In this document: positions 1-64,000 of the stretch, in pieces
How the letters are laid out: each line of letters opens with the position of its first letter
Numbering within the stretch: position 1 is the first letter of the stretch
Source of the DNA: an uncultured Gammaproteobacteria bacterium
GTDB taxonomy: Bacteria; Patescibacteriota; Microgenomatia; Daviesbacterales; UBA10151
DNA: 64,000 nt
Direction of reading: 5' to 3'
Assembly: GCA_964392925.1 (NCBI GenBank)
Contig: CAYMRP010000003.1
Span: forward strand, 50,786-114,785
Made by a program: the position numbers and the translations under genes
Notes under the pieces: generated by a model
Told to the model about the DNA's origin: nothing
The model's input: only the letters and a program-made list of their open reading frames with translations
Databases searched by the model: none

Positions 1-2
1 GA

Positions 3-110
3 CGTGAGTTCGGGGTTACTCGTGAGAGAATTCGTCAAATTGAGGCAAAAGCGGTTAGAAAATTAAAACATCCTACTAGAGCAAAGAAGTTAAGAGATTA
101 TTTAGAATAA
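3..110 (+). CDS. RNA polymerase sigma-70 family factor, C-terminal fragment (region 4.2); the gene starts upstream of the window
   Basis: Frame 3 translates to [35 protein letters not shown], the classic sigma-70 region 4.2 HTH ([18 protein letters not shown]). Stop TAA at 108-110. Confidence 0.75.
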
Positions 111-641
111 TTAAATTTTACAGCTCCAAGCGCTAAGTCCCTGTTTTCTTTTTATTTCTACTGCGACAACTGAGTTTCTATAAGGATTTAATGAATCTAA
201 TTCATAATTCCAATTTCGTAGTTCGAATTCCGGTGTGTGTTCAGGCATAATTTGCCACCATCCCCGGGCTCCGGTAACAGGATTGACAGCTTTTGGGTTG
301 AATTCACTTTCACACATTATTAATTTGCGGACAGCTTTTTCAGAAATTCCCATCTCAGTTGCGGTCCAAGTAATTATGAGATCATGGTCTTTTGGTTCGC
401 TATAGTTTGTTTCAGGCATTGGGCGAAAAGCCGGATTAAGAGGGAGTGGCTTTTGAGTCCGGGTTAATTCGCGGTGGGTATTAATTGAGTCCGGTACGGT
501 AAAAAGAGGTGAGGGCGTTGGGGTGGAGGGCTGTTCCACTGAGGGTATGGATTGTGCGTTGGCTTCCGGACTATAAAATTGGGCAGCTCCGAGGACGAGG
601 CCTATTAATATGACGGATCTGTATTTTTTGAATCTTTCCAT
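111..641 (-). CDS. Secreted lytic transglycosylase (SLT domain) with signal peptide and Pro/Thr-rich linker
   Basis: N-terminal signal peptide (MERFKKYRSVILIGLVLGAAQFYSPEANA). C-terminal motif ESEFNPKAVNPVTGARGWWQIMP matches the SLT catalytic-Glu block (E-S-x-F-x-P...AxGLMQ). Confidence 0.65.
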   Translation of the reverse strand: MERFKKYRSVILIGLVLGAAQFYSPEANAQSIPSVEQPSTPTPSPLFTVPDSINTHRELTRTQKPLPLNPAFRPMPETNYSEPKDHDLIITWTATEMGISEKAVRKLIMCESEFNPKAVNPVTGARGWWQIMPEHTPEFELRNWNYELDSLNPYRNSVVAVEIKRKQGLSAWSCKI

Positions 642-703
642 AAAAAAGCACGAAGGGTAATTTTAAACTAATTGATGAGCTTAGCCAAGTCTGGAAATAA
701 ACG

Positions 704-1018
704 CTAAAAGAGGTTTTTTTCGATATAAACCCGGCACATTTTACAGCCGTTGTCTGAGTGAAATACAGCGTGATGGAGGAGGTGGATTCCAGTAGTGTGA
801 ACACTGAATTCCATGGAACGTTTTAACTGCTTATGAGTGATAAAAAAACTTCTGATGCGGCTCCATTTAAAAGGTTTTTTCTTTTTGGCGGGTTTTTGAG
901 AGAAGAGGATTGAGCCTTGGGTATTATTGTTTTTGACCTGGTTTACTTGTTGATCAATGCGGGTCTCGTTGTGGCCGCTGTATTCAAAAGGTGTAGTTTC
1001 AAGATGTTCTTTATCCAT
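704..1018 (-). CDS. Hypothetical protein (His/Cys-rich C-terminus HLLHHAVFHSDNGCKMCRVY, possible metal site)
   Basis: 104-aa ORF between the SLT gene and tRNA-Asn. No recognisable domain. Coding status uncertain. Confidence 0.25.
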   Translation of the reverse strand: MDKEHLETTPFEYSGHNETRIDQQVNQVKNNNTQGSILFSQKPAKKKKPFKWSRIRSFFITHKQLKRSMEFSVHTTGIHLLHHAVFHSDNGCKMCRVYIEKNLF

Positions 1019-1136
1019 AAAGTATTTGCAGGTTTAGGAGACCTCAGCCTTAACAGTTTTTTAAAAAAAGGACTTTTCTTACAATAGAACAAAGGTGAGC
1101 ATCTAGTCAAGCGCCCAGGCTCGAGGCAATTAAGAC

Positions 1137-1165
1137 TTTACCCAAAAGTCCGGAGATGCTAAAAT
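1137..1165 (+). promoter_or_regulatory. Putative sigma-70 promoter for tRNA-Asn (TTTACC-17 bp-TGcTAAAAT, extended -10)
   Basis: -35-like TTTACC at 1137-1142, 17-bp spacer, TG at 1157-1158, -10 TAAAAT at 1160-1165. Predicted TSS is about 12 nt upstream of the tRNA 5' end. Confidence 0.4.
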
Positions 1166-1184
1166 CTCGCGTACAACTAAATAT

Positions 1185-1256
1185 TCCCCTGTAGCTCAAT
1201 GGTAGAGCAGTTCGCTGTTAACGAAAAGGTTCCTAGTTCGAATCTAGGCGGGGGAG
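1185..1256 (+). tRNA. tRNA-Asn (anticodon GTT); CCA not encoded
   Basis: Manual fold: acceptor TCCCCTG/CGGGGGA, U8, D-arm GCTC-AATGGTA-GAGC, anticodon loop CTGTTAA (GTT), variable AGGTT, T-arm CCTAG-TTCGAAT-CTAGG, discriminator G. One A-G mismatch at the base of the anticodon stem. Confidence 0.85.
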
Positions 1257-1268
1257 CTTACAAAAAGT

Positions 1269-1292
1269 CCGGTCCTTGTGACCGGCTTTTTT
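1269..1292 (+). terminator. Rho-independent terminator after tRNA-Asn
   Basis: Perfect hairpin CCGGTC-cttgt-GACCGG followed by CTTTTTT. Confidence 0.7.
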
Positions 1293-1387
1293 GTGAGTTT
1301 GCGTCGAATGATTCAAACAATAAAGAATCGTCGATGTTTAAATTCGGAAGCAAGTTTGCCTTTTTGCTTAAGCAAAAAGAGTGTGTT

Positions 1388-1403
1388 ATCTAGGCGGGGG
1401 AGC
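1388..1403 (+). repeat. 16-nt direct repeat of the tRNA-Asn 3' end (ATCTAGGCGGGGGAGC, identical to 1242-1257); att-site-like remnant
   Basis: Exact 16-mer identical to the T-arm 3' half plus acceptor 3' strand of the upstream tRNA, 131 bp downstream of the tRNA. Confidence 0.6.
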
Positions 1404-1452
1404 CAAATAAAAGCTCTTTATCAAATTACTTTAATTTGATATCATTTTACGC

Positions 1453-1881
1453 ATGGCAACATTAAGTACTTGGATTAACTTCAACGGTAATGCAGAAGAA
1501 GCATTTACTTTTTATAAATCAGTATTCGGTGGAGAGTTTACGAAAGTGGTGCGTTTTAAAGATATTGCCAGTGATGAATTCCCGGTGCCAGAAAAAGAAG
1601 AAGATAAAATAATGTATATTGCCTTACCTATTGGTGAAGGTGCTCTATTGATAGCCAATGATGTTCCTGAGGTTTTAGGGAAAGTGAATGAGCGTGAGAA
1701 TAGAAGCAAGATTTTGGTAAACACGGAAAGTAAAGAAGAGGCGGATAGATTGTTCGCGGGCCTTTCGGCGGGCGGAGAAGTAGAAGGACCGATGGGAGAC
1801 AGTCCTTGGGGCTCATATGCGGGTATGTTTCGAGATAAATACGGCATTGAATGGTTAATAGAATTTTCTTCTGCCAAATAA
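1453..1881 (+). CDS. VOC/glyoxalase-fold protein, PhnB-like (3-demethylubiquinone-9 3-methyltransferase-type domain)
   Basis: 142 aa. Fold-level similarity to PhnB/YjdN small VOC proteins (…IALPIGEGALLIANDVPE…WGSYAGMFRDKYGIEWLIEF). Confidence 0.5.
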   Translation: MATLSTWINFNGNAEEAFTFYKSVFGGEFTKVVRFKDIASDEFPVPEKEEDKIMYIALPIGEGALLIANDVPEVLGKVNERENRSKILVNTESKEEADRLFAGLSAGGEVEGPMGDSPWGSYAGMFRDKYGIEWLIEFSSAK

Positions 1882-1882
1882 A

Positions 1883-2383
1883 ATGAGTAAACTAATTACA
1901 TGCATCTGGTTTGTTAATAACAACGGAGAAGAGGCTGCAAATTACTATATCAACACTTTTACTTCTGCTCCTGGTGAGCACACTGCAAAAATGGGAGACA
2001 TCACAAAAGCACCTAAGGGAGTAGAAGAAGTTGGAGGGATATCCGAAGGATCTGTTCTAACTGCTGAATGCGAACTTGATGGAATAAGCTTTATGTTTCT
2101 GAACGGTGGCCCTAATGAACAATTTAAACTCAATGGTGCAACATCTTTTATTATTGAATGTGAAACACAAGAAGAAATTGATTTCTTCTGGGGGAAACTT
2201 TCAGCGGTTCCTGAGGCAGAACAATGCGGATGGTGCACAGATAAATTTGGTATAACATGGCAGGTAGCTCCAAGAATTTTGGATGAAATGATGAGAGATC
2301 CTGAAAAAGCAGAGGCTGTAACGGCTGCTTTTATGCCAATGAAAAAACTTGATCTTGAAGCAATCCGAAAAGCTGGCGAATAA
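1883..2383 (+). CDS. PhnB-like VOC-fold protein (second tandem paralog)
   Basis: 166 aa. C-terminal CGWCTDKFGITWQV block is typical of the PhnB / '3-demethylubiquinone-9 3-methyltransferase' domain family. In tandem with the previous gene. Confidence 0.55.
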   Translation: MSKLITCIWFVNNNGEEAANYYINTFTSAPGEHTAKMGDITKAPKGVEEVGGISEGSVLTAECELDGISFMFLNGGPNEQFKLNGATSFIIECETQEEIDFFWGKLSAVPEAEQCGWCTDKFGITWQVAPRILDEMMRDPEKAEAVTAAFMPMKKLDLEAIRKAGE

Positions 2384-2491
2384 AACTCCCAAGCATAAGC
2401 AGTAATTATAAAGCTGCGTCCAAATAAATTTCTTCTTTAGCAGAGTGAGCTATATCACATAAAATTTCTCAAGACTAGGTATAGTAAAGCT

Positions 2492-2695
2492 ATGCAAACT
2501 AATATATTAGGACAGAGCAAGAGAGTAAATTTTCTTTCTAAGGTGAACAGGGAGTGGCATGTTGAGAATAAAATGCCTAAGAATCCGACTCTTGATCAAA
2601 GAGTGGAGTGGCACTTGGCGCATGCAAAAAATTGTAAATGTCGACCACTGGGCGGGAAAATTCTAGAGGAAATACAGAAAAGAAAATTAATATGA
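2492..2695 (+). CDS. Small hypothetical protein with His/Cys motif (WH…H.AKNCKCR)
   Basis: 67-aa ORF. Possible zinc-binding small protein with no confident family assignment. Confidence 0.3.
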   Translation: MQTNILGQSKRVNFLSKVNREWHVENKMPKNPTLDQRVEWHLAHAKNCKCRPLGGKILEEIQKRKLI

Positions 2696-3054
2696 GCAAA
2701 AAGTTTTTGAAAGATGGATTTGGTTGGGGATTTATCCTTTGGTTTATTGGTTACATGCTGGGAATATTACTGTTTGCTGTGGTGCCTGTTGGGCTGTTGG
2801 GGTGGGTGATTATGCCTTTTGGAATATTAATAACTCTTTGGGTATTACTCAAAAAAGTGAAGGGGGATTCATTTCGGTACTATATTTTGATTGCAACTGT
2901 CTGGACTGTTATTGCCATAGTCTGTGATTATCTTTTCCTTGTCAAAGTATTTAAACCAGCCGATGGATATTATAAACCTGATGTGTACCTATATTACGCC
3001 TTAATGTTTGCACTACCTATTCTTATAGGCTGGAAAAAAGATACTCTCAAGTGA
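2692..3054 (+). CDS. Small integral membrane protein (hypothetical)
   Basis: Start placed at the internal ATG (MSKKFLKDG…) to avoid overlap with the upstream ORF. Three or four hydrophobic helices. Confidence 0.45.
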   Translation: MSKKFLKDGFGWGFILWFIGYMLGILLFAVVPVGLLGWVIMPFGILITLWVLLKKVKGDSFRYYILIATVWTVIAIVCDYLFLVKVFKPADGYYKPDVYLYYALMFALPILIGWKKDTLK

Positions 3055-3059
3055 TTAAA

Positions 3060-3539
3060 CTACTTCTTTCGGGGGAGATTGACTTTATTTTCTGGTACCG
3101 AGTTTAGTGAAAAAGTTATCTCTAGTTTTAATGCTTGAAGTGATATTACGATATCCCAAAAGAATAGCAAATTGGCCCCCATGATAAAAATGCAGCTTAA
3201 GAAAAGTAGACCCATTAAAATGGAGTCTGATTTAAACTGGAGCATCGCAGCCAGGATAGCAATTAGTACAATTAAGCTGCTAAACACTGTGCTGGCAATT
3301 ACCATGGCGATGCTTAGTCTGAGGATTCCACATCGTTTAAGGAGAATTTTTACCTGGCTTTTTAAATTAGCTCGCCGTTTTGGGTCATTAGTATGCGCGA
3401 GTTCATTTATGACGAAGCGTGTTCTGGTCATTGAACTGCTGTATCGAGTATTCAGACTCAAAAGTATTAATCCGACACCGCTGATAAGGACAATTGGGGC
3501 AACTGCATGCTGTAATACTTGATCAAAGTTAATATTCAT
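3060..3539 (-). CDS. DUF2721-family membrane protein
   Basis: Start at MNINFDQVLQHAVAPIVLISG. Has the N-R-x-S…R-R-x-L-x-x-Q pattern and two TM segments typical of DUF2721. The track ORF extends 16 codons further upstream. Confidence 0.45.
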   Translation of the reverse strand: MNINFDQVLQHAVAPIVLISGVGLILLSLNTRYSSSMTRTRFVINELAHTNDPKRRANLKSQVKILLKRCGILRLSIAMVIASTVFSSLIVLIAILAAMLQFKSDSILMGLLFLSCIFIMGANLLFFWDIVISLQALKLEITFSLNSVPENKVNLPRKK

Positions 3540-3661
3540 CTCGAGAATTGTAGCAAAGAATTTTAGAATCAGAGTGATTGGTGTCACATCTTTTTTGCTT
3601 TTAACGCTCTACTTTGCAAATAATAATTAATAAATAACCAACAAAGGAGTAAACTATATTA

Positions 3662-3970
3662 ATGGATTATGTAACTATGTTGCGGGAATATCGAATTGGG
3701 CCATTTACGATTTTTGATACAGTTCTGGCATATCTGGGAATTTTAATTATTTCGCCTTTGCTGATAAAACTTTTTTCACTCGTCCGTTTAAAGATTACGT
3801 TAGCTTCGTGGCTTTGGCTGACAATGCCTTTATCAGTAATTTTTCATTTAGTTTTTAGTCAGGATACTCCTTTAATCAAAGTGCTATTGAATTCAAATAA
3901 TTCCTATATAGCATTGGCGGTGCTTTTATTTATGACTTTTATGGGTTTAAAAGATATTAGAAGAATTTGA
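3662..3970 (+). CDS. Hypothetical small membrane protein
   Basis: 102 aa with 3 predicted TM helices and no recognisable domain. Confidence 0.35.
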   Translation: MDYVTMLREYRIGPFTIFDTVLAYLGILIISPLLIKLFSLVRLKITLASWLWLTMPLSVIFHLVFSQDTPLIKVLLNSNNSYIALAVLLFMTFMGLKDIRRI

Positions 3971-3980
3971 GGGAATTATT

Positions 3981-4304
3981 ATGAAAGTATTGCCGGTTAG
4001 TGCTGATGAAGTTAAAAAAGTTATAGAGGCTGGGGATGATATTTTACTAATAGATGTGCGGACTCCGGAAGAATATTCGAGAGGGAAAATTGAGAAGAGT
4101 ATTAATATTCCACTGGATGAGATAGTCGATACTGCTTTGGATAAATTGCCCGATAAATCAAAGAATGTTTATGTTTATTGTTTAAGCGGGTCAAGAAGTA
4201 TGATGGCTGCAGAAGAGTTAGTTAATCTAGGGTATGAGCATGTTTATAATATAGAGAGCGGTCTTCTAGCATGGAGAGCAATTGGGGGTTTGATGGTGGA
4301 ATGA
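3981..4304 (+). CDS. Rhodanese-domain sulfurtransferase (single domain)
   Basis: Rhodanese fold with active-site loop CLSGSRS (catalytic Cys). 107 aa. Confidence 0.75.
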   Translation: MKVLPVSADEVKKVIEAGDDILLIDVRTPEEYSRGKIEKSINIPLDEIVDTALDKLPDKSKNVYVYCLSGSRSMMAAEELVNLGYEHVYNIESGLLAWRAIGGLMVE

Positions 4305-4666
4305 GTACTTTAAAAGATGTAGATAGTTATATTGAGGGAGCTCCTGAGGAAATACAAAGTAAACTTCGGGAGATTAGAGAAACGATAAAAAAGTCTGTGC
4401 CTAAGGCCGAGGAGAAGATAAGTTATGCGATGCCTTATTATGGATACAAAGGTCGGCTTATATATTTTGCTTACTGGAAAAAACATATTGCGATTTATGC
4501 GATGAGTTCTGAGGTTATTAAAAGATATGAAAAAGAACTTAAACCTTTCTTGGCTGAGAAGGGGACAATAAAAATTCCGCTGGACGAAGTGGTGCCGGCT
4601 TCTTTAATAGAGAAAATAGTGAAAGCACAGGCGCAAATGAATGAGAGTTCAGCTAAAAAGAACTAG
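4301..4666 (+). CDS. DUF1801 (YdhG-like) domain protein
   Basis: ATGA overlap with the rhodanese stop. Sequence MSTLKDVDSYIEGAPEEIQSKLREIRETIKK… matches the DUF1801 N-terminal pattern. A paralog lies at 7769-8128. Confidence 0.55.
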   Translation: MSTLKDVDSYIEGAPEEIQSKLREIRETIKKSVPKAEEKISYAMPYYGYKGRLIYFAYWKKHIAIYAMSSEVIKRYEKELKPFLAEKGTIKIPLDEVVPASLIEKIVKAQAQMNESSAKKN

Positions 4667-4687
4667 TATTAAGGAGTAAGCAGAGAA

Positions 4688-5218
4688 TTATTCTTCAGAT
4701 TCAGCAGGAACAGATTTTGGTTTTCTAGGAGCTCGTGGTTTTTTTTCAGCTTTTGGAGCTGATTCTTCAGAGGGCATAGATGATACTGGGGCGTTGTTGT
4801 GTTCAGGTTTAGGAGTTAATAACGTAATAATGCGATCGAGTTTGGCGTTTAGGGAAGCGAATTGATCATTATTTTGCTGAGGGCGTTCTGATTGTCGCTC
4901 TTCATATCGGGGATGATCGTTGTATTGAGGGCGATCATTGTATTGTGGACGTTCAAAATTGCGGTTTGAATCAAAATTTGGTCTTCTTTGGGCATAATCG
5001 CGGTCATTGGATCTTCTTTGTTCGCCGCCGTTTTTTTCAAAGCAATCACTACAAAAAACTGGTTTTGCACCTGTTGGTTTAAAAGGGACTTCACATTCTT
5101 TACCACAGTTACTGCAGGTTGTTCTGTGCATTTCGCGGTCTCTGGTGCTTCTATCAAAGCGGCCTGAGCCTCCGTTTGGTCGGCTATCTCTATTAAAGCT
5201 GCGGTTGAAATTCCCCAT
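4688..5218 (-). CDS. Zinc-ribbon protein (FmdB-like CxxC…CxxC) with long low-complexity R/N/D/Q-rich tails
   Basis: Core TCSNCGKECEVPFKPTGAKPVFCSDCF. Flanking RG/RD/NDR repeats suggest a disordered nucleic-acid-binding region. Confidence 0.45.
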   Translation of the reverse strand: MGNFNRSFNRDSRPNGGSGRFDRSTRDREMHRTTCSNCGKECEVPFKPTGAKPVFCSDCFEKNGGEQRRSNDRDYAQRRPNFDSNRNFERPQYNDRPQYNDHPRYEERQSERPQQNNDQFASLNAKLDRIITLLTPKPEHNNAPVSSMPSEESAPKAEKKPRAPRKPKSVPAESEE

Positions 5219-5253
5219 AGTGTAGGATTATAGCACAGGGTGAGAAAGATTGC

Positions 5254-6768
5254 ATGGCAGAAGTAAATCCGGAAGCAAAGCTTCGAACCTTCGGTTATAA
5301 TACCCGAATGCTTTCTGTTCGTAATTTATATTTCTCTCATAACACCCATATCATTTTTGAGGATGCAGAGTTTTCTGTGTCTGATGGACAAAAGGTGGGA
5401 CTTATCGGACCAAATGGTGCCGGGAAAAGTACGCTGTTTAAAATTATCAGCGGTGAGGAAAAAGGATATAAAGGAAAAATTGAAACAACCGGCAGCATTG
5501 GGGTGGTGCCTCAGGAAGTTAAGCATGATCCGGTTATGGAGGCTGCAGTATCAATACGGGATTATCTAAATCCGGAGAATGATAAACAAGAATATCAGCT
5601 ATTAAAAATGATGGCAGGGGTCGAACTGGCAGAGCTTGATTTGGAAGCATCACCAAGAGCCTTAAGCGGAGGGCAGAAAACCCGTTTGGCATTAGTGAGG
5701 GCGCTTTTAGCAGAACCGGATATTTTGCTTCTTGATGAACCGACAAACTTTTTGGATATTGCCGGAAAAAAATGGGTGATGGGATTTCTAAGTAATTATC
5801 CGAAGACTTTAATTTTAATTTCGCATGATCTGGAGCTTTTGGACAAGCATATAGATAAGATACTTATGGTTAACGGGCATCTAAAAAAAGTTGAGGAGTT
5901 TAAAGGGAATTATACTCAGGCTTTAGCGCTAAGAGAAGAGCAGCATAATTTGCTGAAGAAACAAGTTCATGTTGAAAAGCAAACTATTAACAGGCTGGAG
6001 AAAAGTATAAATGTGGTTGGTGTTAGACAACGAATTCAGCTGCAAAAAAGAGTAGCCCGAATGAAAGAAGGCCTACCGGACTTACCAGCTGAAGTTAGAG
6101 CCATTAAATTTAAATTACCAGATCCAGCGGTGGTGGGGGCATTACCGATAAAAGCTGCCAATATTTCGAAATCGTATGGGGATAAAAAAGTTTTAGAAAA
6201 TATTAATCTGGTTATTGAGCGAGGCGAGAAAGTGGCTTTGATCGGGCAAAACGGAGTTGGCAAAAGCACATTAATAAAAATCCTCCTAGGGTTTTTGGAG
6301 GCAGATAGCGGAGAAGTTATACGCGATCCAGAACTCAAAGTGGGCTATTATTCTCAAGAATTTGAGAATCTGGATTTTAAGAAAACATTACTTGAAACGG
6401 CGCGGGGAGAGTTAAATTTAGCTGATAATATTGTCAGACCAATATTGGCCAGATTTCTATTTCCAGGAAGTAAAATTAATCAGGAAGTGGGAACATTATC
6501 TGGGGGTGAAAAGACTAGGTTATCAATTGCACTGCTTTTGCTGCAAAATTATAATTTACTTGTTTTAGACGAGCCGACAACATATTTGGATGTGTTATCA
6601 CAAAGAATTATTCTGCAGGTTTTAAAAGATTATCAGGGAGCAATATTAATTGTTTCGCACACAGAAGAATTTATTAAAGAGTTGGAGCCAAGAAGAGCTT
6701 TAGTTTTACCTGAGAATCATTTTGATTATTGGTCGGAGGATTTTTTGGAGCGGGTGTCTGAAGTGTAA
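5254..6768 (+). CDS. ABC-F family ATPase (two tandem ABC domains, no TMD)
   Basis: Walker A GPNGAGKST and GQNGVGKST. Signatures LSGGQKTRL and LSGGEKTRL. Walker B LLLDEPTN and LVLDEPTT. No TMD. Confidence 0.8.
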   Translation: MAEVNPEAKLRTFGYNTRMLSVRNLYFSHNTHIIFEDAEFSVSDGQKVGLIGPNGAGKSTLFKIISGEEKGYKGKIETTGSIGVVPQEVKHDPVMEAAVSIRDYLNPENDKQEYQLLKMMAGVELAELDLEASPRALSGGQKTRLALVRALLAEPDILLLDEPTNFLDIAGKKWVMGFLSNYPKTLILISHDLELLDKHIDKILMVNGHLKKVEEFKGNYTQALALREEQHNLLKKQVHVEKQTINRLEKSINVVGVRQRIQLQKRVARMKEGLPDLPAEVRAIKFKLPDPAVVGALPIKAANISKSYGDKKVLENINLVIERGEKVALIGQNGVGKSTLIKILLGFLEADSGEVIRDPELKVGYYSQEFENLDFKKTLLETARGELNLADNIVRPILARFLFPGSKINQEVGTLSGGEKTRLSIALLLLQNYNLLVLDEPTTYLDVLSQRIILQVLKDYQGAILIVSHTEEFIKELEPRRALVLPENHFDYWSEDFLERVSEV

Positions 6769-6810
6769 TTAAGTGTTGACTTAATTAAGTGACTGATTTA
6801 TATTAGGGTT

Positions 6811-7119
6811 GTGGATATATTTCAAGCATTAGGTGATAAAAGCAGGCGGGGGATTATTGAACTTTTAGCAAAAAAAGGGCAATTAAGTTCAAGCGATATT
6901 TCAAATAACTTTCAAATTAGTGCTCCGGCAATTTCTCAACATCTAAAAGTACTGCGTGAAGCTAGACTGGTTAGTATGGAGAAGAAGGCTCAGCAAAGAA
7001 TATATAAGATTAATCCTGATGCCGTGGATGAGATACAAAAGTGGCTAAAAAAGTTGACGGAAGTTTGGGAGGTTCGATTTTCAGCACTAGACGAGATACT
7101 AAAAGAACAGAAGAAATGA
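6811..7119 (+). CDS. ArsR/SmtB-family transcriptional regulator
   Basis: wHTH core SSSDISNNFQISAPAISQHLKVLREARLV. GTG start. Confidence 0.7.
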   Translation: MDIFQALGDKSRRGIIELLAKKGQLSSSDISNNFQISAPAISQHLKVLREARLVSMEKKAQQRIYKINPDAVDEIQKWLKKLTEVWEVRFSALDEILKEQKK

Positions 7120-7214
7120 TAACTTGTTAGAATTTTTCATTGGAGAGTTAATGCAAGCGATCTCTCCGCAAGGATCGTAAAATACTGAAGCGGGTCGATA
7201 GGAGGTGAATAATA

Positions 7215-7721
7215 ATGGATGATAATGCTTTAATAATAGAAAGAGTTTTTGATGCACCTAAACAAATGGTTTGGGATGCATTTACTAAGCCTGAGATAAT
7301 GCAAAAATGGTGGGGTCCAGGAGGATGGAGTTCTCCGGATTTTTACATGGATTTTCGGGAAGGCGGTAAGTATCACGCGTCTATGGAAGGTCCGATGCCT
7401 GATGGAAATGTGATAAAAGTTTGGAGCGGAGGAGAATATATAAAAATAATTCCTCTTGAGAAAATTGTAGTAACTGATTTTTTCTCAAATGAGGATGGAG
7501 ATAAAATCAGACCTGATAAAGCAGGGATGGATCCTAATTTTCCTGATGAGATGGAAGTAACTTTCACTTTTGAGGAGATAGAGAGTGGTAAGACGAAACT
7601 GATAATCAGATATCCAAAACCTGAATCAAAGGCGGCTGTGGAAGCAATGATTGCAAGCAGAATGGATGAAGGATGGAGTTCATCTTTGGACAAGTTGGCC
7701 AAAATGGTCGAGAAAGAGTAA
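7215..7721 (+). CDS. SRPBCC-superfamily protein (AHSA1/activator-of-Hsp90-ATPase-like domain)
   Basis: N-terminal RVFDAPKQMVWDAFTKPE…WWGP is typical of AHSA1-type SRPBCC proteins. These are commonly paired with ArsR regulators. Confidence 0.6.
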   Translation: MDDNALIIERVFDAPKQMVWDAFTKPEIMQKWWGPGGWSSPDFYMDFREGGKYHASMEGPMPDGNVIKVWSGGEYIKIIPLEKIVVTDFFSNEDGDKIRPDKAGMDPNFPDEMEVTFTFEEIESGKTKLIIRYPKPESKAAVEAMIASRMDEGWSSSLDKLAKMVEKE

Positions 7722-7768
7722 TTAAAAGCCGGAATTTAAAACTCCGGCTCTTAATTAAGAGAAATAAT

Positions 7769-8128
7769 ATGAAACTAGAGAAACATGAAGTAGAAAAATA
7801 TTTTGATGATGCGCCGGAGTCTCATAAGAAGGCACTGAGACTGATGAGACAAATAATCAAGAAAGCAATTCCTGAGGCTGAAGAATACATTAGTTATCAG
7901 GTTCCGGTATATTCTTTAAGAGGAAAACGGATTATTAGTTTAGGGTACGGGAAAGATTATTTGAGTTTATACTTAATGAGTTTTAAATTAGCTAAAGATT
8001 TTGCGGAAAAATTAGGTATTAAAGAAAATGGGACGACATTGCATTTTGAAATTAGTAAGGATTTACCGGAAGAGGTTATAATTGAAATTGTTAGAACAAG
8101 GATAAAAGAGGTCGGGAATAGGAATTAA
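7769..8128 (+). CDS. DUF1801 (YdhG-like) domain protein, second paralog
   Basis: MKLEKHEVEKYFDDAPESHKKALRLMRQIIKKAIPEAEEYISYQVPVY is parallel to the 4301-4666 protein. Confidence 0.5.
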   Translation: MKLEKHEVEKYFDDAPESHKKALRLMRQIIKKAIPEAEEYISYQVPVYSLRGKRIISLGYGKDYLSLYLMSFKLAKDFAEKLGIKENGTTLHFEISKDLPEEVIIEIVRTRIKEVGNRN

Positions 8129-8169
8129 TTTATTCTTCTGTAAAGAATTTTCAATTAGTCGGGAGAGTT

Positions 8170-9606
8170 ATGACAAAGACAATCAATACAAATAAACAGA
8201 TTATTCTATGGCTTTTGGCGTTAACCATGTTTTTGGTGGTTTTAGACAGCGCAATTATTAATGTAGCTTTGCCTAAAATTAAAGAAGCTTTAGGGTTTGA
8301 TGATGCTTCGCTTCAATGGGTATTAACTTCATATATTTTAACTTTTGGGGGATTTTTAATGCTGGGCGGGAGAACTGCAGATTTGTATGGAAGACGAAAA
8401 GTTTTAGTTTTTGGGATTGCTGGTTTTACTCTGTCGTCACTTTTAATAGGCCTCTCTGGGTCGGCGGAGATGCTGATTGGTTTAAGAGCATTTCAAGGAC
8501 TCGCGGCAGCATTTATGGCTCCAACTGCTTTATCTATTTTATTGACTACATTTGAAGAAGGAGACAGTAGAAACAAAGCACTAAGTATTTGGAGTTTAGT
8601 AGCATCAGGCGGAGCTGCAGCTGGGGTTTTTTTGGGAGGTTTATTAACTCAGTATCTGGGATGGCAGTGGTGTTTTTTCGTCAATGTGCCGGTAGGGATC
8701 TTAGCAATAATTGGAATCCAAAAATATGTTCCAGCGCATGCGTCAGAGGAGAAAGATAAACAATTAGATTTGCCGGGAGCTGTTTTAATAACAGGAGGAC
8801 TAATGGCGCTGGTTTATGCTTTAACTTTGGCTTCTGAATCGGGGTGGACTAATACTGTGACTTTGGGGTCCTTAACAGTTAGTTTTTTGATGATCGCGGC
8901 TTTTATTTTTAATGAAAGTAAAGTTAGTCATCCGCTGGTGCCATTATCGATTTTTAAAATCAGAAATGTAACGGGTGGTAATTTAATGATGATGCCGATT
9001 GTGGCAGGAGCGTTAGGAATGTTTTTCTTTTGTTCTTTGTATGTGCAGAATATTCTAAAATTTTCTCCAGTTCAAAGCGGATTAAGCTTTTTACCGGTCC
9101 CGATAATTATAGGAAACATTGCTTTCCAAGCGCCAAAACTTTTGAGGAGGTTCGGGTTTAAGATTTTAGTTATGACTGGTGTTTCACTGGCATCAATTGG
9201 GATTTTTTTGATGAGTCTTTTAAACGTTGATTCTTCTTATTTATTCCATATGCTGCCGGCATTTATTGTGCTGGCTTGCGGATTTGGATTATCTTTTGTA
9301 GCGATTACTGTGGCTGCAACTTCTGGGGTACCTAAGCATGAAGCTGGATTGGCTGCGGGGCTTATAAATACTTCTCAGCAAATTGGAGGAGCATTAGGAC
9401 TGGCTATTCTAGCGGTAGTTGCGCATTCTGCGACTGTAGCTGCTTTATCTTCAGGGGTTGTAGGGGATATGGCAATTATGGCCGGTTATAAAAGAGCATT
9501 TTTGACGGCTTCCGGGTTGATGATACTGGCTTTATTTATTGCGGTGTTTGTAATAAAAACTCCTAGAACTAGGGGTGAAAGCGGTGCTCCACTCGTAAAT
9601 CATTAG
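8170..9606 (+). CDS. MFS transporter, DHA2 (14-TMS drug:H+ antiporter, EmrB/QacA-like)
   Basis: 478 aa with 14 hydrophobic segments. Motif A-like GRTADLYGRRKVL and motif C-like region. Confidence 0.75.
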   Translation: MTKTINTNKQIILWLLALTMFLVVLDSAIINVALPKIKEALGFDDASLQWVLTSYILTFGGFLMLGGRTADLYGRRKVLVFGIAGFTLSSLLIGLSGSAEMLIGLRAFQGLAAAFMAPTALSILLTTFEEGDSRNKALSIWSLVASGGAAAGVFLGGLLTQYLGWQWCFFVNVPVGILAIIGIQKYVPAHASEEKDKQLDLPGAVLITGGLMALVYALTLASESGWTNTVTLGSLTVSFLMIAAFIFNESKVSHPLVPLSIFKIRNVTGGNLMMMPIVAGALGMFFFCSLYVQNILKFSPVQSGLSFLPVPIIIGNIAFQAPKLLRRFGFKILVMTGVSLASIGIFLMSLLNVDSSYLFHMLPAFIVLACGFGLSFVAITVAATSGVPKHEAGLAAGLINTSQQIGGALGLAILAVVAHSATVAALSSGVVGDMAIMAGYKRAFLTASGLMILALFIAVFVIKTPRTRGESGAPLVNH

Positions 9607-9668
9607 TATTGGAGAAGTGGTATATTGCAGAGTTTGGTAAGAGTTACTATGATTATTGAAGTCTGCAA

Positions 9669-11885
9669 ATGGTAAGAAAAGCCTTCGTAACTGCCGCTTT
9701 AATAGTTTCTGTATTAACACTTCTTTTTCAGATTACTTCAAGTGGGGATTTGCAAGCCGCAGAAAATTCAACCGGAGATAAGAACCGAGCTCCTGAATTT
9801 GTTAGCAATCAGATATTGATTAGATTATCTGAAGATACTGCTAGTGTAATAAGAACTAATATCCAAAAAGATCAAGCAGGCAGACTAGACTTTAAAAAAG
9901 CTGATGTAGTGAGCGGAGTGGAGGGACTTGATCAGTTTGTCCGTGCTAATGGGGCTGTGGAGATGAGACCTTCCTTCTCAAAAGGAGCAGACAGAGCAAA
10001 AAGCGAAGCTGGGGAGAAATCTAAAGCGAAGTTGAAACGGTGGTATGTTCTAACCCTAAATAAAGAAGAGAAAAAAGTTAATTCTGCTTCTGAGGAATTT
10101 AAGACACTCAAAGCTCAGGCGGACATTATAAGGAAAATTAAAGGGGTCGAAGCTGTTGAGCTGAACGGCATTTTAGAAACAGCTTATACTCCAAATGATA
10201 CTTACTATTCCAATCAGTATGCTCCTGCAAAAATCAAGGCTGATTTAGCTTGGGATTTAACGGAGGGGACATCAAGTGCTGTAGTGGCAGTTTTGGATAC
10301 TGGTATTTTGGCTGCTCATGAAGATTTAAGCGGCAAAGTAATTGCGGCTGAGAATTTTACCTCCTCAGTAAATGGAACTAATGATGTCAATGGACATGGA
10401 ACACATGTGGCTGGGATTGTAGCTGCTAATAGTAATAATTCTTTGGGTGTCGCTGGTATAAGTTCGAAAGTATCTCTTCTGAATGCAAAAGTTTTACGTG
10501 ATGATGGAGCTGGAGAGATGGATGACGTTTCGAATGGGATAGAATGGTCGGCAGATAATGGGGCAAATGTTATTAATATGAGCTTTGCTGGTAACTATGA
10601 TGAGTGTAATAGCCTAATAGAGGACTCTCTAGATTATGCGTGGAGCGAAGGAGTTCTGCTTGTGGCGGCAGGTGGGAATGGGGCTGCGAATGACATATAT
10701 ATGCCAGCGCTGTGCGATCATGTGATTTCGGTGGTAAATACTAATAGTAGTGATGCTAAATCATCAACTTCGAATTATCACGCGAGCATGACACTAGCTG
10801 CGCCAGGAGATAATTTGTATTCAACATATAATAATACTGGAGGGTTTGGTTACTATAAATATAGTTCAGGTACCTCTATGGCTTCGCCGGTAGTAGCTGG
10901 AGTTGCCGCGCTTGTTAAGTCTGCGAACTCATACTTAAATAATCAGGAAATGTATGACATATTAACCTCAACTGCTGATCCGATTAGTGGAACGGGGACT
11001 AATTGGCAATATGGAAGAGTTGATGCGCAAAAAGCATTAGCACCATCGACCAGGAACCACTATACGACAACTTATTGTTTGAGCGGTCCTGATCCTAGAA
11101 TTCATTTAAGGTGGACTAGTGTTCCAAATGCTGTCGGATACAGTGTTTATCGAACTCCAGCAGGAGGCTCTGAATCCTATTTTGGAGCGACTTCTGGGAT
11201 TGCTATAAACGATGATACTGTCTATTCAGGTCAGCAGTATTCTTATCGGGTTGTTGCTCAGTTTGCAGACAGCAGTACTTTATCCGGAGTTGGTCATTCG
11301 ATAACCTCGGTGACTTGCGGTTACCCTAATCTCAACAGCAGCACCTCAGCTTATTGTGTTGGCGGAGGTACAACTTCCAGAATTCATCTACAATGGGATG
11401 CTGTAGCTGATGCATCATATTACAATATATACAGAACTCCAGCAGGAGGCTCTGAATCCTATTTTGGAGCGACTTCTGGGATTGCTGTAAATGATGAAAC
11501 AGTCTATCCAGGTCAGCAATATAATTATCGAATAGTTGCGGTGTTTCCAGATAGTACAACTCTTGCCGGGGTGCCTGAGACTCTAACAGCAGATGTTTGT
11601 GTTGAGCCGAATTTTAACAGCAGCACCTCAGCTTATTGTGTTGGCGGAGGTGCAACCTCTAGAATTCATCTACAATGGGACGCTGTTCCTCATACATCTA
11701 TGTATAAGCTTTACAGAACTGTATCCGGATCTGAATCTTTGTTTGGTGTAACATCCGGTGTGGCTGTTAATGATGACACAGTAACGGGAGCTCAGAATTA
11801 TTCATACCGGGTAGAAGCCTGGTTCCCAGACAACAGCATACTCAATGGTGATCCGGGTTCGTACACTGCAGTAAGCTGCCCTTAA
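9669..11885 (+). CDS. Secreted subtilisin-like serine protease (peptidase S8) with N-terminal propeptide and three C-terminal Fn3-like tandem repeats
   Basis: Signal peptide. Catalytic triad blocks VAVLDTGI (Asp), HGTHVAGIV (His), SGTSMASP (Ser). Three repeats of about 94 aa each (…RIHLQWDAV…YRTPAGGSESYFGATSGIAVND…). Confidence 0.8.
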   Translation: MVRKAFVTAALIVSVLTLLFQITSSGDLQAAENSTGDKNRAPEFVSNQILIRLSEDTASVIRTNIQKDQAGRLDFKKADVVSGVEGLDQFVRANGAVEMRPSFSKGADRAKSEAGEKSKAKLKRWYVLTLNKEEKKVNSASEEFKTLKAQADIIRKIKGVEAVELNGILETAYTPNDTYYSNQYAPAKIKADLAWDLTEGTSSAVVAVLDTGILAAHEDLSGKVIAAENFTSSVNGTNDVNGHGTHVAGIVAANSNNSLGVAGISSKVSLLNAKVLRDDGAGEMDDVSNGIEWSADNGANVINMSFAGNYDECNSLIEDSLDYAWSEGVLLVAAGGNGAANDIYMPALCDHVISVVNTNSSDAKSSTSNYHASMTLAAPGDNLYSTYNNTGGFGYYKYSSGTSMASPVVAGVAALVKSANSYLNNQEMYDILTSTADPISGTGTNWQYGRVDAQKALAPSTRNHYTTTYCLSGPDPRIHLRWTSVPNAVGYSVYRTPAGGSESYFGATSGIAINDDTVYSGQQYSYRVVAQFADSSTLSGVGHSITSVTCGYPNLNSSTSAYCVGGGTTSRIHLQWDAVADASYYNIYRTPAGGSESYFGATSGIAVNDETVYPGQQYNYRIVAVFPDSTTLAGVPETLTADVCVEPNFNSSTSAYCVGGGATSRIHLQWDAVPHTSMYKLYRTVSGSESLFGVTSGVAVNDDTVTGAQNYSYRVEAWFPDNSILNGDPGSYTAVSCP
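11060..11880 (+). repeat. Three tandem ~282-bp near-identical repeats within the S8 protease gene
   Basis: Exact 50-bp identity (actccagcaggaggctctgaatcctattttggagcgacttctgggattgct) at 11154 and 11436. aacagcagcacctcagcttattgtgttggcggagg at 11334 and 11614. Confidence 0.8.
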
Positions 11886-11917
11886 TTCTCCCTTTATTTT
11901 TCGGCTATAATTAATCT

Positions 11918-12130
11918 GTGAAGCTTTTTGAGAAATACGAGAGATCAGTAACTAAAACAGTAACCTACAGAATCTTAATTGTTATTTCAACATTTATTGT
12001 GACCTATTTTTTAACCGGAGAAGTCAGATTAAGTATTGAGATTACAGCTGTGGCGAATATTATTAATACTTTCTTATACTTTTTGCATGAAAGAATATGG
12101 AATAGAATCGGCTGGGGGAGAACTAAATAA
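11918..12130 (+). CDS. DUF2061-family small membrane protein
   Basis: YRILIVISTFIVTYFLTG…FLHERIWNRIGWG matches the DUF2061 signature (two TM segments, H-E-R-x-W). Confidence 0.5.
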   Translation: MKLFEKYERSVTKTVTYRILIVISTFIVTYFLTGEVRLSIEITAVANIINTFLYFLHERIWNRIGWGRTK

Positions 12131-12132
12131 TT

Positions 12133-12690
12133 ATGCAGAGCGTATTTTTTCAGACTGCAGAGGAATTTCGGAAATGGTTAGAAGAGAATTATGATAAGAA
12201 GTCCGAAATTTGGGTAAAGTTTAATAAAAAGGCTTCCGGAAAAGGCGGAATGGATCGCAAAGAAGCGCTTGATGAAGTGCTATGTTTTGGTTGGATTGAC
12301 GGAATTGTTAAGAGCTTAGACGAAGAGTCTTTTATTCAAAGATATACTCCTCGGACCAAGAAAAGTATGTGGTCGAAGATTAATACAGCTAATATTGAGA
12401 GACTAATTAAAGAAGGGAAAATGAAAGAATCGGGATTGAGGGAGGTTGAGCTTGCACAGGCGGATGGAAGATGGGAGGCGGCTTATGATTCACCAACAAA
12501 TTCAAAAGTTCCCGAGGACTTTATGGAACAATTAAAGAAGAATAAAAAAGCAGAAGTATTTTTTGGAAGTTTAAATAAAACAAGTTTATTCATGATTGCT
12601 TATAGACTGCAAACTGCTAAAACTAGAGAGACCCGAGAGAAACGGACTAAGGATATTATTGATAAACTTGAGGTCGGCATAAAACTTTAA
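12133..12690 (+). CDS. YdeI/OmpD-associated family protein (bacteriocin-protection-like)
   Basis: 185 aa. FQTAEEFRKWLEENYDKKSEIWVKF…GWIDGI…RYTPRTKKSMWSKIN pattern is characteristic of the YdeI family. Confidence 0.5.
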   Translation: MQSVFFQTAEEFRKWLEENYDKKSEIWVKFNKKASGKGGMDRKEALDEVLCFGWIDGIVKSLDEESFIQRYTPRTKKSMWSKINTANIERLIKEGKMKESGLREVELAQADGRWEAAYDSPTNSKVPEDFMEQLKKNKKAEVFFGSLNKTSLFMIAYRLQTAKTRETREKRTKDIIDKLEVGIKL

Positions 12691-12747
12691 GACTACAAAC
12701 TATCCTATAGAGTTGATTTTTTATGATATTTGTGATATTATTCTTCT

Positions 12748-13038
12748 ATGAGTGGAGAAGTACAAAATGGTGGGCATGCAGTATATAGAATAGGACGTGT
12801 TGAAACAGCGATTGGTGCTGCAAGATTTGTTTGTGCTTTAACAGGTGCTGTGGCAAGAGGAACTGCTGGACGGACTTTAGAGGGAGTTTTGGCTGGGACT
12901 GAAGTAATAGTCCCGAGGGTGGGTCATGTAGTAGAGGATGTTGCATTGGAGTTGAGAAGAGCTGGAAAGAACGGACAGATTGTATTTAAAGCTATTGCCG
13001 CAGGAGTTCAAAGAGGATTAAGAGGGGCTGCTCACTAA
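12748..13038 (+). CDS. Hypothetical Gly/Ala/Val/Arg-rich small protein (coding status uncertain; region open on both strands)
   Basis: 96-aa ORF in a purine-rich, locally GC-elevated segment with no upstream RBS. The opposite strand is also open, so this could instead be a structured RNA. Confidence 0.25.
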   Translation: MSGEVQNGGHAVYRIGRVETAIGAARFVCALTGAVARGTAGRTLEGVLAGTEVIVPRVGHVVEDVALELRRAGKNGQIVFKAIAAGVQRGLRGAAH

Positions 13039-13046
13039 AAAGGTAG

Positions 13047-13074
13047 TTGACATTGATACTAGAAATAATACAAT
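13047..13074 (+). promoter_or_regulatory. Strong sigma-70-like promoter TTGACA-16 bp-TACAAT
   Basis: Perfect -35 TTGACA (13047-13052), 16-bp spacer, -10 TACAAT (13069-13074). Confidence 0.55.
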
Positions 13075-13084
13075 TAAAGAAGTT

Positions 13085-13162
13085 ATGAATATGAAATCTA
13101 ATGTTTGTTTTAAATGGCATCACAACCGCACCCTTATTGGGGAGGCGGAGCTGATGCTGTAA
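13085..13162 (+). CDS. Putative 25-aa leader peptide MNMKSNVCFKWHHNRTLIGEAELML
   Basis: ATG 10 nt downstream of the predicted TSS. Followed directly by a terminator hairpin that abuts the start of the next gene. This is an attenuator-like layout. Confidence 0.3.
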   Translation: MNMKSNVCFKWHHNRTLIGEAELML

Positions 13163-13199
13163 GTCCAGCAGAAAAAGGACTTGCAAAGCAAAAAGCTTT

Positions 13200-13231
13200 A
13201 ACCGCCAATCTAAAAAAGAGGCGGTTTTTTT
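13200..13231 (+). terminator. Intrinsic terminator/attenuator hairpin (AACCGCC…GGCGGTT + T7) abutting the start codon of the 13232 gene
   Basis: 7-bp GC-rich stem, 13-nt loop, then TTTTTTT ending 1 nt before GTG at 13232. Confidence 0.5.
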
Positions 13232-14029
13232 GTGGAGAAAACTATGATTTCAGAAAGAGATGCAAATTTAGGAATACAGGGTAGAGTTCCTCTGAGGGAG
13301 GGTTCAATTCTTGTTACCAAAACTCCAGGGAAAACTCCAGAAATGGTGTTTGTTGAGAGAGTGTTAGAAGGAAGAGGAGCAGAGATGATTAACTTACGTG
13401 ATGGCAGACCTTTTAGTACAAGTTTAAGTTCGTTAGAAAGAGGTCGGGTTGGTAGATCAGAAGTCGTTGGAGAATTTAGTAGAGGTAAAGGGGTTGAAAA
13501 CACTTCAGATTCTAAACTAGATAGTGATATGGTTGTCGTGAAACCTAAAGGATCAGATGAAGAAATCTTTACGATTGTTACAGGGATAGAATCAGGTCAT
13601 GCAATCCTTTCAACGCCTGAGAGACCTAATAGCCAAATGTTTAGAATTCCGACACAGGATTTAAAAGAAGGAAGAAGCGAAGCTTTCGATTTTGAACCCG
13701 TGCCGAGTAAGTTTTCATTATTAAAAGATGCCCATACGCTTAATGCACCAAATGTTTCACCTCCGATAGAGGAGAGGGCGATTGCTGTATGTTCTTATGG
13801 AGTGCCCTCAAGAGATGTGGATACAGGAGCTATTATTGGAGACTGTCTGCCTGAGAGGTCAATTGAGGACATAGCAAAAGATCCGAATGCGGTATTTTTA
13901 GAGGGAATGAAAATGGCAGCAGTCTGGATGGCTGAGGAGGGGAATGGACGAGGACTAGTGGCTTTAGCTGCTTTAAGTGTAGGAACCTTAGCAGGATTAC
14001 CTATTTTAAATAGAGGAATTGATAGTTAA
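13232..14029 (+). CDS. Hypothetical protein (265 aa, no recognisable domain; G/E/R/S-rich)
   Basis: Long ORF with a GTG start, or ATG 12 nt downstream. Composition differs from neighbouring housekeeping genes. No motif recognised. Confidence 0.45.
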   Translation: MEKTMISERDANLGIQGRVPLREGSILVTKTPGKTPEMVFVERVLEGRGAEMINLRDGRPFSTSLSSLERGRVGRSEVVGEFSRGKGVENTSDSKLDSDMVVVKPKGSDEEIFTIVTGIESGHAILSTPERPNSQMFRIPTQDLKEGRSEAFDFEPVPSKFSLLKDAHTLNAPNVSPPIEERAIAVCSYGVPSRDVDTGAIIGDCLPERSIEDIAKDPNAVFLEGMKMAAVWMAEEGNGRGLVALAALSVGTLAGLPILNRGIDS

Positions 14030-14039
14030 GAGTATTTTA

Positions 14040-14258
14040 ACTATAATTATGTACTGACTGTGAAGGAATCGGTTGGGATTCTGGAGTCAATTAGGCTATC
14101 TTTTAAGAATGTCTAATACAGAGACGAAACTGAAAAGACTGTAGCGGATGTTGGAAATCAAAGTCCGTCAAGAATAAGTATTAATATCAAGGTGGCACCG
14201 CCAATTTGTTGGCCCTTGTTTGTTCATCAGATTTTGGTGAATGAGCAAGGGCTTTTTG
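14040..14258 (+). promoter_or_regulatory. Candidate T-box riboswitch leader (Trp-specific) with terminator, upstream of trpE
   Basis: AAGGTGGCACCGCC (14189-14202) matches the T-box core GGUGGNACCGC, with the UGGC bulge expected for tRNA-Trp discriminator G. Terminator GCCCTTG…CAAGGGC + TTTTTG (14212-14258) sits directly before trpE ATG 14271. A possible UGG specifier lies at about 14082. Confidence 0.45.
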
Positions 14259-14270
14259 TTTGGAGAAAAT

Positions 14271-15650
14271 ATGAAATTGCCGAAGATTATTTTGAGTAAA
14301 AAACCGACTTACCTAAAGATTGCTGAGGGGTTGGATTTGTTTGAGGTTTTTTCGAAAATAGAGAATAAGTCTGAGGATTGTTTTATTCTGGAATCACTGG
14401 GTGAACAAAATAGTTTATCCAGATATTCGATTGTGGGGTTTGACCCGAAGCATATAATTTCGGCGCGAGGTAATAGTTTATTCTTTGATGATGAAGAGTT
14501 TAGCTTTGATGACCCTACTTCGCCAGGGCTTCGCGGGGCGAGAAATCCGTATTTTGCTTTGAGGGAGATTGTGCCGCAAGACTTATTCTCCAAGTTTTAT
14601 GCCGGAGGTTTGGTCGGCTTTTTGAGTTATGAAGCAGCAAATTATTTTGAGCCATCTTTAAAGCTAAAGGAACATAAAGATTTTGAGGCATTTAAATTTG
14701 GAGTTTATTTGGACGGACTGGTTTTGGATAAAATAACCGGTGAGCTATTTTATTTTTATTACGACGAGAATCGTATTGAGACGGTACGAGCAATAATTAA
14801 GGCAAAAGTAGAAAAAGGGAATGTAGAAGTGAAGTTTTTAGGAGATACGTTGGACGGAAGAGGACATCAGCGGAATGTTGAATATGTACTTGATCAAATA
14901 AAACGAGGAAATACTTTTCAATGCGAAGTGGGTTTTAAATCAGAATTTAAAATTGAGGGCAACAGTCTTTTGATATACGAGGATTTGAGAAAAGTTAATC
15001 CATCTCCATTTATGTACTATTTAAAATTTAGTGAGCAAAAAATTGTTGGTGCCAGTCCAGAACTTTTGTTTAGATTAAAGAGTGGGGATATGGAGACATT
15101 TCCACTAGCTGGAACGATTAAGCGGGGCAAAACAGAGGAAGAAGATATCAAACTGGCAAGGGAATTATTAAATGATCCAAAAGAAATTGCTGAACATAAT
15201 ATGTTGGTTGATTTGCATAGAAATGATTTAGGAAGAGTAGCGAAATTCGGAACGGTTAAGGTGAGAAGTTTAATGGATATAAAAAAGTTTTCGCACGTTC
15301 AACATATCTCATCTGAAATTTCAGGGGTAATTAAAGAAGATTGTGATATGTTTTGCAGTTTGTCGGCATCATTTCCGGCAGGAACTCTTACAGGGGCTCC
15401 GAAAATAGAATCGATGAAGATAATTAATAAACTAGAGAATAGTCCGCGCGGTCCGTATGGAGGTGCTGTAGGGCATTTTGGATTTGATGGGAATTGTACA
15501 TTTGCAATTTCGATTAGATCGCTGTTTATTTCTGGGGAATATGGGTATGCGCAAACTTCAGGGGGAGTTGTAGCGGATTCGGAGGCGGATAAAGAGTATG
15601 AGGAAATTGTTAGAAAGCTTGCAGCAATGAAGAAAGTTTTAGAAGTATGA
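14271..15650 (+). CDS. trpE: Anthranilate synthase component I
   Basis: Chorismate-binding domain (…LAGTIKRGKTEEEDIKLARELLNDPKEIAEHNMLVDL…GAVGHFGFDGN…). Start at MKLPKIIL, downstream of the terminator. Confidence 0.9.
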   Translation: MKLPKIILSKKPTYLKIAEGLDLFEVFSKIENKSEDCFILESLGEQNSLSRYSIVGFDPKHIISARGNSLFFDDEEFSFDDPTSPGLRGARNPYFALREIVPQDLFSKFYAGGLVGFLSYEAANYFEPSLKLKEHKDFEAFKFGVYLDGLVLDKITGELFYFYYDENRIETVRAIIKAKVEKGNVEVKFLGDTLDGRGHQRNVEYVLDQIKRGNTFQCEVGFKSEFKIEGNSLLIYEDLRKVNPSPFMYYLKFSEQKIVGASPELLFRLKSGDMETFPLAGTIKRGKTEEEDIKLARELLNDPKEIAEHNMLVDLHRNDLGRVAKFGTVKVRSLMDIKKFSHVQHISSEISGVIKEDCDMFCSLSASFPAGTLTGAPKIESMKIINKLENSPRGPYGGAVGHFGFDGNCTFAISIRSLFISGEYGYAQTSGGVVADSEADKEYEEIVRKLAAMKKVLEV

Positions 15651-16240
15651 AAGTACTAATAGTTGATAATTACGATTCATTTACATATAACCTTTATCAG
15701 TTGGTAGGGGAGATTTTGGAGAAAGAAAATAAAAATTTTAGACTTGATGTTTTTCGTAATAATGAAATTACAACTTCGGAAATCGAAAAAGCTGGTTATG
15801 AAAAAATTATTATTTCCCCGGGTCCAGGGGATCCGTCTGATAAAAATTATTTTGGGATTTGTGGTGATGTTTTAATATCTTTAGGAAAAACAATTCCGGT
15901 TTTAGGAATTTGTTTAGGAATGCAGGGACTCGGATATTATTACGGAGCGAAAGTATCTGCGGCCTCTAAAGTAATGCATGGTAAAACATCGATAATAAAT
16001 CATTCTGGCAAAGGGTTGTTTCAAAACTTGCCTCAAGATTTGGAGGTAATGAGATACCACTCACTGATTGTAGAAAGAAGAGATTTGCCTAATGATTTGG
16101 AAATTCTAGCGACAAGTGAAGATGGGGAAATAATGGGCTTGCAGCACAAAAAATATCCAGTATCCGGTGTGCAGTTTCATCCTGAATCTTTTGCAACAGA
16201 AGGGGGGAAGCAGATTATTAAAAACTTCCTGTTTAACTAA
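15647..16240 (+). CDS. trpG: Anthranilate synthase component II (glutamine amidotransferase)
   Basis: Class I GATase with catalytic GICLGMQ Cys and HPES His. ATGA overlap with trpE. Confidence 0.9.
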   Translation: MKVLIVDNYDSFTYNLYQLVGEILEKENKNFRLDVFRNNEITTSEIEKAGYEKIIISPGPGDPSDKNYFGICGDVLISLGKTIPVLGICLGMQGLGYYYGAKVSAASKVMHGKTSIINHSGKGLFQNLPQDLEVMRYHSLIVERRDLPNDLEILATSEDGEIMGLQHKKYPVSGVQFHPESFATEGGKQIIKNFLFN

Positions 16241-16241
16241 G

Positions 16242-17255
16242 ATGACTATTAAAGATTTCGCTAAATTACTAAAGAGTAAAAAAGATTTGAGTGAGAATCA
16301 GGCTAAAGATTTGCTGGGTTTATTGATGGACAATGATACGAATGACGAGCAAATTGCGGAGATTCTAATTTTACTTTCTGAGAAAGGTGAGTCTATTTCT
16401 GAGATAACAGGTTTTATAAAAGGAATGAGAGAGTTAATGGTGGAGATTGAAAGTTCACCAGAGACGATTGATATTGTGGGAACTGGAGGAGATGGTTCGA
16501 ATTCATTCAATATTTCGACTGTTTCAGCAATTGTGGCTGCGAGCTGCGGAGCTGTGGTTGCTAAGCATGGAAATAGAGCGGCATCTTCTCTTTGCGGGAG
16601 TGCGGATGTTTTAGAAGAGTTGGGGGTGAATATAAATTTAAATTCTAAGACGGCGGAGGAGGTTTTGAGAAAATACGGAATGGTATTTTTGTTTGCAAGG
16701 GTTTTTCATCCGGCGATGAAAAAAGTAGGCCCTGTTCGAAAGGAATTAAAGAGACGAACAATTTTTAATTACTTAGGTCCTTTTTTGAATCCCGCAAAAG
16801 TTAGGAGAATGCTTTTAGGGGCGGCTAATATGATACTGGCGCGAAAACTATTAGAGATTGCTAAGCAGTTGGAATATGAGCATGTGCTTATTGTGACAAG
16901 TGATGATGGATTGGACGAAATAAGTATTGCCAGTAAGACAACAGTTTTGGAATTAAAGAATGGGGTTAGTAAAGAATTTATTATTGATCCGCAGAAGTTA
17001 GGTTTTGGGGTATTTAAGAAAAGCGATTTGATTGGCGGGGATCCTGCTAGAAACGGACAAATTGTTAGGGATATTTTGGACGGAAAAGAGCAAGGGGCGA
17101 AAAGGGAATCAGTAGTTCTAAATAGCGCCTACGCTTTACTTGTTTCGGGTCGAGTATCAAATGTTTCAGATGGAATTAAAATGTCGAGGGAAGCAATTGA
17201 TTCAAGAAAATCATTTGAACTATTAAAAAAATTAAGGAGGGTGACTAATGAATGA
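16242..17255 (+). CDS. trpD: Anthranilate phosphoribosyltransferase
   Basis: GTGGDGSNSFNIST glycine-rich loop and KHGNRAASS motif. Start taken at MTIKDF, immediately after the trpG stop. Confidence 0.9.
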   Translation: MTIKDFAKLLKSKKDLSENQAKDLLGLLMDNDTNDEQIAEILILLSEKGESISEITGFIKGMRELMVEIESSPETIDIVGTGGDGSNSFNISTVSAIVAASCGAVVAKHGNRAASSLCGSADVLEELGVNINLNSKTAEEVLRKYGMVFLFARVFHPAMKKVGPVRKELKRRTIFNYLGPFLNPAKVRRMLLGAANMILARKLLEIAKQLEYEHVLIVTSDDGLDEISIASKTTVLELKNGVSKEFIIDPQKLGFGVFKKSDLIGGDPARNGQIVRDILDGKEQGAKRESVVLNSAYALLVSGRVSNVSDGIKMSREAIDSRKSFELLKKLRRVTNE

Positions 17256-18048
17256 AATGTTGAAGAAAATAGTTGAAGCGAATAGAGAAGATTTGAACTT
17301 ACGAAAAAAAGAGATTTCGCAAAAAGAGTTGGAAGAGAAATTATTTGGAATTACTAAATGTTTAGATTTTAGAAAAGTTTTTGAAACTGAGTTTGGAATT
17401 ATCGCAGAGATAAAACTAGCTTCACCATCAACTGGCGATTTAATAATGCCCGGGCAAATTTTACAAATTGTTGAAGATTACAAAAAAGGCGGGGCTAAGG
17501 CTATATCGGTCGTTACAGAGAAGCATTTTTTTAAAGGCGATATAAAACTTATAAAAGAAGTAAAACAGAAAACGGGGCTTCTTATTTTGCAAAAGGATTT
17601 TGTTGTTGATAGATATCAAATTCTTGAAGCCCGGATTGCGGGAGCAGATGCATTACTATTAATTGCAAAGATTTTAGATCCAGAGCAAATTAAGGAATTT
17701 GTGGAATTATGTTTTGAGTTGGGGATTGAACCGGTGGTAGAGATATATGATGAAGAAGATTTGATTAAAGCTCAGAATACTAAGACCCGGATTATCGCTG
17801 TTAATGCAAGGGACCTGAATACTTTTGAAATTAATATTGACAGAGCTTGTGAACTGATAAATAAGATTCCAGAAGATTTTTTGAGGTTGGGGTTTTCAGG
17901 GGTTAATACGAAAGAGGAGATTTTAAAGTATAAAAAGGCAGGAGCTAGAGGAGTTCTGATAGGGAGTAGTTTGATTAAGGCTTTGGATAGAGTAAAATTT
18001 TTGGAGGAATTAAGTGATTTTGCATCCACTGGAGATAAGAATGATTAA
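17248..18048 (+). CDS. trpC: Indole-3-glycerol phosphate synthase
   Basis: IAEIKLASPSTGDL…AISVVTEKHFFKGD…LILQKDFVVD…IAVNARDL is the typical IGPS TIM-barrel. 8-nt overlap with trpD. Confidence 0.9.
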   Translation: MNEMLKKIVEANREDLNLRKKEISQKELEEKLFGITKCLDFRKVFETEFGIIAEIKLASPSTGDLIMPGQILQIVEDYKKGGAKAISVVTEKHFFKGDIKLIKEVKQKTGLLILQKDFVVDRYQILEARIAGADALLLIAKILDPEQIKEFVELCFELGIEPVVEIYDEEDLIKAQNTKTRIIAVNARDLNTFEINIDRACELINKIPEDFLRLGFSGVNTKEEILKYKKAGARGVLIGSSLIKALDRVKFLEELSDFASTGDKND

Positions 18049-18649
18049 TGTCAAAATTTGCGGTATAAGATCGGATATGGCGGCCAAGACCGCGGTTTAT
18101 TCAGGAGCAAAATTTTTAGGATTTAATTTTGCGTCCGGATCAAAGCGGAGAATAACGCCAGTGTTTGCCAAGCAGATAATTGATCAAATTAAAAATCAAG
18201 TTAATGTGGTTGGGGTATTTCAAAACCAGAAAGCAGAAGAAGTTAATAAAATTGCGGAGATGCTTGATTTAGATTATGTCCAACTTCATGGTGATGAGGA
18301 TGAGGAATATGTCAAAGAGATAGAAAGGCCTGTTATAAAAGTTTTGCAACTTGATCCGGATTTTAATATAACTACGGTTTTAAAAGAAATGAATAAATAT
18401 CAAGCCGAATATTTTTTATTGGATCGCAAAAAGCAAGGAAAAGGTAAAATGCTGGATACGAAAAGCCTAAGTGTTGTTTGTAAGGAGAAAAAAATATTTG
18501 TGGCCGGAGGATTAACTTGTGAGAATGTGGCTAATGTTATTAGCTCTGTAAATCCATTTGGGGTTGATGTGGCATCGGGAATTGAGACGAATCGAATAGA
18601 AGACACAGAGAAAATAAAATTATTTATGGAAAGGGCAAAAGGAGCATAG
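18041..18649 (+). CDS. trpF: Phosphoribosylanthranilate isomerase
   Basis: MINVKICGI N-terminus and …VQLHGDE…FVAGGL… Overlaps trpC by 8 nt. Confidence 0.85.
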   Translation: MINVKICGIRSDMAAKTAVYSGAKFLGFNFASGSKRRITPVFAKQIIDQIKNQVNVVGVFQNQKAEEVNKIAEMLDLDYVQLHGDEDEEYVKEIERPVIKVLQLDPDFNITTVLKEMNKYQAEYFLLDRKKQGKGKMLDTKSLSVVCKEKKIFVAGGLTCENVANVISSVNPFGVDVASGIETNRIEDTEKIKLFMERAKGA

Positions 18650-18685
18650 GAGAGTAGGTATTTTCTCGCTGCACTCGAAAAATAT

Positions 18686-19912
18686 ATGATGAAAAGGGGA
18701 AAGTTTGGACAATATGGTGGGCGGTATGTACCGGAGATGTTGATTCCGGCGCTTGAAGAATTGGAAACGGCTTATGATGAGGCGAAAAAAGATCCGGAAT
18801 TTAAGAATGAATTTCTGGACTTATTAAAGAACTTTTGTGGACGGCCAACACCGCTCACATATGCTGCAAATTTAACTAAGCTGTTAGGGGGAGCAAAAAT
18901 TTATTTAAAGAATGAAGGACTCAATCATACAGGAGCTCATAAAATAACTCATTGTGTTGGTCAGGGACTACTAGCTAAAAGAATGGGTAAGACAAGGATA
19001 ATTGCGGAAACTGGGGCTGGGCAGCATGGTTTGGCATCGGCGACTGTGGCGGCCAAACTGGGAATGAAATGTACTGTTTTTATGGGTGAAGTGGATTATA
19101 ACAGGCAGAGGCCAAATGCTTTTTGGATGGAACAACTAGGAGCTGAAGTAGTACCTGTTAAATTTGGATCAAGAACTTTGAAAGATGCTGTTAATGCAGC
19201 GATTAAAGACTGGATTGAAAATGTTGATGATTCTTATTATCTTTTGGGATCGGTTGTTGGGCCGCATCCTTATCCGACAATGACTCGGGATTTTCAAGCT
19301 ATTGTTTCAAAAGAAGTTAAAGAGCAAATACAAAAATTTGAGGATAGGTTACCAGATGTGGTGATAGCTTGTGTTGGCGGAGGCAGTAACGCAATGGGGA
19401 TTTTTTCAGGATTTCTAAGTGATAAAAATATAAGATTGATTGGAGTTGAAGCAGGTGGAAAAGGGAAAGGAATAGGCAATAACGCTGTCAGATTTGAGGG
19501 AGGAACTGTGGGGATTGTTGAAGGATATAAATCCTATTTTCTTCAGGACTCAGATGGACAGTTAAATAGAACTCATTCAATTTCGGCAGGGCTTGATTAC
19601 GCAGGTATAGGGCCGGAGTTAGCTGATTTGCATGATAAAAAACGGGTTGAGTTTGTTTCTGTGACAGATAAAGAAGTGATAGAAGCTTTTCAAACATTGG
19701 CACATTCGGAAGGGATCATTCCGGCTTTAGAATCAGCACATGCTGTGGCTCAGGCTATAAAAATTGCTCCAACTTTAAAAAAATCACAAGTGATTGTGGT
19801 GAACTTATCAGGTCGAGGAGATAAGGATTTATTTATAGTGGCTAAAGCAATGAAGGATAAGAAATTTAAGAAGTTTTTAGAGGAGTATTTGGGAGGTTAC
19901 GATCAGGATTAG
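18686..19912 (+). CDS. trpB: Tryptophan synthase beta chain
   Basis: PLP Lys motif LNHTGAHKITH, and GGGSNAMG. Confidence 0.95.
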   Translation: MMKRGKFGQYGGRYVPEMLIPALEELETAYDEAKKDPEFKNEFLDLLKNFCGRPTPLTYAANLTKLLGGAKIYLKNEGLNHTGAHKITHCVGQGLLAKRMGKTRIIAETGAGQHGLASATVAAKLGMKCTVFMGEVDYNRQRPNAFWMEQLGAEVVPVKFGSRTLKDAVNAAIKDWIENVDDSYYLLGSVVGPHPYPTMTRDFQAIVSKEVKEQIQKFEDRLPDVVIACVGGGSNAMGIFSGFLSDKNIRLIGVEAGGKGKGIGNNAVRFEGGTVGIVEGYKSYFLQDSDGQLNRTHSISAGLDYAGIGPELADLHDKKRVEFVSVTDKEVIEAFQTLAHSEGIIPALESAHAVAQAIKIAPTLKKSQVIVVNLSGRGDKDLFIVAKAMKDKKFKKFLEEYLGGYDQD

Positions 19913-19945
19913 GCGGTATTTTCTCGGCTTGCTCGAAAAGTATTT

Positions 19946-20680
19946 ATGAAATTGATGACACATGTAGTGGTGGGATACCCATCACTTAAAGAGACAGAGG
20001 ATTTAATTTTGCTAATGGATGAGGTTGGAGTAGATTATATAGAACTACAAATTCCATTCTCAGATCCGTTGGCCGATGGGCCGACAATTATGAAGGCCTG
20101 TGAAGAGTCTCTAAGAAATGGGACCAAAGTTGCTGATGCGTTTTTACTGGCATCAAAATTGAAGACTAAAACTAAAACCCCACTTTTATTTATGGCTTAT
20201 TTTAATACCGTCTTTCACTACGGCATTCAGAAGTTTTGTAAAGATGCAAAACGCGCCGGAATTGCCGGACTAATTGTGCCGGATTTTCCCCTTGAAGAGG
20301 AAGAAACAGAGCACTTTAATCAAATTCTAAAGCAGAATGGGCTATTAAATATAAAAGTATTGTCTCCTGCTTCAACAGAGGAGCGGATAAAAATGAATGC
20401 GGAAGTGGGGACCGGATTTGTATATTGCACAGCAAGGCAAGGAATCACCGGAGCCGAGAAAGGATTTGATCCGAAAGTGATTAAGTATCTAAAAACTGTT
20501 AAAAAACATTTTAAAATTCCGGTAGCATTAGGGTTTGGGATTTCAACTAAAGGACATATATCACAGATGGAAGGATTGGCTGATGTGGCAGTTGTTGGGA
20601 GCGCGATATTGGATATCATTAATTCGAATAGAAAAGAATATTTAAATAAAGTAAGAGACTTTTTGAAGGATCTGAGATAA
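19946..20680 (+). CDS. trpA: Tryptophan synthase alpha chain
   Basis: YIELQIPFSDPLADGPTI catalytic region and GFGIS. Confidence 0.9.
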   Translation: MKLMTHVVVGYPSLKETEDLILLMDEVGVDYIELQIPFSDPLADGPTIMKACEESLRNGTKVADAFLLASKLKTKTKTPLLFMAYFNTVFHYGIQKFCKDAKRAGIAGLIVPDFPLEEEETEHFNQILKQNGLLNIKVLSPASTEERIKMNAEVGTGFVYCTARQGITGAEKGFDPKVIKYLKTVKKHFKIPVALGFGISTKGHISQMEGLADVAVVGSAILDIINSNRKEYLNKVRDFLKDLR

Positions 20681-20695
20681 AATGAGGAAGATTAT

Positions 20696-21691
20696 ATGAA
20701 GAAAACAGTTTTGTCAGGAATAAGAGCTACAGGAAGATTGCATTTAGGTAACTATTTAGGGGCAGTTAAGGGAATGCTGGAGTTACAAGATAATCCAGAA
20801 TATGAAACATTCTATATGGTGGCGGATGTGCACACTATAACTACGCCATATAATATTGAGGAACTAAAGGTTAATAGACGGGAAGTTATTTTAGATTATC
20901 TGGCGGCAGGTCTTGATCCGGAAAGATCAGTTATATTCCAACAGGCAGAAGTTCCTGAGCATCTAGAGTTAGCATTTTATTTTTCATCGGCGGTAACTAT
21001 TGCGCGTATGCAACATTTACCGACATTTAAAGAAAAAGTTAAACAATATCCAGATAACGCGACGATGGCGCTTTTGAACTATCCAATATTAATGGCAGCT
21101 GATATTTTGATTTATAAAGCAGGACTGGTGCCTGTTGGAATCGATCAGGAGCCGCATTTGGAAGTTGCAAGGGTAATTGCAAATAATATGAATAATCTTT
21201 ATGGAACTGATTTTCCAGAACCGGTTAGGTTTGCCACAAAAGGAGAGTATGTGCCTTCTTTGACTGGTGAAGGGAAGATGAGTAAAACTGTAGAGGGAAG
21301 CTTTATAAATATTACGGATGATCTTGAGGTGATTAGAACAAAAGTTGCTAAATTACCAACAGATGCAGGGTCTGGGGTTTTAGGTGAGAATGGACCGGAA
21401 AAAGGAAGTCCTTTGCAGACAGTTTTGGCGTTTGTGGAATTGTTTCAGGGCAAGGAGAAGGCAGAGTTTTATAAAAAAATGTATATTAATGAAGGGATTA
21501 GATACGGTGACTTAAAAAGGGAGTTATCTGAGGCTATTTTTGACGAATTAAGACCACTACAGGAAAAAAGAAAAGAGCTTGAGAATAATCCTGAGTTTGT
21601 TGATAAGGTGATAAAAGAAGGGGCTGAAAAAGCGAGGGTTGTGGCGAGTAAGACATTAAGAGAAGTTAAGGAAAGAATGGGACTCACATAG
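20696..21691 (+). CDS. trpS: Tryptophanyl-tRNA synthetase
   Basis: Class I HIGH-region TGRLHLGNYLG, KMSKT, AADIL. 331 aa, typical bacterial TrpRS length. Confidence 0.9.
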   Translation: MKKTVLSGIRATGRLHLGNYLGAVKGMLELQDNPEYETFYMVADVHTITTPYNIEELKVNRREVILDYLAAGLDPERSVIFQQAEVPEHLELAFYFSSAVTIARMQHLPTFKEKVKQYPDNATMALLNYPILMAADILIYKAGLVPVGIDQEPHLEVARVIANNMNNLYGTDFPEPVRFATKGEYVPSLTGEGKMSKTVEGSFINITDDLEVIRTKVAKLPTDAGSGVLGENGPEKGSPLQTVLAFVELFQGKEKAEFYKKMYINEGIRYGDLKRELSEAIFDELRPLQEKRKELENNPEFVDKVIKEGAEKARVVASKTLREVKERMGLT

Positions 21692-21693
21692 AT

Positions 21694-22014
21694 ATGGCGA
21701 CGATTGATGATTTTGCAAAATTAGAAATAAAAGTGGGGACTGTTTTGGAGGCTGCGGAGATTGAAGGTTCGGAGAGACTTTTAAAGCTGATCGTCGATTT
21801 AGGAGAAGAAAGTCCAAGACAAATTCTTTCGGGAATTAAACAATGGTATGCACCGGAAGACTTAGTAGACAGACAGTTTGTTTTTATTGCTAATTTGGAG
21901 CCTAGAATGATGATGGGTTTGGAGTCACAGGGGATGATATTGGCTGCGGACGGTGAAAAACCAATTCCTCTAATACCATCAGAGAAAGTTCCTTCAGGTT
22001 CACGAATCCGCTAA
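21694..22014 (+). CDS. tRNA-binding domain protein (CsaA/Trbp111/Myf-domain)
   Basis: LEIKVGTVLEA…RLLKLIVDLGEE.PRQILSGIK…FVFIANLEPRMMMGLESQGMILAA is the OB-fold tRNA-binding (EMAP-II-like) domain. Immediately downstream of trpS. Confidence 0.7.
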   Translation: MATIDDFAKLEIKVGTVLEAAEIEGSERLLKLIVDLGEESPRQILSGIKQWYAPEDLVDRQFVFIANLEPRMMMGLESQGMILAADGEKPIPLIPSEKVPSGSRIR

Positions 22015-22024
22015 AATAGATTTA

Positions 22025-23410
22025 ATGTCCAAGATAATATGGCCAGTGATACTGATTGCACTTCTTAGTTTTTTAACTTTTGGTCCAATTGATACTCAAT
22101 TTAAAAGAGCTGCTTCGCGATATACGGGACTGGCGACTTTGAGTATTCCAATTTCTGGAACTGGATCGATGTTTCCGACTTTTCCTAAAGGTGTCGGTAA
22201 AACTCCTAAAGAATTATCAGATGAGTTAGTGGCAAGAGTCGATATGTATGTCTACCCAAATCCAAGATTTAAGCCGGGGCGTGGTGATATTGTGGAGTTT
22301 CAAAATGCTAAAACTAATGAGATTGAAACTAAAGAGTATGGGTCGGATGATGTAGCAGGTTTTGTAAAAAGAATAGTCGGTTTACCTGGCGAAACAATTG
22401 AGATTAGAGATGGTCAGGTACTAATAGGAGATAATGTGCTTGATGAGCCATATATTGCTCTAGCCCGGTCGACTTTTGGTGGGGAAGCAATTGCTGATTG
22501 TGCAAGAACTAATATTCCTCAAGGCAAATATTTAGTTTTGGGGGATAATCGAAAAGCGAGTAATGATTCAAGGCATGATGTCGGATTAATTGATGAAAAA
22601 GATATTGGATTTATTTTGCCGGTGCAAAATCAAAAAGGCGTGTGGGATAAGAATTATAGAGACACCTCAAAAGACTCAGATCAGTCCTCGAAGATTCATC
22701 TAGATAAAGATAAATATGTGGAGTTTTTAAATTCGCTGCGTGAAGAAGCTGGTCTTAAGCCGCTTAAGTATGAAAAAAAGCTAGAGAATTCAGCGAGACT
22801 TAGAGGTTCTCAGATGCTTAAATATGATGATTTTTCTTTCGAAGCTTCGAAATCCGGATATACGATGGACAAGGCTTTTTTAGAGGCGAATTATTGGAAT
22901 CCGGTAAAAGGGGAAAGCACGATTCAGGGATATTATTCTTCTGAGGAATTGATTGAAGGGATAATAGCATTTAACAAAACGGGCAGTATTTTGACTGATA
23001 AAGATATCCAAGAGATCGGGATATCAGAAGTTCAAGGTGAGGTGAATGGCTGTCCGACACAGGTAATTGTTCAGCATTTTGCTGGCTATACACCACCTAA
23101 TTATCCGGCTGACCAGGTGGATTCGTTTAGAAATGGACTAATTAATCTTAAAAAAGTTCAGATCTCGTGGGGTGAATTAAGAAATGACCCATCAAATAGC
23201 GAATTTTATAATCAGAATAAACAGGATATAGACAGGTTAAATGAGATTATTAGTATACGGATTTCCCGGTTGGAACCGATTGTGAATAAGGTTGTTTCAA
23301 ACGTTTGGTTAAGTCCTATTGAGAATAATTATATTAAAGAAGATGAGGGGCTGGCCGTGGAGCAAAATAGTTTGGCAGGTAAGATTAATCAAGCAATACA
23401 AAGGTTCTAA
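22025..23410 (+). CDS. lepB: Signal peptidase I (S26) fused to a C-terminal CAP/YkwD-like (SCP/PR-1) domain
   Basis: N-terminal TM. Box B GSMFPTF (Ser), box D GDNRKASNDSR (Lys), box E. The C-terminal ~230 aa (…LREEAGLKPLKYEKKLENSARLRGSQMLKYDDFSF…GYYSSEELIEGII…VNGCPTQVIVQHFA) resembles bacterial CAP/YkwD domains. Confidence 0.7.
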   Translation: MSKIIWPVILIALLSFLTFGPIDTQFKRAASRYTGLATLSIPISGTGSMFPTFPKGVGKTPKELSDELVARVDMYVYPNPRFKPGRGDIVEFQNAKTNEIETKEYGSDDVAGFVKRIVGLPGETIEIRDGQVLIGDNVLDEPYIALARSTFGGEAIADCARTNIPQGKYLVLGDNRKASNDSRHDVGLIDEKDIGFILPVQNQKGVWDKNYRDTSKDSDQSSKIHLDKDKYVEFLNSLREEAGLKPLKYEKKLENSARLRGSQMLKYDDFSFEASKSGYTMDKAFLEANYWNPVKGESTIQGYYSSEELIEGIIAFNKTGSILTDKDIQEIGISEVQGEVNGCPTQVIVQHFAGYTPPNYPADQVDSFRNGLINLKKVQISWGELRNDPSNSEFYNQNKQDIDRLNEIISIRISRLEPIVNKVVSNVWLSPIENNYIKEDEGLAVEQNSLAGKINQAIQRF

Positions 23411-23485
23411 ACATCAAATTCAGGCGCAGTGGCGGAATATAGACATGAGTGATATACTTGGCCTCGATGTGGTGTAAATAACTTT

Positions 23486-25384
23486 ATGAAGCTTCCTAAA
23501 ACAAAACTCCCAGCATTTCCAGCCAAGAAAAACGGTAAAAATAACCGAATGAATTCAGTTTTTAAAACAATAGGTATTTATGTGCTGATTGGTTTAGCAG
23601 TGATGCTTTTTATGAATGGCATTTCGGGATCAGGATCAAATGGTGATGAAGTTGCGTTATCTCAGGTTATAAACGAGATTAAGGAAGAAAAAGTTGAGAA
23701 AGTGAGCCTTGAGGGAGAGAAAGTCTTAATAGATTATAAAGATTCAGATAAAACTGCTGTAAGCCGGAAAGAAGCCGGGGAATCAATATACAGAATTTTT
23801 GAGAGTGCAGGAGTTGATCCAGCCAAGGTGAATATTGAGGTAAAGGATATGTCCTGGCAGCAGAACTGGATCGCAATCTTAGGCACAGTATTACCTATTT
23901 TAATAATGGTTGGATTTTTCTTCTTAATATTTAGGCAGGCTAAAGATGGGGCACAAGGAATTTTTTCGTTTGGACAATCAAGAGCCAGATTATTCACCAA
24001 AGATCAGCCGCAGATTAAATTTACGGATGTGGCTGGAGTTGATGAGGCTAAGAAGGAGCTAGAAGAGGTTGTAGATTTTCTTAAAAATCCAGGTAAATAT
24101 AAAGAGATCGGAGCGAGAACTCCAAAAGGAGTATTGCTAGTGGGACCTCCTGGAACTGGAAAAACATTGCTTTCAAGAGCAATTGCTGGAGAGGCAGGAG
24201 TGCCATTCTTCTCGATTGCCGGATCTGAATTTATGGAGATGTTGGTTGGAGTTGGTGCTGCCCGTGTTCGTGATATGTTTGCTCAAGCTAAAAAGAACGC
24301 CCCAGGAATTATTTTTATTGACGAAATAGAATCTATTGGTCGTGCCCGAGGGAATGGTATGGGGGGCGGTCATGACGAGCGTGAACAAACATTAAATCAG
24401 ATCTTGGTGGAAATGGATGGTTTTGCGCCGAATGAATCAGTAATTGTGGTGGCCGCAACGAATAGGCCTGATCTACTAGATCCAGCATTAGTTCGTCCGG
24501 GTCGGTTTGATAGAAGAGTGGTGATTGGATTTCCGGATCTGCATGAACGTGAAGAGATTATAAAGCTGCATATGAAGGGCAAACCTTTTACAAAAGATGC
24601 TGATATGCATAGACTCGCCAGAAGAACAGTGGGGTTTTCAGGAGCTGATTTGGCTAATATGTTAAATGAGGCGGCAATTTTGGCAGCCCGTGAAGGTAAA
24701 AAAGAAATTGGTCCGATTGAGCTTGAGGAAGCAGCGACAAAAGTTAAAATGGGTCCCCAAAGAAAAAGAATGCAGTCAGAAAGAGATAGAAATTTGGCTG
24801 CGTATCACGAAGCTGGGCATGCAATGGTGGGACATATGTTGCCAATGGTTGATCCAGTTCACAGGATTACCATTGTTTCGCGTGGTATGAGTGGAGGGCA
24901 TACGATGTTTCCACCAACAGAGGACAGATCTAATGAAACAAAGTCCAGACTTCTTCAGCAAATCGCAACTGCTTTAGGCGGAAGAGCAGCAGAAGAGCTA
25001 ATCTTTAAAGATGTATCAACAGGCGCTTCGAATGATATGGAAGTAGCGACAAATATCGCTCGGGAAATGGTTACATCTTACGGAATGAGTGGATTAGGGC
25101 CGATTAATATCGCACCAAGAGGTGGAAACTTTGGAATGTACCGGGAAGAAGGGGCGAATGTTTCGGAGGCTTTGCAAAGCAAAATTGATACTGAGATTTC
25201 AAAGATTATTGATGAAGCTTATAAAGAAGCGAAATTAATACTTAGCAAGAATAAGGGGAAGCTTGATAAGACAGCTAAGGCATTACTGGAGAAAGAAACT
25301 TTAGACACTGATGAATTTGAAAGAATTGTGGGAAAAAAGAAAACATTAGAGGCTAAATCTACGACTTCTCCAGTGCTGGCATAA
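23486..25384 (+). CDS. ftsH: ATP-dependent zinc metalloprotease FtsH
   Basis: TM N-terminus. AAA Walker A GPPGTGKT, Walker [18 protein letters not shown] zinc motif. Confidence 0.95.
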
Positions 25385-25400
25385 CTTAAGAGATAAGTAT

Positions 25401-27155
25401 TTATTCGACTATGAAACCCTTAACTTGGTGATCCCAGATTTTCTTGAAAAGTCCTTTTGGTTTTTTTAGAAGTTCTTCAGGGGTTCCATCTTCTGCTATT
25501 TTTCCTTGATCTATAAAAATAATTCTGTCCATCTTTTTTAAAGTTGAAAGGCGGTGAGCAATTGCTATAACGGTTTTATTTTTCATTAGTTGGTTGAGTG
25601 ATATTTGGATTGCGTGCTCACTAGCGCTATCTAAGCTGCTGGTTGCTTCATCTAAAATTAGAATAGGAGAATTCTTTAGAAAGGCCCTGGCGATAGCTAC
25701 TCTTTGTCTTTGGCCCCCGGAAAGTTTGACACCTCTTTCTCCAACGAGAGTCTCGTATCCGCTAGGTAAATTCATAATGAAATCATGGGCCTCGGCGAGT
25801 TTAGCTGCATTTTTTATATCAATAATAGTGGCTTCTGGATTACTGTAACCAATGTTTTCGCTAATAGTTCTATGGAATAAACTTGTATCTTGAGGAACAA
25901 AGGCAACTCCACGTCTTAGGCTATCAAGGCTAATTTTGGAAATACTTTCACCATCAATTTTTATATCGCCGTTTACAACTTCGAAATGACGAAGTAAAAG
26001 CGAGACAAAGGTCGTTTTACCTGCGCCGCTTTTTCCAACCAATCCAACTTTTTGGCCTGCTGGAATTGTGAGTGAGAAGTTTTTAAAAACAGTTGAGTTG
26101 TCATAATCAAAATCTACTGATTCAATTGAAATCTCCCCTTTAAGAATATTGAAATTAATGACACCTGGAGCATCGGTGATTGTATGCTCACTGAGTATCT
26201 CTTCTAAGCCTTCTTTGGTCTCTCCGTAGTCACGGGCTGCCTGTTTAATTTGTTGGCCAATGGCAAAAAGTCCCTGACTTAAATCAACAACCATAGCAAT
26301 CACCATGACTATAACGCCGATACTGACGAGCCCATTCTGGAATAGATATACAGAAGAGGCGATCATCAAGAGCATGAATAGAGAAATCATGAACCCGTTG
26401 ATTACTAGAACCCATTCACTAAACCGCCACTGTGAGAGAGAGGCTTCTGTCTGCTTGTCAACATATTTTTTAATATACTGTCTTTCTCCGCCGACGAAGG
26501 CATTTTCATGAACAAGTGAGATGTTAGATAGGGAGTCTACAATTTTACCCCGCAACACAGACATGGATTTGGCAAATCTTACAGAATAAGATTTCATTTT
26601 TAATGCCAGGTAAAAATTGAGTGATAAAAAAATTAGAGACCAGATTAAAAGAATACCTCCAAGTAAAATGTTTTCCATAAATGAAATTACTGCATAACTA
26701 AAAAGACCAATTGCTATCGGTATAAATTCCCATAAGAGTCTTTCAAATAAACTTCTTGAGCCTTCGACGGCATTGGAGACTTTGCTTGAGAGGGCACCTG
26801 CGAAGCGGTTGTTGAAGTAATCCTTACTGTGAAGGGTTAAATAGTTGTACAAAGACTGATAAGCGTAAGAGCGAAAACTAGTAAACCATCGCATACCAGC
26901 AAATCCGCTGCTGCGCCACAGACTTCTGCCTATAAAATGAACAGCGGGGAATAATAGTGCCCAAAACCAAATGGCACTAAAATCAGCTGGGTTATTAGTC
27001 AAGCTATTTGTTAAATTGCGCAAAATTACTACATGGAATCTATCCAGCCCTGTGGCTAGAAGTGCAAAAAATAAAGCAGGGAGTGCCCACTTAAGGTATG
27101 GTCTTGAAGCAAATAATCCAAATTTAAATGGATTCCGGGGAATTCTATCGGGCAT
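25401..27155 (-). CDS. ABC exporter, fused permease-ATPase (MsbA-like)
   Basis: Six-TM N-terminal domain. Walker A GKSGAGKTT, signature LSGGQRQR, Walker B ILILDEATS. Confidence 0.85.
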   Translation of the reverse strand: MPDRIPRNPFKFGLFASRPYLKWALPALFFALLATGLDRFHVVILRNLTNSLTNNPADFSAIWFWALLFPAVHFIGRSLWRSSGFAGMRWFTSFRSYAYQSLYNYLTLHSKDYFNNRFAGALSSKVSNAVEGSRSLFERLLWEFIPIAIGLFSYAVISFMENILLGGILLIWSLIFLSLNFYLALKMKSYSVRFAKSMSVLRGKIVDSLSNISLVHENAFVGGERQYIKKYVDKQTEASLSQWRFSEWVLVINGFMISLFMLLMIASSVYLFQNGLVSIGVIVMVIAMVVDLSQGLFAIGQQIKQAARDYGETKEGLEEILSEHTITDAPGVINFNILKGEISIESVDFDYDNSTVFKNFSLTIPAGQKVGLVGKSGAGKTTFVSLLLRHFEVVNGDIKIDGESISKISLDSLRRGVAFVPQDTSLFHRTISENIGYSNPEATIIDIKNAAKLAEAHDFIMNLPSGYETLVGERGVKLSGGQRQRVAIARAFLKNSPILILDEATSSLDSASEHAIQISLNQLMKNKTVIAIAHRLSTLKKMDRIIFIDQGKIAEDGTPEELLKKPKGLFKKIWDHQVKGFIVE

Positions 27156-27223
27156 TAAGGAATTATATCAGCTTCTGTTGTCTGGTTATCGAAAGCATCC
27201 GAGGAAATGGTAGAATATAGCTT

Positions 27224-27982
27224 ATGGGGAAACGGTTAATTGATTTGGCAATCGTGATTCCAACACTTAACGAAGAAAAATATATTGGCGGATTACTAAA
27301 TTCAATTGCCCGACAAACAATTCAGCCTAAAGAAGTAGTGGTAGTAGATGCTTTTTCGAAGGATAAAACTGAAGAAGAGGTTAAAAGTTGGTTTAAAAAA
27401 ATTCCCCAATTAAAATTTTATCAAACTCCAAAGCACACAATCTCGAGGCAAAGAAATTTAGGGGTAAAGAAAACTAAAGCTTCACGAATATTATTTTTAG
27501 ATGCGGATACGGCTTTAATTGATGACGATACGTTGGAGAAATACCTAGAAGAGGTGGAAGAGAAATCAGCTGAACTAGCTGTGGCCTGTAACTATCCATT
27601 ATCAGAGCACTGGAAGGATAAGGCTTATTTTCAGGCTGCTAATTTAACTACTAAAGTGGGTAAACATGTTTGGCCGATGGCAGTTGGGATAAATCTATTT
27701 TGTTTAAGAAAGGTTTTTGAAAGGCTGCACGGATTTGATGAAAAGATTAAAGTAGGTGAGGATATTGAAATGGTGCAGCGTTTTGCAAAAGCTGGAGTTA
27801 GGTATGAAGTATTGGAAGAACCAAAAATTCACACCTCGGTTAGGAGATTGCGTAAAGAAGGGAGAATAAGGTTTGTGTTGATGATGATTAATTCTTTTTT
27901 TGCAGCCCATATCTATGGCTATAGTAAGAATCCAGTTGCTAAAGGATATGAATTTGGGAAGCATCCTCACTTTGATAATTAA
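27224..27982 (+). CDS. Glycosyltransferase family 2
   Basis: LAIVIPTLNEEKYIGGLLNSIARQT, DAFSKD and LFLDADT (DxD) motifs. Confidence 0.75.
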   Translation: MGKRLIDLAIVIPTLNEEKYIGGLLNSIARQTIQPKEVVVVDAFSKDKTEEEVKSWFKKIPQLKFYQTPKHTISRQRNLGVKKTKASRILFLDADTALIDDDTLEKYLEEVEEKSAELAVACNYPLSEHWKDKAYFQAANLTTKVGKHVWPMAVGINLFCLRKVFERLHGFDEKIKVGEDIEMVQRFAKAGVRYEVLEEPKIHTSVRRLRKEGRIRFVLMMINSFFAAHIYGYSKNPVAKGYEFGKHPHFDN

Positions 27983-28566
27983 TGGATAAGACTAGCTGGG
28001 GTCTTTTAGTTCTGGTCTCTATTTTATTTGTTTTATATTTACCGCTTGATTCTCCAAAGAGCTCAGTTTATGATTTTAAATCAGCTATTGATGATTACAT
28101 TCCGCTTTGGACAGGATTTGTAATAATTTACATTTCTTATGCAGTCTACTTAGGTTTTACTTTTTGGTATTTTTATAAAAAAAATAAACCTAGGGATTTA
28201 AATATAATTCTGTCTTCGATTGCGTTGTCCTGCAGCCTGGCTTATTTAGTGTATATCTTTTATCAGAACTCGATTGAAAGGCCGCAAATAATTGAAAGAA
28301 ATATATTCGACTCTGTTTACACACAGATTAATTTATATGTACCGCCATATAATGCTTTTCCTAGTCTGCATGTAGCTATCTCCGCTGTTTGCGCTTTAGG
28401 TTATTTGAGTATTAAATCAAAGTTATTTAAATGGATGGCAACATGGACAATACTAATAATTGCTTCGACAGTTTTGACCAAGCAGCATTATTTTTTGGAT
28501 ATAGTCGGTGGAATTTTTTTAGCAGCTGGCTCATTTTATATAGCTAAAATGTTATTTAGAAAGTGA
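27982..28566 (+). CDS. PAP2-superfamily membrane phosphatase-like protein
   Basis: Multi-TM. PSLH (PSGH-like) and TKQHYFLDIVGG (SRxxxxxHxxxD-like) blocks. 1-nt overlap with the GT2 gene. Confidence 0.45.
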   Translation: MDKTSWGLLVLVSILFVLYLPLDSPKSSVYDFKSAIDDYIPLWTGFVIIYISYAVYLGFTFWYFYKKNKPRDLNIILSSIALSCSLAYLVYIFYQNSIERPQIIERNIFDSVYTQINLYVPPYNAFPSLHVAISAVCALGYLSIKSKLFKWMATWTILIIASTVLTKQHYFLDIVGGIFLAAGSFYIAKMLFRK

Positions 28567-28672
28567 GAGAGGAAGTTAAATCTGATACAATCTGCAGATA
28601 AGAATTTGTGTTTTGTAGTACCTGACTTTTTCAAATCTGTGTTGTTTGAAAAAGAGAAAGAAAATTTAAAGA

Positions 28673-30814
28673 ATGAAACGTTTTGTTTTGGTTGATGGGA
28701 ATGCTTTGCTTCACCGGGCTTATCACGCAACACCTCCTTTGACTACTTCTAAAGGAGAATTGGTGAATGCAGTTTATGGTTTTACAAATATGGTTTTGAA
28801 AGCTTGGGATGACTTAAAGCCTGACTATATTGCAATTGCCTGGGATAGGCGAGCACCGACGTTTCGACATCAAATGTACACTCAATATAAGGCGACCAGA
28901 GGCCCGATGGATGAATCTTTAGGTAACCAATACACAAGAGTGCATGAAGTGATAAAAGCATTAGGGATTCCAGAGTTTGGAGTTGACGGCTATGAGGCAG
29001 ATGATTTAATTGGGACTTTGGCCCGGCAAGTTAAAGAGCAGAACTTAGAGATAGAAACAATAGTTATAACCGGGGACCGGGATATTATGCAAATTATCGA
29101 TAAAACTACAAAAATATTGATGCCAAAGAAAACTTTATCGGACGTAGGACTTTATGGGGAAGAAGAGTTTGAAGCAAAGTATGAATTTAAACCGGTGCAA
29201 ATGATTGATTTTAAAGGATTGGCTGGAGACGCATCTGATAATATTCCGGGAGTTGCAGGTATTGGGGCCGTGACAGCGACAAAATTAATCAAACAGTTTG
29301 GGTCAGTTGAGAAGATTTATTTACCGGAAAACCTCAGTACCTTACCTGAGCGAACTCAAAAACTTTTGGCTGAGGGAGCTGAGTCGGCGATTTTGTCGAA
29401 AACATTGGCAACAATTGACTTAAATTCACCAATTAAACTGGATTTGGAGGGGTGCTTGGTGTCTGATTATAAAAAAGAAAATGTGGTGGAGCTGTTTAAA
29501 GAATTGGAATTTAAATCATTGGTTAATAAATTAACTGGCTCGGCGAAAGACCCTCTTTTGGGTGATGATCAGCTAAATATTCAAGTGCCTAAACCAGAGC
29601 AAAGTCAGCAAACAACAGATCTTGATGCAGAAGTTGATATGGTATTAAAGAAGATGAGTGAGAAAGGAGTTTTGCTTGATATAAAATTTTTGGAGAAAAT
29701 GGGAACTGAACTTAAAACCAGATTGAAGCAGATAGAAGAAGAAATATTCAAAACTGTCGGACATGAGTTTAATTTAAATTCCCCGAAACAGTTATCTGAG
29801 GTTTTATTTGATGATCTAAATCTTCCAGTAATTAAAAAGACTAAAACCGGCAGGAGTACAGATGAGGAAACTTTAAATGAACTTGCTCCGGCTCATCCGA
29901 TGATCCCGCTGCTTTTAGAATACCGTCAGTTATTTAAACTAGTTTCAACATACATAGATGCGCTGCCTAAATCTGTAGCTGAGGATGGCAGGGTTCATTC
30001 AACTTTTAATGTGGAGGGTGCAGCGACTGGTCGATTATCTTCGGCAAATCCAAATTTACAGAATATTCCAATAAGAGGCCAGATGGGCGGGGAGATTAGA
30101 AAAGCATTTATCGCATCTCCTGGAAAAGTTTTGCTGGGGGCAGATTATTCACAGGTGGAACTCAGGATACTAGCTGATGTATCTGAGGATGAGAATCTTA
30201 TCCAAGCTTTTAGAGACGGACTGGATATTCATACAGCAACAGCGGCAAAAATATTTAATGTTTCGGTTGAGGAAGTTAATAAAGAACAGCGGGTAGTTGG
30301 TAAGACGATGAATTTTGCGACTTTATATGGACAAGGTCCGAGAGCATTATCAAAACAGTTAAAGATAGATACTCAAACTGCAAAAAATTATATTGATGAT
30401 TATTTTTTGCAGTTCTCTAAAGTTAGAAATTGGATGAGTCAAACTTTGGAACTTGGGAAAAAGAATGGTTATGTTGAAACTATTTGGGGGAGACGAAGAT
30501 ATATTCCGGAACTGAATATGCAAAACAAAATGCTGCAATCGTTTGGAGAAAGAGCAGCGATTAACCACCCGATTCAGGGAACGAGTGCAGATATGATTAA
30601 GAAGGCAATGATTGATATTGATAAAACGGGGAACTTAAATTGTTCACTTATTCTGCAGGTGCACGATGAACTTTTATTTGAATGTGACCCAGATAAAATT
30701 AGTGAATGTGCCGCGATGATAAAAGAAAAAATGGAGGGGGCTATTAAATTAAAAGTTCCAGTTAAGGTTGATTTAAAAACAGGATTAAATTGGGGAGAGA
30801 TGAGCGTTTTGTAA
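28673..30814 (+). CDS. polA: DNA polymerase I (5'-3' exonuclease + polymerase; short form without a clear 3'-5' exo domain)
   Basis: N-terminal FEN-like domain (LVDGNALLHRAYHA…GDASDNIPGV). Pol motif A DYSQVELRILA, motif B RVVGKTMNFATLYG, motif C LQVHDELLFE. 713 aa. Confidence 0.9.
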   Translation: MKRFVLVDGNALLHRAYHATPPLTTSKGELVNAVYGFTNMVLKAWDDLKPDYIAIAWDRRAPTFRHQMYTQYKATRGPMDESLGNQYTRVHEVIKALGIPEFGVDGYEADDLIGTLARQVKEQNLEIETIVITGDRDIMQIIDKTTKILMPKKTLSDVGLYGEEEFEAKYEFKPVQMIDFKGLAGDASDNIPGVAGIGAVTATKLIKQFGSVEKIYLPENLSTLPERTQKLLAEGAESAILSKTLATIDLNSPIKLDLEGCLVSDYKKENVVELFKELEFKSLVNKLTGSAKDPLLGDDQLNIQVPKPEQSQQTTDLDAEVDMVLKKMSEKGVLLDIKFLEKMGTELKTRLKQIEEEIFKTVGHEFNLNSPKQLSEVLFDDLNLPVIKKTKTGRSTDEETLNELAPAHPMIPLLLEYRQLFKLVSTYIDALPKSVAEDGRVHSTFNVEGAATGRLSSANPNLQNIPIRGQMGGEIRKAFIASPGKVLLGADYSQVELRILADVSEDENLIQAFRDGLDIHTATAAKIFNVSVEEVNKEQRVVGKTMNFATLYGQGPRALSKQLKIDTQTAKNYIDDYFLQFSKVRNWMSQTLELGKKNGYVETIWGRRRYIPELNMQNKMLQSFGERAAINHPIQGTSADMIKKAMIDIDKTGNLNCSLILQVHDELLFECDPDKISECAAMIKEKMEGAIKLKVPVKVDLKTGLNWGEMSVL

Positions 30815-31858
30815 TTCTCTCCAAGCATCAATCCATTCGTTGTGGCCCTGGTTTGCATGCCATATCCAATGCTCACTTCCCCAAAGAAGCTGTCGATTGT
30901 AACCTCTTTGAGTAAGCTCTCCGACTAAACTAATCATTCTTTCCGGGTTGGAACTTGGGTAGGTGCGGTTTTTTATATGGACTGCATTATTTGATTCGAA
31001 AGGTTCGGCCTGAACTTCGGTTGCCCAAACTTCTTTGGCCTCATGTTCGGCTGTAACTCTCCAGTCTTCGGCTCTTTTATAATCTGTCTCCCCAGCTGTT
31101 AAATAACCTAAGAAGCGATGAGGAACCTTAGAATAAAAATGAATTCCGACTGAATCAACTAATTCCATATGCTCTGTTAGAATACGTTTTGGATTATCCG
31201 GCATGAACGGCATCTGGCCCAAAGGGAAAGCAAAAGTGGTTAGGGTTTTTTGGCCGGGTTTTTTTTGAACAGCTATTATCTCTAATTCTTTTTTAAGGAG
31301 CTGGGGGCTTTCGGTTACTTTGCCTGCGACTTCGACTTGATTGGCTGATTCATTCCCAGCCTGTAGGTGAGTGATGTTGGGATAGATGTTAAATTCCTCG
31401 AGATTTTGCTGTAATTGGGAGGTTACTTTTTCATAAACTAATTTGTCTTCACCTATGACACTAGGAGCTGTAGTATTTAAATAGGTTTGCAATTCTTGAT
31501 CCGAAAAGAACTCGGGCCAACGGGGATATTTTATGCCGCCCACTGCCAATATAACTTTGATATTTCTGTCTTTTGCTTCTTGGAGTAACCGATGAGTTTC
31601 CTCGACAGGACGAGTAGGGTATGTTGCGAGTCGCAAAGCATCGGGGTTAAGATCAAGAATATTTCGATAAGCGTCGAAGACATTCCCTAATCCTAAGTAA
31701 TCACATTGAACAGGGCTAAAGTTGAGGCCAAGTATTTTTGGACGAATCATTTCATCCCCAGTATACAATCCATGGGTGGTTTCTGTAAAAAGACACGAGC
31801 CAATAACAGCAGTTAACCCCGACTTAATAATTCTCCGCCGCAAATATCGCTCATTCAT
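30785..31858 (-). CDS. Putative glycoside hydrolase (TIM-barrel, GH-A-clan-like)
   Basis: IKVILAVGG strand. HLQAGNES is a candidate acid/base NE. WATEVQAEPF is a candidate nucleophile Glu. Family not assigned. 30-bp convergent overlap with polA. Confidence 0.35.
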   Translation of the reverse strand: MNERYLRRRIIKSGLTAVIGSCLFTETTHGLYTGDEMIRPKILGLNFSPVQCDYLGLGNVFDAYRNILDLNPDALRLATYPTRPVEETHRLLQEAKDRNIKVILAVGGIKYPRWPEFFSDQELQTYLNTTAPSVIGEDKLVYEKVTSQLQQNLEEFNIYPNITHLQAGNESANQVEVAGKVTESPQLLKKELEIIAVQKKPGQKTLTTFAFPLGQMPFMPDNPKRILTEHMELVDSVGIHFYSKVPHRFLGYLTAGETDYKRAEDWRVTAEHEAKEVWATEVQAEPFESNNAVHIKNRTYPSSNPERMISLVGELTQRGYNRQLLWGSEHWIWHANQGHNEWIDAWRELQNAHLSPI

Positions 31859-31931
31859 AGCCCTTAGGAAAAATAGAGTCTAGCAGGAAATGGTATGAAT
31901 CGTTTGACTTTATAACAACGGAATTTTCACC

Positions 31932-32903
31932 CTAAGTTATGATTTTTTTTACAACTCTGGTTTCGCTGGTAAACTTCAAGAATCCGGACTTTTCAAAAAT
32001 GGAGAATATTAAGGAAATAAGCGGGCTGAGAAGAAGAGAAATAAGCCATAAAGTAAAGCTTGTTAAACTGTAGAACATTAAAGCCAGAACAGCAGGTATA
32101 GCGAAGAGATATGGTTTTAATAAATCATCAAGTGAGTTACTGATCTGGGCCTTGATAATGTCTTTTAAATTCGCGCCAGGGACTGAGGGAGTGATAGAAA
32201 CTGCGTTTTTGTTAGGGGAACTGGGAGTAGAGGTTGAGCTGGGAGTGAATTGTTCTAGATCATCAGCTGTCATACCATACTGCTCTAAAATCTGAGGGTT
32301 TTGCTTGAGTAGGTTGAGCTGCTCCTCTGTTAAGGTGGGAAGTTGGGCAAGATATTTTTTGCCCAGAACTGCAGGATTTTGGCCTTTTAAGGATAAATCG
32401 ACTGCCCACTCAATTAATTGATCAGGAACTCTGAAACCTTGGGTTTGGATTACGGAATTGGTGTGTAAAAAGTAGCCAAATGCTAAGGTGAGAAGAATAA
32501 AAGTATTAAGCAGTTTTATGGGTGGGGTTAATAGGGGAGCGGCAGCGAAATTAACATAAGTTTTAAGGTTGGTTTGGAGATTAAAGTACGCCAGGATAAA
32601 GCTGATAAAAAAACCAACAGCTATGACGAGAGCTAAACTTGATTCGAGAAAAGCAAAAGGAGCTAGGGAGGTAATAAATCCTGCCACGAGTGCGAATTTA
32701 AAATCTTGAGTGAGTGTAAGGTAAATGATGAATGTCAATCCGGATAAAAGGATTGTTAAAGCGATTGTGCCCAGCTCTATCAGGCCGCCATAAGGCTTAA
32801 AAAAGATTTCTAAGTAGTTATTAAGAACTGATGTATATAGAAAACAAAGCGTTGAGATTAATAATAGGAGCAGGGGAACAAAGATAATTTTCCTTAGAAG
32901 CAT
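31932..32903 (-). CDS. Hypothetical polytopic membrane protein with Ser/Thr/Pro-rich linker
   Basis: Multiple hydrophobic helices. TPSSTSTPSSPNKNAVSITPSVP linker. No known domain. Confidence 0.4.
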   Translation of the reverse strand: MLLRKIIFVPLLLLLISTLCFLYTSVLNNYLEIFFKPYGGLIELGTIALTILLSGLTFIIYLTLTQDFKFALVAGFITSLAPFAFLESSLALVIAVGFFISFILAYFNLQTNLKTYVNFAAAPLLTPPIKLLNTFILLTLAFGYFLHTNSVIQTQGFRVPDQLIEWAVDLSLKGQNPAVLGKKYLAQLPTLTEEQLNLLKQNPQILEQYGMTADDLEQFTPSSTSTPSSPNKNAVSITPSVPGANLKDIIKAQISNSLDDLLKPYLFAIPAVLALMFYSLTSFTLWLISLLLSPLISLIFSIFEKSGFLKFTSETRVVKKIIT

Positions 32904-32921
32904 AAATTTATATTAGCATTT

Positions 32922-33749
32922 ATGCTATCATTTGACCTAATGAAGACACTAGTTACACATATAAACCCACATCTCGATGACATATCGGCGATATGGATTT
33001 ATAAGAAATTCCATAATGATTTTAAAGATGCTGAAATTGAATTTATTACAGCATCAAGAGATGCTGCTTTAAAAGAAGAAACAGAGGACAAGATATTCCT
33101 GGGAACTGGAGGGGGCATATATGATGAGCATAAGGGAGACTTAGAAGATTGTGCGGCCTCTCTAGTTTGGAAGGATATAAAAGCAAAAGGTTTAGCGCCG
33201 GAGAATGAAGCAGAGCTTAAAGCGCTTGATGAATTAATTGAGTGGAATAGGTTAATTGATTTAGGCAAAGGGACTAATTATGATTTCGGACCGTATTCCG
33301 TTCAGGCATTTATACGTTCAAAAGAATCCACACAAGAGGCCTCGCTTAAATCTTTGGAATTAGGAGAGGAAATTTTAGACAGGATTTTAGAACTACTGAT
33401 TAAAGATAAGCAGTCTGAGAAGGATTGGGAGAATCGGATAGAGTTTGAATCTAAGTTTGGAAAATCTGCAGCAATTGATTCTAAAACTGTCGATAGGTCG
33501 TTTGTGAGAGATAAAGGTTTCGAGATGGTTTTAATGTATGACAGCGAATTTAAATCGGCTCAATTTTTTACACCTTCATTTAGTATCGATCTTGAGCCAA
33601 TTTATAAAAGATTAATTGAAAAAGAGCCAGAATCTGGATGGTTTTTACATCAATCACACCATATGGTTATATGTGGATCATCCTCTGCACCAGAACATAA
33701 TACCAAGCTAACTTTTGAAGAACTTATTGAAATTGCGAAGAGCGTATAA
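32922..33749 (+). CDS. MYG1/UPF0160-family metal-dependent hydrolase-like protein
   Basis: THINPHLDDISAI…FKDAEIEFITASRD…LGTGGGIYDEH parallels MYG1 THNGTFHCDEALA…YRDAEIVRTRD…VDVGGEYDP. Confidence 0.45.
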   Translation: MLSFDLMKTLVTHINPHLDDISAIWIYKKFHNDFKDAEIEFITASRDAALKEETEDKIFLGTGGGIYDEHKGDLEDCAASLVWKDIKAKGLAPENEAELKALDELIEWNRLIDLGKGTNYDFGPYSVQAFIRSKESTQEASLKSLELGEEILDRILELLIKDKQSEKDWENRIEFESKFGKSAAIDSKTVDRSFVRDKGFEMVLMYDSEFKSAQFFTPSFSIDLEPIYKRLIEKEPESGWFLHQSHHMVICGSSSAPEHNTKLTFEELIEIAKSV

Positions 33750-33802
33750 TTGTTGAATTGTTGAATTGTTGAATTGTTGAATTGTTGAATTGTTGAATTG
33801 TT
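33747..33802. repeat. Octanucleotide microsatellite (AATTGTTG)x6 + AATTGTTA in the promoter region of the MBL-fold gene
   Basis: Seven tandem 8-bp units directly read in the sequence, starting at the stop codon of the upstream gene. A related AATTGTTA AATTGTTA run is at 63982-64000. Confidence 0.9.
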
Positions 33803-33822
33803 AGTTGTTTTATGATCAGGTT

Positions 33823-34455
33823 ATGAAAGTCCAAAAATTTCCCCAATCACATTTAGTGATATCTAAGAAAGGCAAAACTTTAATAATTGATCCAGGTTAT
33901 ATAACTTTTGAAAAAGGATTCAAAGTTGAAGATTTTCAAGGAGCTGATGCTTATTTAATTTCTCACCAACATGCTGATCACTTAGGTCCAGAGACTATTA
34001 AGGAAGTCGTAGGCGACAAGCCAGTTTTTGGTAACTATGATGTGGTTGAGAAATTGATAGAGGCGGGAGTTTTGCAGGCAAAAGAAATAAAAGATAAAGA
34101 AGAAATAGAAGCTGCTGGTTTTATAGTAAAAGCGGTAAATCTTCCACATTTTGAAAAACCGGGATTTGAAATGCCACCTAATACGGGGTTTTTAATTGAT
34201 GAAGTATTTTTTCATCCCGGAGACGGAAATATAGCGCCAGGACATTTACATGCAGAGAATGCAGCTGTACCAATCGGAGGATGGACAGTAAGTTTGGATA
34301 GCGCATTAAAATTTTCAAAAGACATTGGAGCAAAAGTCGTAGTGCCGATTCACTATGATTGGTATGAAGCTGACCCGGAAAGATTTAAAGAAATGGCAAA
34401 AACAGAGGGAGTAGAAGTTAGAATATTGAATCATGGGGAGGAGACGGAAATCTGA
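33823..34455 (+). CDS. Metallo-beta-lactamase-fold hydrolase
   Basis: SHQHADHLG (HxHxDH) motif. Start at ATG MKVQKF…; the track offers an alternative TTG at 33805. Confidence 0.7.
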   Translation: MKVQKFPQSHLVISKKGKTLIIDPGYITFEKGFKVEDFQGADAYLISHQHADHLGPETIKEVVGDKPVFGNYDVVEKLIEAGVLQAKEIKDKEEIEAAGFIVKAVNLPHFEKPGFEMPPNTGFLIDEVFFHPGDGNIAPGHLHAENAAVPIGGWTVSLDSALKFSKDIGAKVVVPIHYDWYEADPERFKEMAKTEGVEVRILNHGEETEI

Positions 34456-34480
34456 AGCCTGTTTTTGTTACAATTAACTG

Positions 34481-35611
34481 ATGCGGGTGGCGTTAGTACA
34501 TGATTATCTTCGAGAGTATGGTGGAGCAGAAAGAGTTCTAGAGGCTTTACATGAAATATGGCCGGAAGCGCCAGTTTATACGGCTTATTATAATCCAGCT
34601 AATTTGGGGATTCATGCTAAAAAATTTAAGGGTTGGGATATAAAAACTTCTTTAATTCAGAAGCTGCCGTTTGCTAATAAGCTAATTTCTCCTCTTAGGA
34701 TCATGGCTCCAAAAGTTTTTGAGAGTTTTGATTTATCTGAGTATGATTTAGTAATTTCTTCATGTAATTTATATTTTTCAAAAGCAGTTATAACTCGACC
34801 AGAAACAAGAAACTTGAGTTATATTCATACTCCGCCGAGATATTTATATGGATATACAACGTCATTTAATTATAAAAAACATTGGTGGACGAGAATGATT
34901 GCTGAGACTATGAATCATTTTCTTAGAACTATAGATTTTGAGACTTCGCAAAGACCGGATACATTAATTGCAAATTCAGAAAATGTGGCGAAGAGAATTA
35001 AGAAATTTTATAGAAGAGAGTCTGAGGTGATTTATCCACCAGTTGAGACTGCGGAATTGTTAAAGGTCAAAAAACTTAAAGGCAAATATTTTCTTACTTT
35101 AAACAGATTATCAAGAGGAAAAGGGACGGAGATAGCAATTGCAGCCTGCAGTAAATTGGAACTGCCTTTAAAAGTGGCAAGTACAGGAGGGGAGTTAAGT
35201 AACTTGAAGAAGATTGCTGGAAAATCAATTGAGTTTTTAGGGGAGATATCTGAGGAGGAAAAAGGGAAATTATTTTCTGAAGCGATTGCTCTTATTGCCT
35301 GTAGTGAAGATGAGGATTTTGGAATTACTGTGGTTGAAGCTCAAGCAGCCGGGGTACCGGTTATTGCTGCAAAAGCCGGAGGACATCTGGAAACTGTAAT
35401 TCCAGGTAAGACGGGTGAGTTTTATATGCCGGGATTCTTAGGAGATTTTAATACTTATGTCGACCCAATATCGGTTGACAATTTAATAGATGTTTTGCAA
35501 AAGTTTAGAGCTAGTGATTATAAAGAAGAGGATTTAAGAAAAAATGCGGAGAAGTTTTCAAAGGAGAGTTTTAAGAAGAGTATCCTCAGATTAACAGCAA
35601 ATAGAGACTAA
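34481..35611 (+). CDS. Glycosyltransferase family 4 (GT-B)
   Basis: C-terminal EDFGITVVEAQAAGVPVIA (E-x7-E) and GGHLETV motif. Confidence 0.75.
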   Translation: MRVALVHDYLREYGGAERVLEALHEIWPEAPVYTAYYNPANLGIHAKKFKGWDIKTSLIQKLPFANKLISPLRIMAPKVFESFDLSEYDLVISSCNLYFSKAVITRPETRNLSYIHTPPRYLYGYTTSFNYKKHWWTRMIAETMNHFLRTIDFETSQRPDTLIANSENVAKRIKKFYRRESEVIYPPVETAELLKVKKLKGKYFLTLNRLSRGKGTEIAIAACSKLELPLKVASTGGELSNLKKIAGKSIEFLGEISEEEKGKLFSEAIALIACSEDEDFGITVVEAQAAGVPVIAAKAGGHLETVIPGKTGEFYMPGFLGDFNTYVDPISVDNLIDVLQKFRASDYKEEDLRKNAEKFSKESFKKSILRLTANRD

Positions 35612-35649
35612 TTCTTTAGAGTCAAAGTTTATGCTATGACTAACGATAA

Positions 35650-35985
35650 ATAAGTATTAAAATGGTCTTATGTCTCATGATATTTGGCAGCCAGTAAGCC
35701 ATGACGATCCAAGGCAAACATTTGCAGATTTAACAGATACTTTGAATAAAGAAGCTGCCAGGGAGGTGGCCGTAAGTAAGCTAGTGAGTCCAGTTCGAGC
35801 TGTTGTTGAGTTAATTCCAAAGGTCTTAAGAACAGGAGCAGAAGACCAGCTTTCTCCCAGGGGTAATAAGCGATTATCAGAAATGCATCCTGTAGCTGGA
35901 CCCGAAGGTTCATTCGCCAGGGTAGTAAGTAGGGTTGCGCGCATTTTGCTGGTGCGGAGTACCTCTTCATAGTTTAGAATATCCT
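35650..35985 (+). other. Unassigned ~340-bp GC-elevated intergenic segment; candidate structured ncRNA (identity not determined)
   Basis: 100-codon ORFs are open on both strands (35668-35972). Neither looks proteinaceous. Local GC is clearly above flanking genes. Internal hairpin GGTCTT…AAGACC. I could not find RNase P, tmRNA or SRP conserved blocks by eye. Confidence 0.3.
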
Positions 35986-35987
35986 AC

Positions 35988-36857
35988 ATGCCGGAGTTAC
36001 CTGAAGTTGAGACGATAAAATTGTTTTTGGAGAAAAATATAATAGGTCTGAGAGTGGTGTCTGTTGAAATTTTAAATGTCAAATCATTTCTAGGGAATAC
36101 GAAACTAATCGAGTATAAGGAGATAACTTCGGTTGAGAGAAGGGCAAAGATTTTAAGAATTGGTTTTGACGGTTTGGAATTATTAATACATTTGAAGATG
36201 TCGGGGCAAATAATATTGCGTAAAGGTGCGGCGGCCGTGGGTCAAGAGAAGTTTATTGGTGGCCATCCGACTTTGGATATGTTTGGGGAACTACCAAACA
36301 GGTCTACAAGAGTCATTTTTAATTTGTCTGATGGAGCTATTTTATATTTTAATGATCAGAGGAAGTTTGGGTGGATTAAGTCGGTAACAACTGACCAGTT
36401 AGCAGGGGAAAAGTTTTTTTCAAGTTTGGGGCCGGAGCCTTTAGAGGAGGATTTTAGTTGGGAAATATTAAAACAGAATTTATCGAGACGCAAGAAAACA
36501 GCGGTAAAGGTTGCACTGCTAGATCAGGAGATTGTGGCCGGGATTGGAAATATATACGCTTGTGAGGCTTGTTTTTTGGCGAAGATTGATCCGAGGAAAC
36601 GGATTACAGAGCTGGCGGATGAGGATTATAGAAAACTGCATAAAGCAATTAAAGAATCTTTAGAAAATGGGATTAAATATGGAGGTTCCTCGAAAACACA
36701 TTTTGCAAATCCGGAGGGAAAGAAGGGAGTATTTCTAGATTATGCGTTTGTTTATGGAAGAGATAAACTGCCGTGTAAAAAATGTGGAATCTTGATTAGT
36801 AAAATAAAGCTGGGAGGCCGGGGGACTTTCTTTTGCTCCCAATGTCAGGTTGATTAA
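35988..36857 (+). CDS. mutM: Formamidopyrimidine-DNA glycosylase
   Basis: N-terminal MPELPEVETI (catalytic Pro2/Glu3), H2TH, C-terminal C4 zinc finger CKKCG…CSQCQ. Confidence 0.9.
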   Translation: MPELPEVETIKLFLEKNIIGLRVVSVEILNVKSFLGNTKLIEYKEITSVERRAKILRIGFDGLELLIHLKMSGQIILRKGAAAVGQEKFIGGHPTLDMFGELPNRSTRVIFNLSDGAILYFNDQRKFGWIKSVTTDQLAGEKFFSSLGPEPLEEDFSWEILKQNLSRRKKTAVKVALLDQEIVAGIGNIYACEACFLAKIDPRKRITELADEDYRKLHKAIKESLENGIKYGGSSKTHFANPEGKKGVFLDYAFVYGRDKLPCKKCGILISKIKLGGRGTFFCSQCQVD

Positions 36858-36891
36858 ACTATGCGGCGGGCGTAAAATTCTTTAATTACCT

Positions 36892-38283
36892 ATGGATGCC
36901 GATTCTCCTCAATCAATCATAAAGAATAAAGGCTTTCTAAATCTTTGGATTAATCAAATTTTGGTGCAATTGTCTTATAACTGTCTTAATTTTGGACTTT
37001 TGGTTTGGGTTTACCACTTAACACAATCTTCGCTGGCTGTTTCTTTAATGCTATTTTCAGTTTATTTACCATCAGTTATTTTCGGACTATTTGCAGGGGT
37101 GTTGGTCGATATCACGGATCGCAAAAAAATAATAATGATTATTAACTTACTGCTGGCTGTTTGCTTTATTGCTCTGATCCCATTTAAGGCAAGTTTTATG
37201 GCGATATTGGTTATTGTATTTTTGGTTAATTCGTTAGTTCAGTTTTATGTTCCAGCGGAGTCTTCGGCGATTCCTTTAATATGTAAGAGAGATCAATTAC
37301 TAGCAGCGAACTCACTTTTTTCAATTACTTTATTTGGATCTTTTTTGGCGGGGTTTGGAATAGCCGGTCCGCTTATCAATATGTTTGATATTAATTTTGT
37401 TTTTGGATTTGGAGCTGTGTTACTAATGATTGCTTTCTTTCTTTCTTTTCTTTTTCCGCCGATAAAAAGTGATCTTGATCCTTTAGGAAGAAAACTGGTA
37501 ACAGCATTTGAGGAAAAGAATATTGCCCAGATTACTGAGGTTGGAATTAAAGAAATGAAGAACACCTTTTACTTGATAAAAGGCCGGATTCCAGTAACAG
37601 CGTCACTGTTTATTCTGGCATCAGTACAAGTGGCAATAGCAGTTCTAGGAGCTTTAATCCCATCATTTTTTGAGAGAACGCTTAAGATAAATGCAACTGA
37701 TGCCTCGTTTATCTTAGTGCTGCCGTTGGGAATTGGAATGGTTTTAGGAGGGGTTTTACTTAGTCGTTGGGGACATATACTTCCGAAGAGGACGATTGTA
37801 TCCACAGGTATTGCAACAGCGGGGTTATTGTTTTTTATCCTGGGTGTAGCTCCTCTACTCGCCCCATTAATTGAGTATTTACCAATGGAGAAAACGCTTT
37901 CGTTTGTTGAAAGATTACCTCTTTCGACAATCCTGATTTCCGGATCATTTATGCTTGGGTTATCAATGGTGTCGATTGTTGTTCCGTCACAAACTGCACT
38001 TCAGGAATATAGTCCGGAGCGTGATAGAGGAAAAGTTTATGCGGCGCTGTCGGTTCTTATGTCAGCGTTAACACTTGTTCCCGTAATTTTAGCTGGTATT
38101 TCGGCAGATTATTTTGGGGTGGGGCCAATATTTATTGCAATGGGGGGAACAGTTGCATTGCTAGGACTTATGGCCCTTAAACCAGATTTCTATTTTTCAA
38201 AAAAGCAGTTATCACCAAAGATTAGAAGATTCTTAGGGGTGGGGCATTGGAGAAAACTGCGAGAGAGAATGAAACGCAACTAA
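36892..38283 (+). CDS. MFS transporter (12 TMS)
   Basis: 12 hydrophobic segments with motif-A-like DITDRKKIIMI. Confidence 0.7.
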   Translation: MDADSPQSIIKNKGFLNLWINQILVQLSYNCLNFGLLVWVYHLTQSSLAVSLMLFSVYLPSVIFGLFAGVLVDITDRKKIIMIINLLLAVCFIALIPFKASFMAILVIVFLVNSLVQFYVPAESSAIPLICKRDQLLAANSLFSITLFGSFLAGFGIAGPLINMFDINFVFGFGAVLLMIAFFLSFLFPPIKSDLDPLGRKLVTAFEEKNIAQITEVGIKEMKNTFYLIKGRIPVTASLFILASVQVAIAVLGALIPSFFERTLKINATDASFILVLPLGIGMVLGGVLLSRWGHILPKRTIVSTGIATAGLLFFILGVAPLLAPLIEYLPMEKTLSFVERLPLSTILISGSFMLGLSMVSIVVPSQTALQEYSPERDRGKVYAALSVLMSALTLVPVILAGISADYFGVGPIFIAMGGTVALLGLMALKPDFYFSKKQLSPKIRRFLGVGHWRKLRERMKRN

Positions 38284-38310
38284 GATTGTTTTGTATTGTA
38301 TACTTGCCGA

Positions 38311-39363
38311 ATGCGTTTGAAATCACTAAATCTTCAAAATTTCCGGAACCTAATTGATACAGAAATTCAATTTGATAAAGAAGTAACTGTTCTAATTGGG
38401 GACAATGCTCAAGGGAAAACTAATTTTTTAGAAAGTGTTTATTTTTTATCAACAGGAAAGCCGATTAAGACCGAAACTGAGGAAGAAGTGATAAAGTTTG
38501 GAGAGGGTTCGGTGAATGTTGAAGGAATTGTAAAAAGTAATAATGAGGAAACCGGTATCTCGACAATTATACAAAGCATTAATTCTAGTCTGAGGAAAAG
38601 GTTTTTGGTTAATGGAATTCCCCGGCGACTTTTAGATTACTCAGGAAATCTGGTGGCGGTTTTTTTTAGGCCGGAGGATATTGATTTAATTACAGGGTCT
38701 CCAAGTATTAGGCGAGAATATATTGATCAAACAATTGGTCAAATAGATAGAGATTATCGAAAGACTCTAAGCGCATACCAGAAAGTTATTACCCAGAGAA
38801 ATAAGTTATTAAAGTCGATAAGAGAAGGGGTGTCGAAGACTGATGAACTGGATTTTTGGAATGATCAGCAGCTTAAATTAGGGACTGCGTTGCAAGAGAA
38901 AAGACAAAGCTTTTTTGAAGTGATAAATTCTTTCGGCCGGAAGTTTGGCGATTTTGAATATAGATATATTCCTAATTTGATTTCGGGGAACAGGCTTAAA
39001 GAAATAAATCCCCGTGAGATTCAGGCAGCTGTTTCTTTAATTGGTCCGCATAGAGATGATTTTATTTTTTTCTTAGGGGAAAAAGATTTAGCAAAGTACG
39101 GATCAAGAGGTGAGCAAAGAACTGCAGTACTTGATTTAAAAATAACAGAGCTTTCATTTTTTGAAAATATTTTAGGAGAGCGGCCGGTTCTTTTGTTGGA
39201 TGATATTTTCTCAGAGCTAGATGATTCTCATCGTCAACATGTTTTAGATTTGGCTAAACTTCAGCAAACTATAATTGCAACTGTTGAATATGACGACTAT
39301 TTAAAACAGGCTTTGGAGACGAGTCAGGTTTTTAGAGTGAAATCCGGAGTGATATCAGAATAG
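38311..39363 (+). CDS. recF: DNA replication and repair protein RecF
   Basis: MRLKSLNLQNFRN…GDNAQGKTNFLE (Walker A) and C-terminal LLLDDIFSELD (Walker B). Start at the second Met. Confidence 0.85.
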   Translation: MRLKSLNLQNFRNLIDTEIQFDKEVTVLIGDNAQGKTNFLESVYFLSTGKPIKTETEEEVIKFGEGSVNVEGIVKSNNEETGISTIIQSINSSLRKRFLVNGIPRRLLDYSGNLVAVFFRPEDIDLITGSPSIRREYIDQTIGQIDRDYRKTLSAYQKVITQRNKLLKSIREGVSKTDELDFWNDQQLKLGTALQEKRQSFFEVINSFGRKFGDFEYRYIPNLISGNRLKEINPREIQAAVSLIGPHRDDFIFFLGEKDLAKYGSRGEQRTAVLDLKITELSFFENILGERPVLLLDDIFSELDDSHRQHVLDLAKLQQTIIATVEYDDYLKQALETSQVFRVKSGVISE

Positions 39364-39663
39364 TTAGTTTCTATTCTCTAACTTTGATCTGATTTGAGAA
39401 AGCTGATAGGTGATAATTACAGCTAGCAGAGTAACAATGATTGCATAAAAGAATTTGTAGTAGATGGCGGTGTCTGGGAAGTAGGGCTGAATGAATTGAT
39501 CAACAAATGTTTTAATGGCTTCGTTCCAAGCGAGGGCCGCAACCAGACCAAATGCTGCGGTAGATAGAGTTAGCATTTGTTCGAGCAGCTCTTTCTTAAA
39601 ACTTTTCTTTTCAGCAGCTGTTGGCTCATCTGATTTTCTTGCCTGTTTTCTTTTCTTCGCCAT
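39364..39663 (-). CDS. Small membrane protein with basic N-terminus (hypothetical)
   Basis: MAKKRKQARK… then two TM helices. No family assigned. Confidence 0.4.
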   Translation of the reverse strand: MAKKRKQARKSDEPTAAEKKSFKKELLEQMLTLSTAAFGLVAALAWNEAIKTFVDQFIQPYFPDTAIYYKFFYAIIVTLLAVIITYQLSQIRSKLENRN

Positions 39664-39781
39664 AAGAGTATTATCTCATAGCTTAGTAATAGCTTCAACT
39701 TTTAGTAATTGACAGGAAAGACTAAAGCTATTAAGATTCCTATAATTTTGCAGTGAAAAAATGTAAGTTAGGGTTTAATTT

Positions 39782-39820
39782 ATGAACTTAGGGGCAGGTG
39801 CTAATAATTTAAATAGGTAG
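39782..39820 (+). CDS. Putative 12-aa leader peptide MNLGAGANNLNR upstream of carA
   Basis: ORF ends 4 nt before the terminator hairpin that abuts the carA start. Confidence 0.25.
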   Translation: MNLGAGANNLNR

Positions 39821-39824
39821 ATAA

Positions 39825-39848
39825 TCCACCAGCGGGTGGATTTTTTTT
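39825..39848 (+). terminator. Intrinsic terminator/attenuator directly upstream of carA (TCCACC-agcg-GGTGGA + T8)
   Basis: Perfect 6-bp stem with 4-nt loop and an 8-T run ending 6 nt before the carA ATG (39855). Confidence 0.55.
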
Positions 39849-39854
39849 AAAAAT

Positions 39855-40904
39855 ATGACAAAACTGATATTGACCGATGGGAGTACATACGAAGGTGAAT
39901 CTTTTGGGGCGGATGTTGATTCGTCGGGGGAAGTTGTTTTTAATACGGGAATGGCCGGCTATCCTGAGTCTTTGACTGATCCTTCATATTTTGGGCAAAT
40001 TTTAGTACTAACATATCCGATTGTAGGAAATTATGGAGTTCCGCCGAGGGAATATTTTGAATCGCATAAAATTTGGATAAAGGGATTAATTGTTCAAAAT
40101 TATATTGATAAGCCATCACATTTTGAGAGTCTAAAAACTTTAGGAGAATGGATGAAAGAAGAAGGGATTCCCGGGGTCTCGGGAGTTGATACAAGAGCTT
40201 TAACTTTAAAACTTCGACATCATGGGGTGATGCTAGGGAAAATTGTATCAAGTATCAAGGGTCAGGTATCAGGGAAAAAACAGTATGATCCGAATTTGCA
40301 GAATGTTTTACCGGAAGTTTCCAGAAAAACGGTGGAGGTTTATGGTGATGGTAAAAAATCAATTGTTTTAATTGACTGTGGTGATAAAGAAAATATTATC
40401 AGGTCGTTTGTTAAAAGAAATGTTAAAGTGCAGGTTGTTCCCTGGGACTTTAATCCAATTAAAGAGGGGTTAAAGTTTGACGGGGTGATGATTTCGAATG
40501 GGCCCGGAGATCCGAAATTGGCCAAAGCCACAATTGGAAATATTAAAGAATTGTTAAAGAGGGGAATTCCAACATTTGGAATTTGTTTGGGATCTCAACT
40601 TTTGGCTTTAGCATCTGGTGCTGATACTTACAAATTAAAATTTGGACATAGAGGTCAAAATCAGCCGGTATTTGATGTGATAAATAAAAAAGCTTTAATC
40701 ACCTCACAGAATCATGGATTTGCAGTTGATACTAAAACATTAAAGCCCGGTTGGGTTGAATGGTTTAAGAATTTAAATGACGGGACTAATGAAGGAATCA
40801 GACATACGACGAAACCTTTTATGTCGATACAATTTCATCCAGAAGCTTCTCCAGGACCAATTGATGCAGACTATTTATTTGATGAATTTTTAACATACCT
40901 ATGA
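39855..40904 (+). CDS. carA: Carbamoyl-phosphate synthase small subunit
   Basis: N-terminal CPSase small-chain domain plus class I GATase (GICLGSQLL Cys; HPEA). Confidence 0.9.
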   Translation: MTKLILTDGSTYEGESFGADVDSSGEVVFNTGMAGYPESLTDPSYFGQILVLTYPIVGNYGVPPREYFESHKIWIKGLIVQNYIDKPSHFESLKTLGEWMKEEGIPGVSGVDTRALTLKLRHHGVMLGKIVSSIKGQVSGKKQYDPNLQNVLPEVSRKTVEVYGDGKKSIVLIDCGDKENIIRSFVKRNVKVQVVPWDFNPIKEGLKFDGVMISNGPGDPKLAKATIGNIKELLKRGIPTFGICLGSQLLALASGADTYKLKFGHRGQNQPVFDVINKKALITSQNHGFAVDTKTLKPGWVEWFKNLNDGTNEGIRHTTKPFMSIQFHPEASPGPIDADYLFDEFLTYL

Positions 40905-43900
40905 TAAATAAGAATCAAGAATCGGGAATCAAGAGTCAAGATAATAAAGTAAGTAAAGTTTTATTACTCGGATCTGGTGCACTAAAAATAGGACAGGCTG
41001 GTGAGTTTGATTACTCGGGATCTCAGGCTTTAAAAGCCCTAAAAGAAGAGGGAGTTTATACAATTTTAGTTAATCCAAATATAGCGACAATTCAGACCTC
41101 AAAAGATTTAGCTGATAAAATTTATTTTCTTCCGGTTGATCCATACTTTATTACAGAAATTATTAAGAAGGAAAAACCAGATGGGATAATGTTGTCATTT
41201 GGTGGTCAGACTGCTTTAAACTGCGGATTAGAGCTTGATAAGAATGGGATTTTGAAAAAGTATAAAGTAAAAGTTTTAGGAACTCCAGTTAAGAGCATTG
41301 AAGTGACAGAAGACAGGGAATTGTTTGCACAGCAGCTTGACTCGATAGGGATAAAAACTCCAAGCGGAGGGTTTGCGAGAAACGCAAAGCAGGCGATGGT
41401 GTTAGCGAAAAAACTAGGATTTCCTTTGATGATTAGGTCCGGTTTTTCCTTAGGAGGACTGGGATCTATGGTGGTTGAAGATATGCCTCAATTTGAGAAA
41501 GCGATAGAGGTGGCGTTTGCGAATGCTCCGCAAATTTCAGTAGAAGAATATTTAAGGCATTGGAAAGAAATTGAGTACGAAATTGTTAGAGATAAAAATG
41601 GATTTAAAATTACAGTTTGCAATATGGAGAACTTTGATCCGTTGGGAGTCCATACCGGGGAGAGTATTGTGGTTGCACCATCGCAAACTTTAAATAACTA
41701 TCAATATCATTTCTTAAGAAAAATTTCGTTAAAGGTTATAGAGCATTTAAAGATTGTTGGAGAATGTAATATTCAGTTTGCACTCGATCCGGTTTCTAAT
41801 GATTATAGAGTGATTGAGGTTAATGCAAGATTATCAAGATCATCGGCTTTGGCTTCTAAAGCGACTGGGTATCCTTTGGCTTATGTTGCCGCAAAACTGG
41901 CTATGGGAGCTGATTTAACTGAACTCCGAAATGCAGTTACTAAAAAAACTTCGGCTTTTTTTGAGCCGGCTCTTGATTACATTGTTTTAAAAATGCCGAG
42001 ATGGGATTTGCAAAAATTTGAAGGCAGTTTGAATCAAATTGGTTCGGAGATGAAATCAGTGGGAGAGGTTATGAGTATTGGCCGGTCTTTCCCTGAGGTT
42101 TTACAGAAAGCCGTCAGGATGCTGGAAACAGGGCAGGATGGATTGTTGGGAGGGTCAAGTATCAAGAGTCAGGTATCAAGGGTTCTAACCCCTCACACCA
42201 AAAGACTATTTGATTTGGCCAATAGTTTTGTCGGAGGTTTTTCTGTAGATGAAATTTACAGCAAGACAGGGATTGATAAATGGTTTTTATATCAAGTTGA
42301 AGAGATTGCCAAATTTGAGGATTCATTAAGAAGTAAAAAGATTAGCAGGACAAAAGAGATACTTTTGAAGGCAAAGAAGTTAGGATTTTCAGATCAGTTA
42401 GTAGGTTTGGGATTTGGAATTAATGAAAATGAAGTGAGGATTTTAAGAAAGAAATGGGGAGTTATGCCAGTTGTTAAACAAATTGATACTTTAGCTGGAG
42501 AGTTTCCGGCAGAGACCAATTATTTGTATTTGACATATCACGGGAGTGAATCTGAAGCTGGTGATGTAAAGGGGTCTAAGAATAAGGCAATTGTTTTAGG
42601 GTCAGGACCGTATAGGATTGGATCATCGGTTGAATTTGATTGGGGAGCAGTGACGGCGGCAAATACTTTGAGGGATAAAAAATACCAAACAATTATTATT
42701 AATTGTAATCCGGAAACTGTTTCGACTGATTTTGATAACGCAGATAAATTATATTTTGAGGAACTATCTTTTGAGAGGGTGGCAGATATTTATGAAATCG
42801 AGGAAACTGCAAAACTAGTTTTGGCTTTTGGGGGACAGGTGCCAAATAATTTGGCGCTGAAAGCATTCAAATACGGAATGAATATTTTTGGCACAAGTCC
42901 TGAGGATATTGATAAGGCAGAAAACAGGAAGAAATTTTCTGGGCTGCTTGATGATTTAGAAATAAGTCAGCCAGAATGGGGAAGTTTTGATGATACTGAG
43001 AAAGCATTAAAGTTTGCTAAAAAGACAGGCTATCCGGTTTTGGTCAGGCCATCGTATGTTTTATCGGGTGCAGCGATGAATGTTGCTAATTCAGCAACAG
43101 AATTAAAACATTTCTTGGGGAATGCAGCTGAAGTATCAGGAGATTATCCGGTGGTTGTTTCAAAATTTATCATTAATGCTAAGGAGATTGAGATTGATGG
43201 GGTCGGACAAAGAGGTGAATTAAAATTATATGCGATTTCTGAGCATATCGAGAATGCAGGAGTTCACTCAGGAGACGCAACGCTTGTTTTGCCGCCGCAA
43301 AGGCTCTATTTGGAAACAATCAGACAAATTAAGAATGCGACCAAAAAAATTATTAGAAAACTAAATATAACCGGACCTTTTAATATTCAGTTTATGGCCA
43401 AGGATAATAATGTATTAGTGATTGAGCTTAATTTGCGGTCTTCAAGATCTCTACCATTTGTATCAAAAGTGACAAACATAAATTTTGCAGAGAAAGCGAT
43501 GCTGGCAATGCTGGGGGAGGATATCTCGGCTGATTATGAAACTTTAGAATTGGATTATGTGGGAGTGAAAGTTCCGCAGTTTTCATTCAATAGAATAAAA
43601 GGTGCCGACCCAAAGTTAAGAGTTGAAATGTCTTCGACTGGTGAGGTTGGGGTATTTGGAGAAAATCTGGAGGAAGCATATTTAAAGGCAATGTTGGCTA
43701 CTGGATGGAATTGGCCGAAGAAAAATGTATTTGTTTCAATTGGAGGGGATGAAAATAAGATTGAGTTTTTGGAGTCAGTCAGAAAACTAAGTAAGCTGGG
43801 GCTTAATATATATGCAACAGATAAGACTTCTAAGTTCTTAAGTGAGAGCGGCGTTAAGAATAGTCGGGTTAGTAAGATCTCGGAGAACGCTAATTCATCT

Positions 43901-44149
43901 GTTTTGGATTTAATTAGAGAGGGCAAAATTGAGCTGGCTATTAACATCTCTGACACCAGTGAGAGTACACAAGGCTTATCGGCTGGTAAAGATTCTCAAG
44001 ATGGATTTTTAATTAGACGGAACTGTATTGATTACTCGGTGCCGTTGGTGACTAATTTGCAAACGGCGATTGTTTTAGCTTCAGCACTTGCTACTAATAA
44101 GTTAGAAGATCTTAAAATTAAAGCCTGGGATGAATATAAAGAGTCATAA
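40901..44149 (+). CDS. carB: Carbamoyl-phosphate synthase large subunit
   Basis: 1082 aa with two ATP-grasp halves, an oligomerisation domain and a C-terminal MGS-like domain. ATGA overlap with carA. Confidence 0.95.
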   Translation: MINKNQESGIKSQDNKVSKVLLLGSGALKIGQAGEFDYSGSQALKALKEEGVYTILVNPNIATIQTSKDLADKIYFLPVDPYFITEIIKKEKPDGIMLSFGGQTALNCGLELDKNGILKKYKVKVLGTPVKSIEVTEDRELFAQQLDSIGIKTPSGGFARNAKQAMVLAKKLGFPLMIRSGFSLGGLGSMVVEDMPQFEKAIEVAFANAPQISVEEYLRHWKEIEYEIVRDKNGFKITVCNMENFDPLGVHTGESIVVAPSQTLNNYQYHFLRKISLKVIEHLKIVGECNIQFALDPVSNDYRVIEVNARLSRSSALASKATGYPLAYVAAKLAMGADLTELRNAVTKKTSAFFEPALDYIVLKMPRWDLQKFEGSLNQIGSEMKSVGEVMSIGRSFPEVLQKAVRMLETGQDGLLGGSSIKSQVSRVLTPHTKRLFDLANSFVGGFSVDEIYSKTGIDKWFLYQVEEIAKFEDSLRSKKISRTKEILLKAKKLGFSDQLVGLGFGINENEVRILRKKWGVMPVVKQIDTLAGEFPAETNYLYLTYHGSESEAGDVKGSKNKAIVLGSGPYRIGSSVEFDWGAVTAANTLRDKKYQTIIINCNPETVSTDFDNADKLYFEELSFERVADIYEIEETAKLVLAFGGQVPNNLALKAFKYGMNIFGTSPEDIDKAENRKKFSGLLDDLEISQPEWGSFDDTEKALKFAKKTGYPVLVRPSYVLSGAAMNVANSATELKHFLGNAAEVSGDYPVVVSKFIINAKEIEIDGVGQRGELKLYAISEHIENAGVHSGDATLVLPPQRLYLETIRQIKNATKKIIRKLNITGPFNIQFMAKDNNVLVIELNLRSSRSLPFVSKVTNINFAEKAMLAMLGEDISADYETLELDYVGVKVPQFSFNRIKGADPKLRVEMSSTGEVGVFGENLEEAYLKAMLATGWNWPKKNVFVSIGGDENKIEFLESVRKLSKLGLNIYATDKTSKFLSESGVKNSRVSKISENANSSVLDLIREGKIELAINISDTSESTQGLSAGKDSQDGFLIRRNCIDYSVPLVTNLQTAIVLASALATNKLEDLKIKAWDEYKES

Positions 44150-44233
44150 TCTATACAATCTGCGTTAAATCTGCGACAATTATGCGGTAATTAATTTATG
44201 GAGGTATTTTCTGTTAATTGATTCTAGAAGAAG

Positions 44234-45313
44234 ATGTTTGTTCCTAAATATACAATCACTAATTCAATATTAAAGAATGTCGGGATAATTGATGCTTCGA
44301 GAGAGGTTATTATGAATGCTCCTCTGATACCCGCCTGGGAGGCTAAATTTAAGAAAGAGGCGATTGAGAGGACTGTACATCACGGGACGCATCTTGAGGG
44401 GAATAGATTAACGGATGAAGAGGTTAAAGATGTGCTTGACGGTAAAGAGGTTTTAGCGAGGGAACGGGACATTCAGGAAATTATTAATTACCGCAATGTA
44501 TTGAAATTTATTGATTCAATTGCTGAGCAAATGAAAAATTCAAAGAACTACTTTCTAACAATGGAAGGACTGCTGGAAATACATAGAATAACAACGGATA
44601 GGATTTTACCGCAGGAATCGTGCGGTAAATTTAGAAAAAGCCAGGTAGTTATTAAAAATGCCCAAACTGGTCAAATTTCTTATACTCCGCCGCCTGCTGC
44701 AGAAGTGTCTTATTTAGTTGAGGACTTAATAAATTGGATTAATGATTCAGAAGTTAAAGATATGCATCCGGCAATAAAGGCAGGAATAATTCATTATGAG
44801 GTTTCCAGAATTCATCCTTTTTTAGATGGCAATGGAAGAACAGGGAGGGCGGCTGCAACTTTGATTATGTTTTTGGATGGTTATGATATAAGAAAGTTTT
44901 TTTCTTTGGAGGAGTATTTTGACGAGAATCCGATGGATTATTATTTAACCCTTCAGAAGGTGTCGAATCAGTTAGTGCTGGATACACATGAGAGAGATTT
45001 AACGCCTTGGTTGGAGTATTTTATAAAAGGTGTGGCGATAGAACTTAACAGGGTGAAAGACCGGGTGAGAAGAGTTTCAACAGATGCGAGAATTAAGAAT
45101 CAGCTGGGAGCGCAAATAGAGTTGAATGAGAGACAAATGTTGATAATGGAATATTTACATAGACACGGCAGTATGCAAAATAAAGATTTTAGAAAGATTT
45201 TTCCGGACTTTTCAGACGATACAGTTTTAAGAGAGATGCGGTTTCTTAAGAAAAAAGGGCTTATCAAAAAAGTGGGTGGAACTAAAAAAGCAAAGTATTT
45301 ATTAGATAAATAG
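44234..45313 (+). CDS. Fic-family protein (AMPylation-type FIC domain) with N-terminal inhibitory-helix region and C-terminal wHTH
   Basis: Fic motif HPFLDGNGRTGR. N-terminal TVHHGTHLEGNRLT resembles the class II inhibitory helix (S/T)xxxE(G/N), but Gly replaces Ser/Thr. Confidence 0.8.
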   Translation: MFVPKYTITNSILKNVGIIDASREVIMNAPLIPAWEAKFKKEAIERTVHHGTHLEGNRLTDEEVKDVLDGKEVLARERDIQEIINYRNVLKFIDSIAEQMKNSKNYFLTMEGLLEIHRITTDRILPQESCGKFRKSQVVIKNAQTGQISYTPPPAAEVSYLVEDLINWINDSEVKDMHPAIKAGIIHYEVSRIHPFLDGNGRTGRAAATLIMFLDGYDIRKFFSLEEYFDENPMDYYLTLQKVSNQLVLDTHERDLTPWLEYFIKGVAIELNRVKDRVRRVSTDARIKNQLGAQIELNERQMLIMEYLHRHGSMQNKDFRKIFPDFSDDTVLREMRFLKKKGLIKKVGGTKKAKYLLDK

Positions 45314-45349
45314 GTACCATATGTATCAAAAGTATCAAAGGGAGAGCGC

Positions 45350-46027
45350 ATGATTTATCTGCTTACTATATTTTTAGAGCTTACTGTATTACTTCTTTTT
45401 TCGATGATTATTCCGAGTTTGTTAACTCAAATTTTTTACTATTTCACCAAATCACATAAAGTTTCTGTTTGGATATTATCGTTAATTGTTTTACCAGGAA
45501 CTTTTGTTCATGAGATGGCGCATCTTTTGAGTGCCGGAGCAATGCTTGTTAGAGTTGGAGATATAAGTTTGATGCCGGAAATTAGAGAACATGGGGTAAA
45601 GCTGGGACACGTTGAAATCGAGAAAACGGATTTTTTTAGGCGAGCAATAATCGGCTTTGCACCGGTTTTCTTTGGAATGGCAATACTTGTCGGCGGAGTT
45701 TGGCTGGCTGATGATAGATTTTTTAGTCAAGGTAATTATCCAATTTGGCTCGTAATAACTTTATTTTATCTGGTGGTGGTTATTGGAAATACGATGTTTT
45801 CGAGTAAGAAGGATTTAGAAGGGACTTTAGGGTTTGTGGTGCTAATGGTCTCTGTTGTTGGCGCTATGTACTTTTTGGGGTTAAATCAGATATTTAGTTA
45901 TATTCAGAGTATGATTGAAAACCGGATTAGCTTTTTTCAGAATTTTGCTTACTTTTTAGCGATTCCTGTAGTCGGTAATATTTTGGTGTATATTACTGCG
46001 AAATTGTTAGTTCGAAAAATGTATTAA
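45350..46027 (+). CDS. Membrane protein with HExxH motif (putative zincin-like membrane peptidase, DUF3267-like)
   Basis: HEMAHLLSAG lies inside a predicted TM helix. Five or six TM segments. 225 aa. Confidence 0.4.
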   Translation: MIYLLTIFLELTVLLLFSMIIPSLLTQIFYYFTKSHKVSVWILSLIVLPGTFVHEMAHLLSAGAMLVRVGDISLMPEIREHGVKLGHVEIEKTDFFRRAIIGFAPVFFGMAILVGGVWLADDRFFSQGNYPIWLVITLFYLVVVIGNTMFSSKKDLEGTLGFVVLMVSVVGAMYFLGLNQIFSYIQSMIENRISFFQNFAYFLAIPVVGNILVYITAKLLVRKMY

Positions 46028-46049
46028 TGGGGTATTGAGAAACACTAAG

Positions 46050-46121
46050 TAGCAGGGGTGGGGCTCGAACCCACAGCCGCAGCGTTATGAGTGCTGTGCT
46101 CCACCATTGAGCTACCCTGCC
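46050..46121 (-). tRNA. tRNA with CAT anticodon (elongator Met or Ile2-lysidine type; not initiator-like)
   Basis: Reverse complement folds as GGCAGGG-TA-GCTC-AATGGTG-GAGC-A-CAGCA-CTCATAA-CGCTG-CGGCT-GTGGG-TTCGAGC-CCCAC-CCCTGCT-A. No 29-31 GGG run, so not fMet-like. Confidence 0.8.
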
Positions 46122-46188
46122 GGATTGAGGCTAATTGTAACAAATCTGAACCTTTCTCACAAACACGTATACTGATAGAATATTCAAA

Positions 46189-46737
46189 ATGCAAAAAGTA
46201 AATCCTTGGAAAAAGTTATCTTCAAGAGCTGTTTATAAGAATGATTGGTTTTCTGTTCGCGAAGATGAAGTAGAAAAGCCGGGGAATAGGACTGGGGTTT
46301 ATGGAGTGGTTGAGACAGATCCGTCTGTTTTTATTGTGGCTATTAACGATCAAGAAGAAGTTTATTTAGTCGGGCTTTTTAGATATCCGGTTTCCCAGTA
46401 TAGTTTAGAAATTCCGGCTGGGAGTTCTGATGGAGAAGATCTACTTGAAGCCGCAAAGAGAGAATTGCTTGAGGAAGCCGGACTTAAAGCACTAAGGTGG
46501 GAGAAAATTGGGAGTTTCATACCGCTTAACGGAATAGCCAATGAAATAAGTAATATTTTTATGGCTAGGGATTTGGAGGAAACAGGCAGCGAACTCGATC
46601 CTAATGAAGGAATTATGGAAGTCAGAAAAGTGCCTTTTGAAAGAGTGTTTGATTTGGTAAGATCTGGGGAGATATCAGATGGGCAAACAATTTCAGCATT
46701 AACGTTGGCTAAGATCCATTTAGGAAAGTGGTCATGA
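46189..46737 (+). CDS. NUDIX hydrolase (ADP-ribose pyrophosphatase-like)
   Basis: Nudix box GSSDGEDLLEAAKRELLEEAGL. Confidence 0.75.
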   Translation: MQKVNPWKKLSSRAVYKNDWFSVREDEVEKPGNRTGVYGVVETDPSVFIVAINDQEEVYLVGLFRYPVSQYSLEIPAGSSDGEDLLEAAKRELLEEAGLKALRWEKIGSFIPLNGIANEISNIFMARDLEETGSELDPNEGIMEVRKVPFERVFDLVRSGEISDGQTISALTLAKIHLGKWS

Positions 46738-46776
46738 ATTGTTAAATTGCTTCATTGCTAGAAGCTCAAATATATT

Positions 46777-47973
46777 ATGATTCTATATGAATTTGAAGGA
46801 AAAAAGTTATTAATAGATGCCGGAATTGCAGTTCCCTCCTCGCAACTTATTAGCTCACTAGATGAGGAAGTTTCTTTACAATATCCGCTTGTTTTGAAGG
46901 CGCAAGTTTTATCAGGAAAAAGGGCGGATGCCGGTGGAATATTATTTGCTGAAAATGAAGAAGAGTATAGAAATGGGATTAAGAGGCTCTTGGACTCAGT
47001 TATAAATAAAGAAAAAGTAGAACAGGTTTTAGTTGAGGAGAAGGCAGAAATTGAGAAAGAGTATTATGTTTCAATTTCTTATAACACAGAAACCCGCGGA
47101 GCTGTTTTAACTTTATCTGAATCTGGGGGAACCGGTATCGAGGACAGAGAAGCAAATACGTATAAAGTATCAAGTGTTAAGTATCAAGCCGGCGAGGAAG
47201 CAGTTAAGTTTGATGAACTGGGCAAATTAGAGGGAGTAGATGGAGAGGTTATTAATGATTTAATTAAAATGTTTTTTGATCAGGATTGTTCGCTTTTGGA
47301 AGTTAATCCATTAGTTAAAACCAGATCAGGGGAGTGGATGGCTTTGGACGCAAAAGTAAAATTAGATGACTTTGCAAAACCGAGACACAAGGATGAGTGG
47401 GATTATTCTCCGAGATCAGCTCCAGGTCATACGCCTACCAGAGGCGAAATTGAAGCTAAAAAAATAGATGAAGGTGATTATAGAGGGACTGCTGGTTCTT
47501 CATATTTTGATATTGAGGGTGGTGATATCGCGGTTTTGTCATCCGGAGGGGGTGTTTCTTTGACAGCTTTGGATTCTCTAATTAATTACGGAGGAAAGCC
47601 AGCTAATTTTACTGAATATTCTGGGAATCCACCAAAAGAGAAGGTAGCAAAGCTAACTAAAGTTGTCCTAGATAAGCCTAATATTCATGGCCTTTGGGTT
47701 ATTGGGACTGTTGTTGCGAACTTTACTGATATTTACGAGACGCTATCGGGATTTATTGAAGGATTAAAAGAAACGGAAAAGTTACTGGGCAGGAAATTTG
47801 ATTTTCCAATTGTTATCCGCAGAGGAGGTCCTAGAGTAGAGGAGGCTTATGAGATGTTGAAGAACGTAAAAGAGTTTGATTTTCATTTGCAGGCTGGGGA
47901 GACTTCTATAGCGCAATCGGCGAAGACTATGGCAGAGCTTGCTAAGGAGTATGAATTAAGAATTAAGGGCTAA
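46777..47973 (+). CDS. ATP-grasp subunit, succinyl-CoA synthetase beta / ATP-citrate lyase small-subunit (AclB/CcsA)-like
   Basis: MILYEFEGKKLLIDAGIAVP N-terminus (SucC-like). 398 aa. Followed by an alpha-like subunit and a citrate-synthase-like gene. Confidence 0.7.
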   Translation: MILYEFEGKKLLIDAGIAVPSSQLISSLDEEVSLQYPLVLKAQVLSGKRADAGGILFAENEEEYRNGIKRLLDSVINKEKVEQVLVEEKAEIEKEYYVSISYNTETRGAVLTLSESGGTGIEDREANTYKVSSVKYQAGEEAVKFDELGKLEGVDGEVINDLIKMFFDQDCSLLEVNPLVKTRSGEWMALDAKVKLDDFAKPRHKDEWDYSPRSAPGHTPTRGEIEAKKIDEGDYRGTAGSSYFDIEGGDIAVLSSGGGVSLTALDSLINYGGKPANFTEYSGNPPKEKVAKLTKVVLDKPNIHGLWVIGTVVANFTDIYETLSGFIEGLKETEKLLGRKFDFPIVIRRGGPRVEEAYEMLKNVKEFDFHLQAGETSIAQSAKTMAELAKEYELRIKG

Positions 47974-47978
47974 GTATT

Positions 47979-48881
47979 ATGGGAAATAGATTATTAAAAA
48001 AGGATGCTAAATTAATAGGACAAGGGTTAACGGGGACTGAGGGGGCGAGGGCTTTGCCTAGGATGACTTCTTACGGCACAAAAATCGTGGCCGGAGTGAC
48101 ACCTGGCAAAGGTGGGCAGGAAGTGGAAGGGGTGCCGATATTTAACTCAGTTAAAGAGGCTGTTGAAGCAGTTGGGCCAGTCGATGGTACGGTTCAATTT
48201 GTCCCTCCGTTATTTGTTAAAGGAGCTGTTAAAGAAGCGATTGAGGCCGGATTAAAATTTATTTTAATCAGTGCGGAGAAAGTCCCAACTTCTGATGAGG
48301 CGTATATGTATGAACTAGCTGAGAATAATGGGGCGAGTATTATTGGTCCAAATTCGGTGGGACTTTTAAGTACTCATAATAGAATTAGATTAGGGTTAAT
48401 CGGGGGTTCTGATCCAGAGAAAGTATTTATGCCGGGGGAAATTGCGATTGTCTCTAAATCCGGATCAATGACGGCAGAGATTGGGCTTCATTTAAAAAAT
48501 AATGGTTTAGGAACATCATGGGCTGTTGGGATAGGCGGGGATATTGTGGAAGGAACTGATTTTGCGGATTTTTTACTTGAACTTGAGGATGATGCAAATA
48601 CGAAAGCCTCGGTCATTTTTGGAGAATTAGGGGGAACATATGAAGAGAAAGTGGGGGATTTAGTTAAAGCAGGCAAAATTACAAAACCTGTTGTGGCTTT
48701 GATCGCTGGAGACTTCACTATGAAATTACCTAATGAGGTTCAGTTTGGTCATGCAGGTGCTATTATTGAAGGAGAGAGAGGACTTCCTGACTATAAGCGG
48801 AAATTCTTACGAGAAGCGGGAGTGAAAGTGGCAAACTCGATTGATGAAATTGCGGAGCTTTTGAAGCAGTCTTTAAAATAA
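47979..48881 (+). CDS. CoA-binding subunit, succinyl-CoA synthetase alpha / AclA N-terminal (CcsB)-like, with phospho-His motif
   Basis: CoA-binding Rossmann (GLTGTEG…) and the conserved catalytic-His loop VQFGHAGAIIEG. Confidence 0.75.
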   Translation: MGNRLLKKDAKLIGQGLTGTEGARALPRMTSYGTKIVAGVTPGKGGQEVEGVPIFNSVKEAVEAVGPVDGTVQFVPPLFVKGAVKEAIEAGLKFILISAEKVPTSDEAYMYELAENNGASIIGPNSVGLLSTHNRIRLGLIGGSDPEKVFMPGEIAIVSKSGSMTAEIGLHLKNNGLGTSWAVGIGGDIVEGTDFADFLLELEDDANTKASVIFGELGGTYEEKVGDLVKAGKITKPVVALIAGDFTMKLPNEVQFGHAGAIIEGERGLPDYKRKFLREAGVKVANSIDEIAELLKQSLK

Positions 48882-48883
48882 AA

Positions 48884-49561
48884 ATGGCTATTACAATTAC
48901 ACATGTTGATGATGATGAAACTAAGCCGGCGCTTTTTGAGGAGCAAGATCTTTTGGAGTTAGCCCAGAAGATTTCATTTGCCGAATTGATTTTTGAGATG
49001 TTGACTGAGAGAAAGCCTTCTGAGGCAGAAGCTAAGCTGCTTAATTTAATTTTGAATTTATCAGCCGATCATGGACCTAATGCCCCGTCAGCAGTGGCGA
49101 CAATTGCAGCTACTAAAGAAGGCAAAACAATGGGTGAATCGGTTGGGGAAGGTATGGCGCAGATTGGTGATCGGCATGGCGGAGCAGGAGGGCCTTTGAT
49201 GGAATTGATGTACAGGATCAAGAACCAAGGGACAAGTATTAAGGGAGAAGTTGAAGATGTCTTAAAAGAGGGAAAAAGGATTCCGGGGATGGGTCATCGA
49301 GTCTATAAAGATATTGATCCGAGGGCGCAGTTGATTATGAAAACGGCAGTTGATAATGGAGTGGGTGAGGAATTTGTGAAGCTGGTGAATGAAATAAGAG
49401 ATGAGATTGAGAGACAGTCTGGTAAGAGCTTGCCGGTTAATATAGATGGAGCAATTGCTGCTGTTTTTTGCGGATTTGGCTTAAAGCCGGAATTTGGGAT
49501 TGCAGTATTCATAGTGGCGAGAGCTCCTGGGCTATGTGCTCATTTTATTAATAATTCCTAA
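48884..49561 (+). CDS. Citrate-synthase-like domain protein (citryl-CoA lyase / ACL C-terminal-like), apparently C-terminally short
   Basis: LNLSADHGPNAPSA…GPLMEL…GHRVYKDIDPRA…ARAPGLCAH are hallmark citrate synthase blocks. The protein ends 6 residues after the AH block. Confidence 0.65.
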   Translation: MAITITHVDDDETKPALFEEQDLLELAQKISFAELIFEMLTERKPSEAEAKLLNLILNLSADHGPNAPSAVATIAATKEGKTMGESVGEGMAQIGDRHGGAGGPLMELMYRIKNQGTSIKGEVEDVLKEGKRIPGMGHRVYKDIDPRAQLIMKTAVDNGVGEEFVKLVNEIRDEIERQSGKSLPVNIDGAIAAVFCGFGLKPEFGIAVFIVARAPGLCAHFINNS

Positions 49562-49662
49562 AAAAGTGTTTGGATTTTATTGCGGGGCGAGCTTGAAAAT
49601 TTTCACGGATTCTGCCTATAATAATCATCTACTTAGGAAGACGGACCTGGGTTACTTTCTGT

Positions 49663-50307
49663 ATGATAAAAGGTCTGTCTCTTTTAATTCTCGGCGGTGG
49701 AGTATTTGTATTAATGCAGGTTGTGATGCCGTTTGTGTCTTTCAAAATGTGGGAGATTTTTGCTTTTGAAAATGAGACGGCGTTAGTTGATCCAGCACCT
49801 GTAAGCACTAATGGGGATTTGGCTCCAGAATTTCAAATTGAAACTGTCAATAATTTTCCGATTTTTGTAGCGAAACCGAGAGCAAATGCGCCATCGTACT
49901 ACGAATTTAAAGTGTCTGTTCCGAAGATAAAACTTGAATCTGTAACAGCGAAAGTTGAGAGTTTGAAGTTCGATGAATTTTTAGGACATCTGCCTGGATC
50001 TGCTTTGCCAGGAGAGAAAGGGAATGTTTTTCTTTCCGGGCATTCTATGTTGCCTAATTTAGCTTCAAAAGATACAAAGGCTTTTTTTGCAAAACTTCCC
50101 GATGTTAAAAAAGGAGATGAGATTATTGTTGATGCTTTGGGTCAAAGATATGTTTATAAAGTGACAGAGCTAAAGATTGTGGATCCTAAAGATATAAGTG
50201 TAGTTTATCCGCCGGATTCGAATGGGCGTTATATTTCCCTGATGACTTGTGTGCCGCCAGGGTTTAATGCGAAGAGGCTAGTTGTTATAGGAAAACTTAG
50301 CATTTAG
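49663..50307 (+). CDS. Sortase-family transpeptidase
   Basis: N-terminal TM. VFLSGHSM (catalytic His), LMTCVPPG (TLxTC Cys), NAKRLVV (Arg). Confidence 0.6.
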   Translation: MIKGLSLLILGGGVFVLMQVVMPFVSFKMWEIFAFENETALVDPAPVSTNGDLAPEFQIETVNNFPIFVAKPRANAPSYYEFKVSVPKIKLESVTAKVESLKFDEFLGHLPGSALPGEKGNVFLSGHSMLPNLASKDTKAFFAKLPDVKKGDEIIVDALGQRYVYKVTELKIVDPKDISVVYPPDSNGRYISLMTCVPPGFNAKRLVVIGKLSI

Positions 50308-50336
50308 AATACCCTAACTAGTGAAAGACTTAAATA

Positions 50337-50975
50337 ATGGAATCGGTTGGATCCCCGGAATTTAAAACTCAAAACGAAATACTATCAGATGAACTTAAGT
50401 CTTTATTTGAAAGAATGCTTCCTATGGATCTAAGAGAAGCGGAGGCAGTTGATGTGGTAAGTGTTGCCAGCGGCCAGTTTGTACAAGAGTTAGCGGGAGT
50501 GTACTCATTAATCCCAGGAGTAAGAGAATTTAGGGCTGTGGATAGAGGAATTCAAGAAGGACTATTAAAAATCCTTAATGATCAAAAAAGTAGTTTTAAA
50601 GGGTTTAGACTTGAGAATGGAGATGTTAGCAATGGAGATGTATTAGGTCAGTCCCGATATGATCTAGCAATTCTGAGAAATCCTCAAGTAGGCTCACTTA
50701 CAACACCGGGTGAGGTAAATCCTGAGTGGAAGCTGATAATTCAAAATACACTTGATTGTGTGAAGCCTGGAGGGTATTTATTGATCAGTGGGCATTTTCC
50801 TGATGAATTCGAAAGGACTATGGATTTTATAAAGAGGACAGGGGTGGGATGTGAGATTTTAACACAGGAAGATCCAATAACGCCATCTCTCAAATCCGGA
50901 ATACCCATGAAAGAGAGCAGTATTGCATTATTGAGAAAGCCGGTTGCACCTATGGCTATCCCTACTTCACGTTAA
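50337..50975 (+). CDS. Hypothetical protein, possible class I SAM-methyltransferase fold
   Basis: VDVVSVASGQF (motif I-like) and DCVKPGGYLLISG (motif post-II-like). Weak. Confidence 0.3.
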   Translation: MESVGSPEFKTQNEILSDELKSLFERMLPMDLREAEAVDVVSVASGQFVQELAGVYSLIPGVREFRAVDRGIQEGLLKILNDQKSSFKGFRLENGDVSNGDVLGQSRYDLAILRNPQVGSLTTPGEVNPEWKLIIQNTLDCVKPGGYLLISGHFPDEFERTMDFIKRTGVGCEILTQEDPITPSLKSGIPMKESSIALLRKPVAPMAIPTSR

Positions 50976-50994
50976 TAGCTTGTGATTTTACAGC

Positions 50995-52758
50995 ATGTTA
51001 GAAATCCTTTACAATCCAGTCATGACATTTAAAAAACTGGCGGAGTATTTTGAGAAATTAGAAGAGACTTCTTCGCGATTATCCTTAATTGATATATTAT
51101 CGGAACTTTTTTCTGAGGTTTCTCCTGATGAGGTGCCGATGGTTTCTTATTTAATACAAGGAAGAGTAGCCCCTTTTTATGAGCCTGTTGAAATTGGAAT
51201 GGCGGAAAAGAATGTGGCGGCATCGATTGCTAGAGCATATGGTGTTGATAGAGAAGAGGTTTTAACACTATATGGAAAAGTTGGAGATTTAGGAAAGGCT
51301 GCTTTGGAACTGAGCCAGAAGAAAAATCACAAAAGCCAGAGCCTAACAATTAAAGAAGTCTTTGAGACGCTAAAGGAAATTGCAGGATTTTCAGGAGACG
51401 GGACTGTTGAAAAGAAAATCTCAACTTTGGTGGGATTGCTGGAAAAAGCTAGCGGAATAGAAGCCAAGCACTTAGTTAGGATTCCAATCGGAACATCACG
51501 CCTGGGGATTGGTGATCCGACTGTTTTAGATGCCTTTGCTAAGGCTAAATTGGGCGATCGATCAAAGAGGAAGCTCTTAGAGGGGGCATACAACAAAGTG
51601 TCTGATTTAGGACTTATTGGAAAGACTTTGTGGGAGGGCGGGCTTCCAGCAGTTCAAAAGCTGGATGTAGAGTTTGGAAGACCTATTAGAAGTCAGCTTT
51701 GCGAAAGATTGCCTGACCCGAAATCAATTTTGGAAAAATATGGAGGAGATGCTCATGTGCAATATAAATACGACGGTTTTAGGATTCAGATACATAAAAA
51801 GGGAAAACAAGTAAGATTATTTTCGCGTAATTTAGAGGAAACAACGCCAATGTTTCCAGATATTATCGAAGGTGTTTTAAAACAAATTAAAGCTGATTCG
51901 ATAATATTGGATTCAGAAGGATTGGCGTATAACCCGGAGTCAGAGGAATTTTTGCCGTTTCAGGAAACTACGAAAAGAAGAAGAAGACACGGAATTGAGG
52001 ATGCGGCAAAAACTTTACCACTCAAAGCATTTGTTTTTGACATCATGTATATCAACGGAAAATCTTTAGTTGACACCCCGTTATCTGAGAGATTGCAAAT
52101 TATGGCAAAAGCGATCGATGGAGATGAGGTTTTAATTGAACAGCCAGGAATATTTATGAATGATGCTGCTAAGATGGATGCAATGCTGCAGGATGCACTG
52201 ACTAAAGGGTTAGAGGGGTTAATTGTTAAAAGGCCTGATTCTTTGTATGAGGCTGGGGCGCGTAATTTTAACTGGATTAAATTAAAGCGTCATTCCTCGG
52301 GCGAACTTAAAGACACGATTGATTGTGTAATTTTGGGATATATTTTTGGTAGAGGGAAACGGGCTGATTTTGGGGCAGGGGCATTATTAGTTGGGGTTTA
52401 TGATAAGGAAAAAGATGAATTTGTGACTGTTTCTAAAATAGGGACTGGGTTAACAGATGAAGAGTGGAGGGAGATTCATAGACGGGCAGATAAGATTAAG
52501 GTTGATCATAAACCGGCAAGAGTGAATGCAGTCATGGAACCTTCAGTTTGGATTAAGCCGGAAATTGTGATTGAAGTTTTAGCAGATGAGATTACAAAAT
52601 CTCCAACTCATACGGCAGGTAAAACGGATACGGAGCCTGGATATGCTTTACGATTTCCAAGACTGGTTAAGTTTAGAGATGCGGATAAAAGAGCTGAGGA
52701 TAGTACGACTGTTTCAGAGCTGGTAAAAATGTATAGCGCTCAGTATTCGAAAAAGTAG
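50995..52758 (+). CDS. ATP-dependent DNA ligase (Lig1/archaeal-type: DNA-binding + adenylation + OB domains)
   Basis: Motif I KYDGFR (Lys adenylation), motif III, motif IV EGLIVK, motif V, OB domain. N-terminal DBD (…FEKLEETSSRLSLIDILSELF). An alternative ATG at 51022 sits 7 nt after a TACAAT box, suggesting a leaderless start. Confidence 0.85.
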   Translation: MLEILYNPVMTFKKLAEYFEKLEETSSRLSLIDILSELFSEVSPDEVPMVSYLIQGRVAPFYEPVEIGMAEKNVAASIARAYGVDREEVLTLYGKVGDLGKAALELSQKKNHKSQSLTIKEVFETLKEIAGFSGDGTVEKKISTLVGLLEKASGIEAKHLVRIPIGTSRLGIGDPTVLDAFAKAKLGDRSKRKLLEGAYNKVSDLGLIGKTLWEGGLPAVQKLDVEFGRPIRSQLCERLPDPKSILEKYGGDAHVQYKYDGFRIQIHKKGKQVRLFSRNLEETTPMFPDIIEGVLKQIKADSIILDSEGLAYNPESEEFLPFQETTKRRRRHGIEDAAKTLPLKAFVFDIMYINGKSLVDTPLSERLQIMAKAIDGDEVLIEQPGIFMNDAAKMDAMLQDALTKGLEGLIVKRPDSLYEAGARNFNWIKLKRHSSGELKDTIDCVILGYIFGRGKRADFGAGALLVGVYDKEKDEFVTVSKIGTGLTDEEWREIHRRADKIKVDHKPARVNAVMEPSVWIKPEIVIEVLADEITKSPTHTAGKTDTEPGYALRFPRLVKFRDADKRAEDSTTVSELVKMYSAQYSKK

Positions 52759-52793
52759 ACTTTGTTAAAATCTTCGCGTCATGCAAATATGGG

Positions 52794-53240
52794 TTAGAGA
52801 TATCTAAATTTCGTGGCTAAACAAGTATTTATCTGTTGAGGTGCTCCTGTAATTCGAATAACTCTTTCGGGTTGTCCACTAAGCCCTGAAAATGGCTCAC
52901 TCATGCCAATCTTGAGCTCTGGTAAATCAAATAATCTTCTTATTGGATCGCCGGAGCCATTCCTGAAGTCACTATCAAGAACAAAAACATCCGTTGCGCC
53001 GGGATTATTTAGTTCTGGTGTTGCCAAAACTCCTAGTACCGGTATTCGTTTAGGACTCACTTCTAAAATAATTCTAGGTTTTCCGACAAGGTCCTTGGGT
53101 TTTGCATTTAGTAGAGCCCAGAGGCCTTTTCTAAGAGAGAGGATCTCTTCTTTATTAGGATTCCTATCAATAGCTGTGGGGTCGATGGCGGAAGCTCCTT
53201 GTGCTAACCTCATGACACCTTCCCTTAAAGTTTCTGGCAT
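52794..53240 (-). CDS. R3H-domain nucleic-acid-binding protein (Jag C-terminal-like)
   Basis: C-terminal MSEPFSGLSGQPERVIRIT parallels the R3H block of Jag (M..ERR.IH…SEGEEPNRRVVI). Confidence 0.4.
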   Translation of the reverse strand: MPETLREGVMRLAQGASAIDPTAIDRNPNKEEILSLRKGLWALLNAKPKDLVGKPRIILEVSPKRIPVLGVLATPELNNPGATDVFVLDSDFRNGSGDPIRRLFDLPELKIGMSEPFSGLSGQPERVIRITGAPQQINTCLATKFRYL

Positions 53241-53245
53241 ATAGC

Positions 53246-54064
53246 CTATAATTTAAACAGAATGTGTCCATTTGTACTTGACAAATTTCTGACATTTTCT
53301 ATGGGTTCATTTTTTAGATTGGCGATGAAATTGGCAATTATTTCTAGATTTGCCGGTTGATTTAAGGAGGTGCCTGCTGATTTTAAGGGTTCAGGAATAA
53401 AGTAAGGGGAGTCCGTTTCCAGAACTAGTAGGTCGAGAGGGAGTCTTTTAAGGAAATCTTGTTTTTCGGAATCGTATGTTATGTCACCGTCAATGCCAAT
53501 GAAAACTTGATGTTTTAAGGCAAAATCCAGAATTTTTTGATCAGGTTCACAGCAATGAAAGACTGATCTTTGCTCTAAGAAAGGATCCCAATTGGCTTCT
53601 AAAATTTCTAATAGTTCAGGGACTGTTTCGCGGTTGTGGATGATTAGGGGTTTTTGGTGTTTTATAGCCAGCTTTATTTGCTCTTTAAAGAAAAGTTTTT
53701 GAAGATCAATAAACTCTTTAGATATTATGTAATTCTGGTAATGAGTCTTTTCGTAGATATGGCGGTCGAGGCCGGTTTCACCGATGGCGATTACTTTTGG
53801 GTTGTTGATGAGGGATTCCAATTCGGAAATTGCTTCTAAAGCGTTATCAGTCCCTACAAAAGGAAAAACATGATGGGGGTGGATGCCGATGGCGGCATAT
53901 AATTCATCATATTTTTCTGCGAGATCGATGGCTTTTTTGGAGGTTTCGAGGTTTGTTCCGACAACAATCATTTTCTCTATACCCACGTTTTTAGCTGACT
54001 GAATGATTTCAGCAACTTTCCCCTCAAAAGCCTTGAATTGTAGATGTGTGTGGCTATCGATCAT
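53246..54064 (-). CDS. TatD-family metal-dependent deoxyribonuclease/hydrolase
   Basis: MIDSHTHLQF N-terminus, HxH, later His/Glu/Asp ligands typical of TatD. Confidence 0.85.
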   Translation of the reverse strand: MIDSHTHLQFKAFEGKVAEIIQSAKNVGIEKMIVVGTNLETSKKAIDLAEKYDELYAAIGIHPHHVFPFVGTDNALEAISELESLINNPKVIAIGETGLDRHIYEKTHYQNYIISKEFIDLQKLFFKEQIKLAIKHQKPLIIHNRETVPELLEILEANWDPFLEQRSVFHCCEPDQKILDFALKHQVFIGIDGDITYDSEKQDFLKRLPLDLLVLETDSPYFIPEPLKSAGTSLNQPANLEIIANFIANLKNEPIENVRNLSSTNGHILFKL

Positions 54065-54124
54065 ATTGTTGGAACTACATTTTAGTTGATTTTTTGGACT
54101 ATTAGCTATAACCTACTTTAACTT

Positions 54125-55387
54125 ATGGGGTTTGTGGCGGATTTACATATTCATTCAAGATTTTCTCAAGCTTGTTCGAAATATCTAACGATTCCAAATT
54201 TAGCACTGTGGGCCAAGTATAAAGGAATTGATTTAATGGGAACCGGAGATTGTTTGCATCCTTTATGGCATGCGGAATTGAGGCGGGATTTAAAAGAGAC
54301 GAAAGATGGTTATGAATATAACGGTATTAAATTTTTGCCGACAGTTGAAGTGTCGTGCATTTATAAACAAGGCGGAAGCGTAAGAAGAATTCATACTTTG
54401 ATTTTTTTACCGACTTTAGAATCAGCAGAAATGTTATCTAAAGTCTTAGCCAAAATGGGAAAAAATTTAGTGTCGGATGGAAGGCCGATACTCGGAATGT
54501 CATCTAAGGAGTTGTGTGAAGTAGTGTTTGGGGTAGAGAAAAAAGCCTTGATAATTCCGGCCCATATTTGGACTCCGTGGTTTTCTTTGTTTGGTTCAGA
54601 GTCAGGGTATGATTTTTTGGAAGAATGTTTTGGCGGGTATTCTGATCAAATTTATGCTGTTGAAACTGGTTTATCGAGCGAACCTTTAATGAATTGGCGG
54701 GTTTCACAGCTTGATAATAAGGCAATCGTATCGTTTTCAGATGCACATTCATTACCCCGACTAGGAAGGGAAGTGACGATATTTAAAGGCGAGCCGACTT
54801 TTGAACAACTAAGAAATAATTTGATTAAGAGGCAGATTGTGGAGACGGTTGAATTTTTTCCTGAAGAGGGGAAGTATCATTATTCAGGGCATCGCAAATG
54901 CGGAGTTGTTTATGACACAGCAGAACTTAAAGCGAGAGGAGAGATCTGTCCTGTTTGTGGGAGGAAATTGACATTGGGGGTATTGAATAGGACTGAGGAG
55001 TTAGCTGATCGGGGGACGCAGGAAATAAGAGTGATAAATCAAGGAGGAGTAATAAGTTCTGGGGTATTTCCCGATAGAGCGGGGTTTAGGATGCTGGTGC
55101 AGCTTGAGGAAATTATTGCAGCAAGTATGGGGTTTTCGGTTGCTTCGCAGAAAGTTCAAAAAGAATATTTAAGACTTGTAACAACACTGGCTCCAGAATT
55201 ATTAATACTCACTAAACTTTCAATCGAGGATATTGAAAAAAATGCTGGTGCTAGAATTGCTGAGGGAGTCAAGAGAGTTCGGGAAGGCATGGTTGCAATT
55301 AGGCCAGGGTTTGATAATACTTATGGCAAAGTTAGGATTTGGAGTGATGAAGAGAAAGCTCAGAATAAACAAATTGAATTGTTTTAA
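54125..55387 (+). CDS. PHP-domain protein with Zn-finger, endonuclease Q-like
   Basis: N-terminal ADLHIHSRFSQA PHP motif. CPVCGRKL zinc-finger-like element. About 420 aa, as for EndoQ. Not confirmed. Confidence 0.4.
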   Translation: MGFVADLHIHSRFSQACSKYLTIPNLALWAKYKGIDLMGTGDCLHPLWHAELRRDLKETKDGYEYNGIKFLPTVEVSCIYKQGGSVRRIHTLIFLPTLESAEMLSKVLAKMGKNLVSDGRPILGMSSKELCEVVFGVEKKALIIPAHIWTPWFSLFGSESGYDFLEECFGGYSDQIYAVETGLSSEPLMNWRVSQLDNKAIVSFSDAHSLPRLGREVTIFKGEPTFEQLRNNLIKRQIVETVEFFPEEGKYHYSGHRKCGVVYDTAELKARGEICPVCGRKLTLGVLNRTEELADRGTQEIRVINQGGVISSGVFPDRAGFRMLVQLEEIIAASMGFSVASQKVQKEYLRLVTTLAPELLILTKLSIEDIEKNAGARIAEGVKRVREGMVAIRPGFDNTYGKVRIWSDEEKAQNKQIELF

Positions 55388-55611
55388 TGATTAAACTTGG
55401 AAGATACAAGCATTATAAAGGCGGATTATATAAAGTTTTAGGTATAGTTAAGCATAGCGAAACACTTGAAGAGTTGGTTTTGTATGAATGTTTATATGAG
55501 AATAAAACTGCTAAAGCTTGGGTTAGGCCGCTTAAGATGTTTAATGAAAAAATAAAATTAAATGGTAAAATGGTTGCGAGGTTTGAATATTTAGGAGAAG
55601 TAGATGACTGA
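55387..55611 (+). CDS. DUF1653-family small protein
   Basis: YKHYKGGLYKVLG…HSETLEELVLYE.LY pattern. Confidence 0.5.
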   Translation: MIKLGRYKHYKGGLYKVLGIVKHSETLEELVLYECLYENKTAKAWVRPLKMFNEKIKLNGKMVARFEYLGEVDD

Positions 55612-56377
55612 ATCAAAATTATTAAAAGTAGCGAAAGAGGCAGCAATAGAAGCGGGTAAAATTGTAAAAAAATATTATCAGTCTGAACTTGCCCTGCAAG
55701 GAAAAGGACATTTTACAAATTTTGCAACTCAAGGGGATATAGAATCTGAAGCCAAAGTAATTGAGATTGTTACCAGAAATTTTCCAGATCACAATATTAT
55801 TGGCGAGGAGTCAGGCAGAGTTGATAATGGTTCGGAGTATTCTTGGGCAATTGATCCAATCGATGGGACGATACCATTTGTTGACGGGATTCCGTTTTTT
55901 GGGGTATCAGTTGGACTTTTGAAAAATAATAAACCATATATAGGAGTTATTAATATGGTTGGTGCAGGTGATATTTACTGGGCTGAAGAAGGGCAAGGCG
56001 CTTTTAAGAACGGGGAGAAAATTCAGGTTAGAAAAAAAGAAGGACTTGAGAATAGTACGATCGCACTTGAATTTGGGCATACAGGGCGAGATAAAAAGAT
56101 TGAGAATCATTTCAGCCCAATTGTTAGCAAGGTTAGATATGTTTATGTGTTTGGTTCAGCGGTTAAATCATTAACATTAATAGCGCAAGGAAATTTGGAC
56201 GGGGCATTTATCAGTGCTTATGTGTGGGATTTTGCAGCGGGGGCAATTTTGGTTCAAGAATCAGGAGGAAAGATAACAACTCCTGAGGGAGGAGAGCCTG
56301 ACTATACAAGAAATCATTTTGAATTGATTTTTAGTAATAATTATATTCATCAAGATTTAGTCAGCATATATAAATAA
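55604..56377 (+). CDS. Inositol monophosphatase-family protein (SuhB/IMPase-like)
   Basis: IGEESG…, WAIDPIDGT, and GGKITT motifs. Confidence 0.75.
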   Translation: MTESKLLKVAKEAAIEAGKIVKKYYQSELALQGKGHFTNFATQGDIESEAKVIEIVTRNFPDHNIIGEESGRVDNGSEYSWAIDPIDGTIPFVDGIPFFGVSVGLLKNNKPYIGVINMVGAGDIYWAEEGQGAFKNGEKIQVRKKEGLENSTIALEFGHTGRDKKIENHFSPIVSKVRYVYVFGSAVKSLTLIAQGNLDGAFISAYVWDFAAGAILVQESGGKITTPEGGEPDYTRNHFELIFSNNYIHQDLVSIYK

Positions 56378-56380
56378 GCT

Positions 56381-56968
56381 ATGTATTTAATAGTCGGTTT
56401 AGGTAATACAGGTGAGAAGTTTAAAAACACCCGACATAATTTGGGGTTTGAAGTTGTTGATGAACTCAGGAAGAAATTGGATTTACCTAATTTTACAAAA
56501 GAAGATAAGTTCAAAGCTGAAGTCACAAAAGGGGAGGATCTCATTTTGGCTAAGCCAGTAACTTTTATGAACTTATCAGGACTGGCTGTGGCACCTCTTG
56601 CTCAATATTTTAAGATTCCTGTTGAAAATATCATTATTGTTCATGATGAACTAGATTTACCGGTTGGTCATATTAAAGTTAGAATTGGCGGCTCAGATGC
56701 AGGACATCATGGAGTTGAATCAGTGATTCAAATGCTTGGAGATGAGAAATTTATTAGAGTTAGATTAGGAATTAGTATTTGGCAAGCAATATCAGGCGAG
56801 CATAAACAAGCGGCTTTTAAAGCTGAAAAGTTTGTAACAGAAGGATTTGAAACGAGTGAAAAATCAAAGGTTAAAGCTATGATTAAAAGAGGAGTGAAGG
56901 CGGTGGAGGCGATTTTGGAGTTAGGTTTAGATAAAGCCCAAAATCAGTATAATGACAAAGGGGTTTAG
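56381..56968 (+). CDS. pth: Peptidyl-tRNA hydrolase
   Basis: MYLIVGLGNTGEKFKNTRHNLGF bacterial Pth signature. Catalytic His in TRHN. Confidence 0.9.
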   Translation: MYLIVGLGNTGEKFKNTRHNLGFEVVDELRKKLDLPNFTKEDKFKAEVTKGEDLILAKPVTFMNLSGLAVAPLAQYFKIPVENIIIVHDELDLPVGHIKVRIGGSDAGHHGVESVIQMLGDEKFIRVRLGISIWQAISGEHKQAAFKAEKFVTEGFETSEKSKVKAMIKRGVKAVEAILELGLDKAQNQYNDKGV

Positions 56969-56989
56969 TACTGATAACCTAATTGGTAG

Positions 56990-58171
56990 ATGTTCTTCTA
57001 TCATTCATTACTTCATAACAAACAATTCCGTTATCTAGGTGCATTCTATACTCATTCAATAGTAAGGCTATTTGCAACTGCGATTTTTCAGATATTCAGC
57101 GGAATTTATATTTATCAAACGTTAATGGGGTTTGGGCTAGATTTTCAAAAAGCCATAGCCACTACAGCCTTGATATTTGGATTAATATTTTTGATTCAGG
57201 CTTTGGCAGTTGCGCCCTCTTTATGGCTAATTGAGAAGAAAGGCTTGAAGTTTGCGGTTTTTTGGGGGAATGCCGCACAGATTTTATGTTATGTATTTTT
57301 GGCATTGGCAGTGTTTGATCCGATATTCTTTTTACTGGCTGCGATTTGTGATGGAATTCAACTATCGCTTTATTGGACTGCTTATCATATTTATTTTGCT
57401 AATCTAACTGATGATGGTAATCAGGGGAAGGAGATGTCATTTAATGCTTCTCTAGCCGCGATAGCAGCAATCGGGGCACCAGCGTTTGGGGGATTGGTGA
57501 TTGCCTTTTTAGGATACGGGGCGGTTTTTGTGGTGATTTCTATTTTGATGGTTGCGGCAATGGTTCCACTGCGGCATTTGCCAAAGCAAGATGATAAGGT
57601 GCCAATGGATATTTTAAAAACACTTCTGGCAATATCGCCAAAGAAAGAGATTAAAAGTTTGGCGGCATACGCAGGGATAGGAGTAGGGCAAATTACAACA
57701 ACTGTATTTTGGCCAATTTTCGCGTTACCGATTGTGGCCGGAGTGGCAGGAATTGGGTTTTTAGGATCTTTGATAGGATTATTTGGTTCGATATCAGCTT
57801 TAATTGTAGGGCTGAGTATAGATAAATTTGGTGTTAGAAGAATTCTAAATATTGTATCACCGCTTGATTCAATTGCTGGACTTATGAGGATGTTTGCGAT
57901 GAGTCCGCTTCAGGTGTTTGGAATATCTACTATTGCTTCAGCTTTTACAGAGAGTCAGTTTATATCGATTGATTCTTTGGCTTATGCGCGCGGCCGTCAT
58001 AGCAACATAGTTGCAATTATAGTGCAAAGAGAGGTAGGATTGGCGGTAGGGAGATTTCTATTTCTACTTGCTATGGGAATTCTCTTTTGGTTTGGGTTAC
58101 CGTTACCGATGATATTTTTAGTGACGGCATTGGTGGTTTTAGCATCAAGACTATATCCTGGAGATAAATAA
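56990..58171 (+). CDS. MFS-type membrane transporter (putative)
   Basis: Ten to twelve hydrophobic helices with a central hydrophilic loop. Start uncertain. Confidence 0.5.
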   Translation: MFFYHSLLHNKQFRYLGAFYTHSIVRLFATAIFQIFSGIYIYQTLMGFGLDFQKAIATTALIFGLIFLIQALAVAPSLWLIEKKGLKFAVFWGNAAQILCYVFLALAVFDPIFFLLAAICDGIQLSLYWTAYHIYFANLTDDGNQGKEMSFNASLAAIAAIGAPAFGGLVIAFLGYGAVFVVISILMVAAMVPLRHLPKQDDKVPMDILKTLLAISPKKEIKSLAAYAGIGVGQITTTVFWPIFALPIVAGVAGIGFLGSLIGLFGSISALIVGLSIDKFGVRRILNIVSPLDSIAGLMRMFAMSPLQVFGISTIASAFTESQFISIDSLAYARGRHSNIVAIIVQREVGLAVGRFLFLLAMGILFWFGLPLPMIFLVTALVVLASRLYPGDK

Positions 58172-58173
58172 AT

Positions 58174-58965
58174 ATGGAGTTACTAATATATATTTTAGTT
58201 TTTACATTTTTAGGCAGTATTGCTTCATTGGTAGGAGGGATTTTTTTGCTGTCAAAAAAAGAACTGGTTGGTAAGATTTCGCATTATTTGTTTTCATTTG
58301 CGGCTGGAGTTTTATTGGGTACGGCTTTTTTTGATCTGCTTCCCGAGGCATTTGCTGAGATTGAACATTTAGCTGAAGAAGGAATTATTGTAGAGACAAA
58401 TATATTTCTTTGGACATTTTTAGGAATTATTGGCTTCTTCTTTTTAGTTAGATTTTTGCACTGGTTTCATCATCATGACGATCATTTTAAAGATGAGCCA
58501 AAACAGACAGTGTCGCTTATTGTAGTCGGAGATACTGTACATAATTTTATAGATGGAATGATAATTGCGGCTTCATTTTTTGTAAGTATTCCGCTGGGTA
58601 TTCTTACAGCTATTGCGGTGGCAATTCATGAGATACCACAAGAGATAGGAGATTTTGCAATTTTAATTAAGAGAGGTCTGCCTAGGAAAAAAATCATTCA
58701 GATTAATTTGATAAGTGCGGCGGCAGCAATGGTAGGAGCGATGCTGGTGTTTATTTTAGGAGAATCAGTCAAGGCTATGCTGCCGATGTTTTTGGCACTG
58801 ACTGCAGGATTCTTTATCTACATAGCGACGGCCGATTTAATCCCTGAGATTCATAAAGAAGATAACCAAAAGGTGGCTTTCATGGAAGCTTTACTACTCG
58901 TAATTGGAGCGCTTACTGTTTATGGTTTGGCAATAATTTTAGAAAGCGCGAATCTTCATGGATAG
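58174..58965 (+). CDS. ZIP-family divalent metal transporter (ZupT-like)
   Basis: HNFIDGMIIAASF and HEIPQEIGDFAIL metal-binding TM motifs. Confidence 0.75.
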   Translation: MELLIYILVFTFLGSIASLVGGIFLLSKKELVGKISHYLFSFAAGVLLGTAFFDLLPEAFAEIEHLAEEGIIVETNIFLWTFLGIIGFFFLVRFLHWFHHHDDHFKDEPKQTVSLIVVGDTVHNFIDGMIIAASFFVSIPLGILTAIAVAIHEIPQEIGDFAILIKRGLPRKKIIQINLISAAAAMVGAMLVFILGESVKAMLPMFLALTAGFFIYIATADLIPEIHKEDNQKVAFMEALLLVIGALTVYGLAIILESANLHG

Positions 58966-59512
58966 TAAAAAAAATTTAAATTCTGATAATCAGATAATAT
59001 CGGCGGTTGATAGTGCAGGTAACTTTATTCGTTATATTTCGAAGGAAGATGGACATACAGGTGAAGGCATTCATCATTTAGCAATTACAGTTTTTATTTT
59101 TAATTCAAAAGGGGAGCTACTTTTACAAAAAAGGAAACATAAGGTATTTGATAATTTTTGGGATAACACAGCGTCAACTCATCAGCTGCATTTGGAAAAT
59201 GGCCATGACGAGAGTGACAAGGAGGCAACTTTACGAACACTGAAAAGAGAGTATGGGATAGAGAATGTTGAACTTGAGAATTTGGGAGGATTTAATTATT
59301 TCGAGAAAATTGGTGGGCTTTGTGAGAATGAGTTTTGCAAATTGTTGATTGGAATTTATGATGGTGAAGTAAATTTAAATCCTGAGGTTGGATATTCGTA
59401 TAAGTGGATTTCAAAAAAAGATTTTATGAGAGAGCTTGAGGAGATACCTGGGGAATATACACCATGGTGTAAAGCAGCAGTAAAGATTCTTCATGATAAA
59501 GGTATTTTGTAA
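58958..59512 (+). CDS. Isopentenyl-diphosphate isomerase type 1-like NUDIX protein, Cys67-to-Ser variant (paralog A)
   Basis: Aligns to E. coli Idi: His ligands kept (IHHLAIT, STH). ENE (Glu114/116), Tyr and Trp161 equivalents present. WTNSVCGHP is WDNTASTHQ here. Confidence 0.55.
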   Translation: MDSKKNLNSDNQIISAVDSAGNFIRYISKEDGHTGEGIHHLAITVFIFNSKGELLLQKRKHKVFDNFWDNTASTHQLHLENGHDESDKEATLRTLKREYGIENVELENLGGFNYFEKIGGLCENEFCKLLIGIYDGEVNLNPEVGYSYKWISKKDFMRELEEIPGEYTPWCKAAVKILHDKGIL

Positions 59513-60051
59513 TGGATCTTGAAGAGGAGTTGGTTGATATTGTTGATGAGCGAAATATTGTTATCGGGCAATCTTCCAGAAGAGAAGCGCATGCTAGAGG
59601 GCATATTCACCGGGCGCTATCCGTATTAGTTTTAAATTCTAAAGGCGAGATATTACTTCAAAAGAGATCTGCTAATAAATCGGTCCATCCCATGTCTTGG
59701 GATTTATCAACCTCAGAGCATGTGTTGAGTGGAGAGAGTTATGAAGATGCGGGATTTAGATCTGTAAAAGAAGAACTCGGTGTTGAGGCAGTTGTAACAA
59801 AAGCTACGGAAATAACTTTGCAGAAAAGGAAATATCAGGTTAAGGGGGAGACGGTTTTTGAGAATGAAATTGTTCTGATGTTAAGGGCGATTCATGACGG
59901 TCCTTTTGAAATAGATCCAGAAGAGGTTAATGAAGTTAAATTTTTTAAAGTGGAAGAAATTGAGCAGATGGTAAAAGGCGGTGAAGACTTCACTACTTGG
60001 TTTTTGGACGAATGGCTGAATGTAAAAAAAGTAGTTAGTTCAATCACATAG
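59512..60051 (+). CDS. IDI-1-like NUDIX protein, also Cys-to-Ser (paralog B)
   Basis: HRALSVLVLNSKGEILLQKR…WDLSTSEHV…ENEIV. Same substitution pattern as paralog A. 1-nt overlap (TAATG). Confidence 0.5.
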   Translation: MDLEEELVDIVDERNIVIGQSSRREAHARGHIHRALSVLVLNSKGEILLQKRSANKSVHPMSWDLSTSEHVLSGESYEDAGFRSVKEELGVEAVVTKATEITLQKRKYQVKGETVFENEIVLMLRAIHDGPFEIDPEEVNEVKFFKVEEIEQMVKGGEDFTTWFLDEWLNVKKVVSSIT

Positions 60052-60300
60052 CTCAATCCGGCTGACGGGAAACGTTAACTCCGGATAAGTGGCTGATTTG
60101 GCGATGCTAGTTGGTATCGATCGAGTAACCTCCAGGTTCCGTTCCGGTAGTTGATCGGGGCGAAGTAAAAATGAGGCTAATTTTGGTACTTCGAATCCTC
60201 TAATTGTAACTTCTCCTGAATCTGAGACGGTAAAGCGGCGGTGTCTCTTTACTATTCTTGATTGAGAAGGAGAGGTGTCGATTTCAGGACTTATTGCCAT
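60040..60300 (-). CDS. Possible small ORF (86 aa) translationally coupled to the MVD-like gene; coding status uncertain
   Basis: Its ATG overlaps the MVD-like TGA (ATGA). No domain. The region is locally GC-elevated and may instead be a structured 3' UTR. Confidence 0.2.
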   Translation of the reverse strand: MAISPEIDTSPSQSRIVKRHRRFTVSDSGEVTIRGFEVPKLASFLLRPDQLPERNLEVTRSIPTSIAKSATYPELTFPVSRIELCD

Positions 60301-61277
60301 CAGAAAAGATGTGTCTTGGACAATCTTACTCCGTCTCCTGGATAATTTACAATAATGTTTTTGACTTCCGAGAGCTCCTTTAAGTTTGCTTTTAAACTTT
60401 CAACATGGTTCTTTTCAACAATTAAATGGACATCCTGGCCGGTGTTGACTGTGAAATAAACAGGAATTCCCTCTTCGCGCCATTTTTTGCAGAGCTTCAT
60501 TAATAAAAGTGAATTGGGCATAAGGTAGATTAAGGCTGGTTTTTGGGTAATATAAATCGAGTGGAGTTCGAGAGCTTCTGATTCAATTAGTTCGCCGAAT
60601 TCTTTAAAGTTTTTTTCTGTTATTAATTTCTTAAGTAGTTCGTTTTTAGCTTTCATTCCTTCTACTCTAATGTTCATGAAAGGGGAGGTGTTGGCTCCTT
60701 CATGGGCATCTGAAGTTGAGATTTCTTTTCTGCCTTCTGAAACAACTGCTACGACATCTGCGATCTCCCAATGGTCTTTTTCAAATATAGTTTTAGCATA
60801 GGAGGTTTCAGAAGTGTCGCCATCTAACCATTCTACAATTCCTGCAGGAATTGAGCGGCAGGCTGATCCGGAGCCTTGTCTGGCAAGTATTGATAATTCT
60901 GATTCAGATAATTCAAGACCAGCAGCATTTGATCCGGCTACTGTTAGGGCTGCAAATCCTGAAGCGGAAGAAGAGAGGCCGGTTCCGGTGGGGAAAGAAT
61001 TTTTTGAAACTACTTTAGCGAAAGTATTTATACCGGCAATTTTTCTAATTCTGTCTAAATGTTTTATAACTTTTGCGGCTTCTTTTTCTCTTTTTTCGTC
61101 ATTTATAGTTATATCATCGGCGGTTAAGTTTTCGTCAAATTCTACAGTGGTGGTAGTTAAAAGATTTGATAAGGACATGGAGATGCTGCCGTTCATCGGC
61201 AGTCTTAAGGTTTCGTCTTTGCGGCCCCAATATTTGGTGAAGGCAATATTGGATGGAGCTATAGCTGTTGATTTCAT
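60300..61277 (-). CDS. Diphosphomevalonate decarboxylase-family protein (MVD/PMD/M3K-like) with non-canonical catalytic-Asp region
   Basis: N-terminal APSNIAFTKYWGRKD, and GSGSACRS. Where MVDs have (Y)FT(M)DAGPN, this protein has VYFTVNTGQDV (Asp->Asn in my alignment). Confidence 0.65.
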   Translation of the reverse strand: MKSTAIAPSNIAFTKYWGRKDETLRLPMNGSISMSLSNLLTTTTVEFDENLTADDITINDEKREKEAAKVIKHLDRIRKIAGINTFAKVVSKNSFPTGTGLSSSASGFAALTVAGSNAAGLELSESELSILARQGSGSACRSIPAGIVEWLDGDTSETSYAKTIFEKDHWEIADVVAVVSEGRKEISTSDAHEGANTSPFMNIRVEGMKAKNELLKKLITEKNFKEFGELIESEALELHSIYITQKPALIYLMPNSLLLMKLCKKWREEGIPVYFTVNTGQDVHLIVEKNHVESLKANLKELSEVKNIIVNYPGDGVRLSKTHLF

Positions 61278-61771
61278 ATTAGGAATCCGTATTCTTTAAG
61301 AGTTATTTTAGATGATTCTGAGAGATCTTCAAAGACTTCTTTTAATTCTTCCCGAGTAAAGAATCTTAGTTCGTCAGTTTCTTCGGGATTAAATTTAAAA
61401 GGGCCATTTGACTGAAGAGTGTAAAGCTTAGTCATTGTTTTGTGAGCAGGATCATCTATTATCATTCTTTTGAGAAAGGCAGGTTTGGCGCTGAGTCTTA
61501 ACTCTTCAAGGATTTCTCTTTCTGCGGCTTCGTCATAGGTTTCTTCTTCACCGACATGTCCGCCTACTGCATTCGACCATTTTCCTGGGTTACTATCTTT
61601 TTTGACACTTCTTTTTTGAAGCATCACTTGTCCTTTCTCGTTAAATACTAAAACTGAAATAGTCCTATGAAGCAGTTTCTTGGTATGGGCTTCCTTTCTG
61701 GGCATGTAATTCATGACGTAATCGTTTTCGTCAACAACAATTACTAATTCTTCGGGATCTGTGTAATTCAT
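61274..61771 (-). CDS. NUDIX hydrolase, IDI-like (paralog C; Cys position is Gly)
   Basis: HRTISVLVFNEKGQVMLQKR…WSNAVGGHVGEEETYDEAAEREILEE is a NUDIX box embedded in an IDI-like N-terminal layout. ATGA overlap with the MVD-like gene. Confidence 0.5.
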   Translation of the reverse strand: MNYTDPEELVIVVDENDYVMNYMPRKEAHTKKLLHRTISVLVFNEKGQVMLQKRSVKKDSNPGKWSNAVGGHVGEEETYDEAAEREILEELRLSAKPAFLKRMIIDDPAHKTMTKLYTLQSNGPFKFNPEETDELRFFTREELKEVFEDLSESSKITLKEYGFLI

Positions 61772-62754
61772 TGCTCAAGTCTAACTCCATCTGTATTTAC
61801 TTCAACTTTTAAAACTTGGCCGCCGGCGTTTTGAATTGCTTGCTGAACTGCCTTGATTCTATTTTCGGGAGCAAGAGCAATCATACAATCGCCGCCGCCG
61901 GCACCCGATAATTTGGCACCAAAAGCTCCGGCATTTCGAACTGCATTGATAATTGAGGAGAGTTTATTGGTGGAAACTCCCAATTGTTCAAGCAGTGTTT
62001 GATTCGAATTCATTAATTCGCCGAGTTTTTTCAGATCATTATGAGCAAAAGCCGCTTTTGCTTCTTCAACAATTTCTTCCATGTTGTTATAAATTTCGTT
62101 TAACTCTGCTTGTTTATTCTCGAAGCGGGCTTTGACTTCTTTGACTATTGTGGCGGTATCGGCTTTGACTCCGGTGTAGCCAACAATGAGTGGTAGATGG
62201 CTAATAGCTAATGGTTGAATGGTTTTGCCGCCGGCTACAAAGTATAAAGTTTCGCCGTATATTGCGGCTGCTAAATCAAAGCCAGATCCTAATCCCTGGA
62301 CATCCAATACCGTTTGATAAGCAAGGTCAAAAATTTCTTTCTGAGTTAGTTCTGGTTTAAATATTTCTGCCAATGCTTTGACCGTACAAACTGCGGATGC
62401 AGAAGAGGAGCCAAAGCCAAAAGTAGACTTAAATTGGGCAACAGTTTCTAATTGAATTCCAGCATGTGGGGGGATAGCAGCGGCGTATTTTTCAAAGAAA
62501 TTTTTAGTTGCGAATTCGACAAATTTTGCACCTTTTGGAATTTCGTCTTCTCCGAGATGAGACATCAGTTTATTGTAATTTTTAATATCAACGTCGGGGG
62601 CATTTAATTTAAAAACTGGTTCATCGTTATAGGAAGCGGTTAGAGAGAGCCTTTGATTTACGGAAGTTACAATACATGGCTTACCGTAAACAACGGCATG
62701 TTCACCAAAAAGCATTAATTTTCCGGGAGCTGAAACTGTAATCTTTTTGTCCAT
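61768..62754 (-). CDS. GHMP kinase, mevalonate-kinase-like paralog (candidate phosphomevalonate kinase or variant)
   Basis: SAPGKLMLFGEHAVVYGKP (MVK motif 1), GFGSSSA (motif 2), GSGFDLAAA (catalytic Asp), KLSGAGGGDC (motif 3). Not ERG8-type. Confidence 0.6.
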   Translation of the reverse strand: MDKKITVSAPGKLMLFGEHAVVYGKPCIVTSVNQRLSLTASYNDEPVFKLNAPDVDIKNYNKLMSHLGEDEIPKGAKFVEFATKNFFEKYAAAIPPHAGIQLETVAQFKSTFGFGSSSASAVCTVKALAEIFKPELTQKEIFDLAYQTVLDVQGLGSGFDLAAAIYGETLYFVAGGKTIQPLAISHLPLIVGYTGVKADTATIVKEVKARFENKQAELNEIYNNMEEIVEEAKAAFAHNDLKKLGELMNSNQTLLEQLGVSTNKLSSIINAVRNAGAFGAKLSGAGGGDCMIALAPENRIKAVQQAIQNAGGQVLKVEVNTDGVRLEQ

Positions 62755-62755
62755 A

Positions 62756-63700
62756 TTAAATAATTCCTGTTTCTGAAATCTGAACTGAATAGTACTTTAA
62801 ATTATTTTCCTTGGCAAATTCTATAAGTATATTTATGTTTTTATGAAAGGCTAAAATCATTCCTGATCCTTTTTTAATTCCTCCAGCTCCAGTTATTTTA
62901 GCGGCTCCTTTTAAGTTCTCGATTTTTGTAATGATATCACGGGTTGTTTCACTAACGACTCCCAAACTTTCTAAATTAGATTCCGATTGTTTAATAATTT
63001 TAAATAATTGAGACTCAGTATTGTTTAATAATGCGTCTTTTAATTGATGTGCTAGAGCTTCCTGACTGTTGATAATTTTATTAAATAAATGTTTGTTTTG
63101 TTTAGCAAAATTTGAAACATGTTCCACCATGTCAGATGTTTTTTCAAGAGGCTTGCCTGAATCGATCAATAGAAATTTTAAAGCAGATTTAGTAGAGATT
63201 CTAGAATAGTCCTCACCTTTTCTAAACCAAATAAGTCCACCATAGACAATTATAGTGTTATCTCCGCCAGAGGGATTTCCTTGAAATATTTTTTCACCCT
63301 CATAAACTAATTGATTTAGTGTTTCGAGGTCACAATTAACATTCAAAAATTTTAGCAGAGCTGAGGTGAAGACTGCGCAAAAAGCGGCGGAGGATCCAAG
63401 GCCTGAACCGATTGGAAGATCATTGTTAAATTTGATTGTGTAGTTTGGAATTGAGGAAAGAGCGAATTTTTTGGTGATTAATTTTTCTAGATTGATTTGG
63501 AATTTTTCGATTGCATCATCATGCTGAATTATGCCAAGGATTTGTTTTTTTTCTGATGAATAGATTCTACCTGTAAATCTTAAATTTATTGCAGCGAGGA
63601 TAGCAGGTTTGCCATAAACGACGCTGTGTTCGCCGATCAGGTGAATTTTTCCGGGGGCTGAAACTTTAATAATATTAGAGGGGTTTGAATTTGATTCCAT
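62756..63700 (-). CDS. Mevalonate kinase-like GHMP kinase
   Basis: KVSAPGKIHLIGEHSVVYGKP, GSGLGSSAA, SGGDNTI (catalytic Asp), KITGAGG. Start taken at MESNSNPSNII. The track ORF extends to 63745 and would overlap the next gene by 71 nt. Confidence 0.7.
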   Translation of the reverse strand: MESNSNPSNIIKVSAPGKIHLIGEHSVVYGKPAILAAINLRFTGRIYSSEKKQILGIIQHDDAIEKFQINLEKLITKKFALSSIPNYTIKFNNDLPIGSGLGSSAAFCAVFTSALLKFLNVNCDLETLNQLVYEGEKIFQGNPSGGDNTIIVYGGLIWFRKGEDYSRISTKSALKFLLIDSGKPLEKTSDMVEHVSNFAKQNKHLFNKIINSQEALAHQLKDALLNNTESQLFKIIKQSESNLESLGVVSETTRDIITKIENLKGAAKITGAGGIKKGSGMILAFHKNINILIEFAKENNLKYYSVQISETGII

Positions 63701-63974
63701 ATTCAATGATGTCGGCGGCCTGAGGTTTGCGGGATCTTCTGACAACTGAAATAACTTTAAGTCCGATTTTTAAATCTGATTCTTCGCAGTCAATTATTTG
63801 AGAGGGTACTTTAGTGCCGTTTTCAAGTTCAATTATACCGGCAAAATATGGTGCTTGATACTCAAAACCAGAGGGAGCGGTGAAGATTTTTGTCCATACT
63901 AAAAGCTTACCTTTTTGAGAAAGGTTTTGATTTAATTTCTTAGTATCCCGCCAATGTTTTACTGGACTGCTCAT
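63675..63974 (-). CDS. DUF35 OB-fold protein (thiolase/HMG-CoA-synthase scaffold family), lacking the N-terminal Zn-ribbon
   Basis: GKLLVWTKIFTAPSGFEYQAPYFAGIIELENGTKVPSQIIDCEESDLKIGLKVISVV aligns closely to archaeal DUF35 OB folds (…VYSFTVVHRAPPGFEPPYIVALVELEEGPRVMTNIVDCDPEEVKIGMEVEVVF). Confidence 0.65.
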   Translation of the reverse strand: MSSPVKHWRDTKKLNQNLSQKGKLLVWTKIFTAPSGFEYQAPYFAGIIELENGTKVPSQIIDCEESDLKIGLKVISVVRRSRKPQAADIIEYGIKFKPL

Positions 63975-63981
63975 ATAATTT

Positions 63982-64000
63982 AAATTGTTAAATTGTTAAA
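63982..64000. repeat. AATTGTTA octamer tandem repeat at the window edge (related to the 33747 microsatellite)
   Basis: aattgttaaattgttaaa is read directly and continues off the window. Confidence 0.7.

Follow-up and report, generated by a model that had tools for sequence, protein, structure and literature searches.

Protein A, an IDI-like protein encoded in the 64-kb stretch of DNA analyzed here (the window), which belongs to a Daviesbacteria-like member of the candidate phyla radiation (CPR), is most likely the cell's IPP:DMAPP isomerase, as predicted from its sequence, its relatives, and its genomic surroundings. In our joint reading of the locus, which we hold to be somewhat the better bet, A would be a type-1 IDI variant that serves the organism as its isomerase without the catalytic Cys and with an Asp instead, protein B would be an accessory, and protein C would be of hydrolase type. 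An earlier reading of the letters alone (the sequence-only reading) had listed an IDI with altered acid/base chemistry among its options for A and B, and for A this now appears to be the best one.

In canonical IDI-1, a Glu protonates IPP and a conserved Cys removes the C2 proton, with both Zn2+ and Mg2+ needed (PMC3509576); TNTCCSHPL and WGEHEXDY are its defining motifs (PMC3547716). Among CPR bacteria, IDI-I was described as universal and IDI-II as sparse (Hoshino and Gaucher, PMC6107057), and the literature searched yielded nothing on Cys-less IDI-1 or on the biochemistry of CPR IDI. The genes of interest are arranged in the window as follows.

58174 to 58965, plus strand: ZIP-family divalent-metal transporter gene (Pfam Zip, 8.5e-43).
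58958 to 59512, plus strand: gene of protein A (184 amino acids), of the IDI-1 fold, without Cys67, a candidate Asp-type IPP:DMAPP isomerase.
59512 to 60051, plus strand: gene of protein B (179 amino acids), a second Cys-less IDI-like paralog, of a hydrolase-like branch.
60300 to 61277, minus strand: diphosphomevalonate decarboxylase (MDD) gene (TIGR01240, 256.4 bits against a cutoff of 171.35; Pfam MVD-like_N and MDD_C).
61274 to 61771, minus strand: gene of protein C (165 amino acids), an IDI-like Nudix protein inside the MVA operon, with an intact Nudix box.
61768 to 62754, minus strand: GHMP kinase, probably PMK (TIGR00549, 223.6 bits; TIGR01220, 115.5 bits, under the cutoff).
62756 to 63745, minus strand: mevalonate kinase-like GHMP kinase (TIGR00549, 194.4 bits against a cutoff of 163.05).
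63675 to 63974, minus strand: DUF35/OB-fold protein of the archaeal-type thiolase/HMG-CoA synthase set (Pfam OB_ChsH2_C).

The open reading frames of A and B have the coordinates that the sequence-only reading had assigned to them. The last 8 nt of the ZIP gene are also the first 8 of A, so that ZIP heads a ZIP-A-B operon, and the stop codon of A shares 1 nt with the ATG of B (TAATG); the A and B genes are translationally coupled. The MDD gene is the final gene of the MVA operon and converges on B. Although the kinase encoded at 61768 to 62754 also passes the mevalonate kinase model, it outscores the other kinase on phosphomevalonate kinase models and is therefore the probable PMK. The MVA operon runs on past the end of the window; in a 94%-related locus (L001), the DUF35 gene is followed by genes for thiolase, HMG-CoA synthase, and HMG-CoA reductase and then by those for polyprenyl synthase and UPPS. 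In this arrangement, A would be cotranscribed with a ZIP metal importer, tail to tail with an operon that makes IPP and near prenyltransferases that require DMAPP.

Genomic context was compared across 80 species genomes within 10 kb on either side of each locus, and loci of at least 15 kb (n = 44) were treated as long. In 40 of the 44 long loci, genes for the MVA pathway and/or a polyprenyl or UPP synthase lay no more than 10 kb from A, and a ZIP gene was found directly upstream of the A ortholog in 39 of the 75 species loci whose upstream sequence was long enough. Loci L079 and L080 had the single-strand order HMGR-HMGS-thiolase-DUF35-MK-PMK-MDD-A-UPPS, and the short contig L081 showed its PMK-MDD-A-UPPS end. 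A is the conserved core of these neighborhoods, usually beside MVA and prenyltransferase genes in the 80 species genomes. B, seen near A in 10 of the 44 long loci, is an accessory paralog present in only some genomes. Since both B and C were missing nearby in 30 of the 44, A is the sole IDI-like gene there. A-type Cys-less domains were also fused to polyprenyl synthase (P0250, P0252, and P0248) and to UPPS (P0243).

The question of where DMAPP comes from, raised in the sequence-only reading, is largely answered by this context. No canonical IDI-1 Cys motif was found among the open reading frames of the window, nor was any fni-like open reading frame found there. A scan for fni motifs over 1.29 Mb of A loci returned a Gly-rich secreted protein as its sole three-motif match.

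Profile searches, phmmer, and Foldseek comparisons of the AF2 models gave type-1 IDI as the best match of A and B, in agreement with the alignment first proposed. Both proteins nevertheless fell under both curated cutoffs: A reached 77.1 bits and B 95.6 bits on NF002995 (cutoff, 127), and the two reached 71.5 and 71.6 bits, respectively, on TIGR02150 (cutoff, 105.8). Against the PDB, phmmer placed each at about 1e-12 to E. coli IDI, with DR0079 as the top PDB sequence match of B. The leading Foldseek matches of both AF2 models (pLDDT, 93.5 for A and 93.3 for B) were E. coli and human IDI-1, at TM-scores of 0.75 to 0.84 over the two proteins. Conserved homologs of each protein number from dozens to hundreds, and chance is no concern. 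In the tree, A fell within an IDI-like clade. The two had been described as tandem paralogs; they are indeed adjacent paralogs, but at only 32% identity they are old ones and not a recent tandem duplicate.

His25, His32, His69, Glu87, Glu114, Glu116, and Trp161 of E. coli IDI, whose numbering is used here for alignment positions, are all kept in A and B. The earlier statement that the metal-ligand His residues, the Glu pair, Tyr, and Trp are conserved held for both proteins except at Tyr104, which is present in A (Y114) and replaced in B (R106). The catalytic Cys motif of type-1 IDI is absent from both, and Cys67 is Ser in each, as had been noted (S73 in WDNTASTHQ of A and S68 in WDLSTSEHV of B). 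Three features of A bear on its chemistry.

59159 to 59182, plus strand: motif W68-D69-N-T-A-S73-T74-H75, corresponding to W62-T63-N-S-V-C67-G68-H69 of E. coli IDI.
59321 to 59332, plus strand: motif C122-E123-N124-E125, corresponding to V113-E114-N115-E116 of E. coli IDI, the metal/acid Glu pair.
59465 to 59467, plus strand: W170, corresponding to Trp161 of E. coli IDI and present in 80 of 80 orthologs.

Within the first motif, the residue proposed to stand in for Cys67 as the base is D69; S73 occupies the Cys67 position, and H75 is a metal ligand. The His3Glu2 metal site of A comprises H33, H40, H75, E123, and E125; E98 takes the Mg2+/diphosphate ligand position (Glu87), E125 and Y114 take those of the proton-donating pair, and W170 matches the residue credited with carbocation stabilization. 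E114, E116, Y104, W161, and C113 were each found in all 80 orthologs from the species genomes. Among 120 A homologs, C122 (position 113; 120/120), E123, and E125 were likewise invariant, as were H25, H32, and E87. Position 69 was His in 74 orthologs, Asp in 5, and Asn in 1, which are ligand-conservative changes. The Nudix box of A (T...E-x7-R-T-L-K-R-E-Y-G-I) retains one of the three catalytic Glu residues and is degenerate in the manner of IDIs and, by this pattern, putatively nonhydrolytic. Arg83, one of the diphosphate ligands in IDI, is lost in A and in B, and K60, H61, and K62 of A persist close to the lost Lys55 position.

Position 67 was Ala in 42, Ser in 29, Ile in 4, and Asp in 4 of the 80 A orthologs (Ser in 94 and Ala in 26 of the 120 homologs), a drift which argues that no function is carried there. 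In contrast to this freedom, position 63 (T63 in E. coli), which is D69 in A and D64 in B, was Asp in 76 of the orthologs and Cys in 4. In raw counts over 128 IDI-like 50%-cluster representatives, with kinship ignored, 70 had Cys67 without Asp/Glu63, 55 had Asp/Glu63 without Cys67, 1 had both, and 2 had neither, so that the two states are almost mutually exclusive among these representatives. The canonical Asn64 (70/71) was lost along with Cys67 in this set. The Asp/Glu63 state occurs in the A clade and in another clade nested among canonical IDIs, the latter with R83 and K55 kept. A reciprocal swap to Cys63/Asp67 (W-C-F-T-A-D-T-H) was present in four Daviesbacteria orthologs (L017, L035, L053, and L074) that are not mutually closest relatives, which suggests that a carboxylate is required near positions 63 and 67 and could be supplied from either one.

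From these alignments, the selected residue would be the Asp/Glu at position 63 and not Ser67. A selected role for Ser67, whether as nucleophile or as base, was rejected because many orthologs have Ala, Ile, or Gly there. The identical Cys-to-Ser change had been taken as the mark of a selected, functional variant; A and B do behave as functional variants under selection and not as genes in decay, but selection for Ser itself was not borne out, as A orthologs accept any of Ala, Ser, Ile, and Asp at position 67 and B-type proteins have Ser, Ala, or Gly there. Certain other Cys67-less relatives exceed the IDI cutoff (P0301, 135 bits; P0306, 141 bits; P0272, 132 bits). Asp63 is also present in B and in the Nudix hydrolases YfcD and DR0079, and it may be an ancestral structural residue instead of a catalytic base. 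Positions 63 and 67 would lie ∼13 Å apart in a regular strand; the AF2 model of A breaks between strands 67 to 69 and 72 to 74.

In the mechanism that we propose for A, E125/Y114 would protonate C4 of IPP, as their counterparts do in E. coli IDI, and the C2 proton of the tertiary cation would be taken by the D69 carboxylate (position 63) in place of a Cys67 thiolate. The invariant C122 may assist. This putative Cys-less, Asp-type IDI variant is apparently common in CPR bacteria. More tentatively, at slightly less than even confidence, we propose a large and so far unrecognized class of type-1 IDI without the catalytic Cys, in which Asp/Glu63 (occasionally 67) would be the base. It would be the usual DMAPP-forming enzyme in Daviesbacteria and other CPR, often with no other beside it, and it may be the ancestral state through which the Cys-type IDI of eukaryotes and E. 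coli connects to YfcD-like Nudix hydrolases.

The corresponding features of B differ in part.

59698 to 59721, plus strand: motif W63-D64-L-S-T-S68-E69-H70, with S68 at the Cys67 position and D64, E69, and H70 invariant.
59860 to 59868, plus strand: E117-N118-E119, corresponding to Glu114-Asn115-Glu116 of E. coli IDI.

B-type proteins of other genomes have W-D-x-x-x-(S/A/G)-E-H. E119 is invariant, E117 is found in 93% (Asp in the remainder), and W163, the counterpart of Trp161, is invariant in the B family. The Glu116/Tyr104 pair is complete in A (E125 and Y114) and broken in B, which keeps the Glu and has an invariant R106 in place of Tyr104, with Y108 nearby. The Nudix box of B (E...E-x7-R-S-V-K-E-E-L-G-V) has two of the three catalytic Glu residues. 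B is more similar to C (37% identity) than to A and clustered in the tree with C and other hydrolase-like Nudix proteins. A and B are, to judge from these residues, not equivalent; B is a candidate metal-dependent enzyme acting on C5 diphosphates, and its features point more to a phosphohydrolase or modulator than to a second isomerase.

The third IDI-like Nudix protein, C, has Gly at the Cys67 position, as the sequence-only reading had reported. Its Nudix box (G...E-x7-R-E-I-L-E-E-L-R-L) is complete, with E86, E89, and E90 invariant; Glu114 and Glu116 of IDI are H110 and T112 in C, and Trp161 is absent. YfcD was its best PDB match, and in locus L003 it is fused to MDD. C looks like an ordinary Nudix hydrolase and is predicted to be a hydrolase-type partner of the decarboxylase, not an isomerase. 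Its position in the MVA operon had made it a candidate for the true IDI, which was rejected because it has a full Nudix box, lacks Glu114, Glu116, and Trp161, and is missing from most A-bearing loci. This leaves A as the only credible isomerase candidate predicted at this locus, next to a C of putative hydrolase type.

An unlikely reading, though one with precedents, is that A and/or B are Nudix phosphohydrolases that would strip IPP, DMAPP, or short prenyl diphosphates of their terminal phosphate and so tune the C5 pool without any isomerization; reported precedents are the IPP/DMAPP Nudix hydrolase of Methanosarcina mazei and, in plants, NUDX1/NUDX3. Both proteins belong to the Nudix superfamily, AtNUDX1 is among the lower Foldseek matches, Asp63 is shared with YfcD and DR0079, and pairs or fusions of an IDI domain with a C-like Nudix domain recur. 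For B, its place in the tree beside C and hydrolase-like proteins, its retained Nudix-box residues E87 and E88 with the adjoining extra invariant E69, and the lack of Tyr104 point the same way. A, however, with its single Nudix-box Glu (R-T-L-K-R-E), is degenerate like true IDIs, and its invariant Glu116, Tyr104, and Trp161, which hydrolase-type relatives such as C have lost, would serve alkene protonation and not phosphoanhydride hydrolysis. Fusions to prenyl-diphosphate synthases also suit a supplier of DMAPP better than a destroyer of substrate. Membership in a known non-IDI Nudix subfamily had been named as what would overturn the sequence-only reading; no named family claims A or B, and the pertinent models scored far under their cutoffs. 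On the YfcD family model (NF011922; cutoff, 152 bits), A, B, and C reached 17, 77.3, and 76.8 bits, and on that of the Methanosarcina IPP/DMAPP Nudix hydrolase (NF041653; cutoff, 300 bits) they reached 38.3, 53.4, and 51.0 bits, so that none of them is a member of either.

Quite improbable, in our estimate, is a noncatalytic or different role of A and B (as a pseudoenzyme, an isoprenoid-diphosphate sensor, or an isomerase or hydratase whose substrate is a different allylic compound or monophosphate, for example isopentenyl phosphate), with DMAPP coming from an enzyme elsewhere in the genome. The scores of both under the curated IDI cutoffs, the loss of Arg83 in both, a search for other DMAPP sources that was confined to the window, and the unexplained IPK genes found syntenic with "IDI-I" in CPR (Hoshino and Gaucher, PMC6107057) would fit such a role. 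Against it, the full metal/acid set is maintained by strict purifying selection across more than 80 species, and no IPK gene was seen in either the window or L001. Moreover, the decarboxylase passes the diphosphomevalonate decarboxylase model, and IPP rather than IP is therefore its expected product. A monophosphate substrate, as might be deduced from the loss of Arg83 and Lys55, is unsupported because K60, H61, and K62 persist in A and both Arg83 and Lys55 are retained by the other, nested Asp/Glu63 clade.

More doubtful still is that A is an active carbocation-type enzyme in which Cys122 (position 113), possibly activated by Asp69, replaces Cys67 as the base: Cys113 is invariant in A-type proteins (120/120 and 80/80) and occurs in 23 of the 42 representatives that lack Cys66 and Cys67 versus 2 of the 71 canonical ones, but other Asp63 clades without Cys67 have Ala or Ser there, so that Cys113 is not general, and in the AF2 model of A, where the C122-E125 segment lies on strand 121 to 133, C122 alternates with E123 and E125 and should thus probably point to the sheet face opposite the Glu pair.

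Textbooks explain catalysis by type-1 IDI through the Cys67/Glu116 pair, and the enzyme is recognized by its Cys motif. If the Asp-type reading of A is true, one scaffold holds a second chemical solution, in which the thiolate has given way to a carboxylate while the rest is kept and still tied to MVA and prenyltransferase genes. The A family would then be a natural experiment on the proton-abstraction step, with a bearing on the origin of IDI from Nudix hydrolases. Pathway reconstructions for CPR label any of these Nudix paralogs "IDI-I."

Compared with type-1 IDI (E. coli Idi and human IDI1; PDB 1NFS, 1HX3, and 2I6K), A and B have the same fold, the His3Glu2 site, Glu87, Glu116, and Trp161, and A additionally has Tyr104, a degenerate Nudix box, and an MVA/prenyltransferase neighborhood. 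In contrast to that enzyme, both lack Cys at positions 67 and 66, have D-x-x-x-(A/S) in place of [ST]-N-x-x-C, and have lost Arg83; A further differs in having five residues inserted after His69 and, ahead of Glu114, an invariant Cys. YfcD (E. coli; PDB 2FKB) and DR0079 (Deinococcus radiodurans; PDB 2O5F) are of the same Nudix-fold subfamily and have Asp63 in common with these proteins, and B and C match them about equally well as IDI. Both have complete Nudix boxes, and DR0079 is a (d)CDP/(d)CTP pyrophosphatase. Glu114, Glu116, and Trp161 are kept in A and B, whereas YfcD lacks the Glu-x-Glu pair where H110 and T112 of C align. The Methanosarcina C5-diphosphate Nudix hydrolase, which is said from work of the Hemmi laboratory to prefer IPP and DMAPP, is a plausible functional analog for C and possibly for B. 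Type-2 IDI (Fni), the FMN-dependent enzyme that is the usual IDI of bacterial MVA operons, catalyzes the same reaction with an unrelated fold.

Toward the end of the window, three overlapping genes on the plus strand form an operon coding for a ZIP metal transporter and two adjacent proteins resembling type 1 IPP:DMAPP isomerase (IDI) but without Cys67 (A, 184 aa; B, 179 aa). Convergent on it is a minus-strand mevalonate (MVA) operon encoding a third IDI-like Nudix protein (C). The genes are as follows:

58174–58965, plus strand, ZIP metal transporter, first gene of the operon
58958–59512, plus strand, protein A, start overlapping the ZIP gene by 8 nt
59512–60051, plus strand, protein B, its ATG sharing one base with the stop codon of A
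MVA operon, minus strand, DUF35/OB-fold protein
MVA operon, minus strand, two GHMP kinases: mevalonate kinase (MK) and a probable phosphomevalonate kinase (PMK)
61274–61771, minus strand, Nudix protein C, between the PMK-like kinase and the decarboxylase
MVA operon, minus strand, diphosphomevalonate decarboxylase (MDD; TIGR01240, 256 bits versus a cutoff of 171)

On a 94%-related contig (L001), the MVA operon extends to genes for thiolase, HMG-CoA synthase, and HMG-CoA reductase, with a trans-polyprenyl synthase and a cis-prenyltransferase (UPPS) after them. Judging by how homologs and matching loci are named, the source is a CPR bacterium of the Microgenomates/Daviesbacteria type. GC skew was strongly positive (0.11 to 0.38) across the first 60 kb of the window, where genes lie mostly on the plus strand, and decreased to ∼0.07 between 60 and 64 kb, where the MVA operon is located. 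At a distance of ∼10 kb from the MVA cluster, three neighboring plus-strand genes (46777–49561) resemble a split ATP-citrate lyase, in the order ATP-grasp plus citrate-binding, CoA-binding/CoA-ligase, and citrate synthase C-terminal domain; this trio could serve as an acetyl-CoA source in a CPR bacterium with a small genome. A fourth NUDIX protein (46189–46737, plus strand, 182 aa) is not related to the IDI-like group and, judging from its sequence, looks like an ADP-ribose pyrophosphatase.

The best model for A, B, and C was the IDI-1 equivalog, with 77, 96, and 84 bits, respectively, all under the cutoff of 127. Some Cys-less relatives pass this cutoff, and no curated family sets A- or B-type Cys-less proteins apart. 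Among PDB sequences, A matched E. coli IDI best (∼1e-12), B matched DR0079 and IDI roughly equally, and C was closest to YfcD. Confident AF2 models were obtained for A and B (pLDDT 93.5 and 93.3), and their top structural matches were E. coli and human IDI-1 (TM-scores of 0.75 to 0.84), with YfcD and DR0079 next. The proteins were aligned to an E. coli IDI reference sequence that was checked against HMMER alignments covering residues 4 to 164; its numbering is used for positions 25 to 161. His25, His32, His69, Glu87, Glu114, Glu116, and Trp161 were retained in both A and B. The sequence-only reading, which had reported Ser at Cys67 in both proteins alongside conserved metal-binding His residues, Glu pair, and Trp, and a third IDI-like Nudix protein (C) with Gly at this position in the MVA operon, was thus borne out except for one detail: the Tyr said to be conserved in both is present in A (Tyr104), but in B an invariant Arg (R106) aligns there. 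C has a complete Nudix box (R-E-I-L-E-E), His and Thr at Glu114 and Glu116, respectively, and no Trp161. Pairwise identities were 32% (A-B), 37% (B-C), and 24% (A-C), and the three are old paralogs.

The same reading had taken the identical Cys-to-Ser substitution in two paralogs as a sign of selection, an argument that did not survive, since position 67 varies among relatives: Ser (94) or Ala (26) in 120 homologs of A; Ala (42), Ser (29), Ile (4), or Asp (4) in the 80 species-level A orthologs; and Ser, Ala, or Gly in B-type proteins of other genomes. A was also searched against 1.84 billion cluster representatives, and from the best 150 matches, the 128 with Glu114, Glu116, Tyr104, and Trp161 were used. 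The column of E. coli Thr63 was the only one dividing Cys67-containing from Cys-less proteins among these representatives: Asp63 occurred in 40 of 42 proteins lacking Cys66 and Cys67 and in none of 71 canonical proteins, where the residue is Ser, Thr, or Ala. In raw counts ignoring kinship, 70 representatives had only Cys67, 55 only Asp/Glu63, 1 both, and 2 neither. Asn64, present in 70 of the 71 canonical proteins, is lost along with the Cys. Position 63 corresponds to D69 in A and D64 in B; it is invariantly Asp in the B family and Asp or Glu in the A family.

In a neighbor-joining tree, A fell inside a large Asp63 clade, and a second Asp/Glu63 clade, without Cys67 but with Arg83 and Lys55 kept and Cys at position 66 in about half of its members, was nested among canonical “CC” IDIs, indicating that the 63/67 exchange arose more than once. 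The second clade includes at least one protein from “Ca. Moranbacteria,” and the Asp/Glu63 trait therefore seems common in CPR. Four Daviesbacteria orthologs (at loci L017, L035, L053, and L074) that are not mutual nearest relatives showed the reciprocal swap, W-C-F-T-A-D-T-H, with Asp at 67 and Cys at 63. Hence, a carboxylate seems to be needed in this region, and either position would be able to provide it. In the Nudix fold, the residue immediately after this strand's conserved Trp, Asn33 in MTH1, faces the substrate pocket; by analogy, position 63 plausibly lies in the pocket as well.

A genome scan with the A family alignment yielded 80 species loci, mostly labeled Daviesbacteria, Microgenomates, or Patescibacteria, including one complete chromosome (CP066688.1; 820,589 bp). 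Many MAG records with a Daviesbacteria-type locus (among L007 to L086) are titled “uncultured Gammaproteobacteria bacterium” and a few Chloroflexota, Acidobacteriota, or archaeon; such titles are apparently placeholders or taxonomic errors. Of the 44 loci spanning 15 kb or more, 40 had MVA and/or polyprenyl/UPP synthase genes within 10 kb of A. Two loci (L079 and L080) exhibited the single-strand order HMGR-HMGS-thiolase-DUF35-MK-PMK-MDD-A-UPPS, and a short contig (L081) its PMK-MDD-A-UPPS end; here, A is in the slot expected for an IDI. Within the window, we detected neither a canonical IDI-1 Cys motif nor an fni-like (type 2 IDI) open reading frame, the latter by eye, by Pfam on unassigned reading frames, and with three type 2 motifs. 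A-type Cys-less domains are also fused to polyprenyl synthase (P0250, P0252, and P0248) and to UPPS (P0243), as would fit an enzyme providing the allylic primer. Fusions of an IDI-like domain to polyprenyl synthetase were also seen in P0266, P0268, P0315, and P0342; together with the three above and P0243 (undecaprenyl diphosphate synthase), they mostly lack Cys67, P0266 being canonical. We are highly confident in both the 63/67 pattern and the linkage to the pathway.

The ZIP gene, translationally coupled to A through the 8-nt overlap, immediately preceded A in 39 of the 75 loci whose upstream sequence was long enough, and ZIP-A occurred without B in L003 and L005. This coupling may be a metal-supply pairing, because type 1 IDI requires Zn2+ and Mg2+ (PMC3509576), or simply conserved gene order. 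Among the A orthologs, His69 is now and then replaced ligand-conservatively, by Asp (L033, L045, L066, L078, and L086) or Asn (L067), which hints at an altered metal preference.

In canonical IDI-1, Glu protonates the IPP double bond and the conserved Cys takes the C2 proton (PMC3509576). A would carry out the protonation half-reaction in the canonical way via E125/Y114, W170 would stabilize the cation, and Asp69 would replace the thiolate in deprotonation; we hold with moderate confidence that A is a working isomerase of this Asp type. Alternatively, the base could be a relocated Cys, Cys122 of A (position 113), which, like Glu114, Glu116, Tyr104, and Trp161, is found in all 80 orthologs. This idea is weaker, because position 113 is Ala or Ser in other Asp63 clades and C122 alternates with E123 and E125 along strand 121 to 133 of the AF2 model.

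Like A, B has Asp63, the Glu pair, and Trp161, but its Nudix box starts with an invariant Glu69 and retains two glutamates, and the tree places it with C-like proteins; B-type proteins in other genomes often have Tyr at His25. We lean toward B being a phosphohydrolase rather than a second isomerase, and C is by its residues a predicted hydrolase type. B occurred in 10, C in 4, and neither in 30 of the 44 long loci. In L003 (GCA_016182045.1; 10686–12194), one 502-aa NUDIX+MVD protein combines C with the decarboxylase; together with the placement of C in the operon, this suggests that a hydrolase step is coupled with the formation of IPP. Since other organisms have C-like domains joined to canonical IDI domains, pairing of IDI with an IDI-like Nudix hydrolase seems to be a recurrent module. 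Proteins P0255, P0256, P0277, P0302, and P0333 combine a canonical or Cys-less IDI domain with a C-like hydrolase domain in either order, and in P0270, P0367, and P0389 two hydrolase-like domains stand in tandem.

Type 1 IDIs are defined by the motifs TNTCCSHPL and WGEHEXDY (PMC3547716), and the Nudix box of A (R-T-L-K-R-E) is degenerate as in true IDIs. No publication on Cys-less IDI-1 was found in the literature searched. In CPR, IDI-I was described as universal and IDI-II as sparse by Hoshino and Gaucher (PMC6107057), who are silent on a missing Cys; they found CPR IDI-I not to be monophyletic, in keeping with the A, B, and C types at this locus.

Follow-up and report, generated by a model that had tools for sequence, protein, structure and literature searches.

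A Microgenomates mevalonate operon that probably follows the classical kinase, kinase, decarboxylase route by divergent enzymes

[quoted passage not shown] The window would hold the distal half of an operon that comprises HMG-CoA reductase (HMGR), HMG-CoA synthase (HMGS), thiolase, DUF35, two kinases (K1 and K2), a Nudix protein and a decarboxylase homolog (MVD), transcribed divergently from genes for trans- and cis-prenyl diphosphate synthases. In the pathway that we propose, archaeal-type thiolase, HMGS and DUF35 would form a channelling complex that delivers HMG-CoA, from which HMGR would make mevalonate; K1 would then carry out the mevalonate kinase step, K2, as a slowly evolved MVK-like PMK, would yield mevalonate 5-diphosphate, and the MVD homolog, in which Asn replaces the usual active-site Asp, would phosphorylate and decarboxylate this intermediate to IPP. 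One of two nearby Nudix paralogs, NUDb or NUDc, would convert IPP to DMAPP, with which the FPP/UPP synthases encoded alongside would make the cell-wall lipid carrier. The chemistry would be that of the classical eukaryote/Gram-positive route, and the ancestry appears to adjoin the route of MVK, phosphomevalonate decarboxylase (PMD) and isopentenyl phosphate kinase (IPK), which takes the place of K2 and the Asn-type MVD in relatives that are syntenic in other respects.

The original prediction had described five minus-strand genes at the end of the window, and all of them were verified on that strand at the positions first noted. These are DUF35 (63675..63974; 99 aa, PF01796 at 45.5 bits), K1 (62756..63700; 314 aa from the ATG used by gene callers, the mechanical ORF beginning at a TTG at 63745), K2 (61768..62754; 328 aa), the in-operon Nudix gene (61274..61771; 165 aa, PF00293 at 69 bits) and the MVD-family decarboxylase (60300..61277; 325 aa), such that the gene order K1-K2-MVD is also the order of the reactions. 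Additionally, we found a sixth, small minus-strand ORF (60040..60300; 86 aa) without a family match, the coding status of which is doubtful. It sits in the spacer between convergent genes, and two other assemblies annotate it as a gene; it is only 68% identical to its copy in one related locus (L002), compared with 92-97% for its neighbours, and another (L004) has no space for it. Spacing is tight: DUF35 overlaps K1 by 26 nt, 1 nt separates K1 from K2, the next two junctions (K2/Nudix and Nudix/MVD) overlap by 4 nt each, and MVD overlaps the small ORF by 1 nt.

Genes for thiolase and HMGS had been predicted just past position 64000, and both were located there in identical or related DNA. A locus with 100% identity to the window over 3968 nt (L001) carries the thiolase, whose stop codon lies 11 nt past the window end, with DUF35 directly downstream, whilst HMGS is present in L002 and L004, each of which has HMGR-HMGS-thiolase-DUF35. 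Relatives at 92.6% nt identity show the arrangement HMGR-HMGS-thiolase-DUF35-K1-K2-Nudix-MVD, with prenyl-diphosphate synthases flanking. From species-representative genomes we fetched 80 related loci (the scan matched 302), which include Daviesbacteria, Levybacteria, Gottesmanbacteria and others; the full operon is found in most of these 80 loci and the cluster is the Microgenomates norm. The L001 thiolase is archaeal-type, with an HDCF motif, and the HMGS passes archaeal HMGS models. For DUF35, the best PDB match is the corresponding protein of the M. thermolithotrophicus thiolase/HMGCS complex (6esq_E/6et9, E=2.4e-12), and as this match spans residues 47-128 only, the N-terminal part is missing from the window DUF35; in the related loci inspected the protein is likewise ~98-102 aa. 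The claim that a lower-MVA operon lies beside an archaeal-type DUF35 is upheld: the protein has the PF01796 match and the 6esq_E homology, and its gene has thiolase adjoining it in L001 and HMGS nearby in L002 and L004. This OB-fold-only protein is presumed to be the scaffold of a thiolase/HMG-CoA synthase complex.

We read K1 as a mevalonate kinase of a divergent, CPR type. It exceeds the cut-off of the MVK model TIGR00549 (194.4 bits vs 163.05) and retains GKxxxxGEH, GLGSSAA and the equivalents of Glu193 and Asp204 (ExGEKxFxGNPSGGDN). The MVK catalytic set (Lys13, His20, Ser146, Glu193 and Asp204 in rat numbering) is complete in K1, and in 77 K1 orthologs GKIHLIGEH, GLGSSAA and EGEKIFQGNPSGGDN are nearly invariant. 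The family is monophyletic with MVKs (100/100 bootstraps), and all cluster variants carry it, even the ones that lack K2. Moreover, K1 is the sole GHMP kinase of K1-MVD-IPK clusters, and in two independent assemblies with flanks syntenic to the window (L007 and L095) it is fused to an Asp-type MVD, with IPK next.

The second kinase had been described as MVK-like, with an MVK-type signature. This holds for motif I, which reads GEHAVVYG in K2 and GEYAV in four genuine PMKs (E. faecalis, S. aureus, Listeria and Streptomyces), and for the HMM scores, which are above the cut-off for TIGR00549 (223.6 bits vs 163) and below it for both the Gram-positive PMK model TIGR01220 (115.5 bits vs 165.7) and Arch_PMK NF040957 (93.3 bits vs 500). 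The tree and the other motifs, however, are PMK-like. In a crude NJ tree based on a small set of references (the same four PMKs amongst them), the bipartition of K2 plus genuine, GHMP-type PMKs versus K1 plus MVKs received 84/100 bootstraps; the position of the second kinase relative to orthodox MVK clades had been set beforehand as a test, and K2 falls outside them, beside the PMKs. K2 and the PMKs have in common SGAGGGDC (motif III), PGKL and the loss of the Glu193 equivalent, which is the Mg-binding Glu of MVK, and in BLAST against PMKs K2 was the highest-scoring group (~78-80 bits; other groups 27-49). From this we infer that K2 is an MVK-like phosphomevalonate kinase.

The distribution of IPK points in the same direction. 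An amino-acid-kinase-type IPK had been reported as missing from the window, which was borne out by Pfam scans of 20 mid-sized window ORFs, where none was detected, and by tblastn and HMM searches built from six IPKs against the six-frame window, which returned noise only. Furthermore, none of the best 120 IPK homologs lies on a 142,157-bp contig, the longest recorded for the window's own proteins. Across 69 informative loci, K2 and a cluster IPK never occur together: the latter is found in 0/62 loci with K2 vs 4/7 without (Fisher p=4e-5). K2 is missing from five loci that have IPK after MVD, the cluster IPK in that position scoring 196.8 bits with NF040647 (cut-off 120). As such, the grouping of K2 with PMKs, its PMK-specific motifs and its alternation with IPK make MVK, PMK, DMD the simplest reading, and tell against the non-canonical MVA route of the original prediction.

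A modified decarboxylase had been anticipated, and the active-site Asp of MVD is indeed replaced by Asn, the motif being YFTVNTGQDVHL where the canonical form is FTxDAGPN (NTGQD for DAGPN). The Asn in YFTVNTGQD aligns without ambiguity with FTMDAGPN of E. faecalis and YTLDAGPN of Anaerolinea, and the changed residue corresponds to D283 of S. epidermidis, D282 of E. faecalis and D281 of S. solfataricus. MVD scores above the cut-off of the diphosphomevalonate decarboxylase model TIGR01240 (256.4 bits vs 171.35) and under that of the PMD model NF040704 (182.5 bits vs 475). Its best PDB match (282 bits; E. faecalis MDD, 213 bits) is 6n0x/6n0y, which we take to be the Anaerolinea thermophila PMD, a Chloroflexi phosphomevalonate decarboxylase. 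The structure of A. thermophila PMD has been solved, and the active-site Asp is described as conserved throughout DMD/PMD/MBD (PMC9254496). At the residues reported to bind the diphosphate, Tyr18, Lys21, Ser139, Ser141 and Ser192 (PMC3857490, Table 4), MVD has Tyr, Arg, Ser, Ser and Thr, the Arg standing where Lys is conserved in DMDs, and it also has the PMD-like Arg27, Thr192 and His196 (markers from PMC3857490 and PMC11052028). Asn occupies the catalytic position in 9/142 scorable representative clusters; it is found in 60/63 K2-linked MVD loci, and 5/5 IPK-linked loci have Asp. With 99/100 bootstraps, MVDs of the Asn type group in a derived clade of their own that is tied to K2, which suggests a change of substrate, and we infer that MVD is an Asn-type diphosphomevalonate decarboxylase.

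The description of the in-operon Nudix protein as IDI-like did not hold. It is of the Nudix hydrolase type, with an intact Nudix box (GHVGEEETYDEAAEREILEE), and the catalytic IDI positions are not kept, C67/E114/E116/W161 being G/H/T/S. It scores under the IDI cut-offs (NF002995, 83.6 vs 127; TIGR02150, 69.4 vs 105.8), with 76.8 for YfcD. The gene is present in only a minority of loci, and L002 has a non-homologous Nudix paralog instead (blastn gap 61278-61784). Judged by its sequence, this is a YfcD-like hydrolase in a variable accessory slot and not an isomerase. Two IDI-1-like Nudix paralogs, NUDc (58958..59512) and NUDb (59512..60051), lie on the plus strand, convergent with the operon and mostly outside the region originally flagged (60040-64000). 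Both are under the cut-offs of TIGR02150 (NUDc 71.5 and NUDb 71.6 vs 105.8) and NF002995 (77.1 and 95.6, respectively, vs 127). Read at E. coli IDI positions H25, H32, C67, H69, Y104, E114, E116 and W161, the signature is H H S H L E E W in NUDb and H H S H Y E E W in NUDc, in which Cys67 alone is changed; both proteins keep all of the His25/His32/His69/Glu114/Glu116 ligands and have Ser for Cys67. Ser, Ala, Asp or Ile at position 67 co-varies with Cys at 113 ('CENE'). A 92%-identical homolog of NUDb is named 'IDI type 1' by JGI, and NUDc, the most widely conserved Nudix beside the cluster, appears to be the best isomerase candidate.

Several features count against the classical reading, namely the HMM results and GEH motif of K2, the PMD-like character of MVD and its Asn change, the loss of Cys67 from both IDI-like proteins, and the stand-alone IPK genes of other Microgenomates genomes, in view of which an IPK may lie outside the window. 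Some of these would suit a flux of the Haloarchaea/Chloroflexi type, in which K1 would form mevalonate 5-phosphate, MVD would convert it to isopentenyl phosphate for an IPK from another part of the genome, and K2 would be a second mevalonate, regulatory or salvage kinase. The nearness of MVD to Anaerolinea PMD, with its Arg27, Thr192 and His196, and the score of K2 above the MVK cut-off agree with this, as do stand-alone IPK genes elsewhere in other Microgenomates genomes and the report that the occurrence of IPK in CPR seems not to depend on the other MVA genes (Hoshino & Gaucher, PMC6107057). We nevertheless regard it as unlikely, given the mutual exclusion of K2 and cluster IPK, the tie of the derived Asn-type clade to K2, the derived motifs that K2 has in common with PMKs, and the lack of an IPK both within the 64-kb window and, among the best 120 homologs, on any contig of 142,157 bp.

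The fact that K2 and IPK are positional alternates could also mean a new step order, with K1 again forming mevalonate 5-phosphate, MVD acting as a PMD, and K2 being a GHMP-fold isopentenyl phosphate kinase; the PMD resemblance of MVD and the HMM profile of K2, which is no clean PMK, fit this too. It is rather improbable in view of the mevalonate-family scaffold and PMK-specific motifs that K2 keeps and its place before MVD in the operon; moreover, the MVD active site is altered exactly where K2 appears, which agrees better with a new MVD substrate than with the old one. To our knowledge, a GHMP-fold IP kinase is without precedent, and this counts against K2 as IPK. Still less probable, indeed very doubtful, is that the Asn-type MVD is a 3-kinase only (like mevalonate-3-kinase or SsoDMD D281T/V), with decarboxylation occurring spontaneously or by another protein in a Thermoplasma-like split. 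The Asp that separates decarboxylases from M3K is missing here and D309N abolishes the activity of P. torridus MBD, but S. solfataricus DMD D281N is still a decarboxylase (PMC9254496). The cluster has a single MVD homolog, far under the M3K (38 vs 440) and MBD (64 vs 560) cut-offs, and the window holds no IPK to finish such a route; on these same three observations the complete Thermoplasma-type pathway (M3K, M3P5K, MBD, IPK) was rejected.

The classical MVK, PMK, DMD reading involves a gene set already known for CPR/Microgenomates, where MVK, PMVK and DPMD with an archaeal AACT were catalogued in 2018 (Hoshino & Gaucher, PMC6107057); the taxa are the same and there is no system-level difference. 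Term searches of the main text of that paper returned no DUF35, Asp-to-Asn change, local K2/IPK alternation or Cys67 loss; biochemistry is not included in it, and the literature searched holds no assay of any enzyme from this clade. The enzymes look unusually archaic, and the route is most likely an ordinary one of kinase, kinase and decarboxylase. With the archaeal thiolase/HMG-CoA synthase/DUF35 complex (PDB 6ESQ/6ET9) the operon has the gene triad in common, as well as a homologous DUF35 OB fold, although in this bacterial host the DUF35 is shortened (99 vs 130 aa) and the complex is a predicted one; the operon thiolase also shares the HDxF motif of archaeal ACATs (PMC12960953). As in Gram-positive mvaK1-mvaD-mvaK2-fni, there are three GHMP-superfamily enzymes with the same proposed MVK, PMK, DMD sequence, and K2 is sister to Gram-positive PMKs, with GGGDC in common. 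In contrast to that system, the genes run K1-K2-D; K2 (328 aa) is MVK-like, with GEH rather than GEY, and scores under the PMK HMM cut-off; Asn, Arg and His take the places of Asp, Lys21 and Met196 in the decarboxylase; the candidate isomerases resemble type 1, not type 2; and an upper pathway of archaeal type includes DUF35. The Thermoplasma-type pathway likewise involves MVD-family proteins in which parts of the DMD reaction are missing or put to another use. Finally, the Haloarchaea/Chloroflexi pathway of MVK, phosphomevalonate decarboxylase and IPK (Dellas 2013, PMC3857490) is linked to the window by Chloroflexi PMD, the closest solved structure to MVD, and by syntenic Microgenomates sister loci with K1, Asp-type MVD and IPK, whereas the window itself has K2, no IPK and an MVD of the derived Asn-type clade.

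Six tightly packed ORFs were called on the minus strand between positions 60040 and 63974 of the window, and genes were assigned to families by Pfam and NCBIfam profile searches scored against curated cut-offs. These assignments bear out the lower mevalonate-pathway operon that the original prediction placed here. A DUF35 gene (63974..63675; 99 aa, matching PF01796) is followed by the first GHMP kinase, K1 (63700..62756; 314 aa, counted from the gene callers' ATG), the second, K2 (62754..61768; 328 aa), a Nudix gene (61771..61274; 165 aa) and a gene for an MVD-family decarboxylase (MVD; 61277..60300; 325 aa). Both K1 (194.4 bits) and K2 (223.6 bits) passed the cut-off of 163 for the mevalonate kinase (MVK) model TIGR00549, and K2 fell below the Gram-positive phosphomevalonate kinase (PMK) model (115.5 bits vs a cut-off of 165.7) and the archaeal one (93 bits vs 500). 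MVD passed the diphosphomevalonate decarboxylase (DMD) model (256.4 vs 171) and scored below the models for phosphomevalonate decarboxylase (PMD; 182.5 vs 475) and the Thermoplasma-type enzymes MBD (64 vs 560) and M3K (38 vs 440). The sixth ORF (60300..60040; 86 aa) fills the ∼260-bp spacer between MVD and the convergent gene NUDb (59512-60051), which, like the neighbouring NUDc (58958-59512), lies on the plus strand, converges on the operon and resembles type 1 IPP isomerases. This ORF is a called gene in other assemblies; its copy in the related locus L002 is 68 % identical vs 92–97 % for the neighbours, it is absent from a second related locus, L004, and it probably does not represent a conserved protein. 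Rfam and tRNA scans of the window returned two tRNAs only, both distant from the locus, whilst scans of 58500-64000 yielded 18 promoter-like sites (13.2±3.1 in shuffled sequence, hence not clearly beyond expectation) and 2 terminator-like sites (4.2 expected from shuffling).

The prediction that thiolase and HMG-CoA synthase (HMGS) genes lie just past position 64000 was upheld by related sequences. A Logan contig (L001) that matches 3968 nt of the window without a single difference reaches 1042 nt past its edge and carries a thiolase gene whose stop codon lies 11 nt beyond position 64000, and whose product has the motifs CASGG and HDCF; the archaeal ACAT motif is HDxF (PMC12960953). HMGS was found in L002, which is 92.6 % identical to the window at the nucleotide level over the operon, and in L004, both of which hold the entire unit of HMGR, HMGS, thiolase, DUF35, K1, K2, Nudix and MVD. 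In these two loci the unit is flanked upstream by UPP synthase and trans-prenyl diphosphate synthase genes and downstream by two Nudix genes, Zip and MFS (all in <- orientation), a downstream order that matches the synteny of the window. The L002 HMGS scored above the archaeal HMGS models (495.8 vs 244 and 436 vs 353) and the thiolase above NF004720 (487.8 vs 420), whilst the HMGR, of the NADPH class I type, lay slightly under its cut-off (435.9 vs 441.8). The best PDB match of the DUF35 protein was 6esq_E, its DUF35 counterpart in the thiolase/HMGCS complex of M. thermolithotrophicus (E=2.4e-12); as this match is confined to residues 47-128 of 6esq_E, the CPR protein is a version reduced to the OB fold.

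The named homologs of K1 belong to Levybacteria and Daviesbacteria, and when species-representative genomes were scanned with a K1 alignment, the best 80 of the 302 matching stretches came nearly all from Microgenomates MAGs. Clustering of CPR mevalonate genes with a cis-prenyltransferase gene has been described (Hoshino & Gaucher, 2018; PMC6107057), and IPK (isopentenyl phosphate kinase) homologs are also present in CPR/Microgenomates (PMC6107057). The locus is thus a mevalonate operon of the kind usual in Microgenomates, a further instance of a gene cluster that is widespread and already published, and as such the claim of a new, non-canonical mevalonate route is to be dropped.

Additional genes of the window were noted. 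Three adjacent plus-strand genes (46777-49561) encode a SucC-like protein with a citrate-binding domain and a SucD-like protein, together citryl-CoA synthetase-like, and a citryl-CoA lyase-like protein (NF004869, 159 bits vs a cut-off of 212); they could provide a two-step ATP-citrate cleavage giving acetyl-CoA to the mevalonate pathway. A tryptophan biosynthesis-like run (14241-21691, plus strand), recognised from IGPS, PRAI and the alpha chain of tryptophan synthase, is notable for a small-genome CPR bacterium. A 420-aa TIGR00375-family protein (54125-55387, plus strand; 148 bits, below its cut-off), the relatives of which carry the Pfam label MJ0043_C, is conserved a few genes away from the operon in many loci.

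The two kinases were compared with MVK, PMK and DMD/MDD references from annotated E. faecalis, S. aureus, Listeria, Streptomyces and Natrinema records, with M. mazei MVK added from a PDB alignment. All MVK catalytic residues are retained in K1, and the K1 family was monophyletic in a neighbour-joining tree (100/100 bootstraps), where K2 and the PMKs were split from K1 and the MVKs in 84/100 bootstraps. K2 was the group closest to archaeal MVKs (138 bits) and also the one closest to PMKs (about 78–80 bits vs 27–49 for others). With the PMKs it shares motif III (SGAGGGDC; GAGGGGC in MVKs and GAGGIKxGSG in K1), PGKL and the absence of a Glu at the position equivalent to Glu193, and in motif I it keeps GEH where PMKs show GEY. 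The MVK signature originally reported for K2 is therefore real in motif I, but this is a single motif, with motif III and the loss of Glu193 being PMK-like, and K2 groups with PMKs rather than inside the orthodox MVKs. Judged on sequence, the best reading of K2 is that of an MVK-like PMK which has diverged little.

Genes in all related loci were mapped by BLAST against the L002 proteins, revealing a prevailing cluster of HMGR-HMGS-AACT-DUF35-K1-K2-(Nudix)-MVD (AACT being the thiolase). K2 is missing from five loci (L007, L027, L040, L055 and L076), in which K1 and MVD are followed by a 262-268-aa amino-acid-kinase-family protein, identified in L055 as IPK by a curated model (196.8 bits vs 120). 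In L007 (10001-12709) K1 is fused to an MVD with the canonical catalytic Asp (Asp-type) in one 637-aa protein, with IPK next to it, and the same fusion followed by IPK is present in an independent assembly (L095, 5087-7795); as the flanks in both assemblies are syntenic with the window, the fusion constitutes a cassette replacement of K1-K2-Nudix-MVD. Four other proteins of K1::MVD length were found among representatives (P0274, P0276, P0325 and P0413). When the tally was restricted to loci with at least 2.5 kb following K1, 62 had K2 alone, 4 had IPK alone, 3 had neither and none had both (Fisher p=4e-5). K1 thus appears to be the constant first kinase, with K2 and IPK being the predicted two alternative ways of adding the second phosphate; in the IPK clusters K1 is the sole GHMP kinase, and it is fused there to the enzyme that acts next. 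In a tree of HMGS and AACT the IPK-type loci were scattered, with L007 sister to the closest relatives of the window, which indicates that the lower cassette has been exchanged or sorted repeatedly.

Other arrangements were also observed. Five Roizmanbacteria-like loci (L064, L066, L068, L075 and L082) have HMGR-HMGS-AACT-DUF35-K1 followed by UPP synthase; as K2, MVD and IPK were all missing within 10 kb, their later steps must be encoded elsewhere or differ. A Gottesmanbacteria locus (L046, 9989-12829) holds K2 together with an Asp-type MVD (FTLDAGPT) and may represent a halfway stage between the K2 and IPK cassettes. A bacterial record of unreliable-looking taxon label (L057, 1-6519) contains a thiolase, two Nudix genes, K1-like and K2-like kinases, an MDD that is canonical throughout (signature KRSRMD) and, as its third GHMP kinase, a degenerate protein of 310 aa that scores 41.7 bits to MVK.

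The best solved relatives of MVD were 6n0x, which we take to be the Anaerolinea thermophila PMD, and 6n0y (282 bits), with the E. faecalis MDD behind (213 bits). A further entry, 6n0z, carries N-to-K and H-to-M changes relative to 6n0x. A structure of the A. thermophila PMD exists (PMC9254496). At specificity markers (Table 4 of PMC3857490, and the rule 'Lys of DMD, His of PMD' from PMC11052028) MVD has Tyr18, Arg21, Arg27, Ser139, Ser141, Thr192 and His196, some of which are DMD-like and others PMD-like. Lys21 was rejected as a DMD/PMD discriminator in CPR, as IPK-linked MVDs also carry Lys or Arg. The active-site Asp (S. epidermidis D283, E. faecalis D282, S. solfataricus D281) is Asn in MVD, whose motif reads FTVNTGQD vs the canonical FTxDAGPN. 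Asn is present in 60/63 K2-linked MVDs and Asp in 5/5 IPK-linked ones, whilst the 150 best representative clusters of the family from 1.84 billion proteins gave 9 Asn, 132 Asp and 1 Thr. The Asn-type MVDs form one clade (99/100), which is nested in a wider group with the Asp-type sequences of CPR and the Anaerolinea PMD; this whole group is split off from the Gram-positive MDDs (100/100). Compensation by the Asp at +4 (NTGQD) was rejected, as Asn occurs there too in 13/60 Asn-type sequences.

The Nudix genes were aligned to E. coli IDI. The in-operon gene keeps His25, His32, His69 and an intact Nudix box, and has Gly, His, Thr and Ser at Cys67, Glu114, Glu116 and Trp161; with these four residues replaced, its proposed IDI-like nature did not hold up, and it is by its residues a predicted hydrolase-type accessory gene and no isomerase. 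It occurs in a minority of loci only, and the same slot is filled by differing paralogs: the window's (61278-61784) and the non-homologous copy of L002 (11917-12429) form the only part of the operon without DNA homology between the two. NUDc and NUDb keep every metal ligand and Glu116, with Ser at Cys67. In the window and its orthologs in L002-L085, NUDc proteins with the canonical Cys67 (WxNSxCGHP) have V or M at 113, whilst those with Ser, Ala, Asp or Ile at 67, the window's included, have Cys113 ('CENE'), which could be a relocated catalytic thiol. A fourth Nudix gene (46189-46737, plus strand; NudE-like, below its cut-off) is not IDI-like, showing YDSYPAEL at the IDI positions.

Overall, we consider it probable that the operon follows the classical sequence of MVK, PMK and DMD, in which an archaeal-style thiolase/HMGS/DUF35 complex and HMGR would feed K1 (MVK), followed by K2 (PMK), MVD acting as DMD and an IDI-1-like isomerase. 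As MVD looks PMD-like and is without the Asp, three rivals jointly account for roughly a quarter of the probability: an MVD that works as a PMD alongside a distant IPK, a K2 that is an isopentenyl phosphate kinase, or an MVD that is a kinase only. With regard to an IPK, none of the amino-acid-kinase type was found in the window, in line with the original prediction, and none of the 120 best IPK homologs listed lay on a contig of the length recorded for the window's own (142,157 bp); the K2/IPK exclusivity is cluster-local, with stand-alone IPK genes occurring elsewhere in other Microgenomates genomes. A Thermoplasma-type pathway was rejected on the M3K and MBD scores far under cut-offs, the single MVD homolog and this lack of an IPK in the window.

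The missing Asp is reported to be shared by every DMD, PMD and MBD and absent from the non-decarboxylating M3K (PMC9254496), and according to PMC7414129 it orients the 3-OH and stands near a metal ion. In PMC9254496, SsoDMD turns into a kinase with D281T or D281V and retains decarboxylase activity with D281N, whilst D309N inactivates the P. torridus MBD. As D281N keeps activity among the reported Asp mutants, Asn would be compatible with a working DMD, though unusual. We think it improbable that K2 and the Asn-type MVD are not classical, either with a PMD-like MVD acting on mevalonate 5-phosphate and K2 as a GHMP-fold IPK, or with MVD as a kinase only or a mechanistically altered decarboxylase. 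In a softer version, these enzymes may be living, dual-specificity intermediates on the way from MVK to PMK and from PMD to DMD; if so, they would make the origin of the classical pathway directly testable.

The remaining value of the locus is evolutionary and enzymological. The literature searched contained neither enzyme assays of this operon's enzymes nor a description of the local K2/IPK alternation, the Asn-type clade or the Cys67/Cys113 pattern, all three of which merit an enzymologist's attention; the same genomes also bear on how essential the 'invariant' Asp is. An origin of PMK from MVK, and of DMD from PMD, has been proposed (PMC9254496, PMC11052028). Syntenic Microgenomates carry either MVK, MVK-like PMK and Asn-type decarboxylase or MVK, Asp-type decarboxylase and IPK, and these two cassettes, together with an Asn-type clade nested among PMD-like sequences, offer a natural system in which this proposal can be put to the test. 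An MVK-like K2 fits the duplication of MVK through which PMK has been proposed to arise (PMC9254496), and our reading of K2 as a PMK agrees with the published assignment of the second kinase of the CPR cluster as PMVK (PMC6107057).

Follow-up and report, generated by a model that had tools for sequence, protein, structure and literature searches.

Background

The diphosphomevalonate decarboxylases (DMD), phosphomevalonate decarboxylases (PMD) and mevalonate 3,5-bisphosphate decarboxylases (MBD) have been described as sharing one active-site aspartate. A 2022 paper describes this Asp as conserved throughout the DMD, PMD and MBD enzymes, and notes that Thermoplasma mevalonate-3-kinase (M3K) is without it (PMC9254496). 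The role of the residue has long been debated, and it has been regarded as a general base in phosphoryl transfer, as a residue that orients the 3'-OH, or as a group that stabilises the carbocation while phosphate leaves and decarboxylation proceeds. A dissociative phosphoryl transfer has been argued for in which the Asp orients the 3'-OH and is not an obligatory base; the same residue is close to the second metal and may have a stabilising effect on the carbocation (PMC7414129). That work also assigned roles to the P-loop serine (S106 of the E. faecalis enzyme, Efa), to the substrate-carboxylate Arg (the R144-equivalent) and to the loop lysine (Efa K187) (PMC7414129).

Substitutions of the Asp have been studied by mutagenesis. 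In the S. solfataricus (Sso) DMD, the D281N enzyme is described as keeping decarboxylase activity, and D281T and D281V as losing decarboxylation and becoming 3-kinases (Motoyama et al. 2017, as relayed in PMC9254496). In the MBD of P. torridus (PtoMBD), the D309N exchange abolished activity (PMC9254496). No mention of a natural Asn variant of the decarboxylase was found in the literature searched.

The mevalonate pathway of CPR bacteria has been assigned to the classical type by Hoshino and Gaucher, who also found homologs of isopentenyl phosphate kinase (IPK) in some CPR (PMC6107057). Here, a mevalonate decarboxylase (MVD) homolog that carries Asn in place of the catalytic Asp is described from such a bacterium. 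Judged by their sequences, the Asn-type proteins are MVD orthologs that form a large, conserved subfamily marked by a non-canonical catalytic loop, present in CPR and in at least one archaeon.

Gene, protein family and fold

The DNA analysed is a stretch of 64 kb, referred to as the window. Its host is a CPR/Patescibacteria bacterium of the Microgenomates group, with Ca. Daviesbacteria as the nearest named relatives. The MVD-family gene, an Asn-type diphosphomevalonate decarboxylase homolog by Pfam, NCBIfam, HMMER and AlphaFold2, occupies positions 60300-61277 of the minus strand and encodes a full-length protein of 325 aa. Pfam detected MVD-like_N (PF22700) with 193 bits and MDD_C (PF18376) with 52.7 bits, together with a weak M3K_C match of 22.7 bits that lies below the cutoff of 27. 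Among the NCBIfam models, TIGR01240 (diphosphomevalonate decarboxylase, EC 4.1.1.33) was matched with 256.4 bits, above its curated cutoff of 171.35. The scores for NF040704 (phosphomevalonate decarboxylase, EC 4.1.1.99; 182.5 bits, cutoff 475), NF040847 (mevalonate 3,5-bisphosphate decarboxylase; 63.7 bits, cutoff 560) and NF040848 (mevalonate-3-kinase, EC 2.7.1.185; 38.2 bits, cutoff 440) all fell short. The earlier note, made from the DNA letters, had suggested that the protein may be a divergent member of its family, and this part of it is supported.

The closest solved structure is the A. thermophila (Ath) PMD (6n0x), with 42% identity and an E of 3e-83. An AlphaFold2 model of the protein, built from 72 clade sequences, is confident along the whole chain, with a mean pLDDT of 95.8 and a pTM of 0.93. 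The model superposes on the three A. thermophila PMD structures (6n0x, 6n0y and 6n0z) with a TM of 0.95 and an rmsd of 1.3-1.5 A over about 321 columns, and on the solved bacterial and archaeal DMDs with a TM of 0.89-0.94. A profile of the Asn-type clade scored 380 bits against PMD and 237-303 bits against the DMDs, but only 42.9 bits against M3K (4rkp) and 52 bits against MBD.

With the DMDs of E. faecalis (6e2u), S. epidermidis (Sep, 3qt5) and S. solfataricus (5gmd) the window protein shares the GHMP fold, the length and both Pfam domains, and also the P-loop, the GSGS loop, Arg141, Lys184 and the basic residue in KYWG(K/R). The operon with two GHMP kinases and upstream HMG-CoA enzymes is likewise the same, and the DMD model TIGR01240 is passed. 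The DMDs have Asp where the window protein has Asn, and a DAGPN loop where it has NTGQD; it also carries Ser for the DMD Ala before the P-loop serines and Thr for the DMD Ser at the alpha-4 N-terminus, and is without Arg at the R193 position of the Firmicutes DMDs. The A. thermophila PMD is the best match in both sequence and fold and shares the His at the H194 position, whereas its loop contains Asp280, Ala and Pro, and it has Asn20 where the Asn-type clade has Arg or Lys. PMD loci are also without the two adjacent kinases, and the window protein stays under the NCBIfam PMD cutoff. M3K likewise lacks the Asp and belongs to the same superfamily, but reaches only 43 bits to the clade profile and differs in gene context. 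MBD needs the Asp and has lost ATP binding, while the window protein lacks the Asp and keeps a full P-loop (52 bits to the clade profile).

Asparagine in the catalytic Asp column

The catalytic loop of the window protein reads FTVNTGQDV (residues 275-283; 60429-60455, minus strand) and replaces the canonical FT(M/I)DAGPNV. Within it, Asn278 (codon AAC; 60444-60446, minus strand) aligns with the catalytic Asp residues Sep D283, Efa D282, Sso D281 and Ath D280, and Thr279, Gln281 and Asp282 stand for the canonical Ala, Pro and Asn. In HMMER pairwise alignments, FTVNTGQDVH pairs with YTLDAGPNVH of the A. thermophila PMD 6n0x and with FTMDAGPNVK of the E. faecalis and S. aureus enzymes, and the region is ungapped in each case. 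Asn278 is assigned to the catalytic column because these alignments to solved structures have no gap nearby, and the near full-length superposition of the model (TM 0.95, about 321 columns) therefore backs the register at the level of the fold as well. A conserved DAGPN-loop Asp was looked for in the protein, and Asn278 was found instead in all of the alignments and in the superposition.

A shifted register that places Asp282 in the catalytic column was ruled out, since the alignments are ungapped and both the flanks and Gly280 match; the near full-length superposition counters such a shift as well. Asp282 itself lies four residues downstream of the column and is Asn in several clade members. 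The earlier note had placed Asn at the Asp position with the Gly conserved, on the strength of a hand alignment, and this placement is borne out by HMMER and by the fold. The two checks that bear on it gave the same answer: in the alignment with solved structures it is Asn278, and not the D of NTGQD, that stands in the catalytic-base column, and the AlphaFold model, with its TM of 0.95 to the PMD structures, supports the register.

The other catalytic motifs are kept. TKYWGRKDE is found at residues 14-22, PTGTGLSSSAS with an intact P-loop at residues 96-106, and GSGSACRS at residues 135-142, so the KYWGRK and GSGSACRS blocks are intact as had been noticed before. Tyr16, Ser104, the GSGS loop, Arg141 and Lys184 are retained in all Asn-type members, and Ser104, Arg141 and Lys184 are invariant in 129/129 members of the clade. 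Arg141 (60855-60857, minus strand) corresponds to Sep R144, which binds the substrate carboxylate, and is invariant in the Asn-type and the Asp-type groups alike. Lys184 (60726-60728, minus strand) is the conserved catalytic loop lysine, Efa K187.

A co-varying package of substitutions

Asn278 does not stand alone. A column-by-column comparison of 129 Asn-type with 119 Asp-type sequences identified a package of accompanying substitutions, namely A102S, S188T, A279T, P281Q and N282D. Ser102, Asn278 and Thr279 are perfectly correlated across the two groups, and positions 188, 281 and 282 nearly perfectly correlated with the type. Ser102 (codon TCT; 60972-60974, minus strand) lies in the GHMP phosphate-binding loop GL-S-SSAS, two residues ahead of the metal and gamma-phosphate residue Ser104 (Efa S106); the position is Ser in 129/129 Asn-type and Ala in 116/119 Asp-type sequences. 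Thr188 (codon ACT; 60714-60716, minus strand) is equivalent to Efa S191 and Sep S192, with Thr in 117/129 of the Asn-type and Ser in 115/119 of the Asp-type sequences. In the E. faecalis structures, S191 contacts the diphosphate and later anchors Lys187 (PMC7414129). Position 279 is Thr in the Asn type and Ala in 116/119 of the Asp type, and position 281 is Gln in the former and mostly Pro in the latter. Position 282 is Asp in the Asn type, with Asn in a few members, and Asn, Gln or His but never acidic in the Asp type.

Judged by analogy with the E. faecalis structures, the substituted residues would line the phosphoryl-transfer site. Because the substitutions are correlated and all other catalytic residues are invariant, the Asn-type site is read as a remodelled active site under selection and not as a decaying one. 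Positions 278 and 282 have traded Asp and Asn, which hints at an interaction between the two side chains and at a swap of their roles.

The Sso D281N enzyme (Motoyama et al. 2017, via PMC9254496) is the engineered counterpart of the natural Asn278. It carries Asn alone in a canonical background, while the natural clade adds five co-substitutions. In the Sso mutants that are kinases only, the residue is Thr or Val and not the Asn of the clade.

Operon and genomic context

The MVD gene is the last gene of a tightly packed minus-strand operon, in the order OB-fold protein, GHMP kinase 1, GHMP kinase 2, Nudix and MVD. The OB-fold gene (ChsH2_C/DUF35-type; 63675-63974, minus strand) follows thiolase and HMG-CoA synthase in relatives. 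GHMP kinase 1 (62756-63700, minus strand; ATG start as in the public gene call) and GHMP kinase 2 (61768-62754, minus strand) are both mevalonate-kinase-like and both score best as mevalonate kinases. GHMP kinase 2 is the candidate phosphomevalonate kinase (PMK). The Nudix gene (61274-61771, minus strand) is IDI-1-like but without the IDI catalytic Cys, and its stop overlaps the MVD start (ATGA).

Relatives on longer contigs provide the rest of the operon, which opens with HMG-CoA reductase (HMGR), HMG-CoA synthase (HMGS) and thiolase and is flanked by undecaprenyl-type and polyprenyl synthases. The order HMGR-HMGS-thiolase-OB-GHMP1-GHMP2-MVD, followed by prenyltransferases, is common to the Asn-type loci (L001, L004, L007, L082 and L085) and the Asp-type Microgenomates loci (L005, L006, L008 and L017) that were compared. 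The same gene order in both types therefore makes the Asn-type protein a positional ortholog of the canonical decarboxylase, in the same slot of the pathway. A neofunctionalised paralog was ruled out, as the gene sits in the operon slot of its Asp-type orthologs and no second copy was found in any locus examined.

Searches of the surroundings were negative on several points. No second MVD homolog was found in any locus examined (20-64 kb around the gene), and the ORFs scanned in the window (64 kb) include neither a MEP-pathway gene nor a second MVD. No AA_kinase (IPK) was detected among those ORFs, nor in the flanks of relatives with precomputed Pfam annotation. No extra or partner gene specific to the Asn-type loci was found, and the small downstream ORFs are mutually unrelated.

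The Asn-type gene also occurs on an archaeal contig (L084), where it adjoins a kinase that finds only phosphomevalonate kinases among its best matches. The same cluster encodes a mevalonate kinase that passes its cutoff, a type 2 IDI that does so too, and a prenyl diphosphate synthase whose best matches, below cutoff, are short-chain and GGPP synthases.

Diphosphate or monophosphate substrate

The choice between the diphosphate (MVAPP) and the monophosphate (MVAP) as substrate can be approached through residue 19. Arg19 of the KYWGRK block (61221-61223, minus strand) stands at N20 of the A. thermophila PMD, a specificity residue; the N20K/H194M mutant of that enzyme was crystallised with the diphosphate substrate (6n0z). 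Residue 19 is basic in 129/129 members of the Asn-type clade, with Arg in 98 and Lys in 31. At residue 192 the window protein has His, matching PMD H194, and the clade has His, Gln or Met. Residue 189 is Ser or Thr as in the A. thermophila PMD, and not Arg as in the Firmicutes DMDs.

To relate residue 19 to the kinase neighbours, 80 GTDB loci were compared. Where residue 19 is Lys or Arg, one or two GHMP kinases lie alongside in 17/17 loci; eleven of these have two kinases, and most of the others have cut flanks. Where it is non-basic (Asn, Val, Gln, Ala or other), no flanking kinase is present in 54/63 loci and two kinases in 0/63. Because a basic residue 19 goes with adjacent GHMP kinases, the combination of Arg or Lys19 with two such kinases favours a diphosphate substrate and the classical route for the Asn-type proteins. 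The assignment of the classical mevalonate pathway to CPR agrees with this reading (Hoshino and Gaucher, PMC6107057).

Distribution and origin of the Asn type

The Asn type is widespread among relatives of the window protein. In each of the 120 closest homolog clusters (66-96% identity), the loop reads FT[IVL]NTGQ[DN][IV]. A search from a divergent member, P0129, gave 113 further clusters, all with GL-S-SSAS-type P-loops and with N-T-G in every cluster whose loop motif could be read, which is all but two. The resulting 233 clusters are distinct at 90% identity and come from many samples. A sequencing error or private mutation was ruled out, as Asn is present in every close cluster with a readable motif.

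The source names of the Asn-type sequences are Ca. Daviesbacteria, Ca. Roizmanbacteria and 'Patescibacteria group', and in GTDB genomes the type was found in Levyibacteriota, one Roizmanbacteria genome and one Microgenomates genome. In the same set of genomes, DAG is kept in another Roizmanbacteria, in Woesebacteria, Chisholmbacteria and Gottesmanbacteria, and in all Chloroflexi sampled. Of the 150 top-ranking representatives at 50% identity, nine carry Asn and almost all of the remainder Asp. The Asn-type protein of the archaeal contig, P0271, belongs to the P0129 cluster and matches TIGR01240 with 227.8 bits, above the cutoff of 171.35; its contig encodes RNA polymerase subunit L, above the NCBIfam cutoff.

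In a neighbour-joining tree bootstrapped with the signature sites removed, support on the question of the origin of the Asn state was 34% or lower. In pairwise identities with these sites removed, the Asn-type representatives are nearer to other Asn-type sequences than to any Asp-type sequence, with the exception of P0204, the most divergent Asn-type representative, which is a tie. These identities are compatible with one origin of the Asn state.

Proposed mechanism and alternative explanations

The protein is probably a working ATP-dependent diphosphomevalonate decarboxylase of the classical two-kinase pathway with a remodelled active site, whose substrate and activity we infer from the motifs and the gene context. 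In the proposed mechanism, MVAPP and MgATP would be bound as in the canonical enzymes, because none of Tyr16, Arg/Lys19, Ser104, the GSGS loop, Arg141 and Lys184 has been lost. Through its amide oxygen, Asn278 could accept the hydrogen bond of the 3-OH and orient this group for dissociative phosphoryl transfer, while Asp282 would hold and polarise Asn278, in an inversion of the canonical Asp...Asn pair. With their additional hydroxyls, Ser102 and Thr279 may assist in binding the second metal or the phosphate that is transferred, and the loss of phosphate and CO2 would then yield isopentenyl diphosphate. In such a site, Ser102, Thr279 and Asp282 may compensate for the lost charge. An amide would be able to orient a hydroxyl and to ligate a metal or water, and the carboxylate may be dispensable for catalysis.

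Several observations count against the decarboxylase reading, namely the published account of the Asp as universal, the dead PtoMBD D309N enzyme, the position of PMD as the closest solved relative, the Ser/Thr at residue 189 and the best scores of both flanking kinases as mevalonate kinases, which make the PMK a presumed one. In yeast, the D302N exchange is said to lower kcat about 1000-fold, in work attributed to Krepkiy and Miziorko in 2004.

One alternative is a phosphomevalonate decarboxylase that acts on MVAP, as in Chloroflexi and haloarchaea, with Asn in the catalytic column and an IPK encoded elsewhere. Such an enzyme is suggested by the closest solved structure (42% identity, E 3e-83 and TM 0.95 to the A. 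thermophila PMD), by His192 at the place of PMD H194, by a Ser189 that is nearer to the PMD Thr than to the Arg of Firmicutes DMDs, and by the IPK homologs of some CPR (Hoshino and Gaucher, PMC6107057). Yet the score for the NCBIfam PMD model is 182 bits against a cutoff of 475, and residue 192 varies between His, Gln and Met within the clade. Residue 19 is Arg or Lys in 129/129 members where PMD has Asn, and N20K is half of the mutant crystallised with MVAPP. A basic residue 19 also goes with two adjacent GHMP kinases, whereas PMD-type loci have none or one, and no AA_kinase was seen in the window or in flanks with precomputed Pfam. We therefore consider a PMD unlikely, and of the PMD-like character proposed in the earlier note the structural kinship stands, while Arg/Lys19 and the two GHMP kinases point to the diphosphate.

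The earlier note had also raised an M3K-like or kinase-only protein, and was right that Thermoplasma M3K is without the Asp, as stated in PMC9254496. Such an enzyme would phosphorylate the 3-OH of MVAPP (or of mevalonate, as Thermoplasma M3K does) without decarboxylation, and another enzyme or a spontaneous step would finish the pathway. The absent carboxylate, shared with M3K, speaks for this, as do the weak Pfam M3K_C match (22.7 bits, below the cutoff of 27), the dead PtoMBD D309N and the Sso D281T and D281V enzymes, which PMC9254496 relays as kinases only; the remodelling at six positions could reflect a changed chemistry. Against it stand the clade profile scores of 43 bits for M3K and 52 bits for MBD versus 237-380 bits for the decarboxylases, and an NCBIfam M3K score of 38 bits versus a cutoff of 440. 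The gene occupies the operon slot of the Asp-type MVDs as their positional ortholog, and no candidate partner decarboxylase is common to the Asn-type loci. An M3K route would also call for an MBD and a 3-phosphate 5-kinase, and there was no sign of either. As described in PMC9254496, moreover, the Sso D281N enzyme retains DMD activity. A kinase-only function is thus quite unlikely; if true, it would mean that CPR and DPANN have a mevalonate pathway variant that is new. We regard as very unlikely a broader version in which the six-position remodelling is a real change of chemistry, such that the Asn-type enzymes in CPR and some DPANN stop at 3-phosphorylation or use another arrangement of metal or proton transfer, and IPP is made via a further unrecognised step. 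That the protein is a dead or regulatory relic (a pseudoenzyme), or its Asn an error of sequencing or assembly, would fit the replacement of a residue regarded as essential for catalysis, but is highly improbable. Asn is present in all of the 233 distinct 90%-identity clusters in which the motif was read, from many samples, the ATP- and substrate-binding residues are invariant, and the ORF is intact and translationally coupled in its operon. The AlphaFold2 model is confident throughout, and no second MVD was seen in any locus examined.

Significance

The Asn-type MVD is a known enzyme in a new natural form, and not a new system. It corrects the published claim that every DMD, PMD and MBD enzyme has kept the Asp, and GLSSSAS together with NTGQ provides a sequence signature for annotating Asn-type proteins. 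The clade, whose genes sit in complete mevalonate operons, offers ready-made natural enzymes for directly testing the role of the Asp, with Ser102, Thr188, Thr279, Gln281 and Asp282 as putative compensating residues. The finding is also relevant to whether the annotated mevalonate pathway of CPR works, a point on which scenarios for the antiquity of the pathway depend.

Distribution of the Asn-type decarboxylase homologs

The Asn-type homologs of diphosphomevalonate decarboxylase (MVD), which carry Asn in place of the catalytic Asp, extend beyond the bacteria. An Asn-type MVD adjoining a PMK-like kinase lies on an archaeal contig, L084 (JGI 3300023203, Ga0255812_10726584; 1-20948), whose other genes include those for RNA polymerase subunit L, AMMECR1 and a type 2 IDI. 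The presence of this gene on an archaeal contig implies that the Asn variant was transferred between CPR bacteria and archaea, the latter probably DPANN. Microgenomates-type Asn-variant operons with 57-62% identity to the query were also found in L002 (CAYORA010000041.1) and L007 (CAZFMA010000044.1), records with the GTDB titles "Gammaproteobacteria" and "Saccharibacteria", respectively; these bin labels look doubtful. Among the Asp-type representatives, P0125, P0127, P0176 and P0264 are of double length (608-646 aa) with the MVD domain in the C-terminal half, and are presumably kinase-decarboxylase fusions.

Genomic setting of the mevalonate operon

Over the first 60 kb of the window (1-60 kb), the GC skew has strongly positive values, from +0.1 to +0.38, and most genes lie on the plus strand; between 60 and 64 kb, where the mevalonate operon lies on the minus strand, the skew falls to about 0.07. 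The plus strand holds a complete tryptophan operon (trpE, G, D, C, F, B and A; 14241-21691) followed directly by tryptophanyl-tRNA synthetase, a combination noteworthy for a reduced CPR genome. A gene pair at 46777-48881 (plus strand) resembles subunits of ATP-citrate lyase or succinyl-CoA synthetase, the first encoding an ATP-grasp plus citrate-binding protein and the second a CoA-binding/CoA-ligase protein. Near the mevalonate cluster lies an ATP-dependent DNA ligase of archaeal/eukaryotic type (50995-52758, plus strand); the 69%-identical relative L082 likewise has one near its cluster, at 16062-17831.

An 86-aa ORF at 60040-60300 (minus strand) has its start at the stop codon of the MVD gene and overlaps with the terminal part of the Nudix gene that converges on it. 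Because it has neither a Pfam match nor a homolog in any of the loci compared, it is probably a spurious gene.

IDI-1-like Nudix paralogs

Three IDI-1-like Nudix paralogs are present in the window, at 58958-59512 and 59512-60051 on the plus strand and at 61274-61771 on the minus strand; none of them reaches the NCBIfam IDI cutoffs. In L082, an IDI-like Nudix domain is fused to a polyprenyl synthase (525 aa; 1982-3559, minus strand), encoded divergently from the mevalonate operon. Alignment to solved IDIs showed that the catalytic Cys67 of the E. coli and Salmonella enzymes is replaced by Ser or Gly in 59512-60051 and 61274-61771, while 58958-59512 lacks the Cys as judged by sequence inspection only. 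Together, the sub-cutoff scores and the missing catalytic Cys suggest that the "IDI-I" assigned to CPR bacteria may be something other than the canonical isomerase.
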